Part shown: positions 1-64,000 of the stretch, piece after piece | Layout of the letters: every line of letters starts with the position of its first letter | How positions within the stretch are numbered: the stretch's first letter is position 1 | Source of the DNA: a virus | IMG/VR virus record: IMGVR_UViG_3300032261_000561 | Direction: 5' to 3' (one strand) | Length of the DNA: 64,000 nucleotides | Notes under the pieces: generated by a model | What the model was told of the DNA's origin: nothing | The model's database searches: none | What the model saw: only the letters and a program-made list of their open reading frames with translations | Translations under genes and position numbers: made by a program

Positions 1-565
1 TGACCACGTAGAAGTGCTTCTCGGTCAGGTCACCGTGGAAACGCAGCGAGTCCGCCGCCAGCCCGGCGTCGCGGACACCGGCGATGGTCGACGCCAAGGC
101 GTCGAAGTTGTCGCGGGCCCCGTAGCGGTTGGACAGGAAGGACCGGGCCACACCGACGACGTCGGGGTGCTCGGGGTCGTTGGCCCAGAACAGCCGCGCC
201 AGGATCTTCTTCTCGGCGTAGCTCTCGTGCTGGGCCCAGCTGTTGACGTTGAAGTCGAGCAGATCGACGTTCTCGTCGCGCAGCCGCCGCAGATAGCGGA
301 CCGGAATGTCGAACTGACCGGCCAGCTGGCCGTCAGCGTGGCTGGTGAGCCGGTAGGACCCGTTGGGGTCGAGCACGCCGTCTTCGCGCAGGATCGGCTC
401 GGCGCCGGAGACTTCCAGCTTGCCGTTGAGCAACTGGACCTTCTCTGCCGGGAGAATCAGGTCGACGACCTGGCTGCGCTGCAGGGAGAGCAGCTGATAC
501 AGCTCCTGAGGGCTGGCATTACGTGCCGACTGCGGGGCGAGCAGCTGGCGGGTGAGTGTAGTCAC
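1..565 (-). CDS. DUF932/DUF945-like phage protein (runs off window start)
   Basis: Not in ORF track; GTG at 565 after AAGGAGACACACACC; reads MTTLTRQ...ADGQLAGQFDIPVRYLRRL...RSFLSNRY. Confidence 0.65.
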   Translation of the reverse strand, partial: MTTLTRQLLAPQSARNASPQELYQLLSLQRSQVVDLILPAEKVQLLNGKLEVSGAEPILREDGVLDPNGSYRLTSHADGQLAGQFDIPVRYLRRLRDENVDLLDFNVNSWAQHESYAEKKILARLFWANDPEHPDVVGVARSFLSNRYGARDNFDALASTIAGVRDAGLAADSLRFHGDLTEKHFYVV

Positions 566-674
566 GGTGTGTGTCTCCTTCGTTGGGTTGTGACTTGATG
601 GTACATCAGGATTAACCTCTCGGGTTAACTTCTTATTCCAGCTTCATCCTCCCACTCCTGACCGACAAATTCCG

Positions 675-1304
675 TCAGAAGTATCGGGGGCGCTTCTCGG
701 CGCGCAGCTCGGCAGCCAATTCATGCAGCCGCTTGACTAGCCGTTCGGCTTCCGCCGCCATTAGCTCGACGCTGTGCGCCTTGGCTTCCAGCCGGGCCTC
801 GAACTGTTCGGGGGTGTCCTGCTGGTGCTCCTGGGTACGCTCCTTGTCGGCACGGGCCTCAGCCTCCTCGGCCTGCCGGTCAGCGAGCCACTGCTGGCCC
901 TCGGGGCTGGTGTGGTCCACCCAATACCAGTCGGGCCGGTGATAGAGCTTCGCGTCGTTGACCATGGCGCGCACGCTCTGCTCCCAGAAGCCCTGCTGGC
1001 CCTTGTAGTGCGAACCGGCGGTGCCGTCCTTGCCCTCGATGGGCACCGCGTCCAGGTTGACGTAGCTGATGTCGACGGGGTTACGCCAGGACTTGTCGCG
1101 CCCGCCGTAGTTACTCATCCGCCTGGCTTCGCGGGCGCCTTTGATCTTGACGATGCGCCGGATCTGCCACAGATCGGTGTGGGGGTTGAAGGTGGCCAGG
1201 ACCTGTCCCTTCTCGGGGATGTCGTGTTCCTGAATGACCTGGCCAGGGGGGATGTTGGGAATGGTTTGGTCGACCTCTTCGGGGGCGACGAGTTTAACTG
1301 CCAT
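675..1304 (-). CDS. Hypothetical protein with C-terminal coiled coil
   Basis: ATG at 1304 after GGAGACACACACCC; high-GC3 codon usage. Confidence 0.8.
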   Translation of the reverse strand: MAVKLVAPEEVDQTIPNIPPGQVIQEHDIPEKGQVLATFNPHTDLWQIRRIVKIKGAREARRMSNYGGRDKSWRNPVDISYVNLDAVPIEGKDGTAGSHYKGQQGFWEQSVRAMVNDAKLYHRPDWYWVDHTSPEGQQWLADRQAEEAEARADKERTQEHQQDTPEQFEARLEAKAHSVELMAAEAERLVKRLHELAAELRAEKRPRYF

Positions 1305-1357
1305 GGGTGTGTGTCTCCTTTCCTGAGACACACATTATAGGAAAATTGTAGGAAATA

Positions 1358-1618
1358 CTAGGCAGCCAGCTCGGTGGCCATCCACTGGCGCACCTTGTTC
1401 ATCGAGCTGGTGCCCGAGACGGTGTGGGTGTGCTCGTCCCCGCCGAGCCAGTTCATCCTGTTCAGCCGCCCGGCCAGGTTGTACTGCAGCTGCAGGGTAC
1501 GCCCGGCCTTACGGAACACCGGCGGGTTCTCGTCGATGACCGTCCAGCCGAACTCTTTGGCCCACGGCAGCAGCCAGCGGTCCAGGTCTGTGCGCAGATG
1601 CGGGCTCATCCCGGGCAT
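1358..1618 (-). CDS. Hypothetical protein
   Basis: ORF in co-oriented run; resembles 1623-1865. Confidence 0.65.
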   Translation of the reverse strand: MPGMSPHLRTDLDRWLLPWAKEFGWTVIDENPPVFRKAGRTLQLQYNLAGRLNRMNWLGGDEHTHTVSGTSSMNKVRQWMATELAA

Positions 1619-1622
1619 GGGC

Positions 1623-1865
1623 TTAGCCTAGCTGGTCAGTCAGCCAACCTACGACAAAAGCCAGTCGGCCCTTCCTGACGATCTCGGCCTCTCCCGGCCG
1701 GTATCTCATGGCATGGACCAACTGGCCACTTCTACTGAACCCCAAATTGATGGAGGTGGTACCGCGCCTCAGGTAGGAACTACCCGGGCGCGTGCTCCAC
1801 TCGTGCCAGCCCTGCTCGGCGGCTATGCGGGCGATGCGCCCAGCGGTGCGTGCCTTGGCGGTCAT
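1623..1865 (-). CDS. Hypothetical protein
   Basis: ATG (MTAKART) overlaps upstream stop. Confidence 0.6.
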   Translation of the reverse strand: MTAKARTAGRIARIAAEQGWHEWSTRPGSSYLRRGTTSINLGFSRSGQLVHAMRYRPGEAEIVRKGRLAFVVGWLTDQLG

Positions 1866-2251
1866 CTCAGAACAATCTTGTGCCGCGTGCAGAGGTTGTC
1901 GTTGGCCAAATTCTCCAACCTGACCGCTTGCCATTCGGGATAGTGCTGGACGGCCGGAGGCATCACACCAGCTGCTTCCAGCGGACTGCCGCTGTCCTGC
2001 CAGATGCACAGCGCGTGGCCCTCGTACACCAGTGCAGCGTCGTTGTCCCACGCCACCCAAGGCTGGTTATCCAGAGAACTAGGCTGCGCACTGTGCACGT
2101 CAGCCAGGAACTGCTGCTCGGCTGCGTTGTACTGAGAATACGGACGTGACGATGCCGCCTTGAACAGCACCGCCACCCCGAGCCCCTGGACAAATAGCGC
2201 GAACAAGACCACACCGACGATCAGCATGACCCTGTCGCTAATTCTGCTCAT
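1862..2251 (-). CDS. Membrane-anchored DUF732-like protein
   Basis: N-terminal TM; EQQFLADV, GHALC and terminal LC pattern. Confidence 0.6.
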   Translation of the reverse strand: MSRISDRVMLIVGVVLFALFVQGLGVAVLFKAASSRPYSQYNAAEQQFLADVHSAQPSSLDNQPWVAWDNDAALVYEGHALCIWQDSGSPLEAAGVMPPAVQHYPEWQAVRLENLANDNLCTRHKIVLR

Positions 2252-2465
2252 AGGGCAACCCTCCCCGATTCAGATATGGCGCCAGGTGGGGTTCCTGGAT
2301 CACCATGTCCATCACCACCAGTGCCTGCATCAGGCCCTCTTCCAGCGCCGGGATCGCGCGGAACGACTCCTCCATCGAGGGGTAGCCGTCCAGCCCCTGC
2401 TGGGCGCGGATCGCGCGGTTGCGCAGGATGGCTGCCAACTCGAACTGTGCCATCACGTTTGCCAT
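2238..2465 (-). CDS. Hypothetical protein
   Basis: Strong SD GGAAGGAAGGTG; promoter cassette upstream. Confidence 0.7.
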   Translation of the reverse strand: MANVMAQFELAAILRNRAIRAQQGLDGYPSMEESFRAIPALEEGLMQALVVMDMVIQEPHLAPYLNRGGLPYEQN

Positions 2466-2490
2466 GTGATCACCTTCCTTCCACTACTTA

Positions 2491-2518
2491 GGACGATTTA
2501 CCTGGGAAGTATATTCCT
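2491..2518 (-). promoter_or_regulatory. ECF-like promoter with operator
   Basis: GGAAT-ATACTTCCCAGGTAAATC-GTC. Confidence 0.7.
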
Positions 2519-2529
2519 AGACGGTCTTC

Positions 2530-2961
2530 TCAATCGCTGGATAGTGCGTTGTACAGCGCCCAACTCTCCACGCGATCGTGGATCGGGGCGATGCTCTGGT
2601 GGTCGCGGCCGAAGATGTCGTGGCTCAGCCGACACCACCGGCTGTCCGACGACTCGGCGTAGTTACCGCCCATCATCGGGCCCGCGTACTCCTTGGTATT
2701 GGAGCCCTTCTCGACGTACTCCAAGGGCACCAGGTGCGGCCCGTAGAGCGCCGGGACCGCCGACTCCACCAGGATGAACTGGGGCAGGTCCTGCCCCCAG
2801 TCGGGGAGCATCAGCGACTCCGGCAGCGGCTGCCAGTTCTTGTCGACATGCCGCTTGGTGCCCACCACGATGATGCGGTCATAAGTGGCGCTGACGCCGC
2901 CGTTGGTGCAGTCAGATCGATCCGCAGCGCGATAAACGCTGAGGATGAGACCTTTAGGCAT
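2530..2961 (-). CDS. Hypothetical phage protein
   Basis: DCTNGGVS, GPMMGGNYA and IHDRVE motifs; GGAGACACC SD. Confidence 0.75.
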   Translation of the reverse strand: MPKGLILSVYRAADRSDCTNGGVSATYDRIIVVGTKRHVDKNWQPLPESLMLPDWGQDLPQFILVESAVPALYGPHLVPLEYVEKGSNTKEYAGPMMGGNYAESSDSRWCRLSHDIFGRDHQSIAPIHDRVESWALYNALSSD

Positions 2962-3169
2962 TGGTGTCTCCTTCCTCGCCCGGCCTGGGGTGGGACCAAA
3001 AGCCCACCCGGTTGCCGTTGATGTCTTTCAGTCGGCCGACACGCTCGTGGCCGTCTTCCTCGATGGACTGCGCGGCCTCGCGCAGGATGCGCGCAATCTC
3101 AGCGGCCGGGGCGTCGGCGAACGCGGCGCCCTCGGTGCTGATGTGCAGATTGAATGCCTTGGGCATCAT
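2954..3169 (-). CDS. Hypothetical phage protein
   Basis: AAF...EIARILR...LKDINGNRVG pattern. Confidence 0.7.
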   Translation of the reverse strand: MMPKAFNLHISTEGAAFADAPAAEIARILREAAQSIEEDGHERVGRLKDINGNRVGFWSHPRPGEEGDTNA

Positions 3170-3324
3170 TTCCCTCCCCACATGCGGGCCAGTTTTTCGG
3201 CCGTCATGGTGCGTGTTTGGTGTTGGATCTCCGGCGCGGCGGCGTGACAGTCCAGACAGCGTCCCTTGGGGAACGCGTCCATCTCATCGATCCGCCGACC
3301 GCAGTCGGTGCACTGTGTGCTCAC
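3166..3324 (-). CDS. Small Zn-finger protein
   Basis: CTDC and CLDC; coupled start/stop. Confidence 0.6.
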   Translation of the reverse strand: MSTQCTDCGRRIDEMDAFPKGRCLDCHAAAPEIQHQTRTMTAEKLARMWGGK

Positions 3325-3677
3325 ACTTCCTCCTTGCTCTGTTTGGCCAGCTGGCGCAGGTAGCGACGCCGCATCCGGACGACCTCCACGTTGGAGCCGA
3401 TGGCATCGGCCACCTCCTGGACCGGGTAGCCCTTGGTCAGCTGGTAGAACTCGTACTTGTCCATTTCGCCGCCGATGAACGCCATGGCGTGCGCCCGCAA
3501 TTTGTCGGACTTGATCGCTGCCAGCCGTGGGTAGGCGTCGTACAGACCGGCCCACTGCATGAGCGCATAGTTCACCGCCCACTCGCGGTCGTAGCCGTGC
3601 TCGGCTGCGGCCCGGTCGAGGATCTCGGTGACCCAGTCCTGCGGGGTCGAGGACAGCTCGATGCTTACCACTGTCAC
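3321..3677 (-). CDS. Hypothetical protein, possible C-terminal HTH
   Basis: PVQEVADAIGSNVEVVR; coupled to upstream stop. Confidence 0.6.
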   Translation of the reverse strand: MTVVSIELSSTPQDWVTEILDRAAAEHGYDREWAVNYALMQWAGLYDAYPRLAAIKSDKLRAHAMAFIGGEMDKYEFYQLTKGYPVQEVADAIGSNVEVVRMRRRYLRQLAKQSKEEV

Positions 3678-4177
3678 CACCCCCGCTCGGGGTCGACGAT
3701 CTCCGGCACGCCCCAGTAGAGCCGGTCGAAATAGTCGACCTGGATCTCGGAGCCGTTCCAGTTGTAGGCGTCCCAGAAGCCCTGCAAGATCGCCAGGACC
3801 CGCTCGCCCTCCACCGTTTTGATCCGGTGCGGCTTGGCGTGCTCGCTGTCGCGATACTGCCCGCCAGCCGAGCACCAGACGTTCCCACAGCTCTGGGCCG
3901 TCCACCCCTCGCCGTTCTCGAACGGCCGCTTGCTGCCGGGCTTGATACCCTCGCACCACTGGTACATGCCGTCCAGCCCCTTGGCCGCGATGTCGATCGC
4001 CTGGCCTCCGGAGTAGGACCGGCTGCGCACCGAGTAGTTCTTCATGCTGCCGGGCAGCTGGCCGCTGGCGATGGCCGCTTTGATATCGGCGCGGATCTGC
4101 TTGGCGATGTCGGTGACGCGGCGGAAACCGCCGTCGCACTTCTCGCCGTAGGCCCGCTCGTACATTGCTCGTGACAT
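3674..4177 (-). CDS. LPD29-like (polyvalent-protein-associated) domain protein
   Basis: YSVRSRSYSGGQAIDI and YNWNGSEIQVDYFD motifs. Confidence 0.65.
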   Translation of the reverse strand: MSRAMYERAYGEKCDGGFRRVTDIAKQIRADIKAAIASGQLPGSMKNYSVRSRSYSGGQAIDIAAKGLDGMYQWCEGIKPGSKRPFENGEGWTAQSCGNVWCSAGGQYRDSEHAKPHRIKTVEGERVLAILQGFWDAYNWNGSEIQVDYFDRLYWGVPEIVDPERGW

Positions 4178-4203
4178 GGTGTGTGTCTCCCTTCCGATCA
4201 CAA

Positions 4204-4231
4204 GAACAGTTTACCTCAGAGGTATATTCCT
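4204..4231 (-). promoter_or_regulatory. ECF-like promoter with operator
   Basis: GGAAT-ATACCTCTGAGGTAAACT-GTT. Confidence 0.75.
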
Positions 4232-4703
4232 ACGCCCGAGGCCCTTCCCAGGACTCGTGTTCCACTTCGCTCAGCCAGGGGCGCCGCTCGTAGTCCTCAA
4301 CGGACACCAGGTAGTAGGCCCGCCCCGATGCGCTCTGGTAGGACACGCCCACCTTGCCCTCGGGCACCGACTCGCACCAGCTGCCCCAGGCAGCCGCCGG
4401 GTGAGCGTCACCAGCCGCTAACCGGCGTTGCTTCTCGTCTTCGCGGGCCTGGCTCGCGGCCGCTCCCTCGCGGCAGCTCTCACCATGGATACCTTTCGCG
4501 CCGCCATGCCGCTTGAAACACTGCGCGCACAGCGCGGGCGCCGGGCAGTAGGGCAGTTCGTGGCGCACGCCGTACGAGAGGTGACTCACCTTGAACCGGC
4601 AGGGTCGCTTGCGCACCCCCTGCGCGCCTCCGGCGCGGCCGCAGCCGCCGTCACAGGCAATGGCCATCCGGCCGTTGCCCTGTCGTTGATAGCAGTAACC
4701 CAT
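4230..4703 (-). CDS. Cys-rich hypothetical protein
   Basis: Multiple Cys clusters; AAGGAGACAC SD. Confidence 0.7.
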   Translation of the reverse strand: MGYCYQRQGNGRMAIACDGGCGRAGGAQGVRKRPCRFKVSHLSYGVRHELPYCPAPALCAQCFKRHGGAKGIHGESCREGAAASQAREDEKQRRLAAGDAHPAAAWGSWCESVPEGKVGVSYQSASGRAYYLVSVEDYERRPWLSEVEHESWEGPRA

Positions 4704-4715
4704 CGTCGTGTCTCC

Positions 4716-4928
4716 TTACTTGATGAGGTCGAACGGGTGCGGCTCTTTACCACGCCCGCTGTGGCTTCCGCGTCCCATCGCTCGCGCGTACGCGATCTGC
4801 GATTCCCACGCGTGCATCTTGTAGCCGCCGGAGGTCTTGCTGAACCAGCTGGCGTCGGCATTGGAATGCGTTTCCAGATAGGCCCTGCGTGCGGCCGGGC
4901 TGATCTTGCCGCTGGTGAATGCTTCCAT
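4716..4928 (-). CDS. Hypothetical protein
   Basis: ORF MEAFTSGK in co-oriented run. Confidence 0.6.
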   Translation of the reverse strand: MEAFTSGKISPAARRAYLETHSNADASWFSKTSGGYKMHAWESQIAYARAMGRGSHSGRGKEPHPFDLIK

Positions 4929-4929
4929 G

Positions 4930-5286
4930 TCACTTCTCGATGTCTTGCAGTCTGGCGAACCAGGAGACGTTCTGCGGGTTGCGCAGCACGGGTTCTTGGG
5001 TGTCGACGTCGTACAGCTCCGGCACACCTTTGACAATGGCGTTTTGCCAGTTCCTCTCGGCGTAGCCGATGGTGCCGTCCCACCAGACGGTGCGGACCTC
5101 GCCCGAGATCATGCCGAGCTGGTAGGCCACCCCGCGCCCGATGCTCTTGCCGTCCACCTCGACTCCCCACAAGGTGCCAACCAGGGCCCCACGCTTGGGG
5201 CTGCGAACGTAGTTGATGGCGTGCGGACGCCACTGCAGCTCAGTGCGAAGTGGCGCGTCCTCGTAGTTGGTGCGAACGGGGATCAT
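4930..5286 (-). CDS. Hypothetical protein
   Basis: AGGAGACACAC-ATG start. Confidence 0.7.
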   Translation of the reverse strand: MIPVRTNYEDAPLRTELQWRPHAINYVRSPKRGALVGTLWGVEVDGKSIGRGVAYQLGMISGEVRTVWWDGTIGYAERNWQNAIVKGVPELYDVDTQEPVLRNPQNVSWFARLQDIEK

Positions 5287-5461
5287 GTGTGTCTCCTAGA
5301 TCTTCTTGATGTAGCTACCGAATTTGGACCGGCCGAGCCGGAGTGAAATCCCGAACCAGGGGACCGAGACGACCAGCACCCAGGCGTCGGGGAAGTTGCG
5401 CACGGCGTGGCCGAACCCACCGGCGTAAGAGCGGAGCGCGTAGCCCCACAGAATCTGGACC

Positions 5462-5668
5462 TTAGCTAGCCCCGATCTGGGCGAGGCGTGCTTTGATGAC
5501 TGCCGCTCGATCGTCAGCAGCGGCGGCACGATCGAGGAGCTGCTCCGACAGTTCACGACGTCCGCGTTGTTCTTGGAGCTGAGCGGCGTTGAGCGCGGCG
5601 TCGTATCGCTGCTCTACTCGCTTCAGCTCCCACACGAGTTGAAATCGTTCTCGGTTGGCTTTAACCAC
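5462..5668 (-). CDS. Hypothetical coiled-coil protein
   Basis: ORF track, helical composition. Confidence 0.6.
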   Translation of the reverse strand: MVKANRERFQLVWELKRVEQRYDAALNAAQLQEQRGRRELSEQLLDRAAAADDRAAVIKARLAQIGAS

Positions 5669-5673
5669 CCCTT

Positions 5674-5829
5674 TCAGGCGGCGGCGGCGCGGGGTTGCCC
5701 GGCCGCGAATTCTTCCTCCCAGATCGCTTCGAGCTGGGCTGCGGCGTCCTTGTGGCCACGCTTGGCCAGGACGAAGATCGCGTCGTTGATCGCGTCGAGG
5801 AACTCGACGGAGATTGGTTGCTTGCTCAT
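5674..5829 (-). CDS. Hypothetical 51-aa protein
   Basis: Not in track; MSKQPISVEF after promoter cassette and GGAAGGAGG SD. Confidence 0.65.
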   Translation of the reverse strand: MSKQPISVEFLDAINDAIFVLAKRGHKDAAAQLEAIWEEEFAAGQPRAAAA

Positions 5830-5849
5830 CACCCTCCTTCCAGTATTAA

Positions 5850-5877
5850 GGACAATTTACCTGACAGGTATATTCCT
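5850..5877 (-). promoter_or_regulatory. ECF-like promoter with operator
   Basis: GGAAT-ATACCTGTCAGGTAAATT-GTC. Confidence 0.75.
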
Positions 5878-5882
5878 ATTTG

Positions 5883-5971
5883 TCAGTCGCGGAAGTACAT
5901 GTGTTGCGGGCGTTCTGAGCAGCCGAAGCCTCTAGGCCCCCGGGCCATGATGAGGCCCGGTCCGCGACTGA
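5883..5971. ncRNA. Candidate structured RNA (three-way junction)
   Basis: 11-bp perfect outer stem enclosing a 7-bp hairpin and a UUCG-capped stem (minus strand); intergenic. Confidence 0.4.
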
Positions 5972-6012
5972 AGTCTGGCACGTTGGTTGGGGAGTCGCGC
6001 CCCTCCCGTGGG

Positions 6013-6420
6013 TTAGTCCATCCGCGACCCGGGGTAAGCCTGGATCCCGGCCTCTTCCAAGATCCTGGCGAACGCATCGGCGTAAGCCATCTTGCGTTCC
6101 AGGGACTGGTTGAAGGCGCCGACCCAGTACTCCCAGCCGCCGTAGTAGCCCTTGTGCCCCTTGCCCTGCTTGCGCAGCCAGTTGGCGAACGAGCTGTTAC
6201 CCGGCCGGATGTTGACCCAGGCGAAACCGCAGACACCATCCATCACCGGCTCGTAAACCTTGATGACCGGAGAACTGTCGTCGAGCGGATGCAACCGCTG
6301 GACGACCTGCATGGGGACGGGCCTCACGGCCTCCCCGGCTGCCATACCGGCGGCATGCGCCTTGTTGAAGAGCGCCTGCGCCTCGGCGTGACTGAACTTC
6401 GGAGCAACTTTCTTTTCCAT
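6013..6420 (-). CDS. Hypothetical phage protein
   Basis: GVCGFAWV and QSLERKMAYADAFA motifs. Confidence 0.8.
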   Translation of the reverse strand: MEKKVAPKFSHAEAQALFNKAHAAGMAAGEAVRPVPMQVVQRLHPLDDSSPVIKVYEPVMDGVCGFAWVNIRPGNSSFANWLRKQGKGHKGYYGGWEYWVGAFNQSLERKMAYADAFARILEEAGIQAYPGSRMD

Positions 6421-6444
6421 GGTGTATCTCCCTTCCACTGCTTA

Positions 6445-6472
6445 GGACGCATTTACCTGTCAGGTTATTCCT
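6445..6472 (-). promoter_or_regulatory. ECF-like promoter with operator
   Basis: GGAAT-AACCTGACAGGTAAATGC-GTC. Confidence 0.75.
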
Positions 6473-6674
6473 GGCTGGCCCGGTATTCGGCCGATGCCTT
6501 GGCGTCGTTGAGCGTGGGGAAGCTGCCGACGACGACATAGGGGTCACCGTCCTGCCTGGCGCGCAAGAGGTTCCACGAGGAGTTGCGCGCCCGCCCGGTG
6601 CGGCGAATCTGCCACTCGTCGTCACGCGAGACGTAGGTGGTGTAGATGGTGTTGCGCTTGCGCCACTGGATCAT
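6465..6674 (-). CDS. Hypothetical protein
   Basis: AAGGAGACACAC-ATG; FPTLNDAK motif. Confidence 0.7.
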   Translation of the reverse strand: MIQWRKRNTIYTTYVSRDDEWQIRRTGRARNSSWNLLRARQDGDPYVVVGSFPTLNDAKASAEYRASQE

Positions 6675-6693
6675 GTGTGTCTCCTTACAAGTG

Positions 6694-6717
6694 AAACCGG
6701 GCGGGGTCACCGCCCGG
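6694..6717 (-). terminator. Probable intrinsic terminator
   Basis: CCGGGCGG-TGACC-CCGCCCGG-TTT just after the 6726 stop. Confidence 0.5.
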
Positions 6718-6725
6718 CTGTTGGG

Positions 6726-7313
6726 TTACTTGGCCACGCGGACCAGTCGGAACCGGATCTGATCGGCGTCGAAGTCGAGCGCCTCCCAGTTCTTCTCGCC
6801 GGGGAATTCGGCAGCCGCCAACTCCTTGATCCCGTCGAAAATCTGCGCGGCCCGGCTGGCTGCCCAGTCGCGGTTTTCCTTCGACAGCAGGGACATGGCC
6901 TCATCGACCATGTAGTGAGCCAGCTGCTTCTTGGCCTCCTCGAAGCTGGGCTCCTTGCTGACGATGCTGGCGTGAGCCATCGCCCGGTCCTCGTCGCGCC
7001 ACGCGCTCAGGCTGTCCCGGCTGGCGAAGTAGCTCACCTGCTCGACCTTGACCGCCCCGCTGTCGAGGACTTTCAGCAGCGCGTGAGCGACGGCGCCGAT
7101 GTGGTCACCCTCGTCGTGCCCGCTGCCCTTGCCACCCCGCTCGCGGTACTCGGCGTTGGCCTTTTGCATGAACTCCCAGCGAGGACTGCCGTCCTCGTGA
7201 ACCAGCTTCTCGCGCTCGACCTTGGCGAGACCCTGAGCCATCGCCTGGACGATGGGGTCATTGCTGAGCAGCTCCTCGACCTCGTCGTAGTGAGCCGCCT
7301 TGATCATTACCAT
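6726..7313 (-). CDS. Hypothetical protein
   Basis: Promoter cassette and SD upstream. Confidence 0.8.
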   Translation of the reverse strand: MVMIKAAHYDEVEELLSNDPIVQAMAQGLAKVEREKLVHEDGSPRWEFMQKANAEYRERGGKGSGHDEGDHIGAVAHALLKVLDSGAVKVEQVSYFASRDSLSAWRDEDRAMAHASIVSKEPSFEEAKKQLAHYMVDEAMSLLSKENRDWAASRAAQIFDGIKELAAAEFPGEKNWEALDFDADQIRFRLVRVAK

Positions 7314-7334
7314 GTGTCTCCCTTCCGATTATCA

Positions 7335-7362
7335 GAACACGTTAACCTGACAGGTTATTCCT
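7335..7362 (-). promoter_or_regulatory. ECF-like promoter with operator
   Basis: GGAAT-AACCTGTCAGGTTAACGT-GTT. Confidence 0.75.
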
Positions 7363-7860
7363 TCAGACTCGGGCCTCGTCGCGAGCCGGGTCGTTGTCGC
7401 CCTGGACCCACTCGATGTCCTCGATGCCCAGCTCCTCCCACAGCGCGATGATCTTGAGCCGGTCCTCGATGGCGCCGATGATCTCGTAGCCCTCGTCGAC
7501 CAGCTCCTGGTACAGCTCCCGTTTGGTTTCCTCACCAGGGCGCGGGTCGTGGTTGGGGGACATCTTGAACACCTCCCACGGCCAGGGCATCGCCTGGCGC
7601 ACCCAGGCTTCAGACGCTGCCCGGTAGCGCTCCTCACGGCCGGTCAAGACGATCAGCGCGTAGCCTGCTTCGGCGTACGGGCGGATCCAGTCCAGCGCCT
7701 GCTGGTTGGCCGGGTAGCTGTCGCTCATTGCGATGAACGCATCGTGGTCGCGCTCGTGCTTGGGCTTGTCGACAATGTGGTGCAGCCCGCTCGACACGTC
7801 GGCCAACGAGCCGTCGATGTCGATGATGACTGCCTTGCGGCGGCGGATTTCCTTTTCCAT
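7363..7860 (-). CDS. HAD-family phosphatase (polynucleotide 3'-phosphatase-like)
   Basis: IIDIDGSLAD, LTGR, K and IEDR motifs. Confidence 0.85.
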   Translation of the reverse strand: MEKEIRRRKAVIIDIDGSLADVSSGLHHIVDKPKHERDHDAFIAMSDSYPANQQALDWIRPYAEAGYALIVLTGREERYRAASEAWVRQAMPWPWEVFKMSPNHDPRPGEETKRELYQELVDEGYEIIGAIEDRLKIIALWEELGIEDIEWVQGDNDPARDEARV

Positions 7861-7885
7861 CTCTCACCTCCCTCTCCCATAGTTA

Positions 7886-7913
7886 GAACAGTTAACCTCT
7901 CAGGTTAATTCCT
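7886..7913 (-). promoter_or_regulatory. ECF-like promoter with operator
   Basis: GGAAT-TAACCTGAGAGGTTAACT-GTT. Confidence 0.75.
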
Positions 7914-7931
7914 TGACCTGCGATGCTGCAG

Positions 7932-8609
7932 CTATGCAGTAGCTGCTGCAGCACGCTCCCGGCGCCGCAGGGCCTCCGCATAGCGACCGTGATAGACGTT
8001 GTGCCCGGCGCCCATCGGGTAGACCTTGTACGCCTCTTTGAACGCCGTCGTCATCAGCTTGCGGAAGTTGGGTCCATGAATCTCGTGGGTGGTGCCCATG
8101 GCGATGTGCACCAGCTCGTGCACCAGCGTCTCGCGCGCGTCGGCCAGGGTCTGGCCGGGGTAGGTCGCGATAGTGATCTGGTTGCGCGAGGGGTAGGCCA
8201 CACCCATCTGGCTGCGGGGGTGGTAGCTGTGCTTCCGGATCAGCAGCGTAGGTGGGCGCCGGAACAATCGGCCGGTCTTGCCGCCGAACGCGCGCAGCTT
8301 GATCAGCTTCCTCATCTCGTCGCGCAGGTCGACGCCGTCCACGGTGTAACGCTCCGTCTCGGCATCCTTGGCCCGCTGCCGGGCGCGTGCCGCCGTGGCC
8401 CGCTTGGACTTGGCCTTGGCCGCTGAGCTAACAGCTGCCGCCGCCCGCTTGCGTTCCAGAGCCGGGGCCACGCGAAGCACCAGTCGGCCGGTCTTGGCCG
8501 AGCACGGCAGGCAGTAGCGTTCGATTGAATCCTTGAGCGGACGCGTCGAGGCCAGGATCCCGGGGCAGCCGTTAGGGCAGTTCCACCGGACTCTCTTGGG
8601 TGCGGTCAC
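7932..8609 (-). CDS. SprT-like zinc metalloprotease with N-terminal Cys motifs
   Basis: TLVHELVH...HGPNF; CPNGC and CLPC; GTG start overlapping upstream stop. Confidence 0.75.
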   Translation of the reverse strand: MTAPKRVRWNCPNGCPGILASTRPLKDSIERYCLPCSAKTGRLVLRVAPALERKRAAAAVSSAAKAKSKRATAARARQRAKDAETERYTVDGVDLRDEMRKLIKLRAFGGKTGRLFRRPPTLLIRKHSYHPRSQMGVAYPSRNQITIATYPGQTLADARETLVHELVHIAMGTTHEIHGPNFRKLMTTAFKEAYKVYPMGAGHNVYHGRYAEALRRRERAAAATA

Positions 8610-8836
8610 TCGTAGCTCACCCCCTGGATGATGACGTCCAGCCAGTGGCTGGGCATCCGTCGACCGCGCCGCAACTTCACCCGCTGCTTGCAGTAGTCGC
8701 ACACCGCGCTGGCGTCTTCGTAGTAGTCCTTGTCAGCCTGCCGATGGATGATCAGCGTGCTGCCGGAGTACATGACGCCCGAGCACCTGATCTGCCGCAC
8801 GTAGCCTCCGATGTGGTCTGGAAGTCTTTGCTTCAT
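8606..8836 (-). CDS. Small Zn-binding hypothetical protein
   Basis: CSG, CDYC and H pattern; GGAGGG SD. Confidence 0.6.
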   Translation of the reverse strand: MKQRLPDHIGGYVRQIRCSGVMYSGSTLIIHRQADKDYYEDASAVCDYCKQRVKLRRGRRMPSHWLDVIIQGVSYE

Positions 8837-9075
8837 GCCACCCTCCTTCTCTGCTTGGCGTGAACGGTCTTGATGTCTTCGACGCGGATCCAGCGCCGCC
8901 GGGCCTCCCGACTGATCGGTCCCTCGACCGTCAGCTGCAGGACGTCGCCCAGGTACTCGGCGCACAGGAACACCCACTTGCCGCCGGGCAGACCCGGCTT
9001 GCGGTGGACGCTGACGAGCATTCCGCGTTTGAGGTTGTGGCCATTGACCTTGACCTCGTACAGAAATTTCTGCAT
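8833..9075 (-). CDS. Hypothetical beta-barrel-like protein
   Basis: AAGGAGACACACTCC-ATG. Confidence 0.7.
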   Translation of the reverse strand: MQKFLYEVKVNGHNLKRGMLVSVHRKPGLPGGKWVFLCAEYLGDVLQLTVEGPISREARRRWIRVEDIKTVHAKQRRRVA

Positions 9076-9329
9076 GGAGTGTGTCTCCTTGGTTCGGGAC
9101 CGGCTGTTCCGGTCCTCGACACCCATTCTACTTGCTGGCCTCTACGAAACCCCTGTTTAGAGCTAGTTTAAGGGTTTGCTGAGTTAATTCCCCAGCAACA
9201 CGCCCGAGCGAAACTGGTACTTGACATCGATAGCGCACCGGGATTCGATGCGCCGCCCCGTCTAGCAAATCGCCCTGACCTGGGCTTACTCGACGATCCT
9301 TTCAGCTGCCAGTTTACCTGACAGGTAAC

Positions 9330-10085
9330 TTATCCGGCCAGCGCGTAATCGCTCTGTGCCATCTCGGGCACCGGGTCTTCCAACCAACCCTGCAGAATGG
9401 GCAGCGTCACCGACGGCTTGTTCTTCAGGTACGTGCCGTCCACCGAGTCCGCGCCGATCATGCGGGCGAAGCGGTAGCGGGCCAGCGAGTTGACTCGCCC
9501 GATGTGCACCCATTTGCCGCGCCGCTTGGCCTCCTGGACCACGCTGATGCAGCCCGGCTTACCCCACGGCGTACCGCACAACTTCAACGGCCGCACCCGG
9601 CCCTCTGGCGGGGAGCCGACCTTGTAGTCGTCGGAACCACCGACGAAGATGACGTCGATCTCATCCCATGGCACGTCGGCCGGGTCCAGCCCGTCCTGCG
9701 CCACCAGGGCCACCGGGTAGCCCAGCTCGCGGATCTTGTCATACCACTTAGCCGACTCGACCAGCGTGGCGGCTGCGTCGCCCATCGGGCCCATCTTGCC
9801 GCCACCGTAGTCCACCCAGTGCACGACGTCGGGCGCGGTGGCGAACACCGCCCGATGCGCCTTGTCGGCGTTTTTCACCAGGAAGTTCCACCAGCCCTGC
9901 TCATCCCACGGCTCACCGCTCATCGCCCGCTTGGGACTGAACTTGCCGTTGTCGGCGCACCAAAGCGCACCCTCGGGGTGCTTGTTGCCCTGATCGGGCG
10001 TGTCGATCAAACCCAGCAGACCGCCCTGCTCCATGACTTCACGGGCGCCCGCTACCGGGTTGCCGAAATAGATTGGGTTCTTCAT
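9330..10085 (-). CDS. TGT/DpdA-like (queuine ribosyltransferase fold) protein
   Basis: ADNGKF, APDVV, VAQDG, FVGGS, VHIGRVNS, GADSVDGT motifs. Confidence 0.65.
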   Translation of the reverse strand: MKNPIYFGNPVAGAREVMEQGGLLGLIDTPDQGNKHPEGALWCADNGKFSPKRAMSGEPWDEQGWWNFLVKNADKAHRAVFATAPDVVHWVDYGGGKMGPMGDAAATLVESAKWYDKIRELGYPVALVAQDGLDPADVPWDEIDVIFVGGSDDYKVGSPPEGRVRPLKLCGTPWGKPGCISVVQEAKRRGKWVHIGRVNSLARYRFARMIGADSVDGTYLKNKPSVTLPILQGWLEDPVPEMAQSDYALAG

Positions 10086-10110
10086 TTCGCGTCCCTCCTT
10101 CCATTAGGAG

Positions 10111-10150
10111 GAACGCGTTTACCTGCTGGGTATATTCCCTGTCAGGTTAA
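10111..10150 (-). promoter_or_regulatory. ECF-like promoter with tandem operators
   Basis: TTAACCTGACAG-GGAAT-ATACCCAGCAGGTAAACGC-GTT. Confidence 0.7.
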
Positions 10151-10443
10151 TTTCTGTGGTGGTGACCTGGCTTTTTGTACGTCCGCAGATCGTGGCGGCG
10201 CTCTTGCTCGGTGATGCCGCCCCACACCCCGAACGCCTCGTCGTGGGTGAACGCCCACTGCGCACACTCGGTCTGCACCGGGCAGCGGTTGCAGATGCTG
10301 CGGGCCTCCTGGGAGGCCGCCCGGTTGCGCTCGCTGGGGAAGAAGACGTCGGGCTCATAATCGCGGCAGATCCCCCGCAGCTTCCAGGCGTCCGAGGAAT
10401 CCTCTCTCACGAACACCGGGAGGCTGTAGGGGCTGCGGGTCAT
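10147..10443 (-). CDS. whiB: WhiB-family transcription factor
   Basis: Four Cys (CRDY, CNRC, EC), DVFFP, GVWGG. Confidence 0.95.
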   Translation of the reverse strand: MTRSPYSLPVFVREDSSDAWKLRGICRDYEPDVFFPSERNRAASQEARSICNRCPVQTECAQWAFTHDEAFGVWGGITEQERRHDLRTYKKPGHHHRN

Positions 10444-10733
10444 GTGACCTTCGACGTGGTAAGGAATTTGGACGTGCTGTACGGGGTGGACGGCCGCTGC
10501 GGGATGTCGTCGGCCTGGTGCGGATGGATGCCCAGCATCCGCAGGATGTCACCTATCTCGGCGGGCGTGGCGCCGTGACGATCGCCCAGCAGGCAGATGG
10601 TGCGCCGGGCGGCCTTCTGCTGCTCGGGGGTCGGCTCGTCGAAGAACTCGACCTCATCAGTCAGCGCTCTGGTATCCCTGGCCACCTGCGTCCTCCCTTG
10701 TGCGTGGGGATCTGAGTATCTGATGCGCGTCAC
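10440..10733 (-). CDS. Hypothetical protein
   Basis: Translationally coupled between terminase and whiB. Confidence 0.7.
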   Translation of the reverse strand: MTRIRYSDPHAQGRTQVARDTRALTDEVEFFDEPTPEQQKAARRTICLLGDRHGATPAEIGDILRMLGIHPHQADDIPQRPSTPYSTSKFLTTSKVT

Positions 10734-12913
10734 GGTCTGCCCGTTCTGGGCATAGATCCGCGCACGTTGATCGACTGGGTGCGTGTCGGTGTGTAGCGCA
10801 CCCGCGACGAACGGTTCTGGCTGAGCATCTGCCGGGCCGGGTTGTCGGTGGCCCCCAACTTGTCGTCCAGCTGGGAGGCCAGCCGGTTGATGGCGCCGGT
10901 GCGGATCAGCTCGCGGCCGCTTTTCAGACCCGCCGCCTCCGTCGACCCGAACGACGGGGTGGTCAGGCTCCTGCCGTTGTAGCGGTCCAGGGAGTCACGC
11001 AGCAGCTCGGTGGCCACCACACTGACCGCGTCGAAGAGGTCTTTGGTGGTCACCGGCCCGATGTCCTGCTTGACCACCTTGCCCTGGCGCTCGGCCAAAA
11101 AGCGCATCTCCATTTCCAGCAGGGAGCCGCCATCCTCGTAGAAGACGTCGCGGTAAGAATGCATCCAGCCCAGGTTGAGCGCGGACTTGAACTTCTCCAT
11201 CCGGCGCTGGTTCTCCTTCTCGGTGAACAGCACCTCGCCCACCATGATGCGCGGGGAGAACCGTTGACGCAGCTGGGCGATGCCCAGCGCGGAGTCATAC
11301 TGGTCGAAGCTGATCTTGGTGGTGGAGGGGTAGCGTTCCAGGAACCTCGCGATCTCCTCCATCACCCTGATGTAGTCAATCTGGCGCCGCCCGTCCTCGT
11401 CGGGCTCGGATTCGCCGGGCTTCCAGACGTGCAGCATGTCGAACATGACGTGCGGCCAGTGCATGCCCGGGAACGGCTCCCGGCGTTCCAGGCAGGCCTT
11501 ACAAGGATGGAAAGTCTCGGCGTAGTCGGGCATCTGCCCGCAGCGGTCGCACGGCGCGATCTCGGTGTGCCCGATGGCCAACGCGAAATTCGCGCCGGTG
11601 CGCGACGGGTCGCAGTGGATTCGGTAGCGGTAGTACAGCTTACCCTGGCTCTGGGCTTCCAACGGCGGACGCCAGCCGGGCGGGCGGAACATGGCCTCCA
11701 CGCTCAGCGGATCCAGGTAGGCGCCTTCGACGTCGGCGAACTGGCCGCGCCGCTCCACGCGGAACTTCTGCGGGTTTTTGATCTCCATGCGCTTCATGCG
11801 CAAGTTCTCCGGCAGTTCGCCTTCCGGGGGGTAGGTGACCGGGCGCCGGATCGTCTGGCCGATCAGCTCGGGCCCGCGCTGCCAGTCCTCGTAGAGGCCC
11901 CAGCTGGGCAACTGCAGGATCAGCATCTCGGGATCGGAGGTGAGCCGCTCGATCTCCTCCTCGGCATCCAGTCGCAGACTGCGCTCGGTCTGCTGCACCA
12001 TCTCGCCCTGATAGTTGGGCATCCAGACGCTGCCCTCCTGGTAGAGCCGGTAGAAGATCCCAATTTTCGTGAAGGGGCTACTGGGCACGAACGTCAAGCC
12101 GTCCTTGGCAAACTGGTCCAGCGATGGCTGCCACGCGGTGTAGATCTCCTCGCCGGATTTCACCGACCCGGTGCCCAGCACCATGTGCGCCATCTCGTCG
12201 TAGAAGTTGGCAAAGCCGACGCCACCACGCCCGGCCGACGAGCTGGATGACAGCGCCACGCCGGTCAGCGAGGCAATCTCGTGCTCGACGGTGACACCGG
12301 CCGCTTTCAGCTCCGCGATATAGCGGATGTCGGCCGGGGTGCGGATGGAGAAATAGTGATCTTTCGACGTCGCGATGTGCGGCTGCAGGTATTTGCAGCG
12401 CTCCACGGTGCGCCGCACGTCGGCGAACTGGAACCGCTGCGCCTGGTTCTGGTTGGTGGCCACCACCGAGAGCACGCCGTTCTGGCCACGGTCGATGTCG
12501 TAATAGGCCTGCCAGTCGTCCAGGCTGTAGAAGTAGGCCAGCTGCTCGCAGCCCAGCCCGCCGCCGATCAGGCCCTTAGACCCGCGTCGGCCCAGCACCA
12601 GCTGGATGTGCGGGAACCGCCGGTAACCGTTGCGCTTGAGATAGTCGACGCGCTCCCAGATGTCGGGCTGCACTCCGAAGGTGTCCCGGCGGCGCAGGAA
12701 GCCCTGGCGCCAGCTCTCGATGACCTCCAAGTCGTACTCGGTCATCAGGTCGGTTTCTAAGAAGACCAGCCGGTACAGCGTCTGCTGGCGCGGGTAGAGG
12801 CGCCGCCCGCAGAAACTGCGGTGGGTCATGAAGTCCACCGAGGACTCCCACGGCGCAGGCCGAGTCAGCGACTGAGTAAACAAGGAGGCGGGACTAAAGG
12901 GTCCCTGGATCAA
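10730..12913 (-). CDS. terL: Terminase large subunit
   Basis: LYPRQ adenine motif, GRRGSK Walker A, FYDE Walker B, PSSP coupling motif, HCDPS / SFDQY / KDLFDA nuclease motifs. Confidence 0.9.
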   Translation of the reverse strand: MIQGPFSPASLFTQSLTRPAPWESSVDFMTHRSFCGRRLYPRQQTLYRLVFLETDLMTEYDLEVIESWRQGFLRRRDTFGVQPDIWERVDYLKRNGYRRFPHIQLVLGRRGSKGLIGGGLGCEQLAYFYSLDDWQAYYDIDRGQNGVLSVVATNQNQAQRFQFADVRRTVERCKYLQPHIATSKDHYFSIRTPADIRYIAELKAAGVTVEHEIASLTGVALSSSSSAGRGGVGFANFYDEMAHMVLGTGSVKSGEEIYTAWQPSLDQFAKDGLTFVPSSPFTKIGIFYRLYQEGSVWMPNYQGEMVQQTERSLRLDAEEEIERLTSDPEMLILQLPSWGLYEDWQRGPELIGQTIRRPVTYPPEGELPENLRMKRMEIKNPQKFRVERRGQFADVEGAYLDPLSVEAMFRPPGWRPPLEAQSQGKLYYRYRIHCDPSRTGANFALAIGHTEIAPCDRCGQMPDYAETFHPCKACLERREPFPGMHWPHVMFDMLHVWKPGESEPDEDGRRQIDYIRVMEEIARFLERYPSTTKISFDQYDSALGIAQLRQRFSPRIMVGEVLFTEKENQRRMEKFKSALNLGWMHSYRDVFYEDGGSLLEMEMRFLAERQGKVVKQDIGPVTTKDLFDAVSVVATELLRDSLDRYNGRSLTTPSFGSTEAAGLKSGRELIRTGAINRLASQLDDKLGATDNPARQMLSQNRSSRVRYTPTRTQSINVRGSMPRTGRP

Positions 12914-12976
12914 TCGATTTTGACGGTTGGGATGAAATGGCGTTTACTTCACCTCCCCAGTAAACTGATCGAGCTT

Positions 12977-13036
12977 GGCGAGGCGAGGCTCGGCCAGGCG
13001 GGGCGCGGCGGGGCTTGGCGCGGCGGGGCTTGGCGA
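12977..13036. repeat. Pentamer array (GGCnn)x12
   Basis: GGCGA GGCGA GGCTC GGCCA GGCGG GGCGC GGCGG GGCTT GGCGC GGCGG GGCTT GGCGA. Confidence 0.85.
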
Positions 13037-13045
13037 GGGATTGAC

Positions 13046-13070
13046 CCTCGGGAGCTAAACACTCCCGAGG
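13046..13070 (-). terminator. Hairpin after lysis cassette
   Basis: CCTCGGGAG-7 nt-CTCCCGAGG immediately after the 13073 stop; no U tail. Confidence 0.45.
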
Positions 13071-13072
13071 CC

Positions 13073-13279
13073 CTAGCCGATGGCGCCCTGCAGGTCGTGC
13101 AGGGCTTTGTCCAGACCGTTGAGCGCGTCCACGGCAGCCCCAACCTCGGGACCGACGCCGGGGACCAGGCCACCGAACTTACCTACCACATTGGCTACCT
13201 TGTCGGCCAGGTCGGTGAAAGTGACCGCACCGTTGACGGCGGTGTCCAGTTCATTCTTCAGGTTGTCGAAAATGCCCAT
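13073..13279 (-). CDS. Small amphipathic protein in lysis cassette
   Basis: AAAGGAG SD; follows holin. Confidence 0.7.
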   Translation of the reverse strand: MGIFDNLKNELDTAVNGAVTFTDLADKVANVVGKFGGLVPGVGPEVGAAVDALNGLDKALHDLQGAIG

Positions 13280-13294
13280 GTGCGTTCTCCTTTG

Positions 13295-13768
13295 CTATGA
13301 GGCTGATTGGGATGTTCCTGGTATGCCCTCGACCCAGTGTTCATTGGCCTTGAGGAACACCGAGACCGACGTGAGAAAGGCGATGGCGACATTGATCCAG
13401 TTGGCTACGTTCTGCGGCAGCACGTCGGCGAAAGCCAACCCCTGGTTGAGTACCACCAGCAGAAACCCCACCCCGGTGATCAACCACTTGTAGGCCCCCT
13501 TGACCTTGTCCCAGAAGGTCACCGGGCCCACCTGGGTCTTCACCGTCACCGACTCCCCGGTAACCGGATCCAAGGTGACCTGGTTTTTTACGGGTGGGAG
13601 ATTGCCGATATCTTCCAGGCCGCCCAGCACCTCCTGAGTGGCCGATGTCGTGGCCGACTCCACTGCCTGGGTCACCTGCGCCACAACCTGGCCGACATTG
13701 GCCGCCGCCTCGGCGGCCTGCTGCTCGAAATACCCCGGCTCCCACGGCATGAGCTTGGGATCAGACAT
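13295..13768 (-). CDS. Holin-like protein
   Basis: Two C-terminal TM helices; overlaps end of lysin. Confidence 0.7.
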   Translation of the reverse strand: MSDPKLMPWEPGYFEQQAAEAAANVGQVVAQVTQAVESATTSATQEVLGGLEDIGNLPPVKNQVTLDPVTGESVTVKTQVGPVTFWDKVKGAYKWLITGVGFLLVVLNQGLAFADVLPQNVANWINVAIAFLTSVSVFLKANEHWVEGIPGTSQSAS

Positions 13769-15269
13769 TGAAACTCGCCTCCGCAGCGTTGAAGATCGTC
13801 TGCACGTTGATGCCGAACTTGGTGGCGATCTCGCACACCAGGGCCTGGGTTTTGAGTTGTTCGGCCCGAGCCGAGAGGGTGTGGCCAAGCTGATCGTCGG
13901 CATGTTTGGGATCAACCGGACGACCATCCAACCCCAGCAAAGTGGTCTCTTTCCAGTAGATGGCGGCAATCGCTTGGCGCAGCGTCTGCACGCTGCCATC
14001 AGGGGCGATGATCGGGGTGGCCTGGGGATCGGTCAGCTCGCTCACCACCAGATTGAATAGATCCTGGGAGGTCCTGGGCGGGGGCGGGATAGGAGTGACC
14101 GGCACGGGCTGCGGCAGCGGGGACGGGGACGGGGCGTAGTTCCAGTGCCCGTAGTCATCGCTGTGGGCTTGATTCTGGTCGCATTGCACGCCGTCGACGG
14201 TCAAATAGCCCAGGCCATTTCTCTGCACGATGTTGACCCGGGAGTCGATATTGCCGCCGCTCCATGCCTCGGTCTGCCAGGCATACTTGCAGACCCCAGC
14301 ATCCAAGGCGCGGCTCAGCGGCCAATACCCACCGTAGATCCCCACATACTGCGGGCCACCCAACACGGAGGCCGCCCCACTGAGATAGCCGTTGATAGCA
14401 TCCTGCTGGTTGGGGGCCTCATCGAAGTCGCAGGAGTAATAGATCACCGGATTGGCGGCAGCCATGTTCGGGAAGCTGCGGAGGTAGGCAAGGTTGGCGG
14501 TGGCATCGGCCACCCCCTGGCTTTGACCGCCCAACATCATGTCCGCCGTGGTCTCGTGATTGAACACCACGTTGATGCCGTGGGTGACCAAGTCGGTGAA
14601 CTCGTCGGGCTGCAGCTGCTTGCCGGGCAGGCCCGGCCCGCCATCGGTGAGATAGCGGCAGGCGAACACCACCCCATTACTGCGCAAATCCGCTGCCGCG
14701 ATACGACCCCCGGCGTAATCGACGCCCAGTGGATAACCCATGGGTTGCCTCCTGATGATGTCCTCGTTGATGGTGTCGTCCAGCACCCAAAAGTCATTCC
14801 AATAAGAGCTGTCCTCTGGGATCGCCCCATGGTTGAGCGTGCAGGTGCCATAGTCGCCGTTGGATTCCATCACCCAGCCGTCGACTGTGCAGTTCATGTG
14901 ACTGTTGGGGCCACCCCCGCCATGGCAAATGCAGACCTTCATCACATGGTCGTTGTTGACCAGGTCGTCCTGGCTGGTCTGGCGGAAGCCCTGGAACGGC
15001 CCGGGGAAGGTCTCGGTACTGAAGTACCGCTGCCAGCCCATTTTTGTGCCGTTGAACACCGCCGCCGTCATGATTCCCACACACCCGCTGCAGTCGGCCC
15101 CGATGCCGAAGTTAAACGGGTCGTAGCAGCCGCCATAGATATAGGGGTCACCGGGGCCCTCGTTGATCATGTTGATCTCATGAGGCTGGGAGATCGCCTG
15201 GTCCTGGGTGGTCAGCCGGTCCAAAAAAACTCTCTTGGCGAACTCGATCCCCGAACGCTGCAGAGTCAT
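13761..15269 (-). CDS. Endolysin (Lysin A): NlpC/P60-like peptidase + DUF1906 glycoside hydrolase + Pro linker + C-terminal domain
   Basis: YIYGG, DCSG, HM motifs; GVDY, RYL, YYSCDFD, GIYGG, WQTEAWS motifs. Confidence 0.85.
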   Translation of the reverse strand: MTLQRSGIEFAKRVFLDRLTTQDQAISQPHEINMINEGPGDPYIYGGCYDPFNFGIGADCSGCVGIMTAAVFNGTKMGWQRYFSTETFPGPFQGFRQTSQDDLVNNDHVMKVCICHGGGGPNSHMNCTVDGWVMESNGDYGTCTLNHGAIPEDSSYWNDFWVLDDTINEDIIRRQPMGYPLGVDYAGGRIAAADLRSNGVVFACRYLTDGGPGLPGKQLQPDEFTDLVTHGINVVFNHETTADMMLGGQSQGVADATANLAYLRSFPNMAAANPVIYYSCDFDEAPNQQDAINGYLSGAASVLGGPQYVGIYGGYWPLSRALDAGVCKYAWQTEAWSGGNIDSRVNIVQRNGLGYLTVDGVQCDQNQAHSDDYGHWNYAPSPSPLPQPVPVTPIPPPPRTSQDLFNLVVSELTDPQATPIIAPDGSVQTLRQAIAAIYWKETTLLGLDGRPVDPKHADDQLGHTLSARAEQLKTQALVCEIATKFGINVQTIFNAAEASFNV

Positions 15270-15279
15270 GGGTGGGCGC

Positions 15280-16005
15280 TCATGCGACTGGCGTGGGCAG
15301 GGTCCCAGCTGGTTGCAGGTTGATGACGACGGCGCCGTAGCGGGCGTACACCTTGGGCGAGCCTGCCGGTTTGTTCTGCAGCAGGATCGTGCCGGGGCCC
15401 TGGTGGTCCCCCACCCAGAAGTTGCTATTAGCGTCCAGGAAGCGCTGGGTGGCGTGTCCGGTTCCGCTGATCTGGCCGTCGGAGCCGATGAAAATCACCG
15501 ACAGCGAGCCCATGAAAGCCGGGATGGGCACCGAGATGAAGCGGCCCTGTCCCCGGCGGCCGGTGACGCCTTTGCGCAGCGCCTGATCGGGAATCCCGGC
15601 GACACCCTTGTAGGTCAGCGAGATCCCGCTGTACTGACTGAAGGTGGCCGACGCGGGCGAGAGCGGATCGTTGGCGATCTGGCTGTAGCCCAGGTTGGCC
15701 ACCACCGATCCGCCTGCGGCGGCCGCGCCGACACCCGCCCAGACTTCGATCAGACCGGGACGCGGAGCACCCCAACCCTTGCCGCGCTGGGCATACCAGG
15801 GGATCAGCGGGGTCAGCGCATTACCGCCCACGGTGACGGTGCGGGTGATGCTCTTGTCGATCGGGCAGGTGTGGTTGTACTGGAAGCCCACCAGGATGAG
15901 ATTGGCCTGGGCGCCAGAAGTGTGGGTCCACCCTGAATTCAGCGTGTTGGTGTTCGGCCCGGCCACGATCTGGCCGCCGGAAACAGCATCGAAAGTCACG
16001 GGCAT
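15280..16005 (-). CDS. Probable virion/minor tail protein
   Basis: MPVTFDAVS start, beta-rich, in late module. Confidence 0.55.
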   Translation of the reverse strand: MPVTFDAVSGGQIVAGPNTNTLNSGWTHTSGAQANLILVGFQYNHTCPIDKSITRTVTVGGNALTPLIPWYAQRGKGWGAPRPGLIEVWAGVGAAAAGGSVVANLGYSQIANDPLSPASATFSQYSGISLTYKGVAGIPDQALRKGVTGRRGQGRFISVPIPAFMGSLSVIFIGSDGQISGTGHATQRFLDANSNFWVGDHQGPGTILLQNKPAGSPKVYARYGAVVINLQPAGTLPTPVA

Positions 16006-16056
16006 AGCGGTTAAGCCTCCTCACCCTTTCGGGTTTGAGACCGCCACACCTACAGG

Positions 16057-17361
16057 TCACACACCAGGGCGGCCCGTGGCCTGAATATGTTGGGCGAGGG
16101 CGGCAGCCACCTGCTCCACCTGCTCGGGACTCAGGATCTCCAACAGCTCACCCTGCTCCACCCAGAAGAACGCGTTGTTGTCGGGGCCCCTCTCGGCGCG
16201 TTCGTATTTCGTCGCCCAATCGCCCGCGTTGGTGGCGAAGTGACCCACCGTCGCGACACCGGCCACCAAGTCCTCGAAGTTGATCTGACCCCGCTCGAAC
16301 TGTTCCATCAGCTCCCTGACGGTGGGCTCGGCAGAAAACTGCTGCGTGTCTTCTGCGGCCATGCGGAAGGCCCTTCTTCGTGCCTCGTGGACATTGGGAT
16401 AGACGGTGGATCCGCCCGCCGATAGCGGATGGTTGTGCCAGCGCTGGCCGGTGGTGTGAGTGACCACCGGATCGTTTCCCCTGACATCGAATCTTACCGA
16501 ACTGCTCAGCTGGGGCAGGGCCCAGTCGAACACCTCGGAATTCTTGGACGTATGCCCTCTCTGAGCCCCTTCGGGACTGGCCTTATTGAGATGGGAAGCG
16601 TAGCTGGCGACATACCGGCCGCCGTACTTTGGCTCCTCCCCCGGTTGGGGACCACCTCGCGCCTGCTGTTCGCGGTATTCCTCCTCAGGGCCTCGGTGGC
16701 GTTTCTCCACCCGCCGCCGCGCTTCTTCGGGAGATAGATCAGCGAACGCCCCATCGATCTGGCCGTAGCCATATTTGTGCAAATCATCGATGCGGCGTTG
16801 CACCGACTCGGGGGAACTCATGGTGATATCCCAGATCATGTTGCGCCGGTCCCGGTAGGCCAGCGCCGCCAGCTGGTCGGCCATCTCGGAGGACTCCTCG
16901 TGGATGATCCCGGCCCGCTCCATCGGGGAGAGCCTCGACAGGCCGTCCTCGCTGGGGACCATCCCCCGCCGGGCCATCTCCTCCTTGATGTCATCGGAGT
17001 TGACCGACATGTAGTTTTGCCCATTCAGCAGGGCCTGCGGGGTTTGGTTGAGCAGGTGGCCTTTACCCGATCCACCCAGCCCGCCCATAAACATGGCCTG
17101 ACCGTTCTGACCGACACCCTGCGAGAGCTTGGCATAGAGATCCTTGACCAGCTGGGCTTGCTGCCTACGACGCTCTGGGGTCCAGGAATAACCACCACCG
17201 GGCTGCGCGGTGCCATAGATCGCGCGACTGTCCCTCTGACGATCGTTATAGCCGCTGAGGACCTTCTCGACGTCGGCTATGTGCCGGGCATATCCTTCGT
17301 CGTTATCGAAGAAGGCAGCTAGTCGGTAGGCGAAAGCCTCACGCTGGCCAAGAATTCTCAC
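16057..17361 (-). CDS. Zeta-toxin (PezT-like) kinase with extra N- and C-terminal domains
   Basis: FMGGLGGSGK P-loop, VNSDDIK, HEESS, WDIT, GGRYV; GTG start overlapping upstream TGA. Confidence 0.85.
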   Translation of the reverse strand: MRILGQREAFAYRLAAFFDNDEGYARHIADVEKVLSGYNDRQRDSRAIYGTAQPGGGYSWTPERRRQQAQLVKDLYAKLSQGVGQNGQAMFMGGLGGSGKGHLLNQTPQALLNGQNYMSVNSDDIKEEMARRGMVPSEDGLSRLSPMERAGIIHEESSEMADQLAALAYRDRRNMIWDITMSSPESVQRRIDDLHKYGYGQIDGAFADLSPEEARRRVEKRHRGPEEEYREQQARGGPQPGEEPKYGGRYVASYASHLNKASPEGAQRGHTSKNSEVFDWALPQLSSSVRFDVRGNDPVVTHTTGQRWHNHPLSAGGSTVYPNVHEARRRAFRMAAEDTQQFSAEPTVRELMEQFERGQINFEDLVAGVATVGHFATNAGDWATKYERAERGPDNNAFFWVEQGELLEILSPEQVEQVAAALAQHIQATGRPGV

Positions 17362-17561
17362 CTCAGCTCCCACAGCGTCTCATTAGCATCGGTCACCGAC
17401 TGCGGACTCTTGGCGTCCAGCGCCTGGATCTCGCCCCTCTCCACCTTTTCCTGTAATCGCTTCCTAAGCCGCCCGTGCAGATCCTCCTCTTCAGGGGTGA
17501 ACACGATGGGCGGCCCGGCCGCGTAGAGCGCGAACGTCTCGGCCTGCCGGTAGATCCTCAT
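17358..17561 (-). CDS. 67-aa protein sharing an N-terminal leader with the zeta protein
   Basis: MRIYRQAETFALYA; AGGAG SD; coupled to zeta gene. Confidence 0.7.
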   Translation of the reverse strand: MRIYRQAETFALYAAGPPIVFTPEEEDLHGRLRKRLQEKVERGEIQALDAKSPQSVTDANETLWELR

Positions 17562-17570
17562 TATTTACTC

Positions 17571-18338
17571 CTACAGCTGGGTCCGGACGAGGAACACGGC
17601 CCCCGACAGCACCCCTTGATCCTCCACTGCGACCGTCTCCCCCTGTGTGTCATGCAGCCACGCCGAGCAGAACACGTGATAGGTGGACACATACACGGTG
17701 GGATCGGGCCCAGTCTGCCCGTTGTTAGCCGGGACCGGCATGACGTTGATGACCTGCGCATCGTTCCAGAAGGTGCGCCCGACACCGCGCCCGATGATGA
17801 CCTGCTCGGAGTAAAGGGTGGTGGCCCCGTTGGAGATGCCGACTTCGATGACCGGACGCCCCATGTTGGAAGCTTCGGCCAGGATGGAACAGAACACCCA
17901 CGGCTCGAAGGTCAGCGACTGGATGCCGATATCCCAGTCGCAGACTTTGACCGGCGTGGAGCCGGTGGACACCGCGTACCCCGTGGTCGGACCGAACGGC
18001 CCGAGCACATACCCGGCGCCCACCGGAGGTATCTGGGACATCGGAATCTTGCCGGTGGCGTCCAGGGAAGCCACACCCCCGGGCTGGCCGACCTTGCTTA
18101 GCGGCAGATTCAGCGCGTCCTGGCTCTGATAGTAGGCGCGGGACGCGAAAGTGGCGGCCTGGGTGTCGACATAGGCTCTACCGGCCTTGAGTGCGGCCGC
18201 CGTAGTGACGTCGCTGGCCGCCGAGATCTGGCTGGGGGTGGCGCTGTTGACCAAATTGAGGACGGCCAATTTGGTCACGAGATCCTGTGAATTGGCCGGT
18301 ACGCGGCCTACATAGTTATAACCAGTGACTTTGACCAC
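17571..18338 (-). CDS. Minor tail/virion protein
   Basis: GGVASLDATGKIP motif; paralog of next two genes. Confidence 0.7.
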   Translation of the reverse strand: MVKVTGYNYVGRVPANSQDLVTKLAVLNLVNSATPSQISAASDVTTAAALKAGRAYVDTQAATFASRAYYQSQDALNLPLSKVGQPGGVASLDATGKIPMSQIPPVGAGYVLGPFGPTTGYAVSTGSTPVKVCDWDIGIQSLTFEPWVFCSILAEASNMGRPVIEVGISNGATTLYSEQVIIGRGVGRTFWNDAQVINVMPVPANNGQTGPDPTVYVSTYHVFCSAWLHDTQGETVAVEDQGVLSGAVFLVRTQL

Positions 18339-18341
18339 CTC

Positions 18342-19139
18342 CTACATCGCTGGAAGGACGAGAATCCAGTACAGCAGCCCGGCAGGACCAAACTGATACC
18401 CCGAACCTGACCAGCAGCTGCCACACAGATCCAGCTCTAGCGGGCCGACGATCGGCGGCACAGTGAACGGGGTCTGGCTGGGCCCCGCGTACGGCAGGCA
18501 CTGGTAAAAGTTCATGTAATACGTGTCGGTACAGATGCCCGCGCCGTAGACCTGCTCGGAAACCCCTTTCGGGGGCAGCACCGAGAGCATCCCGAAGGTG
18601 CTGGTGCCCTCCAACCGTGAGGTCGGCACGTTGCCGGAGCCGGAGTCCCCGCCCTGCACGATGGCGAACGGGACCGCACGCCAGGGATAGCCGGGATCGG
18701 GGACTTCGATCGAGGCGATCATCAGCTCGCGCAGATTGTTGGTGAGCACCGTCTGAACCGAGCTGATCAGGATCTGGCCCGACGTCGTGACGTTGTAATC
18801 TTTCGCGGTCCACTCGGTGGAAATGCCGGTGGGAAGCTCCGAACTGAGGATGTTCCCGCTGGAATCCAGCGCCGCCACGCCATTGGGCACACCGAGCCAG
18901 CTGGTCGGCACGTAGTTCCTGTCGGCGTTGTCCACCGAAGTCTTCTGGGCCAGCTTGGCGTTGGACAAATTGACGTAGGCCGGGGTGACCAGCGCGTTAC
19001 TACTGATGGCCTGGTTGATCTTGTTGCGAACGAACGTGCCGGTGGGGATGGTGTTGGCGATCTCGGTGTCGGCGAAGGCCTTGGGGACTTCCACCGAATC
19101 CGAATCTGGGGTTCTGCCCGCATACCACTTACCGGCCAC
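18342..19139 (-). CDS. Minor tail/virion protein
   Basis: NGVAALDSSG; VPDPGYPWR. Confidence 0.7.
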   Translation of the reverse strand: MAGKWYAGRTPDSDSVEVPKAFADTEIANTIPTGTFVRNKINQAISSNALVTPAYVNLSNAKLAQKTSVDNADRNYVPTSWLGVPNGVAALDSSGNILSSELPTGISTEWTAKDYNVTTSGQILISSVQTVLTNNLRELMIASIEVPDPGYPWRAVPFAIVQGGDSGSGNVPTSRLEGTSTFGMLSVLPPKGVSEQVYGAGICTDTYYMNFYQCLPYAGPSQTPFTVPPIVGPLELDLCGSCWSGSGYQFGPAGLLYWILVLPAM

Positions 19140-19155
19140 GACACCTCCTCACCCT

Positions 19156-20472
19156 TTAGGCGGGAATCGGCAGCGCATACATGCTGGGCTCGAACGTGGA
19201 AGCGGTGACCCAGCCGGTGGCGGTGTTGTCGCCCACTACGCGCAGCAGGTTGACGTAGAGCGTCTGGTTCCCGGTCAGCGGACCCTGATCCGACAACGGA
19301 CCCGGCATGATGGTCAGCGGGCCCTCGACCCAGTCGCTGCCCGCCGGGTGCGCGGTGATGAACGCCAGCCCACCAGCGCCGTTGGTGCCCACGTTGGAGA
19401 TGAAAAGACCGCCGTTGCCTCCGGTGCCGCCGCCGCCGAAGCCGTAGCTCTGGTAGCCGATGCCGTTTAGTGTCACCGACCCAGCGCTCCCACCGGGCTG
19501 GGTGCCTTCGACGCCATAGCCTCCGGCGCCCCCGTTGGACTGAATGGCGGTGGTGTAAACGTAGGCGCCCGTCGGGGTCCCGGGCTGACCGGGATTGGAG
19601 AACACGGCGGCCGCGCCCCGGGCACCGCCGCTGCCCACCCAGCCGGTGATCTGGGTGACGGTGCTGGGCAGCACAGAGGAACCCCGCGTGAAACTGCCCG
19701 TGGCCCATAGGGCGGCGGCGCCGCCGTTGCCCCACAGGAACGGATTGCCCGCGCCGGATGCCCCGCCACCGCCGCCACCGAGCAAAATGACGTCGATGAC
19801 GTCCGACCAAGTGGGGATGGGATAGGTGAAACCTCCCGGGGTGGTGTACGCGGCGACCGTCGCCCCGGCGTAGTACTCGGTGCAGCCGTAACCCAGCGCA
19901 ACTATCGGGCCCGTCATCGAGCCCAACCGCACCAAACAGATCGGATAGTAACCGTCGCGGTTGGTGGAGCAGTCCAGGATGCCGCCCACCCAGAGCTTGA
20001 AGGTGTAGCCGGGGTCGTTCACCGTCCAGCTGTAGACGGTTTCCTCGGTCAGCCCGGCGGTGACCGGCAGGCTGAAATAGCTGCTCGGTGAGTAGTACGG
20101 GCTCGGCCAGCGCTGGGTGGAACCCAGGCCCAACCGGGAACGGTCCACCAGGGGTGAGGCCAGCCCCAGCCCGGCGATCCCATTGTTGTGGTTGACCTGG
20201 GATAGCTTGAGTCGCCCGGCGTCCCCGCCATTGGGGTTGTAGTTGGGGCTGCCCGACGACGCGGTGCCGTCCACGTAGATTTTGGTGGCGTTCAGCGCGG
20301 CCTGAGAGTTGACGTAGCTCAGGTCGGCATAGGGGGCGAAATCCTGAGCGATCAGCGCGTCGATGTCGGTCTGCGGCATGTTCAGCGCGGCCACCTGAGC
20401 GTTGACGTAGCCGACGGTGATCTTGTCCTTGGCGTTGGCGGGTTTGGCACCCACCCAGTTGCGTGCGCTCAC
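19156..20472 (-). CDS. Glycine-rich minor tail protein
   Basis: DVILLGGGGGG Gly-rich domain; VNDPGYTFK. Confidence 0.75.
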   Translation of the reverse strand: MSARNWVGAKPANAKDKITVGYVNAQVAALNMPQTDIDALIAQDFAPYADLSYVNSQAALNATKIYVDGTASSGSPNYNPNGGDAGRLKLSQVNHNNGIAGLGLASPLVDRSRLGLGSTQRWPSPYYSPSSYFSLPVTAGLTEETVYSWTVNDPGYTFKLWVGGILDCSTNRDGYYPICLVRLGSMTGPIVALGYGCTEYYAGATVAAYTTPGGFTYPIPTWSDVIDVILLGGGGGGASGAGNPFLWGNGGAAALWATGSFTRGSSVLPSTVTQITGWVGSGGARGAAAVFSNPGQPGTPTGAYVYTTAIQSNGGAGGYGVEGTQPGGSAGSVTLNGIGYQSYGFGGGGTGGNGGLFISNVGTNGAGGLAFITAHPAGSDWVEGPLTIMPGPLSDQGPLTGNQTLYVNLLRVVGDNTATGWVTASTFEPSMYALPIPA

Positions 20473-23400
20473 AGGTCGAATTCCTCCTGAAGCATCGGCT
20501 CGTAGTAACTGAACGGCTTGGGCACGCCCGCCTCGACGTCGGCCAGCATCATGTCCCGCAGGTGCTCGTAGTAGTCGGCCACCGCGTGATCCCCGTTTTG
20601 CCGGGCCCGGTAGATGCGGTCGGTGAACTTGTTGAGCTGCTTGCGCACATTCATGTCGGGCTCGATGCCGGTCTGGGACAGCCGCTTGCGCACCATGATC
20701 TCGGACTTACGCTTACGCTCGCGTTCCGCCTCCTCCTCATCCTCATCGAGGTCCTCGTCCCAGACCGCGCTATACCAGGGCGACTCGTCGATGTAGTAGG
20801 GCGCGTGGGACTGAGCCACCCGCCGCTCCTCAGGCGGGATCAGCGAGTCCATGTAAGTGTGCGGCCCAACGTCCACCTTGCGGATCACCGTGGCGTGCGG
20901 AGCCACCCAACCCTGACCGCCTGAGAGGTTCCAGGGCTGGGGGCGGTCACCGGGTTTAACCTCGTAGATGTTCGCACCGTGCCCGGCCCAGTTGCGCCAC
21001 CACTTGGCCTCATCGGGATTGCGCGACAGCCAGACGTGGTTGGGCCGGTTGGATTTACCCTTCTCGTAGAAGGACCATTCACCCTCGCCGCCGGGGGACG
21101 GGGCGCCACCCGGGACGATCCGATCGCCCGGCTTCATCTCATACGGGCTGGTGTGATACCACTTGCCGCTGGGCTTCTCGGGCAGATAAGTCGCCGGGTT
21201 GCCACCCTCTTCCAGCCAGTCCAGATCGCCGGGAATCATCTCTTTGAGCTTGAAGGTCCCGGCCGCTTCCAGCACGCGCATCGCGTGGGTCATGATGTCC
21301 TGGGCCGATGGCTCGTTCTCCCAGAGGTGCTTGCGCAGCTTAGTACCCGACTCACTGGTGTAGCCGGGATTCACCTGGTAGCCGGGATGGTCTTTGACCA
21401 TGCGCCGCAACAGCGAAGTGGCCACCCCTTGGCGCTGAACTTCGGGGTGGGTCGTCAACCAGTCGATGCCCAGGAAAGGCTTGGCATACTCCTCCTCGGG
21501 AGGGTAGCGGGTATAGGTGAGGCTCCCAGCCTCGTCACCCGAGATAGAGGGATGGGGAATGAAGTAGGTGCCCCCAGGACCGCGCCCAGGCTCACCTCTG
21601 GGCCGGTGCTGGATCTGGTCGGCCCATGGGTCGGGAAGTGAGGCATGCCGGATGGATGGCTGCTGGTTGCCCAGATGCCCCCAGTCGGGACTATCGGGGT
21701 CGTTGTAGACCTCCATCCACGGGCCCTTGCCGTAGCCCTCCTGCATCGGGATCCGGACGCTGTCGATGGCGATCCTGGCGTCAGGGCCCAGCACGTGCTC
21801 ACCCAGATGCGGATCCTCGCTGATGCGCGTCGCATGCTGGCCTTTACCGTCCCAGATGCCCGAGACGACGGCGGGGATCTGCCGGTGGCCGTGCTCGTCC
21901 CAGCCCAGGTTGTTGTAGGTCAGCGACTCGTGCGCCGCATTCTCGGCGATGGTGGGATCCTCCGACCAGTAGTGGCCCAAGCCGGGGTTGTCCTGCATAC
22001 CGCCCTGCTGGGTCTGCTCCATGTGGTCGAGGATCGCCGGGCCGATGGAAAAGTGCTTGAACTGCGGGTTGAAGTCATCTCCCCAGTCCAGGCCCGCCTT
22101 GATCTTCTGGCGCAGCTCGGGGGTCATGATGATGCCGACACCACGGTGCACGCGGATCGGCTGGGTGGGCGCCTGATACGGCGGCAGCGCGGCCACACGC
22201 TGCTGGGACACCCGGTGGGTGGGCATCGCCACCCTGCGCACGTTGCCCTCGGTGCCCTCGTAGTGTGCCAGCACGTCGATGATGACCGCCGCATCAGTCA
22301 CCCAGCCCTCACGGCCGGAGCCGTTCCAGGGGAAGGGGCCGAGCCGGGGCCGGACCTGGTACAGGTGGCACTCGCCGTGGTCGCGCACCATGTAGCCGAT
22401 CCAGTCGTCGGAGTGGGTCAGGTCCCACTCCACCCAGGTCCAGTGCGCCCGGTTGTCCAGCCCGCCGTGGTAGGGCTTGTCGGTCCAGGGCGGGTTGCCG
22501 TGCAGCGGGGCCAGGATGGTGCCGATCGGCAGATCGGCGGGGGTGGCGTGGAACCAGTCCACGTCGTTGGGGGTGTCGATCGGCGGGGACTCATCGTGGC
22601 GCTGGAACCAGTCCCACTGGTCGTAGGCGTCGTCGGCGTCGAGCAGGAAGCTGTGCATAGTGGCCTGGGGGTCCAGCGGATCCGCCGGGACACCCTGCAG
22701 CCAGGCCTGAGCAGTACGCCGGGGGGAGAGGGAGGCAATCATCCGGCCGGGCGTCGATGCTCGCTGCTGGGGCACCATATCCTCGTAGGCGTAAGACGTG
22801 CGCTTCCCGCAAACCGAGCACCGGCCCGAGAGGTGACCCTCGCCGTGGGAGGGGTCACAGCACGGCTCCCCACGCCAGCCCTGCGACTGGTGCAGCTCCA
22901 TCTCCTCGGGCGTCAGCTCGCGATGGGCCACCTTGCGGGTAATGGTGGCCGACGGCGCCACCCACCCATCGGTTCCGGATCCGTTCCAAGGAGCGGGATC
23001 TCGCTCGGGATCGACTTCGTAGATATGCGGGGCCTGGTTGACCGCCGACCAGAAGTGAGCATCGTCGAGATCTGGTGTCATCCAAACATGCTTGTTGCGG
23101 CCGCCGCCCATGTCTATCAGCGTGCCGGTGTCCTCCCCGAAGCCCTGCTCGTAGAAGTCCTTGCTGGCGGCTGGCGCACCGCCGGGGACCAGCTTGGTGC
23201 CCATCGGCAGATCGTGCGGAGAGGCGTGATACCAGGTGCCCGAAGGATTCTGTCTCTTGAAAAGATGCTCGAACGCTTCGGCGGGAATGGGCTTGACCTT
23301 CTGGGGCGGTCCAATCTTCGTCTTGATCGGGCCCTTCTGCTGGTTGACGAAGTCCATAAAAACCTTGGCCTCTTCGTCGGTCAGCTCGATGGCCTGCCTG

Positions 23401-23873
23401 TAGACGAACAGCGGCGTGCCCCGGGCGGTCCGCAACCCGGTGCGCGGTGGCGCCGACGAGGGATCACCGGGCAATGCCAGATGGGACTTCTCCGGATTCT
23501 CTTTCAGCAGCTGCTGTTTGAGCGCCTCCCCGTAGCCGGTGGTGTAACCGGGGTCGATGGCGATATTCGGGTGATCGTCGTGCATCTGCTGCATCAGCGA
23601 GCGGGCCACCCCTTGCCGCCGGTAGTCGGGGTGGGTGTCGATGGTCTTGACCATGATCCGGCCCGGCCTCTGGCGGACCGGGTTCTCGGGGTAGTAGAGA
23701 TATTCCAGCTTCCCGATCGGCGCGGAGGCGGGATCGGGGTGCGGGATGGAATAGTCCCCGGTGTCGTGCGGGATCCTGCCTCCCACTGAACGCACCTGGT
23801 GCACGATCTGCTCGGCCCACGGGTTGGGAGCGGCGGCGAGAGCGGCCAGAAACCGAGGCGACAGCACGGCCAT
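20469..23873 (-). CDS. Polyvalent protein: 2 GNAT acetyltransferase + 4 ADP-ribosyltransferase-like domains
   Basis: THPDYRRQGVA and THPEVQRQGVA; three W(Y/F)Hx(S/T)P...G...Y(E/Q)VxP...PWN units; one VHRGV...GHYWS unit. Confidence 0.85.
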   Translation of the reverse strand: MAVLSPRFLAALAAAPNPWAEQIVHQVRSVGGRIPHDTGDYSIPHPDPASAPIGKLEYLYYPENPVRQRPGRIMVKTIDTHPDYRRQGVARSLMQQMHDDHPNIAIDPGYTTGYGEALKQQLLKENPEKSHLALPGDPSSAPPRTGLRTARGTPLFVYRQAIELTDEEAKVFMDFVNQQKGPIKTKIGPPQKVKPIPAEAFEHLFKRQNPSGTWYHASPHDLPMGTKLVPGGAPAASKDFYEQGFGEDTGTLIDMGGGRNKHVWMTPDLDDAHFWSAVNQAPHIYEVDPERDPAPWNGSGTDGWVAPSATITRKVAHRELTPEEMELHQSQGWRGEPCCDPSHGEGHLSGRCSVCGKRTSYAYEDMVPQQRASTPGRMIASLSPRRTAQAWLQGVPADPLDPQATMHSFLLDADDAYDQWDWFQRHDESPPIDTPNDVDWFHATPADLPIGTILAPLHGNPPWTDKPYHGGLDNRAHWTWVEWDLTHSDDWIGYMVRDHGECHLYQVRPRLGPFPWNGSGREGWVTDAAVIIDVLAHYEGTEGNVRRVAMPTHRVSQQRVAALPPYQAPTQPIRVHRGVGIIMTPELRQKIKAGLDWGDDFNPQFKHFSIGPAILDHMEQTQQGGMQDNPGLGHYWSEDPTIAENAAHESLTYNNLGWDEHGHRQIPAVVSGIWDGKGQHATRISEDPHLGEHVLGPDARIAIDSVRIPMQEGYGKGPWMEVYNDPDSPDWGHLGNQQPSIRHASLPDPWADQIQHRPRGEPGRGPGGTYFIPHPSISGDEAGSLTYTRYPPEEEYAKPFLGIDWLTTHPEVQRQGVATSLLRRMVKDHPGYQVNPGYTSESGTKLRKHLWENEPSAQDIMTHAMRVLEAAGTFKLKEMIPGDLDWLEEGGNPATYLPEKPSGKWYHTSPYEMKPGDRIVPGGAPSPGGEGEWSFYEKGKSNRPNHVWLSRNPDEAKWWRNWAGHGANIYEVKPGDRPQPWNLSGGQGWVAPHATVIRKVDVGPHTYMDSLIPPEERRVAQSHAPYYIDESPWYSAVWDEDLDEDEEEAERERKRKSEIMVRKRLSQTGIEPDMNVRKQLNKFTDRIYRARQNGDHAVADYYEHLRDMMLADVEAGVPKPFSYYEPMLQEEFDL

Positions 23874-23874
23874 C

Positions 23875-26856
23875 TCAACCCCAGAGCATGTAGCGGTACT
23901 GACCGGATGCGGGCGGGCTCTGGAACTCGAAGGAAAGCACGTTGGCGTTGATCACCGTCGGGCCCACATCGACGATGTTGCCGGAAGCGACGTCCACGAT
24001 GATCCAGCCCGGCGCCAGGTTGTTGAGGTTGTGCGTGATCTGCACCACCGCCGAGCCGGGGGACGGGACGGTGCCGGTGACCTTCTTCAGGCTCACTGCC
24101 GGATCCAGCGACAGCCCGGCGGTGCCATTCGCCAATCCGCCGCCGGTGGCAACTTTGGCCGCCACCTGGGTGCCAGTGATGGTGATGCCGTTGCCTTGGG
24201 TGTAGGCCTGTTGGCCCGCCACACTGCCGATGTTGACCCAGTTGGACACGGCGGTGTCCACCACGCCGGAGACGGCAGTCTCCTGCCACAGCGTGGACGT
24301 CAGCGCGGTGCCCTGCGTGGCCACCACCAGCGCACCCTGCAACAGATAGCTGCCGGTGGCGAAGTCGGCCGGGCGCGTCCAGGCCCCACTGTTGACGATC
24401 CAGATCCCGTTGTTGACCGAGCTGGGCTGATTGGTGGCGAGCACCCGAGTGCCCAGCGGGGTCAGCACACCATCCACCGTCTGCTGGCCCGCCAGGCTGG
24501 GGATGGCGGCAGTGGCCACGAAGTTGACCGTCTGCTTGTTGGGCTGCGACGCACTCTGCGCGGCCTGCACCTGGGTGGTTACCGCCGTGTTCAGCTGGCT
24601 GCTGGTAACCGCGTTGGCCAGCGCGGTCTGCAGACCCACCACCTGGTTTTGGCCGATGGTGGTGGTATTGGCATACATCGCCCCGATCGACCCGGGAGTG
24701 ATGGTGACGGCGCCGGTCTGGCTGTTGACGGAGGTGACCGCACCGGGGAACAGCAGCAGCACCCAGTTGGACAGCACCGTGGGATCGGATCCGTTGAGAA
24801 TGTAGGTACCCAGGTTGGCGCCTTGGGTGATCACACAAACATCGCCCTGTGTGGCCTGGGTCAACCCGAGCATCGCGGCCTGGCTGGTCACCTGCCAGGT
24901 GTGAGTGAGCGCGGTGCCAGGCAGCTGGGCCGGGTTGACGGTGCCTCCCGGCCCGGTCAGATCCGCCTTGCCGGTGAGTGCGGTGGCCAGCCCGGTGATC
25001 GCAGAGATGGGCGCCCCGGCAGGCAGGTTGACCAGGTTGGTCAGCTTCGCGGCGTCGAAGGTGCCGTAGGTCGCGTTGAGGTTGGCCAGATACGGGGTTA
25101 GGCCCGCGATATAGCTGATCGGGATGACCTGACTCGTCTGCGCGAGCGGGACGGTGCCGCTGACCAGATCGGCCTTGCTGGTCTGCAGCGCGGTGATGGC
25201 GCCGGTGTTGGCCTGCTGCTGGCTCAGTGGGGCCAGCAGACCCAACGCCGTCGACAGCCCGGTCACCTGCCCCTGACTGATGGTGATCGGGTCACTGCCA
25301 CCAGAAGCATGCGTAGAGGCGTGTGTGGTGGGCGTACGCGCGTTGGTGAGCCGGGTGTCGGTAGAAAGCACCCGGTTGTTCAAATCGGTGCTCAGGCCGG
25401 TCACCTGGCCCTCGGTGATGGTGCCGGTGCTGGCGTTGAGCGCCCCGATACTGGACGGGGTGATCTGAACCACGCCGGTCTGCCCGTTGACCATGGACAC
25501 ACCGGACAGGTTGCCGATCGGGACGATGGTGCCGTTCTTTTTGACCAGGTTGTTCTGCGCGTTGAGGAACGCGACGTCATTGGGCATCACCGAGTCGGGA
25601 ATCACGCCCCCGGCCGACACCGCCGTGTTGGCGTGCACCACCGTCTGATCGCCCGCGATGATGTTGACCTGGTTCTGCAGGGTGGTCAGATCGGTCTCGT
25701 CGGCTTTCAGGCCCAGCTGGGTCGATAGCCCGGTCACCTGGGCGATGTTCACGGTGCCGGTGCCGGTGGCCACCGCGCCAACGTCGCTCGCGCTAAGCGT
25801 CACGTCCCCGGTCTTGCCGTTGACTCCGGTGACCACATTCACCGGCAGCCAGTTGTTGCCCTGCACCGGGTTGGTGCCGATCAGCGCATAGCTGACGCCG
25901 CTGGGCACCCCGCCGGGCGCCAGGTAGGCGACGTCACCCAGCTGTACCTGGTTGGGATAGTTCAGCGCGTACATGGCGGTCAGATTGGCCACCGGGATCC
26001 AGCCGGTGACGGCGGCCGTCGGGATCTCGGTCATCGGGACATGCCCGCCGGTGTCCAGATCGGCCTTGTTGGGCAGCGCGGCGGTGTGCCCGGCCACGGT
26101 GGTGTTCAGTGTGGTGATCTGGTTCTGCAGGTTGGTGTTGTCAGTGGTCAGCGCGGTGCTGACCGCGTTGATGGCGTTCTGCTGGCCGCCGATCTCGCTG
26201 GCCACCGACGCGCTCAGCGACTCGAACTGGGTGTCGGTGTAACTTTTCGCCGTGCTCAGCGTGGTTGCCGCCGAGGAATTGATCTCCGCAACCAGCGTGC
26301 TGTTCAGTGTCGAGTCGGCGGTGACACGGGCCTGAGTCTCGGCGGTCAGCGCGGTGTTGATCGCAGCGAGGTCCCCGGGCACGGTGACCGGGTTGCCGCT
26401 GGCATCCACCACCTCACCGGAGCTGTTGAGCGCGGCCACCCCACCGGCCACCCCGATGTCGGTCTGCTGGACGTAGCTCACCCCGCCGATGACCTCGCCC
26501 AGGCTGGCCACCAGGGTGTCCCAATCGGTGTCGGCGTCGGGCATCGCAAACGGCGTGTTGGTGGTCGGCCCGGTCACCCCACCCTGGCGGATGGCGGTCA
26601 GATAGTTGACGTTCTGGGTCAGCCCGGCCGCGTTGCTGGGGACCAGCGCGAAAACGGCGGTGTTGGTGGCGTTGTTGAGCAGCACCGTCTGCTCCTGCAC
26701 GCCGCCGACATAGGTGGCCACGTCGGGAAAACTGGGCGTGGCCAGCGGGGTGACGGCCACCTCAATGGTCTGCGGGACCTGCACCCCGTCGACGGTGTTA
26801 ACGCTTCGTTGGAAATTGAACGTGAGATTCCGTCTAATGAGCGTGGGTGCGGACAC
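23875..26856 (-). CDS. Tail fibre-like protein
   Basis: Repeated VNx(K/Q)TGxV and QVTGLST...KAD motifs; NGIW...WTR..D domain; T/A/G/V-rich. Confidence 0.8.
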   Translation of the reverse strand: MSAPTLIRRNLTFNFQRSVNTVDGVQVPQTIEVAVTPLATPSFPDVATYVGGVQEQTVLLNNATNTAVFALVPSNAAGLTQNVNYLTAIRQGGVTGPTTNTPFAMPDADTDWDTLVASLGEVIGGVSYVQQTDIGVAGGVAALNSSGEVVDASGNPVTVPGDLAAINTALTAETQARVTADSTLNSTLVAEINSSAATTLSTAKSYTDTQFESLSASVASEIGGQQNAINAVSTALTTDNTNLQNQITTLNTTVAGHTAALPNKADLDTGGHVPMTEIPTAAVTGWIPVANLTAMYALNYPNQVQLGDVAYLAPGGVPSGVSYALIGTNPVQGNNWLPVNVVTGVNGKTGDVTLSASDVGAVATGTGTVNIAQVTGLSTQLGLKADETDLTTLQNQVNIIAGDQTVVHANTAVSAGGVIPDSVMPNDVAFLNAQNNLVKKNGTIVPIGNLSGVSMVNGQTGVVQITPSSIGALNASTGTITEGQVTGLSTDLNNRVLSTDTRLTNARTPTTHASTHASGGSDPITISQGQVTGLSTALGLLAPLSQQQANTGAITALQTSKADLVSGTVPLAQTSQVIPISYIAGLTPYLANLNATYGTFDAAKLTNLVNLPAGAPISAITGLATALTGKADLTGPGGTVNPAQLPGTALTHTWQVTSQAAMLGLTQATQGDVCVITQGANLGTYILNGSDPTVLSNWVLLLFPGAVTSVNSQTGAVTITPGSIGAMYANTTTIGQNQVVGLQTALANAVTSSQLNTAVTTQVQAAQSASQPNKQTVNFVATAAIPSLAGQQTVDGVLTPLGTRVLATNQPSSVNNGIWIVNSGAWTRPADFATGSYLLQGALVVATQGTALTSTLWQETAVSGVVDTAVSNWVNIGSVAGQQAYTQGNGITITGTQVAAKVATGGGLANGTAGLSLDPAVSLKKVTGTVPSPGSAVVQITHNLNNLAPGWIIVDVASGNIVDVGPTVINANVLSFEFQSPPASGQYRYMLWG

Positions 26857-26895
26857 GGCTCCTCCTGGCGCGACGGGTTCTCACCCTTATAGGCC

Positions 26896-27312
26896 TCAAA
26901 CCGCCACGAACGCAGCACCGCTCCACTGGTAGAGCTGGCCGGTATTGGCGGCCAGATAGAGGGTTTCGGGGACGCCGGTGGCCGGGAACGCCGCGACATT
27001 GGCGTAAGTCAGCGTCTGCCAGCCATCTGGCGGGTCGACGTTGTAGCTGATTTTCAGCGTGTCGGTGGACTTTGCCTGCGGCGGGATGGCGTCTTTGGGC
27101 AGCGACACCACGTTGCCGCTGGTGGTGCACGTCGGGTGCGGACCACCGATGTAGAGCACGGTGCCGAACTCGGCGGTGCCTTCGATATCGCCGGGAAGGG
27201 AGGTGTCGTAGATGGACACCACGCGCGCCGCGTCCACCACCGTCATCGCGGTGAAGGTGACGGTGCCCGCGCTGGGGCTGAACGTGTAGGCGGTGACGGC
27301 GATCTCGGTCAT
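26896..27312 (-). CDS. Virion structural protein
   Basis: YTFSPS; FPATG...LYLA...LYQW motif. Confidence 0.65.
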   Translation of the reverse strand: MTEIAVTAYTFSPSAGTVTFTAMTVVDAARVVSIYDTSLPGDIEGTAEFGTVLYIGGPHPTCTTSGNVVSLPKDAIPPQAKSTDTLKISYNVDPPDGWQTLTYANVAAFPATGVPETLYLAANTGQLYQWSGAAFVAV

Positions 27313-27322
27313 AAAGCCTCCT

Positions 27323-27577
27323 TCACCTCTTAGGCGCGGGAATCCGCTTGAGACAGTGCACGCACAGGGTGGCATCGATGGTCGGCTGGAACTCGTGATC
27401 GCATTCGTTGAGGTCTTTGGGGTCGATGCCGACGTAGGCCTTGCAGTCGCAACGGTCGATCTGCAAGAAGGCTTTCCGCTTCTCGTCCCAACCGCCCTGG
27501 CGGGTGTAGAAGCACTCGGGGTGGTGGTTGAAGTGCGGGTGGGTGCACCGCTGGCAGCGCACATGGCTACCAGCCAT
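27323..27577 (-). CDS. Cys/His-rich small protein
   Basis: CQRC, CDC, CVHC. Confidence 0.6.
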   Translation of the reverse strand: MAGSHVRCQRCTHPHFNHHPECFYTRQGGWDEKRKAFLQIDRCDCKAYVGIDPKDLNECDHEFQPTIDATLCVHCLKRIPAPKR

Positions 27578-27683
27578 AGACCACCCCTACCCACAAGCCG
27601 TACGCGGTGACAAGCATGGCCAGCAGCATCGCGATCGCGACGATCACGCCTTCCGGCACCTGGTGGTGCACCCGCCACGACAT
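27567..27683 (-). CDS. 38-aa membrane peptide
   Basis: Not in track; MSWRVHHQ followed by a hydrophobic helix. Confidence 0.45.
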   Translation of the reverse strand: MSWRVHHQVPEGVIVAIAMLLAMLVTAYGLWVGVVYGW

Positions 27684-27725
27684 CTCGCTTCCTCTCTCAC
27701 CTTTAAACGCGGGAGAGGCCGCGAA

Positions 27726-28448
27726 TCAGATGGTGTCGCGCACCTCATACCACTCGCCCTGCTCGTCCACGCGGACCAGCTTGGGCTCGTCGAGGATGGC
27801 CGCCGTCGGCTCCCACTTGGACCGGGAACCGAACTTCCAGGCCACCCGCGCCCTGTCCCGGGGCTGGCCGTCGAAGCGGGAGGCGATCAACGAGACGTTG
27901 TCGCGGTGGTTGACGATGCTGGGTCGGGTGTAGGCCACCATCAGGCCCTGCTCCCGGCACACCGTGGACACCGCGCGATCGGCGCACATCACCTTGGCGT
28001 TGCGTTCCACCCGGTCGGCCAGCCAGGGTGCCAGCTTGGTCTTGACCGCGTAGCCGACCATGGACAGCATCTCGGGCGCCAGCAGGAAGTGCGGATCGGC
28101 GCCGATCGGGTTCACCGACCGCTGCAGGACGGACTGCCAGTGAGTGGGATTGCCGGTACCCAGATAGAGACTGACGATCTGGGTGGGCGCCACCTTCAGG
28201 ATGGCATCCAGCTGGTGACGAAAGTGGTGCACCGGCAGCGCGTCGTCTTCGAGCACCACCGCCCAGCCGTCATCGGTCCCGCGCGGGTTGATCCGCGCGA
28301 TCTCATGCAATGCCTTGGCATGGTTGCGTTCACAGCCCATGCCAAGGCTGTCCCAGACGATCTCGTCACCCACCTGGGAGGCCAGCTGCTCGGCCATCGT
28401 CGCCCGGTGGGGATGGGCGACGATGAACACCTCAGTGCGCTTGGACAA
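27726..28448 (-). CDS. Glycosyltransferase (GT25-like)
   Basis: NH, VVLEDDA, VSLYLG, PSIVNH motifs. Confidence 0.8.
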   Translation of the reverse strand: MSKRTEVFIVAHPHRATMAEQLASQVGDEIVWDSLGMGCERNHAKALHEIARINPRGTDDGWAVVLEDDALPVHHFRHQLDAILKVAPTQIVSLYLGTGNPTHWQSVLQRSVNPIGADPHFLLAPEMLSMVGYAVKTKLAPWLADRVERNAKVMCADRAVSTVCREQGLMVAYTRPSIVNHRDNVSLIASRFDGQPRDRARVAWKFGSRSKWEPTAAILDEPKLVRVDEQGEWYEVRDTI

Positions 28449-28586
28449 GATCCTCGATCAATCGCATGTGGTGGCCAGCCTCGGGGTGGTCGGCGTCGTC
28501 GAAGAACCAGAACCGGCCCCTCCCGGCGAACTCCTCGTGATCGGGCAGCTCGTGCTTGCCGCCACCGGATTGCAGCAGTGAAATCC

Positions 28587-30101
28587 TCACTCTTCCTCGT
28601 CCTCCTGGTCGTCGGTCTCATCGTCATTTACCGGGTAACCATCGGCTTCCCGGTCCCACATGCCGTTGACGAACGTCAGCCCGCCATCGACATAACGCTT
28701 GGAGTACTGCAGCCGCCGTGTCTGGGTCATGTAATCCCAGGCCGAATGGTACAGCGGCTCGGGCAGCTCCCCGTCCAATTCGGGCTCCGGCGTGTCAGGG
28801 CGCTCGGGCAGGTCCAGCTCGGCCAGGTCGGCCCGCTCGGTGGCCTCGGAGGCTAGCCGGGGCAGCTCCTCGCGGATCTCGCCCAACCGCTGCTGCAGGT
28901 CGCTGAAGTCGCGTCCGCCCAGGTGCTCGTCGATCGCCCGCTGGGCCTCGGCCAGCCATGCCTGCTCGGCCTCACGCACCCGGTCGTCCAGCGTCTCGTC
29001 GAAGTAGGGCTGGACCGCGTCGGCCACCAGCTGGGGCAACACATCGGGCGCCAGTGCCAACAGCGCATCTATCTCGGTCTGCTCCACCCCGTAGCGCACC
29101 GACCAGTTCTCCCGGCGCCGGTCCTCCTGGGTGACCGGGGACTGCGGCAACATCTGCTCGTTGCCGTCGGCATCGGTGTAGCGGATCTCCTCCGACACCT
29201 GCCTGGGAGTCAGCGCCGCCCGGTCGACGATCAGCTCCAACTCACCGAAGCCGTCCAGGTCGTCGATCCACTCCCTGTCCTCCCAATGCTGCAGGGCCTG
29301 CAGCTTGCGGGTCACGCTGATGCACATCTGGTGCCCGCTCGGGTCACAGTCCGCGAAATACAGAATCACACAAGGCCTGCCGTCCTGCACCGCGTTGGCC
29401 GCGATGCGGAACACGTAGTAGTCGCTGATCTCGCCGGTGGGCAGATACAGATCGGCACGGTAGCGCTCGGCCAGCGGCGCCAGCGTCGCGTACAGGCTGG
29501 ACTTCTCCCCGATGAACACCAGGTGATAGGGCTGCCGGGCCACCAGCAGACCCTCCTGCCCGTCATCGCGCTCGGGCGTCTGCTGGGAGTGCAGAGTGGG
29601 CAGCACGTCGTTGGGCAGCTGGAACTCGTCGTTCACCTCGGCCCACAGCCCGCCCGGGAACGGCTCCTCGTACAGCCGCTCCTCGGGCGCATCGTTGCGC
29701 TCGTCGGTGATCTCGTCGAACGGGATCAGACCCAACCAGCGCGCCGACTTGATGGCGTTCTCGCCCAGCCACACCCAGTCACTGTGCAAATTGTTGATGC
29801 CCAGCGCGTCATCGACCAACCCATAGCGCAACCCATCCGGCTTGATCACCTGCCTCGACAGGAACACGTAGTGCAGGCCGCGTGGATGGATCCGGCTCCG
29901 TCCCATCACCGCGCGCTTGGTGTCGGCCAACCATTGGCCGTCCCGCCAGGCCGCCGGTCGATCGAACCAGAACGGGTCCTTGCCATCGGACAGCACCAGC
30001 CATTTCTTCGGGCTGGCCATCCGCCGCCAGCCGACCTCCTTGGCGGCCCCGACGATGTCCTGAATCAGCTTCGCCAACGGGTGGCTCAGTTCTCGTGCCA
30101 T
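28587..30101 (-). CDS. TOPRIM (Topo VI-A/JetD-like) domain protein
   Basis: RGLHY, ARWLGLIPF, IGEK, FADCDPSG, EIDAL; AAGGAGAGACACAC-ATG start. Confidence 0.75.
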   Translation of the reverse strand: MARELSHPLAKLIQDIVGAAKEVGWRRMASPKKWLVLSDGKDPFWFDRPAAWRDGQWLADTKRAVMGRSRIHPRGLHYVFLSRQVIKPDGLRYGLVDDALGINNLHSDWVWLGENAIKSARWLGLIPFDEITDERNDAPEERLYEEPFPGGLWAEVNDEFQLPNDVLPTLHSQQTPERDDGQEGLLVARQPYHLVFIGEKSSLYATLAPLAERYRADLYLPTGEISDYYVFRIAANAVQDGRPCVILYFADCDPSGHQMCISVTRKLQALQHWEDREWIDDLDGFGELELIVDRAALTPRQVSEEIRYTDADGNEQMLPQSPVTQEDRRRENWSVRYGVEQTEIDALLALAPDVLPQLVADAVQPYFDETLDDRVREAEQAWLAEAQRAIDEHLGGRDFSDLQQRLGEIREELPRLASEATERADLAELDLPERPDTPEPELDGELPEPLYHSAWDYMTQTRRLQYSKRYVDGGLTFVNGMWDREADGYPVNDDETDDQEDEEE

Positions 30102-30135
30102 GTGTGTCTCTCCTTGATCTCGGGCCCCGACGGGC

Positions 30136-30435
30136 CTAGACCATCGGTGGTTGATGGTCATTGAGTCGATGGCACCGGGCGCATCGAGGTACATATCGGT
30201 CGAGGTCCAAGCTGAAGGTATAACCCGTTCTGGGGTCAGACTTCGCTTCCGGGTCGGTCCCGTTGTATGACCATTCTTTCGCGGGAGCGGCACAGTCAAC
30301 GCATGTATGTTCCGACGCCTTGCCCCGCCTCCGAACCAATCTCCGATGGAGGCCGTGGTAACTGACCGCATCACCGACCCAGTTTTGGTTCTCGGTTCCC
30401 CACTTCGGGGGAAGCTTGTGCCGATAGTTGGTCAG
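30136..30435 (-). CDS. Small HNH-like endonuclease, probable CTG start
   Basis: YHGLHRR, CVDC, WSY, PRCARCH; AGGAG 7 nt before CTG. Confidence 0.6.
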   Translation of the reverse strand: MTNYRHKLPPKWGTENQNWVGDAVSYHGLHRRLVRRRGKASEHTCVDCAAPAKEWSYNGTDPEAKSDPRTGYTFSLDLDRYVPRCARCHRLNDHQPPMV

Positions 30436-30479
30436 CGTTCGTCTCCTGTTTGACGCCCCGGCGACATGGTTTCAGTGCC

Positions 30480-30860
30480 TCACGCGTAGCCACCGCCGTA
30501 GCCGCCGCTGGCGCCGCCCTGGTAGTAGGCCGGGCAGAAGTGCCATTCGGCACCCATCACTATCGCCATCGCCTGATGGTGCGACGCGATCGGCGGGGGC
30601 GGGGCCTCCATGTAGGCGATCGCCGCGCTCTCGCTGATCCCCTCGGACCGCCTCTCGCAGATGGTGCCCGCCAGACGCTGGGCGCTGTAGGCGGGCGCGG
30701 GCAGCCCCGCGATCGCCAGCTCGGCCGCGTACGCGGAGGCATCCCGATCCCCTTCAGAGCTGGCGTGCGCCAGCCCCGCGAACAGTACGCAGGCCGCCAT
30801 CAACAGCATCGCCGCCGCCGCGACGACACCGCCGATCACCAATTTTCGATTTCCGCTCAT
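30480..30860 (-). CDS. DUF732-like secreted protein
   Basis: Signal peptide; two Cys (TIC, HFCP). Confidence 0.7.
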   Translation of the reverse strand: MSGNRKLVIGGVVAAAAMLLMAACVLFAGLAHASSEGDRDASAYAAELAIAGLPAPAYSAQRLAGTICERRSEGISESAAIAYMEAPPPPIASHHQAMAIVMGAEWHFCPAYYQGGASGGYGGGYA

Positions 30861-30912
30861 GTGTGTGTGTCTCCTCATAGATGATCCAAACCAGAATGTC
30901 CGGATACACCTC

Positions 30913-30943
30913 CATTATAGCAAGATTAGAGATAAGTTAGAGG
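30913..30943 (-). promoter_or_regulatory. SigA-like -10 with 11-bp direct repeats
   Basis: TATAAT (minus) next to AAGATTAGAGA TAAGTTAGAGG (plus). Confidence 0.6.
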
Positions 30944-31182
30944 AACCAGCAGCTGTGTTTCATGGGATCGGTAGCCATCGGGTGGGGATAGGAAAAGGGG
31001 TATGGCACAGGCGATTGGGTGGGGAACCGCAGACGATGCCGACCAGGGCACGCTGTGCGAGATTGCGTTGAACAAACTGCGCCGCTACGGCGCCGGGCAT
31101 GTCGTACTGGCGCCATTGGAGGCGGCGGCGCTGCTGGCGCTGATCGAGGCCTGGGACTGGGAGCGGACGTAAGATGCACGAA

Positions 31183-31209
31183 GGCGGGCCTCCACTGGTG
31201 AGGCCCGCC
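31183..31209 (-). terminator. 10-bp hairpin downstream of the 31238 gene
   Basis: GGCGGGCCTC-7 nt-GAGGCCCGCC. Confidence 0.45.
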
Positions 31210-31237
31210 CTCGGCTTGATGAGGTGCTGCGCTGAGG

Positions 31238-31879
31238 CTATTCCAGTTCTCGCCCAGGATCCTCCCAAGATTCCACATCGATGACCGACGGGTCATCAGG
31301 CGGCGGCGCATGCAGGGTTTTGACATCGGCCACCGCCGCTTCGACGCTGTCCAGCTCTTTGAGAATGGGCTCGGAATGATCCCGGTAGAACTGATCGCGG
31401 GTCAGGAACTCCCCGATCATCCGCACGTTCTGCGCGGCCAGATTCAGCTGCTCCTGGGCCTTGAGGACCGACGAATAGGGATCCAGGGCCCGTTCCCGAG
31501 CCGACCGCTCGGTCCGCAGGAAGTTGCCCCGGGTCTTCAGCTCCTTGTCCATGACGCCCATCCGCCGGGCAGCGCGGGACTTGGCGTCGGCATCCATCCG
31601 CGCCTGCAGGCCCTTCCACACCTCGGGATTCTGGACCAGCTTCCACGCTTCGTTGATCAGATCCTCGGTGGTGCGGCCCCGAAGAGTCTTCACGGTGGCT
31701 CGGGCCTTGTCGATGGCTTCCCGGGTGCAGCCGAACCGGCGCATTGGCTCCTCGCGGCCCACCGGCTTGCCTGCCTCTATCCGCTCGCGGACGTAGGCCA
31801 GCAACGCCGGGTCATGGACGAAGGGGGTGACAGTGACAGGAGGGCGCGGTTTCCCGCGCCCTCCCTTCGCCGTGGCCAT
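31238..31879 (-). CDS. Hypothetical helical protein, possible N-terminal HTH
   Basis: Coupled to upstream gene; MRRFGCTREAIDKA. Confidence 0.7.
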   Translation of the reverse strand: MATAKGGRGKPRPPVTVTPFVHDPALLAYVRERIEAGKPVGREEPMRRFGCTREAIDKARATVKTLRGRTTEDLINEAWKLVQNPEVWKGLQARMDADAKSRAARRMGVMDKELKTRGNFLRTERSARERALDPYSSVLKAQEQLNLAAQNVRMIGEFLTRDQFYRDHSEPILKELDSVEAAVADVKTLHAPPPDDPSVIDVESWEDPGRELE

Positions 31880-32694
31880 TAGCCGTTGCCCTCGATCGCC
31901 GTCTGTGACGCCTTGGCAGGCACCGCCAACGGGATCTCCTTCTTGGCCTCGCCCAGGAACTTGGCCGCCTGCGCGGTCAGCTCCGGCAGGATCGCCTTCT
32001 GGCGGCGAACCACCATGTCCAGCTTGGCCTGGTAGCGCTTGGCCGCCTTGACGTACGCCGTCCCGGCCGGGCCGGTGTAGTACTTCAGGATGAGCCCGTG
32101 ATTGGCGCTGGCGAAACGCACCCGCACCAAACGGGACTCGGTACGACGCACCACCGGGTTGAAGAACGGCCGCATGGTGCTCGCCTCGCACAACACCAGC
32201 TGCTTCTCTTCCAGACCGCGCTGCACGTAGCCGGTGGTCGACCCCGAGGTGTAGCCCCACAGGTCCTGCGCCAGGATCCCCGCAGCGGCCTGCTCGTTGA
32301 CGTTGCGACTATCGACCTTCGGCCCGCCGGGCACCATCTCGCCGTAGAACTCGGCCATGCTGAACGCCAGCTTGGTCTCGATCTCCTGCTCGGTGTCCAG
32401 AACGTGGCTATCGATCACCGCGTTGAACACCGCCTCCTTGACCGCCTGGTCGTAAGGCTGCAGAACACCAGCGATGCGCGTGCACCAGCCCTGATCGATC
32501 AGGATCTGGTCGCAGATGCGCTTGACTTCTTCGGGATCGGCCCCCAGCTCTTCCGCTGTGGGCTGGACGAACTCCGGATTTGGAGTAACCAAAATAATCC
32601 CCTCCTCAGGGATAGCCCCGCTCGGGGAACCCGTACTGTGGACGGACCCGGCGTGGGATTCCACCTGTCTACCAGGCGCCGTCGGCGGCGTCAA
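31879..32694 (-). CDS. Hypothetical protein (start uncertain)
   Basis: Long ORF with high-GC3 codon bias. Confidence 0.75.
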   Translation of the reverse strand: MTPPTAPGRQVESHAGSVHSTGSPSGAIPEEGIILVTPNPEFVQPTAEELGADPEEVKRICDQILIDQGWCTRIAGVLQPYDQAVKEAVFNAVIDSHVLDTEQEIETKLAFSMAEFYGEMVPGGPKVDSRNVNEQAAAGILAQDLWGYTSGSTTGYVQRGLEEKQLVLCEASTMRPFFNPVVRRTESRLVRVRFASANHGLILKYYTGPAGTAYVKAAKRYQAKLDMVVRRQKAILPELTAQAAKFLGEAKKEIPLAVPAKASQTAIEGNG

Positions 32695-33274
32695 CCTATT
32701 GGGTAATTACCCCTCAGGTGTTCACCAGCTGTTCGATCCGGCCGACCTGGGCGTCCAGCCGGTTGGAAAGGGAAAGCAGCGCGGTTTCCTTGTCGTGGTG
32801 CCCGGTGTACGCCAGCTGCCTGCACTCCCGAGCCAGGCCACGCAGATCAGTGATCAGTGAGCTGTCGAAGTTGGGCACGGTGAACGTCCTTCCGGTTACC
32901 GGGGTTAAGGAAACTTCAGTCCTATCACGACCGCCGGAAGAGCCGCCTGCGCAGCCGGGTGAACATCTTCTCGAACCACCGCAGGCGCCAGCGCAGCCGC
33001 CACCACCGGGTGTTGTAGTAGGGGTTGAGCATCCATGGCGGCACGTCGTAGACCAAGGCGATCTGGTAGGTGGGCAGCCGGGAGGATTCGTCATGCTCGG
33101 CCAGGATCGGCTCGGTTTTAAACCGCATGCCATAGGGCTTGAGGATCTCGTTCATCCGCGCCTCCACCCACTCCGCGCCCGCGCTATTCAAGCTCGTAGC
33201 CTCCGATCCCGTAGACGCGCCCAAAACGACTCGATCCCCAGCATAAACGCCGGGGACCGAATCAGGGGATGTGA

Positions 33275-33571
33275 TCAACGTTGCCAGGTGCCCTGGCGGC
33301 AGTGGACGATGTCCTCGGGCGGGGTGTAGGCCACGTCGCCGGGCCGGTCGCACGGTTGGCCTGGCTTCACCGTCAACAGACCACCATTAGCGCCGCGAGC
33401 CATCCACATACCGGATTGACCCGAACAGACCAGCGTTCCGTCCGACGAGACGATTCCACCCGGCGAGCATTGCCCGCCCGGCTGCTCACCGGAAGCGAAC
33501 ACCGGGGACGCGGTGACACCGGCCACCCCGAGTAGCAGCGTGGCAATACCTATCGTTCTACGGACAATCAT
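33275..33571 (-). CDS. Secreted Cys-containing protein
   Basis: Signal peptide; two PGxxC repeats. Confidence 0.7.
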   Translation of the reverse strand: MIVRRTIGIATLLLGVAGVTASPVFASGEQPGGQCSPGGIVSSDGTLVCSGQSGMWMARGANGGLLTVKPGQPCDRPGDVAYTPPEDIVHCRQGTWQR

Positions 33572-33580
33572 GATGTTTCC

Positions 33581-33928
33581 TTATCTAGTGATTTCGATAC
33601 GGGCACTGGACGGGCTTTCGCAGTAACTGAGAACACCGGTCTCGCCGTAGACCCCGGCGGGATTGCCGACACAGTCCCAGCCGTCGACCGTGGAGGCATT
33701 ACGTGCAGTCTGGGTTCCCTTGCCCGCATTCCAGTCGTTCATGATCGTGCGGGCCTGCTGACAGCTCACTTCACCGCGAACATTCAGGATGAAGGTGCCC
33801 GGGTTGCCCTGAGCGAGCCGTGGAGGGAGTGAGTAGACACCGCAGGTCTGCGCCTGCGCCTGCGGCGCGAGGGCGATACCCGCTCCACACAGGAGCGGGA
33901 TCGCAGCGCCGATAATGGCTTTCCTCAT
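33581..33928 (-). CDS. Secreted protein
   Basis: Signal peptide ending AQA; VSC and GWDC. Confidence 0.7.
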   Translation of the reverse strand: MRKAIIGAAIPLLCGAGIALAPQAQAQTCGVYSLPPRLAQGNPGTFILNVRGEVSCQQARTIMNDWNAGKGTQTARNASTVDGWDCVGNPAGVYGETGVLSYCESPSSARIEITR

Positions 33929-34269
33929 CACCACCTCCCCGAGCGCAATTCGTCCGTGTCTGGGTAATACTCGGCCCAGTAGCCGCGTGGCTTCACGTTG
34001 GGCTGGCCGAGCGGGAACTCGCGGTTGATTCCCTGCAACAACCGGTCGCACTGGTGAAGATCCGCGATGCCGGGGCAGCGTCCGTAATACGCGAAGTCCT
34101 CGCCGCCCGTATTGTTCTTCGTGCGCTGTACCTCGTTGGAACCGACCTTGATCCACGAATGCGGTTTGCCGTGAGGGTCCCAGCCACCCTGCGCCGCGTT
34201 GGCGGGAGCCGCCAACGCGATACCCGCCGCCGCTATTGCTGGTCCGATCACCAGCGCCAGCCGCTTCAC
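33928..34269 (-). CDS. Secreted protein
   Basis: Signal peptide ending ANA; two Cys. Confidence 0.65.
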   Translation of the reverse strand: MKRLALVIGPAIAAAGIALAAPANAAQGGWDPHGKPHSWIKVGSNEVQRTKNNTGGEDFAYYGRCPGIADLHQCDRLLQGINREFPLGQPNVKPRGYWAEYYPDTDELRSGRW

Positions 34270-34523
34270 GCGCCCACCCGGTTGCACTGCCAGCCACCGA
34301 AGCCCAGCACGCGCACGTTGACGCAGTGGTCGTAGCTGCCGTCGGCGGCGTAGTGGCAGTCCACGAAGCCCCCGCCGCCGGGCCAGCCGCCACCACCACC
34401 GCCTTGGGCGTCGTCGGCGTTGACACAGCTCGCGTGTGCGGTGCCCGGGCTGGCCAGCACGACACCGCCCACGGCCAGTCCCACGGCGGCGATTCCGGTC
34501 GCCACCACCCGTTTCAGCATCAT
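34266..34523 (-). CDS. CDGP-like secreted mycobacterial protein
   Basis: Signal peptide; GGF.DC..ADGSYDHC. Confidence 0.65.
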   Translation of the reverse strand: MMLKRVVATGIAAVGLAVGGVVLASPGTAHASCVNADDAQGGGGGGWPGGGGFVDCHYAADGSYDHCVNVRVLGFGGWQCNRVGA

Positions 34524-34626
34524 AAGAGATCTCCTTACAGATATGTAACAAAGTGCATGTGATGAAGACCATACCCTAAAGTACACACCATGGTGGAGAT
34601 TACTTTATAGGTATATCTTAAGAGGT

Positions 34627-34803
34627 ATGAAGCGCTATCTGAGCATCACCCAGATAGCAGAGAAGAGCGGCCTGGCCCGCAACACGGTCAAGGTCTACAG
34701 CCAGATACCCGGGCGGCTACCGCCGCCCGACGCCATGATCGGACGCATCAAGGGTTGGCTGCCCGAGACCATCGACCGTTGGATAACGGGACGCAAAGAT
34801 TAG
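34627..34803 (+). CDS. Small HTH DNA-binding protein (AlpA/Xis-like)
   Basis: Not in track; MKRYLSITQIAEKSGLARNTVKVY...LPPPDA..G..KGWLPETIDRW. Confidence 0.85.
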   Translation: MKRYLSITQIAEKSGLARNTVKVYSQIPGRLPPPDAMIGRIKGWLPETIDRWITGRKD

Positions 34804-35054
34804 CCATCACCCCCCTTGGTCTTCACACCGGGCCCCTTGAATATCGGGTTGACGGGATATCTCATGGGCGGCAGGCCGGTCTCGGCATAACCGGACCAGC
34901 GGAAGCCGCCTTTCAGCTCGATCAGGATCTGGTTGAGTTCCCCGTTGCCGGGCTGGTGGATTTCCAGCCGCTCCACCCACTGCTGGCTTTTGCGGATCAG
35001 GCCCGCGCGGTCCAGCGCGGCGTCAACCCACATCCACAGTCTGCGGCGCGTCAT
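34800..35054 (-). CDS. Hypothetical protein
   Basis: ORF track. Confidence 0.55.
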   Translation of the reverse strand: MTRRRLWMWVDAALDRAGLIRKSQQWVERLEIHQPGNGELNQILIELKGGFRWSGYAETGLPPMRYPVNPIFKGPGVKTKGGDG

Positions 35055-35256
35055 GAGGCTGCTCCGATCCTTTCCAGGCCGCGTCCACCAGTTTCTGCCA
35101 CATCTGCACGCTGGCCGCGCTCTTCCCGCTGAGCACCATCGTCACATGCTTCGTCGTCACCCCCGCGTCGTCGGCCAGCTGGCGCTGGGTGCGCCCATTC
35201 TTTTTCAGGCCTTGGCGAACGTAGTCCGCGAGGTCGCGCTGGATGTTGGTCGGCAT
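35023..35256 (-). CDS. XRE/Cro-like HTH regulator
   Basis: TQRQLADDAGVTTKHVTMVLSGK. Confidence 0.85.
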   Translation of the reverse strand: MPTNIQRDLADYVRQGLKKNGRTQRQLADDAGVTTKHVTMVLSGKSAASVQMWQKLVDAAWKGSEQPHDAPQTVDVG

Positions 35257-35264
35257 CCCGCCAG

Positions 35265-35281
35265 TTTACCATTCAGGTTAA
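35265..35281. promoter_or_regulatory. Palindromic operator overlapping promoter of XRE gene
   Basis: Minus strand TTAACC-TGAAT-GGTAAA-CT, then GGCGGG-ATG. Confidence 0.6.
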
Positions 35282-35673
35282 GCCGGAGGGGCCTCTACCA
35301 CCTGCAGCGGGGACTGCGGGACCGGCGGCTGACCGTTCTGCTGGCCGAACTGCTCGGTGATCTGCCGGACCATCTCGTTCTGACGGTTCTGTTCGGCGGC
35401 CGCCGCCGCGTCGGCCTGCTGCTGCTGCTTGATCCACACCATCGCCAGCTGTGCCAGCGCCTCGGTGGCCGGATCCCCGATCTCCTGGGCGTAGGACCAG
35501 ATCACCGTGGCCGGGAAATCCGTCTCGTCGTCGAAGGTGACCTCGTGGTCACGGGGCTGGCCCATCTCCGTCCAGCCAAGCTCGCCGCGCTCGCAGGTAC
35601 GCCCGCTCTTGGTCTTGATGATCACCGACACCGGGGCCGCGCGCAGATGGTCGATGCAGGCAACTTCCTTCAT
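35278..35673 (-). CDS. Hypothetical protein
   Basis: AAGGAG SD; Q-rich tail. Confidence 0.7.
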   Translation of the reverse strand: MKEVACIDHLRAAPVSVIIKTKSGRTCERGELGWTEMGQPRDHEVTFDDETDFPATVIWSYAQEIGDPATEALAQLAMVWIKQQQQADAAAAAEQNRQNEMVRQITEQFGQQNGQPPVPQSPLQVVEAPPA

Positions 35674-35899
35674 GGGTTCTCCTTCTACAGGTCGAGTTCT
35701 TCCACCAGTCGATTAACCTCCTCCACCCACATCTGGTCGACCGCCTCCTGGGCCTCGGCGAACGCCTCCTGGGCGATGTGGATCCCCGCGCACGCGGCGT
35801 CGGCGCGATTGCGCCGCTCGAAGTAATCCTCCCGCTCGCGCACCCGGCGGGTCACCTCGGCCTGCTGCTCGCCGGTCAGGCCGATCATGCGTGGGAATC

Positions 35900-36196
35900 T
35901 CATCCGCTCAACAGCTTCCCACGGCTCGGGGTGCACTCGCACAGCGCCTCCCACAACTCGGGATTGCGCTGCAGGAAGGCGGCGCTCTCCTCGCTGATCC
36001 GACGGGCCTCGGTCAAATCGACACCGAAGACGTCGGTGAAAGTCTCGCGGAACTGCTGCACGGCACGAATCAGCTCACCCGTCGGGGCCAGCGCGGCGGT
36101 GATCGCGCTCACCATCGTCCGGATGCGCTCGGCGGGGTGGGACTCGGGCTCGAAGTCCAGCTCGTCGAGGTCGAAACGCTCGGATGCGATCGTCAT
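35900..36196 (-). CDS. Hypothetical protein (RFDLDELDF N-terminus)
   Basis: Coupled ORF. Confidence 0.65.
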   Translation of the reverse strand: MTIASERFDLDELDFEPESHPAERIRTMVSAITAALAPTGELIRAVQQFRETFTDVFGVDLTEARRISEESAAFLQRNPELWEALCECTPSRGKLLSG

Positions 36197-36383
36197 GATG
36201 TCTCCGTCTTCTTGGGGGTGTTCTTATCATCGTCGTCCAGCTGGTCGTCCAGCTGGCCTCGCAGCCAGACCACCTCGTCCTGTAGCCGGTCGCGTTCCTT
36301 GTTGTCCCCCGACTCGTCGGGGGTGGCACGGGAAAACGCCGTGGTGAACAGCATGGTGACGATGGTGGCGACCGCCGAGGACC

Positions 36384-36710
36384 CTATCGCACTGAGGAAT
36401 GACGCCAGGGTATCCATCCATGCCTCTTCACCTCGTCGCGGGTGAACCGCCCGTCCCATTTGACGTCGTCGAACGTCCAGCTGAACCAACAGTTGCGGCC
36501 GTACTGGTCCAGGAAGATCAACCCGAAGACGAGAGCAATCATCCCGAGGCCGACGCTGATCCAGTCCCAGACGGTGTTGTTGTCAACCTTCCACAGGTCA
36601 TAGACCGGCTGGGTGCGCCCGACCAGATAACCCGACCACCACAGGCACGCGACGGCCGACCAGCGTCCCCGCACCATCGGTCCCCCGGCCAAGAACTCGT
36701 CGCGGCGCAC
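36384..36710 (-). CDS. Membrane protein
   Basis: TM helices; GGAGG SD. Confidence 0.6.
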   Translation of the reverse strand: MRRDEFLAGGPMVRGRWSAVACLWWSGYLVGRTQPVYDLWKVDNNTVWDWISVGLGMIALVFGLIFLDQYGRNCWFSWTFDDVKWDGRFTRDEVKRHGWIPWRHSSVR

Positions 36711-36789
36711 CGGGCGTCCTCCCTCTACAGTGCCACTTTCACCTTATTCCTATCCACGCCGGGCACTTCACACCTTCCACCTACGGTCC

Positions 36790-37308
36790 TCAATCCCCCC
36801 GCACCAGCGGGGGCAGGTCCAGATCGTAGTGTGTCAGCACCGGCCAGTAGTCCACCCCGATCGACTCGAAGAAGCCTTGGGCGATCCCGGCCCGGTCGAT
36901 CAGCGCGATGATGGCCAGCACGCTGGCGCCCGCCTCGACGACCATGTCGTACACGTAGCGCACCGAGCCGCCGGTGGTGACCATGCCCGCCAGAATGATG
37001 GTGGCGTCCTGCTCGGTCAGATCACCGCCGGTGGTGGCGCCGTCGGTGACGCTGATCCATTTCATGCTCGTCATCGCCCGGCTCACCACCACATGACCCA
37101 GCATCTCGTCGTCGAAAGGGCACACGATCGCGGACGGGATCTCGGTGACATGCAGCTCGATCCACTCGGCCAGCACCAGGGCAGCGGTGCGCAGACGGCG
37201 CCCGGTGCACAGCAGATGGCGCAGATCCAGGTCGGCCCAGTCGGCGGTCTCGGGCCCAGCCACCTCGGTGCGGATCAGCTCGATCAGCGTGCTGCGGTGC
37301 TGGCTCAT
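36790..37308 (-). CDS. Degenerate orotate-phosphoribosyltransferase-like protein
   Basis: LDLR, IILAGMVTTGGSV, EAGA, LIDR motifs. Confidence 0.7.
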   Translation of the reverse strand: MSQHRSTLIELIRTEVAGPETADWADLDLRHLLCTGRRLRTAALVLAEWIELHVTEIPSAIVCPFDDEMLGHVVVSRAMTSMKWISVTDGATTGGDLTEQDATIILAGMVTTGGSVRYVYDMVVEAGASVLAIIALIDRAGIAQGFFESIGVDYWPVLTHYDLDLPPLVRGD

Positions 37309-37999
37309 GCCTTGATCAGCTCGGTCAGCAGCGCGTCGAGGACCGCGAACATATTGCCCAGGAGGAACCACTCCGACGCCGTCGAACCCTCCGGATCAGC
37401 CTGACGGGTAGCCTCCATGCCGTCCCGTAGATTGCGCTGCAGTGCGGCCAGCCGATCCTTGTCGACCATGGGCAGCTTTTCATCGTCGGCCATCACACCC
37501 CCGCCTTGATCCGGAAGCCGTATTGCGCGGCCGCAACGGCCCGCAGGGCGGTGAACTGACCGATGGCGGTGTCCAGGGCTGCCAGCACGTATCCGGCGTC
37601 GCACAGCCCGCCTGAAGACAGGTATTCGATCTCGTCACGGGCCAGCGCCATCCTGGTCAGCGCACTGCGGAACTTGGCTTCCTTGTCCCGGTTGGACATA
37701 TGCACGTAGGTCACGAGCACTCCTCGTGAATCAGCTCGTCGTCATCGGTGTAGCGCACCCGATCCCCTTCTTCGATCTCTTCACCGCATGCCTCACAGAT
37801 GCCGTGGTAACTGGCTTCAAAAACTCCGCTCATGGCATCTCCTTGTAGGGCACCTCAAATGTCGGACCGGACCACACCCAGACATCGCCGCTCTTCTCGA
37901 AGCCGTGCTGGCCGTCCCAGCTGTCGGAGCAGGTCTTCTTGCACACCGTCGGATAGGGACAGCGGAAGCGCGGGTTGACCGGACAGTTGTGACCCGCCA

Positions 38000-38368
38000 T
38001 CACGACTCCGCGTCGTCCTCCGCAGCCACCAATCCCAGCAGCTGGTCGGTGGTCAGGCCCAGCGCGTTGGCCAGCTTGGTGATGGTCTCCTCCTTGGGGT
38101 ATTTGTGCCCCAGCTCGATCTCGGAGAGATAGGGATAGGTCACCCCGCTGCGCTGGTGCAACACCATCCGGCCCATCGACTGCTTGGTGCGCTCGCGGAT
38201 CAGCACCCGGGCGAAGCGTGACGGGTTGAACTGATCGTGGCCGGTGTGCGTGGTGTCGTGCCGGTAGGACACCGCCGCCACCTTTACCTGAGCCGGGCGG
38301 TCCAGGTGGATGGTCAACTGCCGCTGGCAGTTCGGGCAGTCGACGTCGATGCTGACCTGGGTGCTCAT
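38000..38368 (-). CDS. XRE HTH regulator with N-terminal CxxC
   Basis: SGVTYPYLSEIELGHKYP...KLANALG; CPNC. Confidence 0.85.
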   Translation of the reverse strand: MSTQVSIDVDCPNCQRQLTIHLDRPAQVKVAAVSYRHDTTHTGHDQFNPSRFARVLIRERTKQSMGRMVLHQRSGVTYPYLSEIELGHKYPKEETITKLANALGLTTDQLLGLVAAEDDAES

Positions 38369-38670
38369 GACCCACTCTTTCGGAATGGAATCACCTTAGC
38401 CTCCATCGGCTCGTCCTCCTCGTCCTCGTCGTCATCTTCCCCGTCGTTGTCATCGTCATCGTCATCATCACCAGGGTGGTTGGCCTCCCACAGCGCGTAA
38501 CCATCGGGATCGCGGGACTCGAAGATCTTCAGCCCGATCTGCTCGACGACGTTGCACAGCTGGGTCAGCCATCTCTTCTCCTCGGACGTCACCTGCGGGC
38601 CCGGGACGAGGAAGTCGAGACGCATCCTCAGATAGGGGGTGTCGACGTCGAAGTCGTCGGTGTCACCCAT
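38365..38670 (-). CDS. Hypothetical protein with acidic tract
   Basis: Poly-D/E; C-terminal KVIPFR. Confidence 0.7.
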   Translation of the reverse strand: MGDTDDFDVDTPYLRMRLDFLVPGPQVTSEEKRWLTQLCNVVEQIGLKIFESRDPDGYALWEANHPGDDDDDDDNDGEDDDEDEEDEPMEAKVIPFRKSGS

Positions 38671-39448
38671 TGATCCGCCCCGCTTCCGCCTTTTCGCGGG
38701 CCTGCTGCTCCAACAGGTCCAGCTGCACGGCCATCGAGGTGGCCGCTGCCTGATCCCACTCGCGGACCACCGGCAAGCCCTCCACGTCGATCAGCGGCAC
38801 CGGGCAGGCGTCGAGGAACTCCTTGAAGTCCTCGTCACACCAGGGCGGCACCCAGGCACCGGACCGGCACACCGAGACGGCATCGAACACCATGTTCTTG
38901 GCGTCGAACTTGGCGCCGTCATCCTTGCGGGCGTCGCAGCCCCACCTCTTGGCCTCGGGCCGGTAGTGCTGCCCGGCTGCCTTATTCCAACGCGGGTAGC
39001 GCCAGTGCAGCTTGGAGCCCTTCAGGTAGTGCACGAACATCCAGTTCTCACAGGTGACCGTGTTGGTGCGGGCGAACTCGGCCAGCTGTTCTTTGGTCTC
39101 GATCCCGTACATGTCGTGATGGGCGTCGAACAGCCAGACGTGCTCGAACTCGCGCTCGTTCGCGGCGATGCCGGAGTACATGTTGGAGTCGCTGACCTCA
39201 CCCACCGCGTCCTCGGTGAAGGTGAATCGATCCCAGAACCCCTCCGGTACGTCCACCCCGGGCAGCGGATAGCCGTCTTTGAGGAAGCTGCCCGCGCGCA
39301 TCGGCCACACCACGTTGAGGAAGATGGCCTGGCTCTCCGAGTGGCCCCAGTCGAACTTCCAGAACCAGCGCTGATCCACGCTGGTGTCGGCGGCTTCCAG
39401 CGGATTCATGAAGAAAAAATCGAAATCCACAACCAGCAGGTTGCTCAT
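38663..39448 (-). CDS. Arginase/deacetylase-fold (UPF0489-like) metalloprotein
   Basis: VDFDFF, FDAHHD, CENW, CRSGAWVPPWCD. Confidence 0.65.
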   Translation of the reverse strand: MSNLLVVDFDFFFMNPLEAADTSVDQRWFWKFDWGHSESQAIFLNVVWPMRAGSFLKDGYPLPGVDVPEGFWDRFTFTEDAVGEVSDSNMYSGIAANEREFEHVWLFDAHHDMYGIETKEQLAEFARTNTVTCENWMFVHYLKGSKLHWRYPRWNKAAGQHYRPEAKRWGCDARKDDGAKFDAKNMVFDAVSVCRSGAWVPPWCDEDFKEFLDACPVPLIDVEGLPVVREWDQAAATSMAVQLDLLEQQAREKAEAGRING

Positions 39449-39629
39449 GTCGTCTCCCATTGCATCTGGCGGATGACGGGATCCAGCTGGGGCACGGTGA
39501 CCAGTAGCAGCTTCAGGACGCCCACCACCCCACCCTGCGCGAAGATCTCATCCTCGGCATAGGAACAGATCCCGCATACCGGCTCATCGTAGGGGCAAGC
39601 CCGCCGCACCAAAGGACAGTGCTCACCAC

Positions 39630-39977
39630 TCACGACTGACCTTCGACCGCATCGAGCACGGCGGCGCGCGCGGCCTCGGCCTTCTCCACGATAGTGATCC
39701 AGTCCTCGACGTGGATCACCTGGCAGCTGAGGAACGTCGGGTAGCCGTTGATCGCCCAATGCCCGGCCTTGCTCAGGTCTTCGACGATGTTGCCGATCTT
39801 GTCGACGTCAATGCCCGCCAGCCCGTCCAGGGCCACCGGCAGAAAGATGGAGGTCATCATCTCCGGCGGCGCCTGAGTGGCGACGAACAGACTGCCCCCC
39901 ACCAGTTTCAGGGCAATCTCTTTGATTTCGTCTTCGGTCAGATGCTCCGGTTCGCGGAGCTGTTCGGTGTGTGTCAT
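39630..39977 (-). CDS. Hypothetical protein, probably leaderless
   Basis: TACAAT 6 nt before ATG. Confidence 0.75.
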   Translation of the reverse strand: MTHTEQLREPEHLTEDEIKEIALKLVGGSLFVATQAPPEMMTSIFLPVALDGLAGIDVDKIGNIVEDLSKAGHWAINGYPTFLSCQVIHVEDWITIVEKAEAARAAVLDAVEGQS

Positions 39978-39982
39978 GACCT

Positions 39983-40013
39983 CATTGTAGCAAAGTTAGA
40001 GGAAGATTAGGGA
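39983..40013 (-). promoter_or_regulatory. SigA-like -10 with 11-bp direct repeats
   Basis: TACAAT (minus) next to AAAGTTAGAGG AAGATTAGGGA (plus). Confidence 0.6.
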
Positions 40014-40093
40014 AGCGACACACCGGGTTCGTCCCATTCCCCCACCAATCACCAGGAACTCGTCCTTACTCATGTAGGTCGGAATCAGCTGCA

Positions 40094-40417
40094 TCAGGCC
40101 ACCTCTTCGTAATGCCAGCTGTAGTTGTCGCCGTTCCATTCCAAGATGATCGCTTGCCAACCAGGTCCGCGCACCGGCTGCTCGTCGCCGTCGTAGCACT
40201 CCTCGGGGGCGTCCTCGGTCAGCCAGGGCATCTGCATGCATTGGCCTTGATCGGTCCAGCCGTCCCGACTGCCACACTCACACTGCTCGTACTGGGCGCG
40301 GATACAGCTATCGCAGGCCAACCGGCACGCCGCCCCCTCTGGGGCACGGCACTCGTACTCGGTGCGAACGTGGTCACCCGATCGAATCAAATGACGCACA
40401 TAATGGTCACTCATCAT
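40094..40417 (-). CDS. Cys-rich hypothetical protein
   Basis: C.APEGAACR..C motif. Confidence 0.7.
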   Translation of the reverse strand: MMSDHYVRHLIRSGDHVRTEYECRAPEGAACRLACDSCIRAQYEQCECGSRDGWTDQGQCMQMPWLTEDAPEECYDGDEQPVRGPGWQAIILEWNGDNYSWHYEEVA

Positions 40418-41466
40418 GCCCCGATCTCGTAGTCGCTGATGACCTCACCGGCGTCCTTGGAGCCCCGCACCTGCCAGCCCCACCAATAGGTGCCGACGTG
40501 CTTGCCCAGCAGCGGCGCCTCGGCGGTGAACGTCTTGAAATGCCCGCGCACCCGGTGCTGGCTCATCACGTACTCCTCGGCCGGGGACCGGCGGCGCCGA
40601 CCGTGGCGCAGTTCGCGACCGGCGGTACCGGGCAGCTCGATGGTGTGATAGCGGGTGATCGGCACCCGCTGGCGCTTCTCCCGGGTGCTGCGCGCAAAGA
40701 CGCTGCCCTGCTCGCGAGTGGTCACGTTGCGACAGTTGATCAAATTCAGCGCCAGCCACACCGGGTTGGCGTCCCCGATCTCCTTGGCGGCGTGCAGGGT
40801 CTCCTCGGGCACCTGGGACGTCGGGACCATGTCGGAGATGAAGTGATTGAACAGTCCGTCGGGGTTCAGCCCGATCTGGCGGGCGTAGGGCAGAAAGACC
40901 ACGCCGTCATTCGCGTCGAGGATGTACATGATCACCTGCACGGCGATCATCTCGCGGGCATCGGCGCGCAACTCGTCGCGCAGTGCCTTGAACGCATCCG
41001 CATCGCGGATCATGTCATCCAGGTTGGTCTCGGGGTTGCGCTTGAAGTACTTGGGATACATCTGGGCGAAGCCGGTGATCGAGCCGCGCAGCTGCTCCTC
41101 GTCGAGGTCGGCGGTGTTGATGGTGTCACTGATCACCAGGGCGCCGAACCGGGCCCTGGCTTCCATGTCCCACCACTTGCCGTGGATCAGCACCTTGTCG
41201 GGGACTTCCCACTCGCACCACATGGCGGGGTATGGCGGGCGCATCGGCCCGAAGTCGGAGTCCAGCCGGTAGTAGTCCTGCTTGCCCAGCCAGTACAGGT
41301 CGGCGGCCACCGACAGCTCGAAGAACGCCACCCGATCGCCCAGCAGGTGGGTGCGCACGTTGTCCTGGTTGACCATGTCCAGCCCGTGGCCATCCAGCGA
41401 GCGGATGGGGGCGCCCGACTTGAGCAGGTTGGCGATCGGGAATTTACCGGCGCTCAATCCGGCCAC
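40414..41466 (-). CDS. Hypothetical phage protein (HxVRGH family), paralog 1
   Basis: PYPAMWCEW; NCRNVTT; HRVRGHFK...WWGWQVRG. Confidence 0.8.
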   Translation of the reverse strand: MAGLSAGKFPIANLLKSGAPIRSLDGHGLDMVNQDNVRTHLLGDRVAFFELSVAADLYWLGKQDYYRLDSDFGPMRPPYPAMWCEWEVPDKVLIHGKWWDMEARARFGALVISDTINTADLDEEQLRGSITGFAQMYPKYFKRNPETNLDDMIRDADAFKALRDELRADAREMIAVQVIMYILDANDGVVFLPYARQIGLNPDGLFNHFISDMVPTSQVPEETLHAAKEIGDANPVWLALNLINCRNVTTREQGSVFARSTREKRQRVPITRYHTIELPGTAGRELRHGRRRRSPAEEYVMSQHRVRGHFKTFTAEAPLLGKHVGTYWWGWQVRGSKDAGEVISDYEIGA

Positions 41467-41774
41467 CTCCCTTCGTATCCGCCGTAGATGGGGTCCATGC
41501 GCCCGGTCAGCCGCCATACACGCCCGGTAAAGACGTAGTCAGGATCAGGATCGGGAGCGGGCGGCAGCTTGAGCAGCGTGCCGGTAACATCGACCTCGTC
41601 GCCCTCCTGTGCGTCGGCCGGTCGCTCGGGGAAGATCACCGTCCACCAGGGCGGCGGGTCAGCGAGGAAGGTGGCGTGAAAGTACACCACCGGGCAGTCG
41701 ATCATGATGTCGCCGTCCCAATAGATCTCCCAATGGGTCTCGTCGGTCTCGTAGCGAATGTCTCCCTGCATCAT
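41454..41774 (-). CDS. Hypothetical protein
   Basis: Coupled ORF. Confidence 0.7.
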   Translation of the reverse strand: MMQGDIRYETDETHWEIYWDGDIMIDCPVVYFHATFLADPPPWWTVIFPERPADAQEGDEVDVTGTLLKLPPAPDPDPDYVFTGRVWRLTGRMDPIYGGYEGRWPD

Positions 41775-42757
41775 GACTCATCTCCCCGTGCCAGCTCGTA
41801 GTCGGAGAAGATGACACCCTCGTTGATGTCGCCACGCTCCTGCCAGCCCCACCAGAATGTCCCAGCAAGCCTCCCGAACAGCAGCCCGGTGCCGAACTCG
41901 GGCCCGAAGTGTTTGTAGTGGCCTTTCACCTTGTGCAGCCGCATCGCGGCCTGATACGCCTCCCGGTCGCGGCGACTGATCCCGGTCAGCTTGGGCATGC
42001 CGGGCAGCTTGATGTGGTGGTATTCCACCGGCTTGGCGCCCGTCCGCTTGGCCCGACCACTGCGGCGCATCGGCACCACCCCCGCCTTCTCGGTGGTCAC
42101 GTTGCGGCAGTTCATCAGGTGCAGCGCCTGGCTGGCGGTGAACTCCGCAGTGCGCATCAGTTCCTGGGCCGTCGTGACCAGATCCGGCCGGTCGGCCAGG
42201 TTGTCGGGCACTTCGATCTGCGCGCTGTAGGTGTAGCGGCCGTTCTCGTCCAAGTACATGTCGTGCAGGATCTCGTCGAACAGCACCACGTCGGGGTGCT
42301 GGACCGGGTGCATGAACAGCGTCATCTGGATGCGGCTTGCCGCCATCTTCCTGCCGGATGCCGGGGCGTGTTCGTCGGGCTCGCACTCGGTCAGCATCAT
42401 CCCCTGGAAGATGTTGTTGTCGGACGGGTGCGCGGGATCCCACTCCATCCACATGTGCGGGTAGGGCATGCGCAGCGACCCGAAGTTCTCCTCACGGCGG
42501 CAGGCGATGCTATCGAAGCGGTCCCAGAAAAGGTCGTGGGCCAGCTGGACGTCGAACGGCACGCAGGCGGTGATTTCGCGCAGAAAGCTCAACCGGAGGT
42601 CTTCTTTCAGCGCGATCGACTCGTCCTGGTAAAGCCCCCACGGCGTGGTATACCCACCGAAGCCGTCGGCCTCGGTAGCCTCGTACAACGCGCGAGCCAG
42701 CGGCCAGATCTTGGCGCCGCCCATCAGCGCGCGCAACACCGGCATCGGAGCACTCAT
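41771..42757 (-). CDS. Hypothetical phage protein (HxVRGH family), paralog 2
   Basis: PYPHMWMEW; NCRNVTT; HKVKGHYK...WWGWQERG. Confidence 0.8.
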   Translation of the reverse strand: MSAPMPVLRALMGGAKIWPLARALYEATEADGFGGYTTPWGLYQDESIALKEDLRLSFLREITACVPFDVQLAHDLFWDRFDSIACRREENFGSLRMPYPHMWMEWDPAHPSDNNIFQGMMLTECEPDEHAPASGRKMAASRIQMTLFMHPVQHPDVVLFDEILHDMYLDENGRYTYSAQIEVPDNLADRPDLVTTAQELMRTAEFTASQALHLMNCRNVTTEKAGVVPMRRSGRAKRTGAKPVEYHHIKLPGMPKLTGISRRDREAYQAAMRLHKVKGHYKHFGPEFGTGLLFGRLAGTFWWGWQERGDINEGVIFSDYELARGDES

Positions 42758-43210
42758 AAGCCCACCAACTCTTCCAGCTTGCGCAGAAACCAGTCCCAGC
42801 CGTCCTCGTCGAGATCCGGCCGGTTGCAGCCCTCCCACAACGCGTGCTCGGTCGTCCACTTCCAGGGTTTCTCGAAGTAGTAGAGCAGGTCTTTAGCGGT
42901 GTCGAGATGGTCGGCACGCACCAGGACACCGCCGAACATCAGCACCGAATTCGGGTTGTGGAACCACTCCTCGTCGGTCATCAGTGCGCCTCCTCGTACT
43001 CGGTGGCGGCTTTGACGGCGTCGCGTTTGGTGGCGAACAGGAACTGCTTGGGATAGGCCGCGTCCACGCTCAGCGACCACTGCGTGCCGAAGCGCTCGAT
43101 GGCGTAGGTGTGATCCAGCTTGGCGAAGCCCCAGTAGGCCCTGGACCGATAGCGCCCGGCGCCCTCGCGGATGAACGGGATCTCTTTGGTCATGAAACCC
43201 GGCTTGTCGC

Positions 43211-43447
43211 TCATTGCTGCCCCCACTGACTGGGCGGGTAGGGGTTGTTGGGCGGCGCCGGGTAGTTGGTCGGCGGGTAGGCGGGCGGGTACGGGGCGCA
43301 GACCTGGTGGGTGGGGTCATACCAGTTGCCGGGGTCGCACGCGTTGGCGGGCGGCGCCAGCTGGACGCCCAGGATCACGCCCGAAGCCACCGCTGCCAAT
43401 AAGGCCAGCAGCGCCGAGACGCGCAAGGGGATATGAATGTGTGTCAT
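43211..43447 (-). CDS. Secreted Pro/Tyr-rich peptide
   Basis: Signal peptide; CDPGNWYDPTHQVC; YPP repeats; TACAAT 6 nt before ATG. Confidence 0.7.
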   Translation of the reverse strand: MTHIHIPLRVSALLALLAAVASGVILGVQLAPPANACDPGNWYDPTHQVCAPYPPAYPPTNYPAPPNNPYPPSQWGQQ

Positions 43448-43898
43448 GGGCCCATTGTAGCAAAAACTTACCCAGTAGGTTAACCCCTCAGAGCACCAGC
43501 ATCCCGATCGCGATGCCCATCGTCACCAGCAGCACGGCGATCAGAAACCAAATCAGGTCGTCGTCCACACTCACCCGTGCCACAGCAACCACAGCGCCAG
43601 CACGAGGAGAACCACCACCAGCAGACCCACGAACAGGTGGTGGTTCACACCTTTTATTGTCGATGTTCGCGCAGCAGCTCGCGCAGTTCTTCGGCACACG
43701 TGTCCATCGCGTGACACCAGGAGTCACCGCGCAGATAGACGTCGGCGGCCCCTTCCATCTCCCAGCGCTCGGCCAGCTGGTGCAGCGCGCTGACCATGGC
43801 CAGTGTCGAGACGGCGCGGGCGCTGGCCAGGTCGGCGGCCAGCCGTTGGATCTCGGCCTCGTCGTGGATCCAGGGCGGCCGCTCGTCGTCGTCGGCCA

Positions 43899-44021
43899 TC
43901 AGTGCGCAGGCTTATCGATGCAGGTGGCGTAGATCGGCGCCGCCCCGCTGGTCCCGCCAGAGTCGGCGCAGCCGGTTAAAAAAACCAGCATCGCCACCAG
44001 GGCCATGAGTAGCCGCCTCAT
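43899..44021 (-). CDS. 40-aa lipoprotein
   Basis: Lipobox LTGC. Confidence 0.55.
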   Translation of the reverse strand: MRRLLMALVAMLVFLTGCADSGGTSGAAPIYATCIDKPAH

Positions 44022-44032
44022 CGGTTGCCCCT

Positions 44033-44134
44033 TCAAATGCAGTGCGCGTAGACGGGATGCGCCGGGCTGTCCCCGGCCGCCGTGCACCCGGCGAGCAGGG
44101 CGACCGCCGCCATCAGGGCGGCCATCAGCCTCAT
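44033..44134 (-). CDS. 33-aa lipoprotein
   Basis: Lipobox LAGC. Confidence 0.55.
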   Translation of the reverse strand: MRLMAALMAAVALLAGCTAAGDSPAHPVYAHCI

Positions 44135-44436
44135 TATTCGGTATCGGGGACGAGCACGTCGTGCCGACGCGGGGAGCACACGCAGAAAGGCCGGTAATGC
44201 CGGTTCAGTTCCTCCTCGCTGCGCACCATCCGCACATCGACCCGTCGCACCGGGGGCCTGGCGCCCATGATCTCGGCGCAGTGCCCGCACGCGGTGTAGG
44301 CCAGGCCGGTGGCAAAACAGAGCGCTTCCACGCGCGGGCGCGCGTGCGCGCGCGTGGAAGGAACGGGATCCGGTGTCAGCACCGGAGTGGGGAAGTCCAG
44401 CTCGTCGAGGTCGAAGCGGTCGGCGGTTAACGTCAT
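44134..44436 (-). CDS. Zn-finger protein (RFDLDELDF N-terminus)
   Basis: CGHC and CVCS. Confidence 0.65.
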   Translation of the reverse strand: MTLTADRFDLDELDFPTPVLTPDPVPSTRAHARPRVEALCFATGLAYTACGHCAEIMGARPPVRRVDVRMVRSEEELNRHYRPFCVCSPRRHDVLVPDTE

Positions 44437-47400
44437 GGGTGCATCCTGCCACAGTTCTCATGCCTCGCCCACCGCCTTTCTCAGTCGGTCCAGGTAATCG
44501 TCGGGGATCAGCGCGGCGATGATCTTCATTTGCGCGCGGTTCACCGTGGTGCCGGTCTTGGCCTTCAGGTCAGCGATCAGCAGATCCAGCTCCTCGTCGG
44601 TGTGGTCAGCCATCGTCTTCCCAGTCGGGCATGCGAAAGCCGATGGAGGTGCGCGGGGGCAGTACATCCATGTGGATCTGATCCCCGCGCTCGGGGTGGA
44701 ACTCCGCGCCCACGATGCACCAGTGGTCCCTCCCCTCCTCGTCGGGACCCTCGTGGATCAGCTCGCAGTTCAGCACGCTGCCGTCACCCCGGCGGATCTG
44801 CACGCCTTCAGGACGAGCCATCAATACCGCTTCCCGTACCGGGCCAGGATGTCCTCGATCCCCTGCAGCCGCAGCTTCTCGGTCAGGCTCATCAGCTCGT
44901 CGTCCTTGAAACTCTCGACGTAGAGTGTGGCCACCGCCAGCAGCTGCTCGAAGTCATTAGCTGGCATCGAGACTTCGCCTGGGCGAGGATCGACACTTTC
45001 CGCAGGTCCCAGCGATTCGGCGATTTTCAGCGATTGTTTGCTGCACCAGTTCTGGATGGCCTCCCAGTGCTGGGCGGTCAGGCGCACGCAGCGCCATTCG
45101 GCTGCCGCCTTGCCCCCGAAGACGATCTTGACCCCGCCGTACTCGTCGGGCTCGATCACCTCGATGACCGGCCCGCATTCCCGGCTCACGTCAGGCACTC
45201 ATGATGTTCGATGACCTTGCCGCGTCCAGTTGATGTGGCAGCGGGCGCGGGTCCACCCCCAGGAAGGGCACGTAGTGGAAGTGCTGGTGCTCGCAGGACC
45301 AGTCCTGGCAGACCGTCCAGCAGCCCCCGACGTCGTCGGGGTGCACCCGCCACTGGCCGACCGAGACCGGGCCGCTCATCGCCTCGGCGCCCCGTGCCGG
45401 TCGGTCTCCGGTGGCAGCGTGTGCTGCTCGCGGGAGTCCACCGTTGTGGATCGGATGGCTTTCAGGTTGAACGTGGTGACCGTTGCCTGCAGGTCCTCGA
45501 TCCAGCGGGCAATCGGGCCGCAGTTGGTCGGATGGGCGGAGTTGAAGGTGGTTCGGTTGATCTCACGCAGCACATCGAGCCGCGCAAGAATCATCGCCGC
45601 CAGTTCATCAGCAGCGTCCATCATGCCTCCTTCTCGTGACCAGAATCTCCGAAGCCACTCCTCCTCGGTGATGGGCTTACCCGCCATGGGCTGTGTCCTT
45701 CATATGACGACAGGACTCGCAGTAGATGACCATCGACGTCACCCCGGCCGGGAGGGTGACGGGCAGGTACCGCTGACACTGGGCGCAGCGGACTTCTTTG
45801 GCCGGATAGCCCATCCAGACCAGCGGCTTGTTGAACTGTTTGGCCCAGTCGACGGGCTCCTTGTCGTACCACGGAATCCGGTCGATGGGCTCCTTGTCGT
45901 AGGTCAGATCACTCGGGTCAAAGCCCGTCGTGTCGTACAGCGACGCGCCCTGGTAGCCGCGTTCGGCTTCCTTAGCCAACTCGTCAATAGTTTTGCCGTA
46001 ACGGGCCTCGGCCTCGGCCACGTCCTCGGGGGTGGCCGCGATCACCGGCTGATGCTCACGGTCCAACTCCTCGGGGGTGTAGCGGGCATGATCACGGACA
46101 CGCTCGTGGTCGGCCTGGCACTCAAACAGCGTCATGCCGGGATGCCAGGGGCACTGCATATCGCCGATCTTCATGTCAGCCACTCCTTGCCCTCGGTACT
46201 CATGAAGAACTCCTTGGCGTAATTGCGGGCCTGAAACTCATTGACCTGAGCCACCTGGATCTGGCCGCCGAAGTCCTTCTCGTGCTCGGCGGCCCAGGCC
46301 AGGAAGGCCACGATCAGCTCGGTAGCTGACCCGGGCCCCACCGACCTGCGGCGTTACCCGGTGGGTAACTGTCCAGCTGGGCGTTTGCCGACACTTGTCA
46401 CAGCCCGAAGTTTTGCTGCAGCATGACCCGCCGTCGTAGTCAGCCAGCTCGACGTCGAGGAAGACGGGCTCAACCATGCTCTACCTCCCTGTCGGGCAGA
46501 TCTTAGTCATCGGGCGTGTCTCCTATTCCTCGGGAATGCGTACCTGCACCGTTTCGGCGGCTTTATCCAGGTCTTCGGGCGTCATGGTGAACACGCTGCG
46601 CGCCGCGTGGCTGGCCGCCGTCATGTCTTTGAGCAGCGTCATGAACACCTGGTTGACCGCGACCCGGGCCAGCTCGCTGGGATCCAGCTGGTCGAGGATG
46701 ATCGCCACGGCCGAGTCTTCTAGGACCAGCTCCCCGTAGAGGCGCCGATGGTTGGCGATGATCTGCACCCGCATCGCGCGGCGCAACGCGTTCTCCACGT
46801 CCGCGATCAGCGCCAGCCGGTCGCCGGTGTCCTCGAACTCCACCTGCGGATCACTCATGAGAAGCCCACCACGCCGGTGATCCTGCTGGCGTCGATGTCC
46901 TCGTCCAGCCCAGCTGCTCGATAGGTCACTTTATGCACCTCGTGCACCCGGCGGTTCAAATCCCCACCGACGCGGGCCTCGGTGATGGTGTAGCGCTTGG
47001 TGTCATCCCCGTCCAGGACAACCACCTCTCCCGGCTCAAGCATTGATGGGTTCTTTCTTGTCGAGCAGATTGACCGGCGGCTCGGGATAGGGCTGCTCGG
47101 CTTCGGCGATGAGGCGCATCAGCGCGTGCAGCGCCTCCATCGGGGTGTGCCCGTTCCCGGCCTTCTCGAACAGCGGGATGGCCCGGTAGGCGACGAAGTC
47201 CACACCTTCCCCGCCTTCGATGACGTATCTCATACTTTCACCTTCGGGCATCCTTGCAGGTGGGAGCGTAGCGGCCACTGCTTGTAGCGAGTCGGCCAGC
47301 CACAGATTGAGCACGGGGTGTGCAGGTGGTGATCGGGGTAGATCTCCATCCAGCCCGACCTCATCGCATTCTCGCCATCATGTCCACGGCTATCATCACC

Positions 47401-48858
47401 TGGTAGCACAGCGCCTCCCGGTCGTTGTCGCTTTCCATCAGCGTCTTGACGGTGTTGAAGATCAGGTTGTCACGCGGGATGCGGTCCTTGTACTTCGCAT
47501 AGGCGCTAGTCAGATTTTCCAGATGAGCGGTCCAGTAAGCGATAACCGAATCGGCCTCTTCGCGGGCGTTGGCGATGATCAGGTCCATCGGGTCTGGGGC
47601 GGGCACCGGCAGCCTCCTCGATTGCACGCAGCAGCATGATCTGAGTAGACACCAGTTTGTCGGCCAGCTGGTAGAGGTTGGCCAGGTGGTCCTCGGCCTC
47701 GGCGGGCCCGCTGACCTTCAGCCTGTGCCAGAGACCCACGGTGTTCTCCACCTCGCGCCGCGCCAGCTTCACGAAGGTGATCTCCGACGTCGGGGTGTCA
47801 GCCATCGTCGAACTCGATCAGGCCGGGCACCTGGAAGCGGACGGGATAGGCCACCGGGTCGGCCGGGAAGTGCACCAGGAACTTGGCCCCGGCCACATGA
47901 CAGGTGGCCAGGAAGTGCAGCGCGTCGATCCCGGCCGCGTGCAGCTGCTCATCGGTCAGCGGGACCGGGCGCAGCCGGGAGGAGGCCAGCCGCATCTCTT
48001 TGAGGCACTCCTTGGTGGTGGGCCGTCCCGCCACCTGCTCACCCAAGATGAACTCGGCGTCGGTCAGCGGCGGCAAGTCGTCAGCCACTGTTGGCCATTG
48101 CCTTCTCGGTCAACGAGGCAATGCTGACGTGGGTCGCGGTGATACCGACCTGGGGGGAGGCCGCGTCGTTGACGATGGACTGCAGCTGCTCCTGGTTCAT
48201 CCGCAGCATCGAGTTGCCGTCCTTGTCGTTGTTCTTCACCACGTTGCCGGGCACGGTGATGGTCAGCTCGTTGATGGTGACGCTCATGATGTCTCCTCTT
48301 CCTCATCGGTTTCCTCGCACTGGATGGCTTCCAGTTCGTCTTCACGCAGGGTGAACTGCCCCAGCCCGGGAATGCTCACCTGGTAGTGCGCGGTGGCACC
48401 GTCGGCGCGCGGGTAGACGCTGCGTGAGACGGACACTACAGTGCCCTGAGCGCCCCCCTGACGCACGATCACGCGTTCGTTGACCCCGAACTTCGGGGAG
48501 CCGGAGAAACTCGCCCCAGGCGCCGCAGAGGCCTGATCTGAAGGCCAGGGCAGCAGCACTTTGGGCGCCGGGCGCGGGCGGGTCAGCTCGGCCACGGTGG
48601 CGAGGTCCTTGGACGCCAGCACCCCTTTGATCCATTCGATGTCCAGGTGCAGCTCGAACAGCTCGCGGGAGGATTCCCGGGCTTCCTCGAAAGCGCGGTC
48701 GGCCGCCTCCTTGGCGTAGACGTGCGGGGGTTCAGAGCCGTTGGGCACCGGCGCTCCTTCGGACTATTGACCTCACAGGTTACCTTGCTTCTCGATGTCC
48801 TCCAACGCTTCCCGCAGATCAGCAGCGATCTGCTCGCCGGTCGACTTGACGTAGATGG

Positions 48859-49148
48859 ACCCTGATGTCGATGGCGGCGCCATTCTCATCCACACCCACG
48901 GGCAGGTCGAGGAACTCGTCGATGTTCCAGATGTCGTCGGCCTTACGGTCCAGCCACCAGGCCAGCCGGTGCAGCAGCCCGGCGATACGGCGCCTCATTC
49001 CACCGTCACCTCGCCCAGCCGCCGAACCATCTCCTCGACAGCGGCGCCGCAGGCTTTGGCGTACGCCGAAACCACGTCCTCGGGCCCGGCGGTGTCCTTC
49101 CAGCGCACCCTGATGTCGATGGCGGCACCATTCTCATCCACACCCACG
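48859..49148. repeat. 42-bp direct repeat (48859-48900 and 49107-49148; 41/42 identical)
   Basis: ACCCTGATGTCGATGGCGGC(G/A)CCATTCTCATCCACACCCACG. Confidence 0.9.
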
Positions 49149-51481
49149 CTGAACCCACTCACAGCAGCACCCACAGCGCACAGACCAGCACCCCCAGAAC
49201 CAGCACACAGACCAGGCCCCACTCGTCGAAGAACGTGTTCACGACACCTCCTGTGGGGGTGTGGCCACCAGGTCGTAGCCCACCGCGCGGGCCTCGGCGA
49301 TCACCTGCTCGGCGAACGGGTCGCAGATCGAGCGGCTCGGCCCGAACCCGAAAGCGTGGTAGACCAGCTCGGAGAAGGCCATGCCCAGCAGCCGTTGGTC
49401 GATCATCGGTCCTCCGCCAGCCGGTAAACACACTTGCCCGCGCTGTGCGGGACCCGCGTCACGATGCCGTGCCGATGCAGGGTTTCCAGGATCACCTTCT
49501 GGTGCCGGTCAATCCGCAGGTGCGGGGGCCAGATCCCGCCGCACAGCCGCATGGTTTCCAGGATCACCCGCTGGCGTTTGCCCTGTCCCCGCATCATTGG
49601 TCCCCGTACTGGTCGGACGGCGGCGGCCAGGTGGCCGGGGTCAGCGGCGGGCCGATCGGGCGGTGGGCGTCGTCGTCCAGGGCGATCACCGCCCCGAAGG
49701 CGATGCCCAGCGCCACCACCCAGAAGGCGATCTTCCACCAGCTCATATCGGTGCCCTATCCGCCTCGTGCATCATGCGTGCCAGCCGAGCCACCGCCACC
49801 GCCGCCAGCATGGCCACGTTGCCGCCCCCGATGTCGCCCTGCGTCTCGGCGGTGCCCAGCGCCATGGCCACGCTGAGCGCGACGTCCTTGTCGGTGCGCC
49901 CGTCGTTGATGAACTCGGTGGCCAGCACCACGAAGGCGTTCAGCTTCTCGTTGTGGTCGGTGTAGATGTCGCGCTCGCCGTCGTCCACAGCAAACACCTT
50001 CCTGTTGCCTTCTCGTAGGTTGCCGTTTTCAGCGTGCGTAGCAAACTCGGTACACGCCGTTGTCCAGGCTGAGAATGCCACGCTGGACCAGCCCGTCGAA
50101 GATGTGCCGGTGATCGCTGCGGATCTTCCAGTGCTGCGGCCACATCCCGGCGTTGCGGTGCATGGCGTCCAGCACCGCTTGCTGGCGCCGTCCCAGCTTC
50201 TTCTCGTTCACCGGCGCCGTCTGCGGTACGCGTTGCGTCCCCAGATCGCCAGCTGGGTCACGATCGCCCCGAACAGGCCGCCCACCAGAAACTCTGCCCA
50301 ACTCACAACACTCCCTATCTCGTCGACGCCTTAGTCCTGTGGCCCCGGCAGCGGCTTGTTCAGGTCTGCCCACGGCTCAAAGCCCCACCATTTGTCGCGT
50401 TCCCGCACCGCGTCATTGAACGCCTCCAAGGCATTGAAGACGAACATGGCCAGGATAAAATCGGGGGTGTGACTGCGGTTCTCCACGCTGTGCCGGTTGC
50501 ACAGCTCGCGCAGCTCTTCCTCGAAGCTCTTCCCGTCGTTCACAGCACTCCCTGTCTGGCCGCCAGCTCGGCCCTGATGGAGGTCACCAGCGCCTGCAGC
50601 CAGCTGTCGTCGGCGCCCTTGATGTGAATCGCGTTGCCGATCCGGACCGCCTTCATCCCCGGCTGCAGGGTGATGGTGAAGGTCGGCTTCATGGGGCTCA
50701 CCTCTGGATCGGCTTGTCCTTGATCTTCGCATGCAACGCCGTTCCCATATTGATCTTGGTCATCGCGGGTGCAGCGGTTTGCCGTCGATCTTGGCACTGA
50801 CCGCGCCCCCGCACGCCATACAGGCCACATGATAGGGCTCGTCGGAGACGAATTTGTGCGGGCGAACGCTGCCGTCGGCGTTGAACACCGCCGGGTCGCG
50901 GAACCTCTTATCGATGGTGGTCATGTGTTCTCCTTGGGTGATTTTCGTGCTGTAGATCAACAGCACCGTGTTGAGCAGGCAGACGACGATCAGCGCTCCC
51001 AGAAGCGCCCCCAGAAGCAGCGTTGTCACGGGTATCCACTAGCAGACCCCGGTTACCGGCATGCGTCAACATGTTCACAACGGGCCTTCAGCGGGCCTGT
51101 ACGCCATCATGGCGTGCCGGTAGGCCACTATGGCGTCGGGCCCCTCGAACGTGCGCTCACAGCGGTCCCAGCCCGCATAGACGGCATATCTACGCAACCC
51201 CTCCACCGTCGCGGGACGAGGGGGCCAGTTGGTGCTCGCCCACCAGGTCTGCCCCAGCGGGTCGGTGTAGCCCCAGGAGGACCCGTCGGGAGCGATACCG
51301 TGCAGGATCCAGGTCACGACAGCAGCCCTATCGTCAACCGATACTCAGGCCCAGCAACACCCCAGACAGGAAGAACAGCGTGATGACTAGGGCGAATCCG
51401 CCCCAGGTGGCGTTGTAGCCAATGCGAGGCTCGGTCATATCCAGGTCTTCCTGTCGGGGGCCATGCCGTGCAGCGTCCAGG

Positions 51482-51949
51482 TCATTCGACCACCACCTCG
51501 GGGACCAGCAGTTTGGGCTTGCCCTGCTCGGTGATCGGGGTGCGGCGCAGGGTGCCCGGCACCTGACCGGGGACTTCGACGTAGTCGTACCAGTGCTGAC
51601 GCTGTGCTTCTGCACGTAGCTCACGACGCAATTGGTGAAGGACCACGGCCTTTCCCGGCTCGGTGGCCCGTGCATAAGCACGGGCGTGCACCGGCAGGAT
51701 CTCACGGGTGGCGTACTCAGCGATGCAGGGGTCTTTGGGGCAGGTCAAGGTGATTTTCACGGGCGTTCTCCGTAGTCGAGCAGGTCTGTGGTTCGGACGC
51801 GGGGGGATGTGTACGCGGTGGGGGGTACCGCAGGCGGGACAGTCCGCCTCCATGTAGCAGTCGCCGCGCCTGACCGCGACAGGGGCGTCGGGCGGGGTGG
51901 TGTAATCGCACAGCCGGATACCGCAAGAACAGTCGATGACGCAGGTCAT
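51482..51949 (-). CDS. Zn-ribbon protein
   Basis: DCSCG...DCPACG. Confidence 0.65.
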   Translation of the reverse strand: MTCVIDCSCGIRLCDYTTPPDAPVAVRRGDCYMEADCPACGTPHRVHIPPRPNHRPARLRRTPVKITLTCPKDPCIAEYATREILPVHARAYARATEPGKAVVLHQLRRELRAEAQRQHWYDYVEVPGQVPGTLRRTPITEQGKPKLLVPEVVVE

Positions 51950-52146
51950 CCGAACAGCTCCCTGGCGGGGATCGGTACTACGTGGTGCGCTCCGCAATCG
52001 GGACAGTCAATCATCAGATGAGACTGATCTTGCAGAATCGCCATCGGCGCGTCCGGTGGTGGCGTGTATTCGGTCAGGTTCTTGGTGGGTCTGATGATGA
52101 TGTTCTGCCGAGTCCCGCACTCGCAGTCGATGATTACATTCGTCAC
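51946..52146 (-). CDS. Zn-ribbon protein, paralog of previous
   Basis: DCECG...DCPDCG. Confidence 0.65.
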   Translation of the reverse strand: MTNVIIDCECGTRQNIIIRPTKNLTEYTPPPDAPMAILQDQSHLMIDCPDCGAHHVVPIPARELFG

Positions 52147-53790
52147 ACTGTTCCCTTCCGTTGCACAGGTTTTCGTGGATCACCCCGCAGTCGGGGCACT
52201 GGTGGATGTAGGTGCTCACCGCGTCATCCCCGGGGGGTAGGCGGGATGGCCGTCCCCGTGCGGCGGGGCGTCCCGGCAACCCAGGCTGGGGCGGTCGTGC
52301 GAGCGGTGACACCACTGGCACCGGGTGGGGTCGTCGTCCCGGTACTGACATTGGTTGCGGTGATTCCTGCAGCGCTCCCTGGTCTTTCTCGGCGGCAAGC
52401 CGGGCGGATCCCACGGGCGGGTCACCGGGCGCTCTGCGGCCTGTCTGACGGTCACGCCCACCCCAGCTCGACCAGACGCGCGATGCCGTCGTCGGCGACC
52501 TCCTTGGCCTGGGTGCTGTCGAACACGATCGAGCCGGTGCCACCGACCCAGCACGTCGACCCCGCGCCCACCACCTGATACATCAGCTCGGTGACGTTCT
52601 CGGCATCGGCGAAGCGGTTCAGGATCATTCGGACAGGCTCACCGCCCCAGCTCCTCGATCACGATGGCGTCCCCGAGGGGGTGCTCTTGTACCAGTGGTG
52701 CTCGCAGAGGTATTGCTCGCGGTCCTCGGGGTAGCACACACAACCCTTGCTCATGATGACGCGCACGGTGGCGGGTCCATCACCGAATCGGCACTGGGCC
52801 ACTGCCATACACCGGCCTTTCGGGTCTCGCACAGCCAGGAGTGCCGGGCAGGTACGGGCACTTCCCCATCTCGCCACATGTCGGGCAGGGGTCCATCCCC
52901 AGGTGCTCGTCGCAGCGGCTGCGCTGCTCCCAGTTGCCCAAGCCGGGACCGTCCCCGGTCCAACGTCCGAAGGCACTGGTGGCCTGGTTGGGACAGTCGC
53001 CATAGCCACAGCGGCCAGGGAACGGGCGACCGTCCCAGAGTGCGGGCCTGCGCTCTTCACTCACTGCCATATCACCTGCGCCTCCCTGTTCGAGTGCGCC
53101 CAGCCCTGGTGAGGTTCATCGGTGCTCCCGATGCGGCTGGCCATGATTGTCGGCCGCCGCGTCGTCGGCCCGCCAGAAGCGCTCTTTGGCCAGCTCGTAG
53201 ATCTTGTCGGTGGGCGGCCATATCGCAGGGGGGTCAATGCCGGTGTGCGCTTGCAGCTGGCGCACCTTGAGTTCCAACAGACCCACCTCGATGCCGGTCT
53301 GCCGGATCAGCTGGTCGATGCGCTCGTGCAGGTAGGCCAGCTCATCAGAAATGCTCATGGCGCCCAATCAGCTCACCGCCCTCGGTCGGCCGTGGCGCAC
53401 CACGTTGACCCCCAGCGTGGACAGCAGGGCGACCAACAGCTTGGGCGGGGGATGGCCGGAGAGCGTGTGCGCCTCGTTCTGCTTGACCCACAGCACAAAC
53501 TCGCTCAGGTGTCTGGTGGCCGAGGCGACGGTGTCCTCGTCGATGCCGTTGCGCCGCAGGATGGCCGCGATCGCCTCCTCCTCCTCCATCGGCAGAAAGG
53601 CGCTCATCAGGCTGCCTTCTTGCGCTCGGCCCAGCCGATGGAAAGCAGCATGCCTTGGGCGACCTGGCGCCGGGGACCTTTGGTCTTGGCCACCGGCTCC
53701 AAGACCTCGCGAAGCAGCTCGATACGCTCCGGTGTCAGATTCATCTCCATGTGTGTCTCCTTGGGTAGTTCTCGGGTGTGTCACCTTCTG

Positions 53791-53817
53791 GAACAATTTA
53801 CCAGCCAAGTATATTCC
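53791..53817 (-). promoter_or_regulatory. ECF-like promoter with degenerate operator
   Basis: GGAAT-ATACTTGGCTGGTAAATT-GTT. Confidence 0.7.
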
Positions 53818-55766
53818 GGTAAGTCACGCCGGATACGCCAGGAGAACAGGCTGGTCCATTCGATCCAGCTGTTGCTGCCCATAGCGAGCACGGGGCGATC
53901 AACCCAGCGCGAATCGCGTGGGCCCTCTGGCTTGCTGTGGATGCTCATTCGGTGTCCAGCACCTTCTCACCCACCCGGGGGACGGGGAACTGCCGCCCGC
54001 ACATGGTGCACTGCGCCTTCACAGCGGTGGTCCCATCAGCTCGCCGTAGTTGAAGTCCTGCCCCATCACATCCTGGATGGTGACCTGCGGGCCGTGGGCG
54101 CCGTGGAACTCCCCGCGCCAGATGTGGCAGTACTTGACCACGGTGGCGTCGGGACGACCTTTGACGAAAGGAATGGCACGCGGTGTGGGACGCCACCAGC
54201 CGTTGCGGTAGCTGCCGTCCTCGCGCATCCCGGGCATCGGCTCGATGAGATCCCAGGCGGGATAACGCAGCTTGGCGAAATCCCCGCCGCCGGTGCCCCG
54301 GTCTCTCAGCCGCGCCGCCAGCGGGGGGACCTCCACCCAGCTCTCGCCGTTGCGCTCGAAGTACCACACCACCGCCACCAGCAGGGTGCCCATCGCGCGG
54401 GTGATGGTGCGGTTGACGTACTCCTTGTCCAGCTTGGAGCAGGCCGGGCAGATCTTGCCCTCGGGGCAGGGATCGTTGAGCCACTCGGTGGCATCCGAGA
54501 GCGAATCGTTGTCGGGATCGAAGTGAAACGGACCGTGGGTCATCAGACCACCGCCACGATCAGCCGGAACAGCGCCCACCCGTAGAACACCAGGGCCACC
54601 GGCACGATGGCCGCGAGCAAGACCAGCGTGGCGCGGTAGTCGGCGCGGGTGGTGTCGGTGAAGTTGTGCGGACCACCGTCGAAGCCGAACAGCCCGCGTT
54701 GCAGCTGGATGAGCAACTCATTCACTGGCTGTCCTCGTGATGCAGCTGGCAGCACTTCTTGGCCTCTTTCAGCGTGCGAACACCATAGCCCTCCCCGTCG
54801 GTGGGCCCGGGCCCGAAATCCAGGCAGGGACGCCAGGTGTCGTCCTGCGCCCAGCGCTCGGCGGGGAACCAGGGCCCGCCCCTGCTGTACTGCACGATGC
54901 GGTAGACGTAGCCTTCGCTGGCCGCCCAGTAGGTCTTCTCCGACGGGTTGCGCAGTCGCTCCGGCGGGATGCGCGTGAAGTGCAGCGGGGGCTCGTTGCG
55001 ATCGAACACGACCGGCCCGCCGTCATCGGCGCTCATATCAGCTCCATCATTGGTCGTCGTCCTCCAACCCCCATCGGTTCTCGTTCTCGATCCCGCCGAC
55101 GTACTCGATCTCCCTGGCCTCCCACTGCTGGGCGCGTGCCTTGGCCGCGTCCAGGTCAGCGAAGTGGGCCTCGGCCAGCTCACACGAATCAACCACCTCG
55201 GTGCCCTCGTCCTCCTCGACCTCGTTGCCCTCCTCGTCGAGGTAGTGGCCGGTGGGCATGTACGCCGACAGCGCCAGCCTGCTGACGTGGACGCCGTGGA
55301 CGTCGGTGTAGTCCAAGATGGTGTAGGTGCGGGCGCCCTCGATCGGGAAGATCACCACCCGGCTGCCGCCCCGGGTGAACGCGTGGCGGATGACCAGATC
55401 GGGGAAGTGCTCCATCGGGCTGTTCTCGGGCTTCCCCCATTTCAGCTGTTCGATCATCACGCCACCACCTCGTCGCACTCGTCATCCCATTCCTGCACGT
55501 GATAGCCGGTTACATACGAGCTGGGCTGGGCCTTTTCCATGGCGTGGGCGAAGACCGTCGCCGCCAGCCAGCGGACGTCGTGGGCGATCTCGGTGGCGGG
55601 CAGGGAGGGGGTGTCGGCATGGTGGCGGGCCCGGTAGACGTCTAGGTCGACGTCCACGCTATAGCTGATCTTGACCCTCATCACGCCACCCCTTTACGCA
55701 GCTCTTCGAGCGTGGGTGGTTTCAGTTTTACTGCCATGTTGTGTGTCTCCTTGTGTGTGTCTGCTG

Positions 55767-56129
55767 CTATCTGATGAGCATGGAACAGAAGTAATCCGTC
55801 AGGGACCTGCTCGCGTTCCAGACGGCTTCCTCCGAGATAAGAGCCAGTTTTTTGGCCTGAGCCACCACCTCGTCGAATCCTTGGGACAGATACTCGCGCT
55901 CGGCGCCCGCCCATTGCTTGAGCTGACTCTCGTGACGCCGGGCATCCAAATGGGGATGAGAAATCCACACTCGCCCTGTCTGGCGTCCGTAAGCCAGGGC
56001 ATCACGACGATGCTGAGAGATGCGCGCCTGCGGCCGATTGGTGATGCCGATCTTGCAGCCTCGATCGAGGATCTCCACGACATACAGATATTTGGAGTCG
56101 TCGTATGGGGTCAGCTCACCACCACTCAC
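55767..56129 (-). CDS. GIY-YIG/T5orf172-like nuclease
   Basis: YLYVV...KIGIT..PQARISQH...E...EY. Confidence 0.7.
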   Translation of the reverse strand: MSGGELTPYDDSKYLYVVEILDRGCKIGITNRPQARISQHRRDALAYGRQTGRVWISHPHLDARRHESQLKQWAGAEREYLSQGFDEVVAQAKKLALISEEAVWNASRSLTDYFCSMLIR

Positions 56130-56675
56130 GCGAAAACCTCCTTGGGGCTACCAGATCCAGTGCCTTCAGATTATCACAACATTAGAGGTACGTTAGAAGT
56201 CAACCGGGATGCCACCCTAGTGCTGGCGGGTGCTTAGCGTGCCAGGCACAGGCCCAGTGACCCAGCACCGCCCTGATCGCCGGGCGGCGGCACCAGTCGT
56301 GATCGAGGGCCTTCACCACCGCCCGGCAGCGATGCGTGGTTCTAGCCATGGGCGCCCGAGTAGCGGAGTTTCCCCCGGCAATCACCGCGTTGGTTCCCGG
56401 CTCCTCGCCGTGGGGACTCGGGCTTTCCAGATCAATTCGCATCGGGCACCCGTGCGAGTGTCCCAACGGATTCCAACCGCTCGGGCTCAAGCAGGTGCAT
56501 GGCCTCAGCGTCCTGGGATAAGCACTGCCGCACTCGCGAACATCCTCGCAGTCACAGATCTCATCCCTGTCGGCCTTGGCGCACCCGATTGTCGGGCTGA
56601 TCGGTCCATGCAGTCTCTCTTCATCCCACGCTTTCAGCACCTCTTCCAGCTGGGTGCCGTACACCTCGGCCAGAT

Positions 56676-57494
56676 TCATCGGCCTATCCTCGCCAGGCAC
56701 TGCGGATGTCCTCTCTCGCTGCTCGACTCGGGGTTGGAGGCCCAGCGCCACGCCTCGGCGGGCCCGTTGACGGTGCCGTCGTTGATCTCCTGGTGGCACC
56801 CGATGCAGACCTTGGAACCCAACGAGGGCACGCCCGCCTCGATTTTCTGTGGACCCAGGTACTCGCCGTGGCGGGTGTCTTCGAAGACGATGTTGCCGCC
56901 GCCGCCCGGGCGGAAATCGCGGGAGGATCCCTGCTGGGGGCCCAGCGGCACGCCCCAACCCGGGTTAGGGGCGGGGGTGTCGCCCACATGAATGGTGGTG
57001 CCCGGCTTGGCGTCGGCGCCGCCACCGGCCGCCCCATAGGTGGGCAGGGGCTCGCCGGTGCCCGCCTGCACGAACGTCTCGGTGGAACCCACACCCGCAC
57101 CGCCGGGTCCGACGATGGCGATCGGATTGCCTTCGCCGTCACGCAGGATGTTGTCGGCGGGGGCGCCGCCACCCATCGTCACGGGTGGCTGGCGGATCCC
57201 GTAATCGGGCTGTTGGCCGGAACCACCGCCGCCCATGTGCATGCCGGTCATGCGGGCACGGATCTCGGCGGCCGTCTCCCCGCGCTGTCCCTGGTGGATG
57301 GTGGTCACCCCGTCGGGGGCGGTACTGGTCACCTTGGTGGCGCACAGATCGCAACGGATCGAGCCGTCAGCCCCCCACAGCCAGCCGAACGGTTTGTACC
57401 CGGCCACTGACCGCGAAATGTCGTCGACATCGACGCGGCGCACGGTGGCGCACGATTTGCAACGCCAGTCAATGCTGATGGATTCCATAATCAT
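56676..57494 (-). CDS. Gly-rich protein with Zn-finger ends
   Basis: CKSC, CDLC, CIGC and HPQC. Confidence 0.7.
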   Translation of the reverse strand: MIMESISIDWRCKSCATVRRVDVDDISRSVAGYKPFGWLWGADGSIRCDLCATKVTSTAPDGVTTIHQGQRGETAAEIRARMTGMHMGGGGSGQQPDYGIRQPPVTMGGGAPADNILRDGEGNPIAIVGPGGAGVGSTETFVQAGTGEPLPTYGAAGGGADAKPGTTIHVGDTPAPNPGWGVPLGPQQGSSRDFRPGGGGNIVFEDTRHGEYLGPQKIEAGVPSLGSKVCIGCHQEINDGTVNGPAEAWRWASNPESSSERGHPQCLARIGR

Positions 57495-58819
57495 TTTGTG
57501 TCTCCCGCTAAAAGTATTTTACGCTGCCATTCCAGAAACCGCTGGTCATCGGCGAATTTATGGGCGCCGAATCTCGCATTGAATTTCGCCACCTGCCCCC
57601 AGGTCAATTCTTCGTGGTCGGGCGCCCGATTCAGGGTCTCCGAACGCAAATGCTCCACCACCGAGGACGGCACCAGCATGGGCGCGGTGCCGTGCGCCCG
57701 CGCTTGCTCCACCACGACGTCATCGGAGCACCAGCCGGTGAAACCCTCGTCGAAGCCGCCGATCTCGTGCCAGAACTGGCGGCTGACCATGAAACACCAA
57801 CCTGACAGATGGGCGCCGGTGGTGTAGCCGGTGGTGTTCTCGGTGATGTCCTGCTGGCGCTCGTCGCCGGGGCATTTGGGGCTCATCACCGGGTGATCGG
57901 CGGCAAGCAGCTGGTGCAGCCAGCCGTCGCGGAAAATCAGATCGTTGTTGGCCACCATGATCCACGGGGCGAAACCCAGCGCCGCGCCCCGGTTGGCGAA
58001 GTGGTTGTAGTTGAACTCGTCGGAGGTGTACACGGTCTGGGCGTGCTGGTAGCGCACGCCTTCGCATTGCTCGATCACCACGATGTGCACCGGCAGCGAG
58101 TTGGCGCCGGAGATGCAGGTGTTGATGGTGGTCTGGGTCATCGCCTTCATCTTGGGGGTCTCGGCCTTGGAGCTGATCACCACATCGACCAACGGTGGGA
58201 TGTTGCGCATCCGCAGCGAGCCCGGCCGGGGGATCTGCGTCTCGGTGGTGTGCGGGGACCAATCGTAGAAGTACAGCACCTTAGGGATGTGGTGCTCGCT
58301 GGACAGGTGCGGCCGGATCAGCTGGCCGTACACCGCGTCCTCGCCGTAGACGACGTTGGGGAAACTGGCCCGCCGCGCGATGCTGCGTTTGACGGCGCAG
58401 ATGTGGTTGGGCAGCCGCTCATATTTATTGGGCAAGTTGCGGTTCTCCTGGAAACGAATGGAGTACTCGCACGGCTTGGGCTCCTCGCCATTCATGGAGA
58501 CTTCGACCAGAAATGTGATGACATCGGCCGGATCGACGTCGATGGCGCGCAGCAGCTCGGCGAACATATCCGGCGCAATGCGATCGTCGTCGTCGATGAA
58601 TTGCACATAGCGGCCTTGGGCCATATCGATCATGACATTGCGTTTCTCGCCCAGCATCATAGTTTTGGTGTCCGTCAACATCAGTATTTCCAGCCGAGCC
58701 TGATCCTGCTCGGGCAGGCTGTGGTACTGGGTCCAGAGCTGCTCTTGGATGGCTAGCCCGAAGGTGTTCCAGCGGGTGTGGGTTGAGCACACCAAGATAG
58801 AGAGATCGATGCCGCTCAT
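57491..58819 (-). CDS. Tandem GT2-family glycosyltransferase
   Basis: GEKRN...FIDDDD...YGED; second domain ANRG...NNDL...GGFDEGF. Confidence 0.9.
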   Translation of the reverse strand: MSGIDLSILVCSTHTRWNTFGLAIQEQLWTQYHSLPEQDQARLEILMLTDTKTMMLGEKRNVMIDMAQGRYVQFIDDDDRIAPDMFAELLRAIDVDPADVITFLVEVSMNGEEPKPCEYSIRFQENRNLPNKYERLPNHICAVKRSIARRASFPNVVYGEDAVYGQLIRPHLSSEHHIPKVLYFYDWSPHTTETQIPRPGSLRMRNIPPLVDVVISSKAETPKMKAMTQTTINTCISGANSLPVHIVVIEQCEGVRYQHAQTVYTSDEFNYNHFANRGAALGFAPWIMVANNDLIFRDGWLHQLLAADHPVMSPKCPGDERQQDITENTTGYTTGAHLSGWCFMVSRQFWHEIGGFDEGFTGWCSDDVVVEQARAHGTAPMLVPSSVVEHLRSETLNRAPDHEELTWGQVAKFNARFGAHKFADDQRFLEWQRKILLAGDTK

Positions 58820-59445
58820 CCTTTGGTCACGATCACCATGTTGGGGTGGAAGGATACCGCCGCGATGTCGTCGTAGGCACCCACCGAGTAGTCCTGGGGG
58901 ATCATCCACGCATTGACCTGATCAGCCATCCGCTTGAACCACTGCATGGCGGTGCGTCCGTAGACGTTGGGCACCTGGGCCTCGGGGTTGGGATCGGCCT
59001 CGACGGGGTTGTCAGCGTAGTAGCTGGTCATCAGGTCTTCGACGATGTAGAAACCGTGCATCTTGAGCCTCGACCACCAGTTGATGAAGCTGGTGATGGT
59101 CTTCGAACTGAGGTGGCTGGCGTCGTCGATGATGACGTCGAAGGTGGCGTCCTGCAGGCCTGGGGGGATCTCGGCCTGGTCGCAGACATGGGTACACACC
59201 CGGTCACTGAAGCGCAGGCTGTCATAGGTGATGGCGCGATCAATGCCGTGGATTTGGGCGCCGGGGTGGGTGAAGTACTCGTCCCACATGGCCAGGCTGG
59301 CGCCCTTCCAGATGCCCAGCTCCAACAGGGAGATGGGCTGGTCGCGCCACGGGGTGAACAGCCGGTCGTAGATCCAGGTGTAATTATGCTCGGAACTGCT
59401 CTTGTCGGTCCCGTGTTGCAGCCCCAGCTCGTCCAGTGTCGCCAT
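58816..59445 (-). CDS. Class I SAM-dependent (sugar O-)methyltransferase
   Basis: GTDK...HNY, LLELGI, GID, IIDDASH, YIVED. Confidence 0.9.
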   Translation of the reverse strand: MATLDELGLQHGTDKSSSEHNYTWIYDRLFTPWRDQPISLLELGIWKGASLAMWDEYFTHPGAQIHGIDRAITYDSLRFSDRVCTHVCDQAEIPPGLQDATFDVIIDDASHLSSKTITSFINWWSRLKMHGFYIVEDLMTSYYADNPVEADPNPEAQVPNVYGRTAMQWFKRMADQVNAWMIPQDYSVGAYDDIAAVSFHPNMVIVTKG

Positions 59446-59589
59446 TCCCCTGTGCCTTATCGATCAGGGCGGCGTGGAAGGCGCAGTACCAATCCAGCCG
59501 ACCATGAAACGTGCGTAACGCGTCCCCTGGCTCTGAGCAGCGCGTATCTGAGCATAGTGCACCTGGCTGGTGTTTATCGGCATAGCTGC

Positions 59590-60054
59590 TCACTCGCTGC
59601 TGATCTCCTCATGCTTGGTCACCATCCCGATCGCGCGCAGCGTCTCGGCCACCGCGATCGCGCTGTTCTTGGACTCGCAGTGGGTGCGGATCGTGTAGGC
59701 GACCTCACCCTCGGTGACCGGCCACCCGGCCAGCACATAGACGCCGGGTATCGGGGTGGGCGGGGGAGGCTCGCACTCCCATTCATGCGCCTCGGCGGAC
59801 GCCACTGCCATCTCCCGCTCGGGATAGGCACCGACCGGGATCCAGCCGTGCTCGCGGTGGCGGGCCCAATGTTGCCACACCGGATCATCGGTGTGGGTGA
59901 GCAGGGCATGACAGTCTGCCGCCCACAGCTGGTCGAGGTGCTTGTAGACGAAGAAATGCCCATCGGGGCCTTCACGCCGGTGGGCCCTGATGTCGCGGCG
60001 CATCTGCTGGGCCAACAGCGAGGTCGGTGAATGCGGGGTCCACAGCAGGGTCAT
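59590..60054 (-). CDS. Hypothetical protein
   Basis: Coupled ORF. Confidence 0.6.
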   Translation of the reverse strand: MTLLWTPHSPTSLLAQQMRRDIRAHRREGPDGHFFVYKHLDQLWAADCHALLTHTDDPVWQHWARHREHGWIPVGAYPEREMAVASAEAHEWECEPPPPTPIPGVYVLAGWPVTEGEVAYTIRTHCESKNSAIAVAETLRAIGMVTKHEEISSE

Positions 60055-60788
60055 GCGGCAATCTGCGGCACCACCACATCCCCCTGAGCCGCGATGAGGC
60101 GCTGGTAGTCACTGAACGTGACATAAAACGAGCCGTTCTGGCCCCAGCTGGAACCCCAGCTGTTGCGGAATTTGAGCAGCTTGGTGACCGGGTTGAAGCC
60201 CAGCGCCAGATATTCGTGGCCACCGGCGATGTTGGAGTCGTCCAGACTGCCCACGATGACCAGGCCGGTGACCGGGTCGGCGTTCTCCATGTCATTGGTC
60301 CAAGCGGTGCCGACCACCACCGGCTGGGTGGCCAGGGCATGCAGCAGCATCTGGAAGCTGAAGGTGTGCTGGTAGTTGCGGACGTAGCCCAGCTGCTGAC
60401 AGGCCTTCACCCCGCCCAGGCCCGAGCTGCCGTCGTCATCGGGCGGGAAGAACCCGGTGGACGAATCGTGCAGCCCGTCCAGATGGGTGGCCAGCCCGTA
60501 GATGTTTAGCGCATCGCCCTCGGTGAACCACTCCTTGTGCAACCGCTGGCGCAGCGGGGCGGCATAACTGGTGTTGAGGAACTGCGCGAAACCATTGCCG
60601 ACGCAGCCGTTGTAGTTCATCTGGTTGAGCGCCGGGGCGTCCATCGCCCACTCCACCGGGTGGGTGGGCAGCGGTGCGGTGGGGGCGAAGGCATAGAGCA
60701 GGGATCGCGAATCGTGTTCAACGTGGCGGCCGAGGCCATGTGCGCGGTTGGGGTCGACGACATCGAGACGTACGACGTGCACGGTCAC
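60051..60788 (-). CDS. Papain-like (C1) cysteine peptidase
   Basis: LNQ...GCVG, GGHEY, RNSWGSSWG. Confidence 0.85.
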   Translation of the reverse strand: MTVHVVRLDVVDPNRAHGLGRHVEHDSRSLLYAFAPTAPLPTHPVEWAMDAPALNQMNYNGCVGNGFAQFLNTSYAAPLRQRLHKEWFTEGDALNIYGLATHLDGLHDSSTGFFPPDDDGSSGLGGVKACQQLGYVRNYQHTFSFQMLLHALATQPVVVGTAWTNDMENADPVTGLVIVGSLDDSNIAGGHEYLALGFNPVTKLLKFRNSWGSSWGQNGSFYVTFSDYQRLIAAQGDVVVPQIAA

Positions 60789-60924
60789 GTAGGCTCCTCG
60801 ATGGTGATCTCGGTCCATTCACAGTCGCGGCGCGGCAGCTGCTCGCCCATGATCTCTTTGGCTTCCTCGGGGCTTTCCGCTTCGATCTCCTCGGTGCCCC
60901 CGACGGCCCAGCCGACCAGGAACT

Positions 60925-61365
60925 TCATGTGATCACTTTGCGAATCGGGTCTTCGTAGAGCTGGCCACCACTGCCCGGGCGCACGTAACCGGCGATGCCG
61001 TCGGCCTGGCCGGTCACCACCTCATGGCGGTATCTATCGTGGTCGGTTTCGCTTTCGGGATCGGTGCGCGCGCAGATGGTCACGGTGGGCAGGTACATGT
61101 TGGTGGAGCTGCCATCGAGGTTGCGGGCCTCGTCCCAGGTGACGCTCACCAGAAAGCCCGCCTCACCGAACAAATCGACAGCGGCGCCGTGGAACTCGTC
61201 CATGGTGCGATCGTCGAAGCGAGTGTTCTCGAAGCGGGCCCGCAGGTCGCGGAATGCGCGGCGGATCTTCGGGATTTCGGAAGGATATGGTTCCGTATCT
61301 GGCAGGGGATCCGGCGCGGGATTGGGTTCGCTACCCAACCGGCGGACAGACTCGGGTCGTGTCAC
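60925..61365 (-). CDS. Hypothetical protein
   Basis: ORF track; ETDHDR motif. Confidence 0.7.
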   Translation of the reverse strand: MTRPESVRRLGSEPNPAPDPLPDTEPYPSEIPKIRRAFRDLRARFENTRFDDRTMDEFHGAAVDLFGEAGFLVSVTWDEARNLDGSSTNMYLPTVTICARTDPESETDHDRYRHEVVTGQADGIAGYVRPGSGGQLYEDPIRKVIT

Positions 61366-61400
61366 GTACCCAACCCTAACGCGGCGGGGGGCTTTCTGGG

Positions 61401-61577
61401 TTAAGTCTCGGCGTGCAACGCCACAATGATGCGACCCTTGCCGTCGGAGCCCTTCTCCACACTGACGTCGGCGGGCGTGTCCTCCCCCATCACCTGCCTA
61501 ACTTCTTCCCACCACGCGGTGGCCTCGTCCAATTTGCACGGGACTACGAGCTGCAAGGTGGTGTAAGTGTCGGCCAT
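61401..61577 (-). CDS. Hypothetical 58-aa protein
   Basis: AAGGAG SD; divergent from 61753. Confidence 0.55.
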   Translation of the reverse strand: MADTYTTLQLVVPCKLDEATAWWEEVRQVMGEDTPADVSVEKGSDGKGRIIVALHAET

Positions 61578-61752
61578 TTGGGACTCCTTGGGCATTAAAG
61601 AGGCGTCCGAGGAGACACACAGTACTCGGACGCCTAGGCCAACAGTAACAGCTGAAGATGTGCGGTGTGACGGCCCCAAAAACGACGTTATACTCTGTAG
61701 GTACATTAGAGCAAGATTGGAAGAGACACATAACCATGACCAAGGCCCCCTG

Positions 61753-62127
61753 ATGTCCATTGCCGACCTCATTCCCCCCGAATACCTCTGGTGCCGAGAC
61801 ATGAAGCACAGCTGGGATCCGGACAGCCTCGTCTCACGCGAACACTTCAACCGACGTGTCGAACGCTGGGAGATCTGGCGTAGTTTCCGCTGCCTGTTCT
61901 GCGGCGGGCACAAGACCCAGAAGCTGACCAAGGCCTACCAGCTGCTGGGCACCAGCTACGAGTACGCGCCCAACTACACCATCGACGGCGGTCCCGGCTA
62001 TCGACTCACGGCCGAGGATCGCGCCCAGATCAGGGCGCTGTCCACCGCGATACGCGGTGGGGTGGAGAAACCCAGCACCGAAGACCGCGCCGAAGCCCGC
62101 AAGACCACACCCAGGAAAAAGCCATGA
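61753..62127 (+). CDS. Zn-binding actinophage protein
   Basis: CRDMKHSW...CLFCG...YEYAPNY. Confidence 0.75.
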   Translation: MSIADLIPPEYLWCRDMKHSWDPDSLVSREHFNRRVERWEIWRSFRCLFCGGHKTQKLTKAYQLLGTSYEYAPNYTIDGGPGYRLTAEDRAQIRALSTAIRGGVEKPSTEDRAEARKTTPRKKP

Positions 62128-62549
62128 AGATCGAGATCAACCCCGCGACCGGACTCATCACCGCCGAGATCGAAGACAACAGCAGCGCGGCCTCCTTCGT
62201 GCGCGAGCTGCTGAGCGGCCACGCGGTCCCCGCGCCCAAGGCGATCGAATCCAAGCGGGTGGCCAAGCCTGCACCGAAGAAGCGTCGCCGCCGGAAACTG
62301 GCGCCGCCGCGCCCCGAGCGTCCGATCTCCAAGCCCCTCGATGAGACTTGGGCCTGGATGGCGGCTGCGGACCGGCCGGAGGGAATCACCGCCCGAGAAA
62401 TCGCGGGGGCGTTCGACCTCACCAACGCCGGTGCAACCTGGCGCATCAACAGGCTGATCGAGCGCGATATGGTGTGGTTGGTCAGCCGTGGACGCTACCG
62501 GGTGGGCTCGGCCCATGACGCCGAAGTCCTACTCAATGGCTCACGCTGA
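62124..62549 (+). CDS. Winged-helix DNA-binding protein
   Basis: GITAREIA...RINRLIERDMV...RGRY. Confidence 0.75.
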   Translation: MKIEINPATGLITAEIEDNSSAASFVRELLSGHAVPAPKAIESKRVAKPAPKKRRRRKLAPPRPERPISKPLDETWAWMAAADRPEGITAREIAGAFDLTNAGATWRINRLIERDMVWLVSRGRYRVGSAHDAEVLLNGSR

Positions 62550-62832
62550 GTGGACGAAGCGGGACTGTGGTGCCGACCAGGCATCCGTGTGATCGCACAT
62601 CTTCCTGGACTTGTTATTGCCCGCTAAGCCGTCGTTCTCAAAGAAGCATTTTCCCTCTCGCGGCACCTCGCTTAACACCTGTGAGGTTACCAGAACAATC
62701 CCACCGTGGAACCTTCCAGACTGGGTTTCAGGCTGACGCCGGTGGTTTTCTCGACATGCTGACAGAACGGCGTGCGCAGCCACAGCGCCCACCACAGGCT
62801 CAACGTCGGGAAGAACGTGGGGCCGTGCTCGG

Positions 62833-63837
62833 TCAGGCCTCGACCAGGAGGCGTTCGCACTTGGCGCACCTCTCGATCATCCGCGCGGTGTCCCAGGCCA
62901 AGCGGCCACCCAACGACTGCAGGCGGCTGCGTGTGTCGTAGGCGTGGACCTGGTTGGCCACCAAGGTCACCGCCTGGGTGACGTCGTAGACGGTGGTGCC
63001 ATCCTCGGGAAGCTGGCGCACCTGCTCGATGACGGCATGCGTGAGAGCGGAGGAGAGCCGGTATTCGTGGGCCAGCTGCTCGGCGAAACTCACCGGATGC
63101 CCGGGGACCGGGATGTCAGCCGTCTGCTTGTAGCGATCCAGATGCTCGTCCATGGTGGAAAGCAGCTCCTCGGCGGCGATCTCCATGGAGGCCAACACCT
63201 CGGGCATGGTCATCCCGGTGATGGTGATCTTCCCGTCGCTCTCCGAGGTGGTCATCCCGTTGGTGCACACCAGCCGGTGGAAGTAGCGCGACACGCTGGG
63301 GGCCTTGACCCGATCGGGATAGGCCAGAAAGCGGATACCGCCCTCGGTGATGTCCCCCACCTCGGGTCGACCGAGGATCCCCTTTGGGTTGGGGACGTCC
63401 ACCTTATGGTCGGCGGTGGTGACGTCGAGGTGGAAGCGTTTCTCCTCGCGGGTGAGCTGGCGGATCTCGTCCTCAGGCTTGAACACGGTTTCCACCAGCT
63501 TGCCAACGCGTGCCACCGGGATCATCATCAGGCCGGGGCTGAACATGCTCACGATGCCATTGTCGACGGACTCCAACACCACGTCGGCCCGGGCTTTTTG
63601 GTCCCGCCAGAATTTCAGTGTCTCGGCGCGAAAATCGGGCGGGCAGTCCCGAAGATACTGCACCGGCAGCTTGAGATAACGGGCCAGAATGTTGAGCGCC
63701 TGCTCGTCAAGCGCGAACTGCCCGTCGTTAATCGTGATCGTCGAACAGTCGTCCGCGATGGCCAGATCGCCCAGCCGTACGATCCGGCGTGTCTCTTGAC
63801 GTTTGGCCAGGCTCTCCGCTAATTCGGCCACCTTCAT
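62833..63837 (-). CDS. DUF932/DUF945-like phage protein
   Basis: LKLPVQYL...RLVCTNGM; AGGAGACACAC-ATG. Confidence 0.7.
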   Translation of the reverse strand: MKVAELAESLAKRQETRRIVRLGDLAIADDCSTITINDGQFALDEQALNILARYLKLPVQYLRDCPPDFRAETLKFWRDQKARADVVLESVDNGIVSMFSPGLMMIPVARVGKLVETVFKPEDEIRQLTREEKRFHLDVTTADHKVDVPNPKGILGRPEVGDITEGGIRFLAYPDRVKAPSVSRYFHRLVCTNGMTTSESDGKITITGMTMPEVLASMEIAAEELLSTMDEHLDRYKQTADIPVPGHPVSFAEQLAHEYRLSSALTHAVIEQVRQLPEDGTTVYDVTQAVTLVANQVHAYDTRSRLQSLGGRLAWDTARMIERCAKCERLLVEA

Positions 63838-64000
63838 GTGTGTCTCCTCGAAGCGTTGGGGGAAAGTTGGGCGAAGATTTCACTATAGTCCTCGGCCGGT
63901 AAATGGACACACCTTCAGCCGGGTCGACGCGGTGCTCGCAGGCCACAGCCAGCAACAGGAAGCGGCACGGCCGGTAATGCCAGCCGTCGGTGCGCCTGCA

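Follow-up and report, generated by a model that had tools for sequence, protein, structure and literature searches.

The DNA that we analyzed, a 64,000-nt stretch of a viral genome (IMG/VR record IMGVR_UViG_3300032261_000561; hereafter the window), carries on its minus strand eight copies of an oriented element that we call the long module. Its formula is GGAATA-N17/18-GTY-N9-GGAAGGRRG-N2-11-start, where GGAAGGRRG is the Shine-Dalgarno (SD) block, and it forms a rigid cassette of 45 bases ahead of at least eight genes. The first positions of GGAAT are 2517, 4230, 5876, 6471, 7361, 7912, 10138, and 53817. A preliminary description of this DNA had reported eight intergenic copies, some of them overlapping the upstream stop codon, with a GGAAT-to-GTY spacing of 18 in seven and 19 in one. 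We recovered all eight on the minus strand; the spacing of 19 belongs to the copy at 10138, and every copy lies between genes, three of them overlapping or abutting the stop (TAG-GAAT at 4230, GGAATAA at 6471, and TGAA-GGAAT at 7361). The one-base shift of the inner palindrome that had been described as compensated downstream was likewise found at 6471 and 7361, where the stretch before the palindrome is one base shorter and the stretch after it one base longer. The statement that an SD sequence follows within about 10 nt can be sharpened, in that seven copies have a GGAAGG-type block, at exactly 9 nt after GTY.

All features located below are on the minus strand. Module 1 (10083..10138) reads GGAAT(10138)-N19-GTT(10114-10112)-N9-GGAAGGAGGGA-ATG(10085) and precedes a 251-aa open reading frame (ORF; 9330-10085); within read-through RNA, GCGTTCCTCC of this module pairs with its SD sequence. 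A gene for a WhiB-like transcription factor (10147..10443; Whib, E = 3.5e-24) ends where this module begins. Module 2 (7858..7912; GGAAT-N18-GTT-N9-GGAGAGGGAGG-ATG(7860)) serves an ORF resembling HAD/PNKP phosphatases (7363-7860). The two modules with a shifted palindrome share one SD sequence, module 3 (7311..7361) reading GGAAT-N18-GTT-N9-GGAAGGGAGA-ATG(7313) before the ORF at 6726-7313 and module 4 (6418..6471) reading GGAAT-N18-GTC-N9-GGAAGGGAGA-ATG(6420) before the ORF at 6013-6420. Module 5 (5827..5876; GGAAT-N18-GTC-N9-GGAAGGAGGG-GTG/ATG(5832/5829)) leads into a small ORF (5674-5832). Module 6 (4175..4230; GGAAT-N18-GTT-N9-GGAAGGGAGACACACACC-ATG(4177)) has the symmetric palindrome variant ACCTCTGAGGT and precedes the ORF at 3674-4177, and module 7 (2463..2517; GGAAT-N18-GTC-N9-GGAAGGAAGG-ATG(2465)) precedes a 75-aa ORF (2238-2465). 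The distant module 8 (53748..53817) has GGAAT-N18-GTT without GGAAGG at N9; a leader of about 45 nt runs to AAGGAGACACAC-ATG(53750) and a 47-aa ORF (53607-53750). There is also a degenerate ninth copy (565..639), in which GGAAT is followed after 6 nt by the palindrome TTAACCCGAGAGGTTAA, without GTYC, and by a long leader to AAGGAGACACACACC-GTG(565).

Conservation and geometry of the long modules

Megablast of phage records and scans of viral and genome contigs for the terminase gave no match to the window. A motif scan of sequence collections yielded two relatives of the window, G001 (96% complete) and L042, at 67-90% nucleotide identity; the degenerate ninth copy is kept in L042 at 9735. From the three genomes we parsed 21 long copies, 18 of them distinct. 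In G001 the module block adjoins a PPE gene with homologs only in Mycobacterium and Mycolicibacter, which points to a host in the Mycobacteriaceae. The window appears to belong to an uncultured large mycobacterial myophage, probably a lytic one.

The bare pattern GGAAT-N18/19-GTY occurs 13 times in the window against 5.6 expected, whereas the fuller pattern GGAAT-N8-13-GGTWAAY-N0-3-GTYC occurs 8 times, always on the coding strand, against 0.00 in 100 shuffles. Among the parsed copies GGAAT and GTY are 18 nt apart in 17 and 19 nt apart in the other 4, and GTY stands 9 nt from GGAAGG in 20 of 21 copies despite variation in the intervening bases; the distance from the SD to the start codon ranges from 2 to 11 nt. 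The most informative positions are GGAA, ACC..GGT.AA, and, within YGTYCY, the bases G, T, and C; 5' of GGAAT the information content drops to almost nothing, and just before GGAAGG there is a preference for T at -1 and A at -3. GGAA is invariant; of 17 distinct copies, 16 have T at hexamer position 5 and 15 have A at position 6. G and T of the downstream trimer are invariant as well, with the third base divided between T (10) and C (8) among 18 distinct copies, and the C after GTY never varies. Orthologous modules of the window and G001 are 88% identical, whereas identity is only 50% in the 60 nt that precede them and 64% in the coding sequence that follows, which indicates that the long module is under selection.

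A palindrome shared with a short form and an XRE gene

The palindrome in the spacer, TACCTGnCAGGTA, is 13 bp long with a 1-nt center and slides by one base independently of GGAAT and GTY. It is more than spacer sequence, being an independent, operator-like element that is also present without GGAAT and GTY. At such short-form sites its TAAACT arm is followed, 6-7 nt on, by GGAAGG or by a leaderless ATG, which is the distance of a SigA -10. A remnant in the window (9300..9340; GGATAAG-TTACCTGTCAGGTAAACT) has no gene behind it, and its L042 ortholog (at 1065), palindrome-TAAACT-N6-GGAAGGAAGGAG-ATG, drives a gene that is absent from the window.

At 35257..35281, the right arm of the palindrome TTAACCTGAATGGTAA is a TAAACT -10, followed after 6 nt by the leaderless ATG(35256) of a gene for a 77-aa XRE-family helix-turn-helix protein (35023..35256; HTH_3, E = 5e-8). 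The ortholog in G001 also matches HTH_3, and there too the palindrome covers the TAAACT -10 of the leaderless gene. A palindrome at the regulator's own promoter that recurs in all long and short modules is the layout expected of an XRE repressor with dispersed operators. Judged by this layout, the site at 35257..35281 is a candidate autoregulated operator, and the 77-aa protein is the likely binder of the palindrome. Elsewhere, a SigA-like promoter of the extended -10 type (TGCTACAAT), whose ATG is leaderless, has its -35 position covered by the palindrome TTAACCTACTGGGTAA (43454..43483), and an isolated perfect palindrome, TTACCCACCGGGTAA (46354..46368), lies in a 300-nt gap. The window also contains a separate class of SigA-type, leaderless promoters, TGCTAYAAT, and the early timing that the preliminary description had assigned to the module cassettes is not supported.

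A proposed SigH-type promoter reading

The arrangement of the long modules resembles that of promoters read by SigH and SigR. The M. tuberculosis SigH consensus is GGAAYR-N17(18)-GTT, with a purine favored at position 6, a spacer optimum of 17 bp, and a -10 of G-11 T-10 T-9. For C. glutamicum SigH and S. coelicolor SigR it is GGAAT-N18-19-GTT, and in C. glutamicum GGAAT is specific to SigH, as SigE requires GGAAC. The -35 of the long modules agrees with GGAAYR, with a T in position 5 followed by a purine; the distance between hexamer and trimer is 17 nt (17 copies) or 18 nt (4 copies); and the -10 opens with GT. The start at Y(-1)/G(+1) suggested by N9-GGAAGG, 8-9 nt past the trimer, falls within one base of the position predicted from SigH geometry, so that the N9-GGAAGG constraint fits the -10/+1 geometry of an ECF promoter. 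A consensus scan of 1-14 kb found no SigA-type (sigma-70-type) promoter.

On balance, we slightly favor a model in which a SigH-type ECF sigma factor of the host reads the long modules as promoters and an XRE repressor of the phage gates them, the short form being SigA-type and under the same regulator. For this model we infer the reading sigma factor, the transcript start sites, the binding of the XRE protein to the palindrome, and repression from sequence. Each long module would be read by the host RNA polymerase together with an ECF sigma factor of the SigH/SigR type, with GGAATA as the -35 and YGTY as the -10, its G at about -11/-12. Transcription would begin at the first G of GGAAGG or one base before it, so that the mRNA would open with a very strong SD sequence. 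The palindrome, at about -29 to -17 in the spacer, would act as a separate operator on which, most likely, the 77-aa XRE repressor of the phage occludes polymerase and thereby gates the whole set. In the short form, without GTYC, the TAAACT arm would serve as a SigA -10, and one regulator would thus preside over promoters of two sigma classes.

The modules also depart from known SigH/SigR promoters. They are phage-borne, occur in a tandem series, carry a conserved palindrome in the spacer, and have a strong SD at a fixed distance. The ECF reading of the preliminary description stands as regards the rigid bipartite GGAAT/GTY, which matches the published SigH/SigR consensus, but less well as regards the -10 trimer. 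Its third base is C in nearly half of the distinct copies, which argues against strict SigH recognition, and the invariant C that follows lies outside the SigH consensus and likewise counts against this reading. In vitro, any change of GTT abolished the activity of a model SigH promoter, whereas variation of the trimer has been reported as tolerated in vivo. An anti-sigma factor normally sequesters SigH, which would be an odd choice for a phage unless infection releases it.

The same bipartite arrangement recurs in ScottMcG, a phage of the cultivable Bxz1 type (Cluster C1), which has 14 same-strand GGAATG-N17-GTT modules and one GCT variant, with none on the other strand. The spacer of these modules is unrelated to that of the window, and information peaks on exactly the GGAATG and GTT elements. 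Of the 15 copies, 9 have a TATACT or TATAGT that overlaps the GTT, so the ScottMcG lineage by itself fits SigA equally well. By comparison, neither GGAAY..GTYC nor GGAAYR..GTT is enriched in Phrappuccino, Pupper, Myrna, or Finch. In the literature examined, we found these motifs described for neither Bxz1 nor Cluster C phages, although an earlier description may exist. It is tentatively conceivable, at somewhat less than an even chance, that two distant lineages of large mycobacterial myophages run a dozen-odd accessory cassettes off SigH, the sigma factor of the host for redox and heat stress, rather than SigA or a phage sigma factor, with a phage XRE repressor inside the spacer in the lineage of the window.

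Almost nothing is known of gene timing in large Bxz1-like mycobacterial myophages, and the modules offer a concrete wiring diagram in which a host stress sigma factor is combined with a phage repressor and a SigA-type short form answers to the same repressor. ScottMcG grows on M. smegmatis mc2 155, so the SigH idea is directly testable. If it is correct, the modules would constitute the first regulon of ECF-sigma-dependent promoters reported for a lytic phage; such phages would read the stress state of the host, with accessory-gene expression coupled to, or exploiting, infection stress, and mycobacterial genetics would gain in the modules a set of compact, stress-inducible promoter-plus-RBS parts under repressor control. 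Should the SigH reading fail, the modules would still define a new promoter class for another factor.

Alternative readings of the modules

The spacer palindrome is as well conserved as the -35 and -10, so a single factor might read the whole 28 bp. The modules could also be phage-specific middle or late promoters, used by a polymerase that a phage protein has reprogrammed, either a reader of the 28-bp block or an undetected divergent or split sigma factor (for example, a sigma-4-only protein with a sigma-2-like partner). Conservation of the entire GGAAT..palindrome..GTYC block, beyond the two ECF elements, speaks for this, as do the GTC variants and invariant C, which deviate from SigH, the WhiB gene that abuts module 1, and the sigma-4-like protein of G001 described below. 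However, the palindrome stands alone elsewhere and shifts within the spacer, which suggests that the block is composite, and the appearance of the exact host SigH optimum in two lineages would be a coincidence. The preliminary description had envisaged that the phage might encode its own ECF sigma factor outside the window. This is not supported: searches with Sigma70_r2, r4, r4_2, and TIGR02937 detected no ORF with a sigma-2 domain in G001 or in ScottMcG, neither Sigma70_r2 nor TIGR02937 scoring above cut-off, and none of 100 window ORFs gave a sigma-2/ECF match. A search for a single-subunit polymerase with PF00940 matched nothing, but its control likewise matched nothing, which makes the result uninformative. 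The sole sigma-like ORF of G001 has a sigma-4-only fold (AF2 pLDDT 88) whose best local fold matches are region 4 of SigR and SigE; the recognition helix of its family is nearly invariant, and the Finch homolog is annotated as a sigma factor. Because the family also occurs in Pupper, Myrna, and Finch, which lack the motif, we set this protein aside as the motif reader, and we regard a phage-encoded reader in general as unlikely.

It is quite improbable that all modules are SigA promoters with TAAAYN in the right arm of the palindrome as the -10, GGAAT and GTYC as accessory elements, and the palindrome as the binding site of an activator or repressor. The short form agrees with such a scheme: TAAACT is suitably placed there, all 9 sites have T as the last base of the hexamer, and the G001 site at 27694 is a short-form ortholog of the long module at 7361. 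Only 9 of 21 long sites end in T, the other 12 ending in G or C (Fisher p = 0.004, or 0.03 with orthologs collapsed). In addition, the long copies have no conserved -35 at 16-18 nt upstream of TAAAYN; GGAATA, just 11 nt away, is too near to be one; and the distance that stays fixed for GGAAGG is the one to GTY (9 nt), not the one to TAAAYN (14 or 15 nt). The finding that the preliminary description had named as a refutation, use of the palindrome's TAAAyT as a SigA -10, hence has its counterpart in the position of the TAAACT arm in the short form, but not in the long modules. For the latter, we rejected SigA on the consensus scan of 1-14 kb, the missing final T in most copies, and the lack of a conserved -35, and retained it for the short form.

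The genes all run in one direction with no terminators between cassettes, so that the motif is transcribed, and the modules might act not as promoters but in the RNA or translation of read-through transcripts, as a processing site, an SD-masking hairpin, or a start-associated element like the ESAS+SAS of Cluster K, with an inverted repeat ahead of a conserved SD block. Part of GTYCY is complementary to GGAAGG, and the module at 10138 and its G001 ortholog fold a strong SD-sequestering hairpin (z = -4.8 and -5.9). We nevertheless give such a role little chance. The folds of the other six tested modules do not improve on shuffles (z = -0.6 to +1.2), the stem of the inner palindrome is merely 4-6 bp with a 3-nt loop, half-site changes are largely uncompensated, and exact N18 and N9 spacings with variable sequence suit protein-DNA geometry better than pairing. 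Since only the one orthologous pair folds better than shuffles and T-runs are absent, a hairpin or terminator was rejected. A SigF/SigB-type promoter (GTTT..GGGTA), suggested by GGTA, is out because GGAAT lies just 9-10 nt upstream, and the outer inverted repeat GGAAT/GTTCC is no second dimer site, its arms being 2 nt off-center and GTCCT copies matching at 2 of 5 positions.

Comparison with other phage repeats

Many dispersed short repressor-type sites at gene boundaries, one of them at the regulator's own promoter, are also found as the Cluster A stoperators, sites of the L5 gp71 repressor. Stoperators belong to a temperate phage, in which these asymmetric 13-mers block elongation, whereas the site in the window, from a probably lytic myophage, is a true palindrome in promoter spacers or over -10s.

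Cluster K mycobacteriophages carry start-associated sequences (SAS), a 13-bp GGGATAGGAGCCC located 3-8 bp before the start codon, and extended SAS (ESAS) with 17-bp imperfect inverted-repeat arms around a 4-13-bp variable spacer, neither with an assigned promoter role (Pope et al. 2011, PMC3203893). Like these, the modules are oriented intergenic repeats directly before start codons, with an inverted repeat and then a conserved SD block, and are conserved across relatives even ahead of unrelated genes. The sequences are unrelated, however, and the 13-bp repeat of the window, with its 1-nt center, is flanked by asymmetric GGAAT and GTYC at rigid, promoter-like distances. The modules are thus similar to SAS/ESAS in layout only, differing in sequence and repeat geometry, and do not belong to that family.

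The related Gordonia phage Pupper has a comparable block in the same genome neighborhood, where small genes follow the terminase and each cassette has a single promoter-like element before its SD; in contrast to the window, these are canonical SigA early-promoter cassettes, TTGACA-N17-cctgTATAGT plus hairpins.

Conservation and architecture of the long modules

The preliminary description had proposed eight GGAAT..GTY copies in the window, and all eight were borne out: the motif, inner part included, gives 8 matches against 0.00 expected, all on the coding strand, and every credible gene of the window lies on the minus strand. Virion, lysis and glycosyltransferase genes confirm that the window is phage DNA. 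Its large terminase (10730-12913) shares ~50% identity with those of Phrappuccino, Myrna, Bxz1-like phages, Pupper and Finch, which are big actinobacterial myophages, and a nucleotide search against deposited phages returned no match. A motif scan of public collections recovered two relatives: G001 (IMG/VR contig IMGVR_UViG_3300036784_000146; 143,610 bp; 96% complete), which shares synteny with the window and 67-80% nucleotide identity, and L042 (soil metagenome contig Ga0306921_10001176), with 78-90% identity across window 1-10.4 kb. Directly downstream of its module block, G001 carries a PPE-family gene (32748-33980; Pfam PPE, E 2e-54). The phage host very probably belongs to the Mycobacteriaceae, because the homologs of this gene all come from Mycobacterium or Mycolicibacter, the closest from slow-growing Mycobacterium species and Mycolicibacter.

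L042 has seven long copies, orthologous to those of the window, and G001 has six, at syntenic or other sites. Across the 21 copies parsed from the three sequences, the order is aGGAATA, 0-1 nt, TACCTGnCAGGTAAA, 2-3 nt, GTYCY, 8 nt, GGAAGGRRG, 2-11 nt and the start codon. GGAAT and GTY are 18 nt apart in 17 copies and 19 in four; in four copies the sequence is one base shorter before the palindrome and one base longer after it. In 20 of 21 copies GGAAGG follows GTY after exactly 9 nt, a fixed spacing that adds to the earlier description; the nine bases themselves vary freely, with A favoured at -3 and T at -1 relative to GGAAGG. The distance from the Shine-Dalgarno (SD) block to the start codon is loose. 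We take this block to be almost the full complement of the mycobacterial 16S rRNA 3' tail. Information content peaks in three places, namely GGAA(T)(A), ACC..GGT.AA and the G, T and C of YGTYCY, and is close to zero upstream of GGAAT. Orthologous modules of the window and G001 share 88% identity, compared with 50% for the 60 nt upstream and 64% for the downstream coding sequence. The module set is real, conserved and strongly structured.

L042 has a ~575-bp gene behind a short-form module at 1065-1670, where the window (9127-9329) has just a palindrome-TAAACT remnant and a 203-nt gap; a cassette has therefore been gained or lost at the module. A repeated tag, AAGGAGACACAC(ACC), directly precedes start codons both with and without a module on the minus strand of the window (4175-4195, 7311-7325, 53750-53765, 565-585 and ~55740-55766). 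The gap upstream of the terminase (12914-13072, minus strand) contains a hairpin (GGGCCTCGGGAG..CTCCCGAGGGTC) followed by direct repeats of CAAGCCCCGCCGCGC-like units, and may serve in packaging or as a terminator.

A SigH-type promoter reading

The SigH consensus of M. tuberculosis is GGAAYR-N17(18)-GTT, with a purine favoured at hexamer position 6 (PMC4803200); its -10 element is numbered G-11 T-10 T-9 and its optimal spacer is 17 bp (PMC6411747). In C. glutamicum, GGAAT is read solely by SigH, and SigE requires GGAAC (PMC10012870). Set against this consensus, the modules of the window lineage read GGAATA-N17-GTY. With the G of GTY at -11, +1 is the base immediately before GGAAGG, and one base of play places it on the first G of that block, which yields a start of the common pyrimidine(-1)/purine(+1) type. 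On this reading, the fixed nine-base distance would follow from the -10/+1 geometry of a promoter. Somewhat on balance, we favour a model in which the long modules make up a regulon: ECF promoters of the host SigH type into which a phage operator is built. Host polymerase carrying a SigH-type ECF sigma would read them, and transcripts starting at or just before GGAAGG would open with a strong SD block.

Promoters are to be expected at these positions, since the corresponding post-terminase run of small genes in the related Gordonia phage Pupper carries them. There (15900-26000), each cassette has a near-consensus, textbook TTGACA-N17-cctgTATAGT promoter, a GC hairpin (gcgagaggggctcgc type) and then an SD. 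The repeated promoter-hairpin-SD unit of Pupper is of SigA type (TTGACA/TATAGT), whereas the window modules have GGAATA/GTY, and no SigA-type promoter was detected in window 1-14 kb.

When relatives were scanned for GGAAYR-N17/18-GTT upstream of an SD, ScottMcG (Bxz1 species, Cluster C1; EU826469.2) had 12 matches on the same strand, and the control and Myrna had none. Inspection raised this to 14 modules and one GCT variant, all intergenic and on the coding strand (3035, 11584, 12257, 12668, 14303, 14965, 16992, 18726, 21169, 50698, 52025, 57304, 88894, 90072 and 99520), with eight grouped at 11-21 kb. They read cgGGAATGAatcccCATAnnGCnnc-GTT-aTActgaGTGTAAG...AGGAG-ATG, match the optimum M. 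tuberculosis SigH consensus, and have their highest information content precisely over GGAATG and GTT at N17. Because their spacer is unrelated to the window palindrome, the two lineages share only the SigH-type -35, -10 and spacing. In 9 of the 15 ScottMcG copies, GTT overlaps TATACT or TATAGT, a potential SigA element; no overlap of this kind occurs in the window lineage. The SigH-type module set is best read as reaching into cultivable Bxz1-type phages. The literature searched contains no prior account of these motifs.

Alternative readings of the long modules

An alternative that we consider unlikely is that an unknown phage factor, or a split sigma, reads the whole block. In its favour, the third -10 base is C (GTC) in nearly half of the copies and the C after GTY is invariant, and SigH accepts no change to GTT in vitro (PMC6411747).

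An RNA- or translation-level role, like that of the Cluster K ESAS/SAS elements, appears improbable, since six of the eight modules tested fold no better than shuffles. The folding exceptions that speak for it are module 10138 (module 1, which adjoins the end of a WhiB gene) and its G001 ortholog, where the SD is sequestered by pairing to GCGTTCCTCC (z -4.8 and -5.9). The resulting 12-bp hairpin (window 10083-10120, minus strand; G001 23622-23660) is formed by GCGTTCC(T/-)CC and the SD GGAAGGAGGGACGC. This hairpin would mask the SD in terminase-WhiB read-through RNA and not in module-started RNA, and such a restriction fits transcription start at GGAAGG. Use of the TAAAYN of the long modules by SigA is equally improbable, given that the GGAAGG distance is fixed to GTY and not to TAAAYN.

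The preliminary description had left the choice between a host stress sigma and an ECF sigma of the phage itself; the latter lacks support in the window ORFs, G001 and ScottMcG. A Pfam scan detected no sigma domain among 100 window ORFs, G001 and ScottMcG gave no Sigma70_r2 match and no TIGR02937 match above cut-off, whereas the zero matches of an RNA_pol profile search carry no weight, since its control gave none either. The sole sigma-like ORF lies outside the window, at G001 129034-129513, with weak matches to PhyR_sigma-like and r4_2; it belongs to phrog_2931, and its Finch homolog (gp84) is annotated 'RNA polymerase sigma factor'. Its AlphaFold model (pLDDT 88) has two helices and a hairpin followed by a sigma-4-type helix-turn-helix, with best local matches to region 4 of SigR and SigE and without a sigma-2 domain. 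This sigma-4-only family has >130 metagenomic homologs and a nearly invariant recognition helix, and every phage of the Bxz1, Myrna, Pupper, Skog and Finch types has a member; Pupper, Myrna and Finch are without the module motif. With no sigma-2 ORF in G001 or ScottMcG and a sigma-4-only family found in motif-less phages, a host SigH-type sigma is the simpler reading.

The palindrome and a candidate repressor

The palindrome TACCTGnCAGGTA forms a second element, separable from GGAAT and GTY: its position relative to the two varies by one base, and it is also found where both are absent. In the short form, a palindrome ending in TAAACT is followed after 6-7 nt by GGAAGG or a leaderless ATG (for example, G001 24410, 27701 and 101515; L042 1067; window 35278). 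Since the G001 27701 short module is the ortholog of the window long module 7361, the two forms interconvert via a 5-6-nt indel. T is the last base of the hexamer in 9/9 short sites, compared with 9/21 long sites (p 0.004; 0.03 with orthologs collapsed). From this anatomy, the short form looks like a SigA promoter acting through TAAACT, and the long form appears to depend on GTY.

At window 35278 the palindrome overlaps the -10 of a leaderless gene for a 77-aa XRE protein (35023-35256; HTH_3, E 5e-8), and in G001 it likewise lies over the -10 of the XRE ortholog. Judged by sequence, this is the classic layout of an autoregulated repressor, and the overlap with the gene's own -10 makes the XRE protein the best candidate to bind the palindrome. 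In the long modules the palindrome spans about -29 to -17 of the predicted start, a region where SigH holoenzyme contacts the DNA backbone (PMC6411747), so that occupancy should repress. XRE bound at the spacer palindrome would block SigH holoenzyme and thereby repress the long modules, and the short form is predicted to be repressed by it as well.

A second promoter class

A separate class of SigA-type promoters, CCTCTAA..TGCTAYAAT, is found at window 30922, 39992 and 43462. One or two CTCTAA/CCTAA boxes precede an extended -10, TGCTAYAAT (minus strand; 30890-30930, 39980-40000, 43454-43483 and ~56140-56200), and the ~56.1-kb copy reads TGTGATAAT. The class is leaderless: at 39992 and 43462 the ATG lies only 6 nt after TGCTAYAAT, which predicts leaderless transcripts. 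G001 has one copy of this promoter, at 4109.

Follow-up and report, generated by a model that had tools for sequence, protein, structure and literature searches.

Organization of the locus

The DNA analysed here, a window of 64 kb, derives from a large, lytic-type soil actinophage that is distantly related to Phrappuccino, Myrna and Alice. Two adjacent genes on the minus strand, coding for a 67-aa protein and a zeta-like kinase, lie exactly where a first reading of the DNA letters without database searches (the sequence-only reading) had placed them. The features considered are the following.

17358..17561, minus strand: 67-aa gene, an open reading frame with a GGAG ribosome-binding site, coding for a 15-residue leader and an acidic body of ~52 aa
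17517..17561, minus strand: leader of the 67-aa protein, residues 1–15, 38.8 bits with the leader matrix
16057..17361, minus strand: gene for the zeta/AvrRxo1-like kinase of 434 aa, beginning at GTG 17361, which overlaps the preceding stop codon (GTGA)
17314..17361, minus strand: kinase leader, residues 1–16, 37.2 bits with the leader matrix
16447..17301, minus strand: P-loop kinase core, residues 21–305, Pfam PF06414, pLDDT >90
17059–17085, minus strand: Walker A of the kinase, within the core
16357..16380, minus strand: junction RRRAFRMA, residues 328–335, with an SD-like purine run at 16371–16379 and an in-frame ATG at 16360–16362
16060..16332, minus strand: acidic C-terminal domain, residues 344–434, five helices, pI 4.5, model pLDDT 82
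23391..23408, minus strand: polyprotein segment with YRQA, judged coincidental

Three minor-tail genes flank the pair on one side and lysis genes and the terminase gene on the other, in agreement with the proposed setting among late structural genes; as read from gene position, the two are tightly packed late genes. Between 12.8 and 24 kb of the window a scan for sigma-70-type promoters found none, and a terminator scan returned terminator-like matches that were unconvincing. The head genes of this phage lie outside the 64-kb window. The locus had no megablast match among phage records; scanning viral contigs with a single protein as the query found nothing, and scanning them with an alignment as the query recovered relatives.

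The kinase and its C-terminal domain

The longest open reading frame of the zeta gene begins at GTG 17373, but GTG 17361, the start chosen in the sequence-only reading, is preferred because it overlaps the stop codon of the 67-aa gene (GTGA) and has a GGAG in front, because all full-length homologues begin at this position, mostly with ATG, and because a recorded 434-aa protein, 99% identical, begins there as well. Pfam Zeta_toxin (PF06414) matches residues 92–229 with E 3.9e-16 and 59.5 bits against a cutoff of 22.3, and the zeta domain also matches a PHROG annotated 'minor head protein'. A PDB sequence-profile search with the kinase family gave nothing at E 0.01 or better. The structure model has an overall pLDDT of 86.9, and its top Foldseek matches (3q8x/1gvn, 4z8v and 2p5t) span E 1.6e-7 to 2.7e-5: zeta toxin (3q8x_D, E 1.6e-7; 1gvn_D, E 7.5e-7), PezT (2p5t_F, E 2.2e-5) and AvrRxo1 (4z8v_A, E 2.3e-7, TM 0.40/0.51, 18% identity), the last of which is not separable from the zeta match. 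Eight residues are invariant in 52 aligned relatives (G93, G94, G97, G99, K100, D123, R221 and R249); among them, the five glycine and lysine residues of Walker A and D123, which by motif position we take to be the equivalent of zeta Asp67, are also invariant in nine full-length homologues. The kinase looks catalytically intact.

The string RRRAFRMA had been proposed as a second processing site between the kinase and an acidic C-terminal domain. Its position ahead of an acidic domain (~90 aa) was confirmed; a protease site is not supported, and the segment holds a conserved ATG preceded by an SD-like run. The ATG is kept in 8 of 9 homologues. An SD-like 5-mer made of AGR arginine codons precedes it in the window and in the related contigs L002, L003 and L004, against a background in which AGR makes up 10.5% of arginine codons and such a 5-mer precedes 9–10% of internal ATGs. 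Stand-alone homologues of the C-terminal domain begin at the junction, which is modelled as a low-pLDDT linker. Given the conserved in-frame ATG, the SD-like run of rare AGR codons and the existence of the domain as a separate downstream gene in Phrappuccino, we favour a gene-fusion joint or an internal start as the meaning of RRRAFRMA.

The C-terminal domain has 22 relatives, some fused to zeta kinases and some stand-alone, 82–103 aa. One of them is Phrappuccino gp58 (hhalign 98.1%, E 1.3e-13), encoded directly downstream of the zeta-bearing gp57. Comparison with solved chains gave no fold assignment, the best Foldseek E being 0.86 and the best VIA Z 5.7, a value that generic helical bundles also reach. 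From its distribution, the domain is plausibly a partner, an immunity module or a separable regulator of the kinase.

A shared N-terminal tag

The two proteins begin with closely similar leaders, and this common leader is real and beyond chance, as the sequence-only reading had suggested. When all 64 kb are translated in six frames, the pattern R-[ILV]-x-x-Q-x-E-x-F-A is met exactly two times, at the N-termini of the zeta kinase and the 67-aa protein, and with a position matrix the next best position in the window reaches 8.8 bits. The fuller consensus, M-[RK]-I-h-x-Q-[RA]-E-x-[FY]-[AG]-[YFL]-x-h-small, describes an amphipathic helix of 15–16 residues, which we refer to as the tag. The genome-wide scan advised in the sequence-only reading was run on the window and on G001, a relative of 143.6 kb that is 96% complete, where exactly five open reading frames score 33–41 bits and the next best 14. 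Across ~520 kb of other loci, every match of at least 13 bits is no more than three residues away from a start codon, once matches in loci that had been chosen by an ATG-initial pattern are set aside.

In the kinase, I3, Q6, R7 and E8 of the leader are invariant in 9/9 full-length homologues, and the identity of the leader is 0.69 as compared with 0.50 for the rest of the protein. The model places the leader as a helix of residues 2–15 with pLDDT ~50, outside the kinase core and not confidently packed on it. The 67-aa protein, which has no match in Pfam or PHROG, belongs to a small family of orthologues of 67–103 aa, in which pairwise identity is 0.96 in the leader versus 0.46 in the body and insertions fall directly behind the leader. 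Its leader is identical in nine orthologues although synonymous codons change, and identical residues of the tag are written in different codons. Since residues are kept while codons drift synonymously, selection on the tag acts at the protein level. An RNA-level cause of the common start was ruled out on the same grounds.

Distribution of the tag in related phages

Absence of the leader from other proteins of virion gene regions would have spoken against the sequence-only reading; the scan of relatives came out in its favour and revealed further carriers in G001, Alice and Phrappuccino. The window has two carriers, G001 has five, Alice three and Phrappuccino at least five. The G001 set consists of a small protein, an ART-like protein, a zeta kinase, a NadD-like protein and an ART/ParB-like protein, while in Alice, Phrappuccino and uncultured contigs variants of the tag stand at the front of GNAT, SLT and NlpC/P60-like proteins and of giant proteins with many domains. 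By Pfam and PHROG the carriers are non-homologous, with matches to Zeta_toxin, SLT (8e-10) and DUF7178, and weak ones to CTP_transf_like, ParB_N, GNAT and NlpC/P60. In Phrappuccino gp68 the tag abuts the start of the domain directly.

In G001 the genes encoding the carriers are found in the interval from the major head gene to the tail sheath gene and next to the minor-tail genes. In Alice, gp98 and gp99 come after head genes and gp115 after gp114; the Alice record lists all three as 'hypothetical protein' with no 'structural' note, which gp107 and gp120 carry. In Phrappuccino, gp57 is located two genes past the major head gene, gp67 and gp68 come after gp66, gp195 after the virion protein gp194, and gp75, with a tag-like N-terminus, after the gene in the tail-tube position, with a weak equivalent in G001. 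Three lineages have different tagged genes in one and the same slot, behind the phrog_2791 gene. As far as sequence and gene order tell, the tag is a portable N-terminal module on unrelated proteins, all encoded in head, neck or tail gene modules.

In the viral-contig collection, a general leader pattern returned mostly chance matches, together with G001 and one new carrier contig, L042; a strict pattern applied to metagenome contigs returned only two near-identical relatives of the window. Two leader probes found no match in Myrna, Pupper, Finch and Stormageddon, a search in which diverged variants could be missed, and the polyprotein of contig L017 has no clear internal tag ahead of its zeta domain. 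The YRQA string in the polyprotein of the window, previously regarded as a related site, is present, from position 23405, yet the homologous N-terminal segment in L004 and G001 lacks it and no matrix score there exceeds 7, so that the resemblance was discarded.

The tag ends in small residues, and G001 encodes a protease domain (phrog_18299). The small-residue end is at most suggestive of a site at which a prohead protease could remove the tag. The major head protein has a conserved G-R-[FY]-A site, a candidate for recognition by that protease.

Comparison with known systems

In phage T4, Alt is counted among the proteins with a capsid targeting sequence (CTS), besides IPI-III. The tag resembles the CTS in being a short N-terminal peptide on unrelated late proteins of a myovirus, with both small proteins and NAD-using enzymes among the carriers. 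On visual comparison with the published T4 10-mer, it shows M, a basic residue, Y, Q, E, F and A in a similar order; the match needs gaps and is too short for statistics. This is a loose likeness of residue order, and homology is not detectable. The CTS is a tag of ~10 aa that loads internal proteins, or any protein fused to it, and is cut off once (10.1101/2021.01.19.427310). The tag described here differs in being longer (15–22 residues), in belonging to phages of actinobacterial hosts and in having several carriers encoded beside tail genes.

The P1 Dar system, which includes DarA, DarB and others, likewise involves several proteins loaded into a myovirus head and injected, as is proposed here for the tagged proteins, to which it is unrelated in sequence. 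Proteins enter the P1 head in a hierarchy, a process that is not known to depend on a single short tag common to all of them. A paper on P1 virion assembly does use the term 'capsid targeting sequence' (PMC9024508).

The repertoire of effectors is that of polyvalent and MuF-fused toxins. Iyer et al. (2017) inferred that zeta-like kinases, ARTs, GNATs and peptidoglycan hydrolases are packaged and injected by phages (PMC5512222), an article in which the phrase 'N-terminal signal' has 0 occurrences. Phrappuccino gp57 and gp195 and a 1134-aa protein of the window are polyvalent in this sense, and gp57 (1088 aa) and P0072 (1261 aa) are large multidomain proteins, in contrast to the stand-alone window kinase of 434 aa. 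Many effectors here differ from that class in being solo proteins with a common short tag, fused neither to MuF nor to each other.

With epsilon/zeta and PezAT the kinase shares the Pfam Zeta_toxin domain, Walker A, the conserved Asp and the top structural matches. It differs from them in its location among phage late genes, in having no epsilon- or PezA-like antitoxin upstream, and in its extra N-terminal tag and fused C-terminal domain. AvrRxo1-ORF1/ORF2, a type III effector of Xanthomonas, offers a precedent for a zeta-fold kinase delivered into another cell, as is proposed here. The small helical partner of AvrRxo1-ORF1, which binds the kinase, is encoded just downstream, an arrangement paralleled by gp58 and the C-terminal domain. 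Identity to AvrRxo1 is only 14–18%, the C-terminal domain has no fold match, and the route would be the virion rather than a secretion system.

In the literature searched, no experiment came up that shows any carrier to be packaged, cleaved or injected, nor anything relevant to the tag or to the proteomes of cluster C or AA virions.

A model for the tag and alternative explanations

By analogy with T4, there is about an even chance that the tag is a virion-loading signal akin to the capsid targeting sequence. The tag would dock the carriers onto a component of the assembling virion, most plausibly in the prohead interior, and may be cut off at its small-residue end; the tagged proteins would then travel in the particle and enter the host along with the DNA. 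In the next host the kinase would be active at an early stage, with a nucleotide-sugar or NAD as its substrate. The C-terminal domain, which would once have been encoded by a separate downstream gene and is now fused, probably binds or regulates the kinase in an immunity-like or chaperone-like manner, and the retained SD and ATG may still give rise to the free domain. A more inclusive version, which we offer tentatively, combines these steps into a cleavable, portable signal for head loading and injection throughout Bixzunavirus (cluster C1), Phrappuccino-like and related uncultured actinophages. It would serve an exchangeable set of effectors, several of them NAD-centred (the zeta/AvrRxo1-like kinase, NadD-like and ART-like proteins), that go to work during the first minutes after infection, perhaps to counter defences that deplete NAD or are based on the cell wall, with the kinase held harmless in the producing cell by the C-terminal domain, also made in free form from the internal start.

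A minor but real chance attaches to a tag with no role in virion loading, serving instead as the site for a common cytoplasmic partner (a protease, a modifying enzyme or the degradation machinery) or as an autoinhibitory or regulatory helix on potentially toxic late enzymes, with the kinase and C-terminal domain forming a self-contained toxin-immunity unit. The C-terminal domain is indeed separable, its location just downstream of the zeta domain in Phrappuccino is the usual toxin-immunity order, and the conserved internal SD and ATG could supply it in free form. However, no conserved enzyme gene accompanies the carriers, whose common trait is their location in structural modules, and the tag is also found on small proteins that look non-toxic.

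It is rather improbable that the tag docks to another site of the virion (tail lumen, baseplate or neck) or to a common assembly chaperone, being neither directed to the head interior nor cleaved. The zeta clusters of the window and G001 are directly behind minor-tail genes, the tag-like N-terminus of gp75 and its weak G001 counterpart follow the tail-tube position, and the cell wall is the target of the SLT and NlpC/P60-like carriers. Most carriers (kinase, NadD-like, ART-like, GNAT and ParB-like) nevertheless have cytoplasmic substrates and must therefore enter the cell, and several directly adjoin head genes. Speaking against head loading, the zeta cluster has tail and lysis genes as its neighbours, not head genes, and one type of carrier comes after the tail tube gene, which leaves room for docking to the tail or baseplate. 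Also counted against it are the tagging of only two genes in the window, the missing 'structural' notes in the Alice record and the lack of probe matches in Myrna, Pupper, Finch and Stormageddon.

The sequence-only reading had also envisaged that the 67-aa protein keeps the toxin inactive. A classical epsilon/zeta-type pair, with this protein as the antitoxin of the kinase and the common N-terminus incidental, would account for a small acidic protein encoded immediately upstream with a stop/start overlap, which in the window reproduces the epsilon/zeta gene order. This we consider very unlikely, since the small gene touches zeta only in the window and the near-identical contigs L071 and L072; in L002 it is the next gene upstream, with a 57-bp gap, and in L003, L004 and G001 one or two genes intervene, so that the conserved upstream pairing expected of an epsilon/zeta module is not seen. 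Moreover, the small protein lacks a family match, its most constrained part is the tag, common to non-kinase proteins, and the genes are co-directional within the late genes with no promoter-like site found. Family searches, gene order and conservation pattern revealed no antitoxin features, and a complex prediction for the kinase core with the 67-aa protein scored 0.02, which we count neither for nor against pairing. The 67-aa protein is best seen as small tagged cargo, comparable in kind to T4 internal proteins, rather than as an antitoxin.

That the similarity is a functionless relic of local duplication or a chance match, as the presence of only two, adjacent, tagged genes in the window might hint, is barely credible, given that amino acids are kept while codons differ, that unrelated proteins of several diverged phages carry the tag, always at the N-terminus, and that 33–41 bits have no plausible chance origin.

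Implications

A 16-residue peptide that is more constrained than the proteins behind it must have a conserved binding partner, even if the loading interpretation is wrong. By analogy, its likeliest role is that of a hitherto undescribed address label that directs proteins into the virus particle. The 'toxin' gene among late genes is thereby recast: its product is probably an effector that is delivered and brings its own partner domain, and its junction can be used to test whether an internal start has survived the fusion of two genes. Should the tag prove to be a loading signal, it would define the set of injected proteins in a large and much-used group of mycobacteriophages, in which Alice-like cluster C1 phages tag three genes. 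Such effectors could then be recognized by a one-line rule, and foreign or chosen proteins could be packaged by means of the tag into phage particles that infect mycobacteria.

Genomic setting and the zeta-type kinase

Codon-position GC places all credible genes of the window on the minus strand. Because the terminase shares about 50% identity with its counterparts in Phrappuccino, Myrna and Gordonia and Rhodococcus myoviruses and the window has no DNA-level match to any phage on record, we take it to be part of a new large actinophage. No sigma-70-like promoter was found between the genes from the 993-aa protein to the terminase, which run 5′ to 3′ as follows.

Minus strand, 993-aa virion structural protein (phrog_2824)
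20469–23873, minus strand, 1134-aa multidomain protein
Minus strand, three minor-tail genes
17358–17561, minus strand, 67-aa protein
GTG start at 17361, minus strand, zeta-type kinase (434 aa)
Minus strand, 241-aa protein
Minus strand, lysin A, membrane protein, 68-aa protein
10730–12913, minus strand, terminase

Just upstream of this virion structural block lie a glucosyltransferase-like gene (27726–28448, minus strand; phrog_854, E 3.5e-57) and a topoisomerase-like gene (28587–30374, minus strand; phrog_6247), and elsewhere two adjoining paralogues of 367 and 362 aa (40414–41517 and 41771–42859, minus strand) both match phrog_20769. In Phrappuccino, gene 2 is annotated 'DarB-like antirestriction' in RefSeq (NC_054727.1, 1699–4839) and 'terminase' in GenBank (MK937592.1); its terminase match is split in two over 3.1 kb, which suggests an insertion, perhaps an intein.

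By profile (Pfam Zeta_toxin), motifs and fold the kinase belongs to the zeta family, but it is not part of an epsilon/zeta toxin–antitoxin module. Its model (pLDDT 86.9) is structurally closest to zeta toxin, AvrRxo1 and PezT. All 52 relatives compared retain the P-loop, D123 and two arginines unchanged, and the enzyme looks active. The true start is best placed at GTG 17361, which overlaps the stop of the 67-aa gene (GTGA) and is preceded by GGAG; the same position is a start codon, mostly ATG, in every full-length homologue.

A leader peptide under protein-level constraint

Given this start, the kinase and the 67-aa protein do share a leader, as the sequence-only reading held: both begin M-R-I-x-x-Q-x-E-x-F-A, a pattern found twice in the six-frame translation of the window, solely at these N-termini. 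With a position matrix derived from related leaders they score 38.8 and 37.2 bits, the next best site in 64 kb reaching 8.8. In the AlphaFold model of the kinase this tag is a helix (residues 2–15) with pLDDT of about 50, outside the well-predicted core.

The tag is a short N-terminal peptide under strong constraint. Nine full-length kinase homologues, 39–52% identical, keep the motif, with I3, Q6, R7 and E8 invariant; in the small-protein family residues 1–11 are almost invariant, the body is 46% identical and insertions start right after residue 15. Since identical leader residues (R2, Y4, R5, A7, T9, F10, A11) are written with different codons, selection acts on the peptide, not the RNA.

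The 67-aa protein had also been proposed to hold the kinase inactive. It has no family match, no antitoxin mark and only a handful of orthologues, and in three relatives (L003, L004 and G001, the last 143.6 kb and 96% complete) other genes separate it from the kinase gene, which speaks against an antitoxin. Its constrained part is the tag itself; most simply, it would be a small tagged protein, in kind like the T4 internal proteins. Between the tagged small protein and the tagged gene that follows it, these relatives also encode an untagged protein of about 190 aa (D-C-S-G motif, no Pfam match; L003:794–1363, L004:5221–5808, G001 15279–15851), which looks like an NlpC/P60-type cysteine peptidase and is missing from the window.

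A leader-like site had been noted within the window polyprotein as well. The YRQA string is present, but the homologous segment in L004 and G001, where it forms the N-terminus of a shorter orthologue, lacks it, and we judged the resemblance to be chance. The 1134-aa protein has two GNAT regions (Pfam), three repeats of an ART-like module (W-[YF]-H-x-[ST]-P ... I-Y-E-V) and an N-terminus resembling a degenerate tag (M, L4, S5, R7 and A11 in common; <7 bits). Phrappuccino gp195, at the same position after the phrog_2824 gene, has a clearer tag.

The tag on unrelated virion-module genes

Scans of related contigs and of the whole of G001, in line with the genome scan that had been proposed, revealed the tag on other, unrelated genes. 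Exactly five G001 ORFs scored 33–41 bits (next best, 14): the small protein, a 202-aa protein (ART-like motif L-Y-R-G; also tagged in L004), the kinase, a 239-aa NadD-like protein with a weak Pfam CTP_transf_like match, and a 321-aa protein with an ART-like motif and a weak ParB_N match. The G001 genes for the 239-aa and 321-aa proteins fall in the stretch bounded by the major head gene (phrog_2522) and the tail sheath gene (phrog_2839). A 239-aa protein is tagged in L003 as well.

Diverged tags occur in Phrappuccino on gp57, gp67, gp68, gp75 and gp195 (about 2030 aa, following virion protein gp194), in Alice (cluster C1) on gp98, gp99 and gp115, where a specific pattern gave three forward matches versus none in the control, and in an uncultured contig (L042, GC 54%) on four ORFs within about 6 kb, one with an SLT domain, one NlpC/P60-like and one GNAT-like. 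Phrappuccino gp57 (1088 aa), the second gene beyond the major head gene, bears a second copy internally, just before its C-terminal zeta domain. Across about 520 kb of fetched loci, counting those chosen independently of an ATG-initial pattern, all matches of at least 13 bits lie no more than three residues from a start codon. The tag is modular across unrelated proteins, confined to genes within virion modules and present in at least three actinophage lineages; among zeta relatives it occurs solely in the subfamily that has the C-terminal domain described below. No conserved gene for a modifying enzyme was seen beside the tag carriers.

The tagged genes in the slot after the phrog_2791 gene (G001 63553–64542, Alice gp114, Phrappuccino gp66) differ from lineage to lineage, and the slot looks like an exchangeable cargo cassette: NadD-like and ART/ParB-like in G001 (L034:3553–6226, G001 63553–66226), GNAT-like in Alice (gp114–gp115) and an ART-like domain in Phrappuccino (gp66–gp68).

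A probable fusion joint before the C-terminal domain

The sequence-only reading correctly described the RRRAFRMA segment (residues 328–335, 16357–16380) and the acidic C-terminal domain (about 90 aa, pI 4.5); its proposal of a processing site fared less well. An exhaustive search with residues 335–434 found 22 relatives, some fused behind zeta kinases, one of these within a 1261-aa protein, and many stand-alone (82–103 aa). The stand-alone proteins start precisely where the domain does or with M-A-[DE]-[DE], which corresponds to M-A-A-E-D in the fused form. Phrappuccino gp58 (90 aa), directly downstream of zeta-bearing gp57, is a homologue (hhalign 98.1%, E 1.3e-13). The in-frame Met at the junction is kept in eight of nine homologues, and in four diverged lineages an SD-like 5-mer precedes its ATG, written largely with AGR codons; these make up just 10.5% of Arg codons in window genes, and just 9–10% of internal ATGs are preceded by such a 5-mer.

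Parsimoniously, the junction would be a fusion of two once-adjacent genes whose ribosome site and start are still selected, and free C-terminal domain may also be produced. A protease site would explain the arginine run and the Met less well than such a fusion, though cleavage may still take place in the linker, which is modelled with low confidence. The domain is modelled as a five-helix bundle for which fold searches found no recognisable solved relative. That it is constantly linked to this kinase suggests a role as binding partner, whether immunity-like, chaperone-like or regulatory.

A putative address for the virion

On features testable in silico the tag is like the T4 CTS, with no detectable homology to it. 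We scanned the window and relatives, and all that is said here on function is read from sequence. Virion loading of some kind by the tag is probable, and loading most plausibly into the head is an even call. Docking at a non-head virion site is unlikely; the gene directly after the tail-tube-position gene (Phrappuccino gp75, L001:24556–24648, 24 bits; G001 70241–70504, 14 bits) has a tag-like sequence two residues in, which raises the question of whether the tag also serves tail assembly.

The specific version of head loading, with cleavage of the tag, is more doubtful than head loading as such. The leaders close with small residues, in many cases R-h-A and then acidic residues. A shared G-R-[FY]-A, in G001 E-R-F-G-A-A, is present near residue 15 of the major head proteins (G001 L033:16896–17909, Alice gp92 L070:3791–4792, Phrappuccino gp55 L001:8191–9192), with S-D-[DE] after it; it may mark a short propeptide site similar to the leader ends. 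Both features would fit the earlier 'Ala-ending' rule, though only as a pattern.

Zeta toxins act on UDP-GlcNAc and AvrRxo1 on NAD; that the tag also heads NadD-like and ART-like proteins offers only a hint as to which the kinase uses. Capsid delivery has been inferred for the same enzyme repertoire, without any tag (Iyer et al., PMC5512222), and the literature searched held no paper describing the tag. We propose that the tag would direct its carriers to the particle under assembly, most plausibly to the prohead in the manner of the T4 CTS, and that the tagged proteins would then be delivered along with the DNA.
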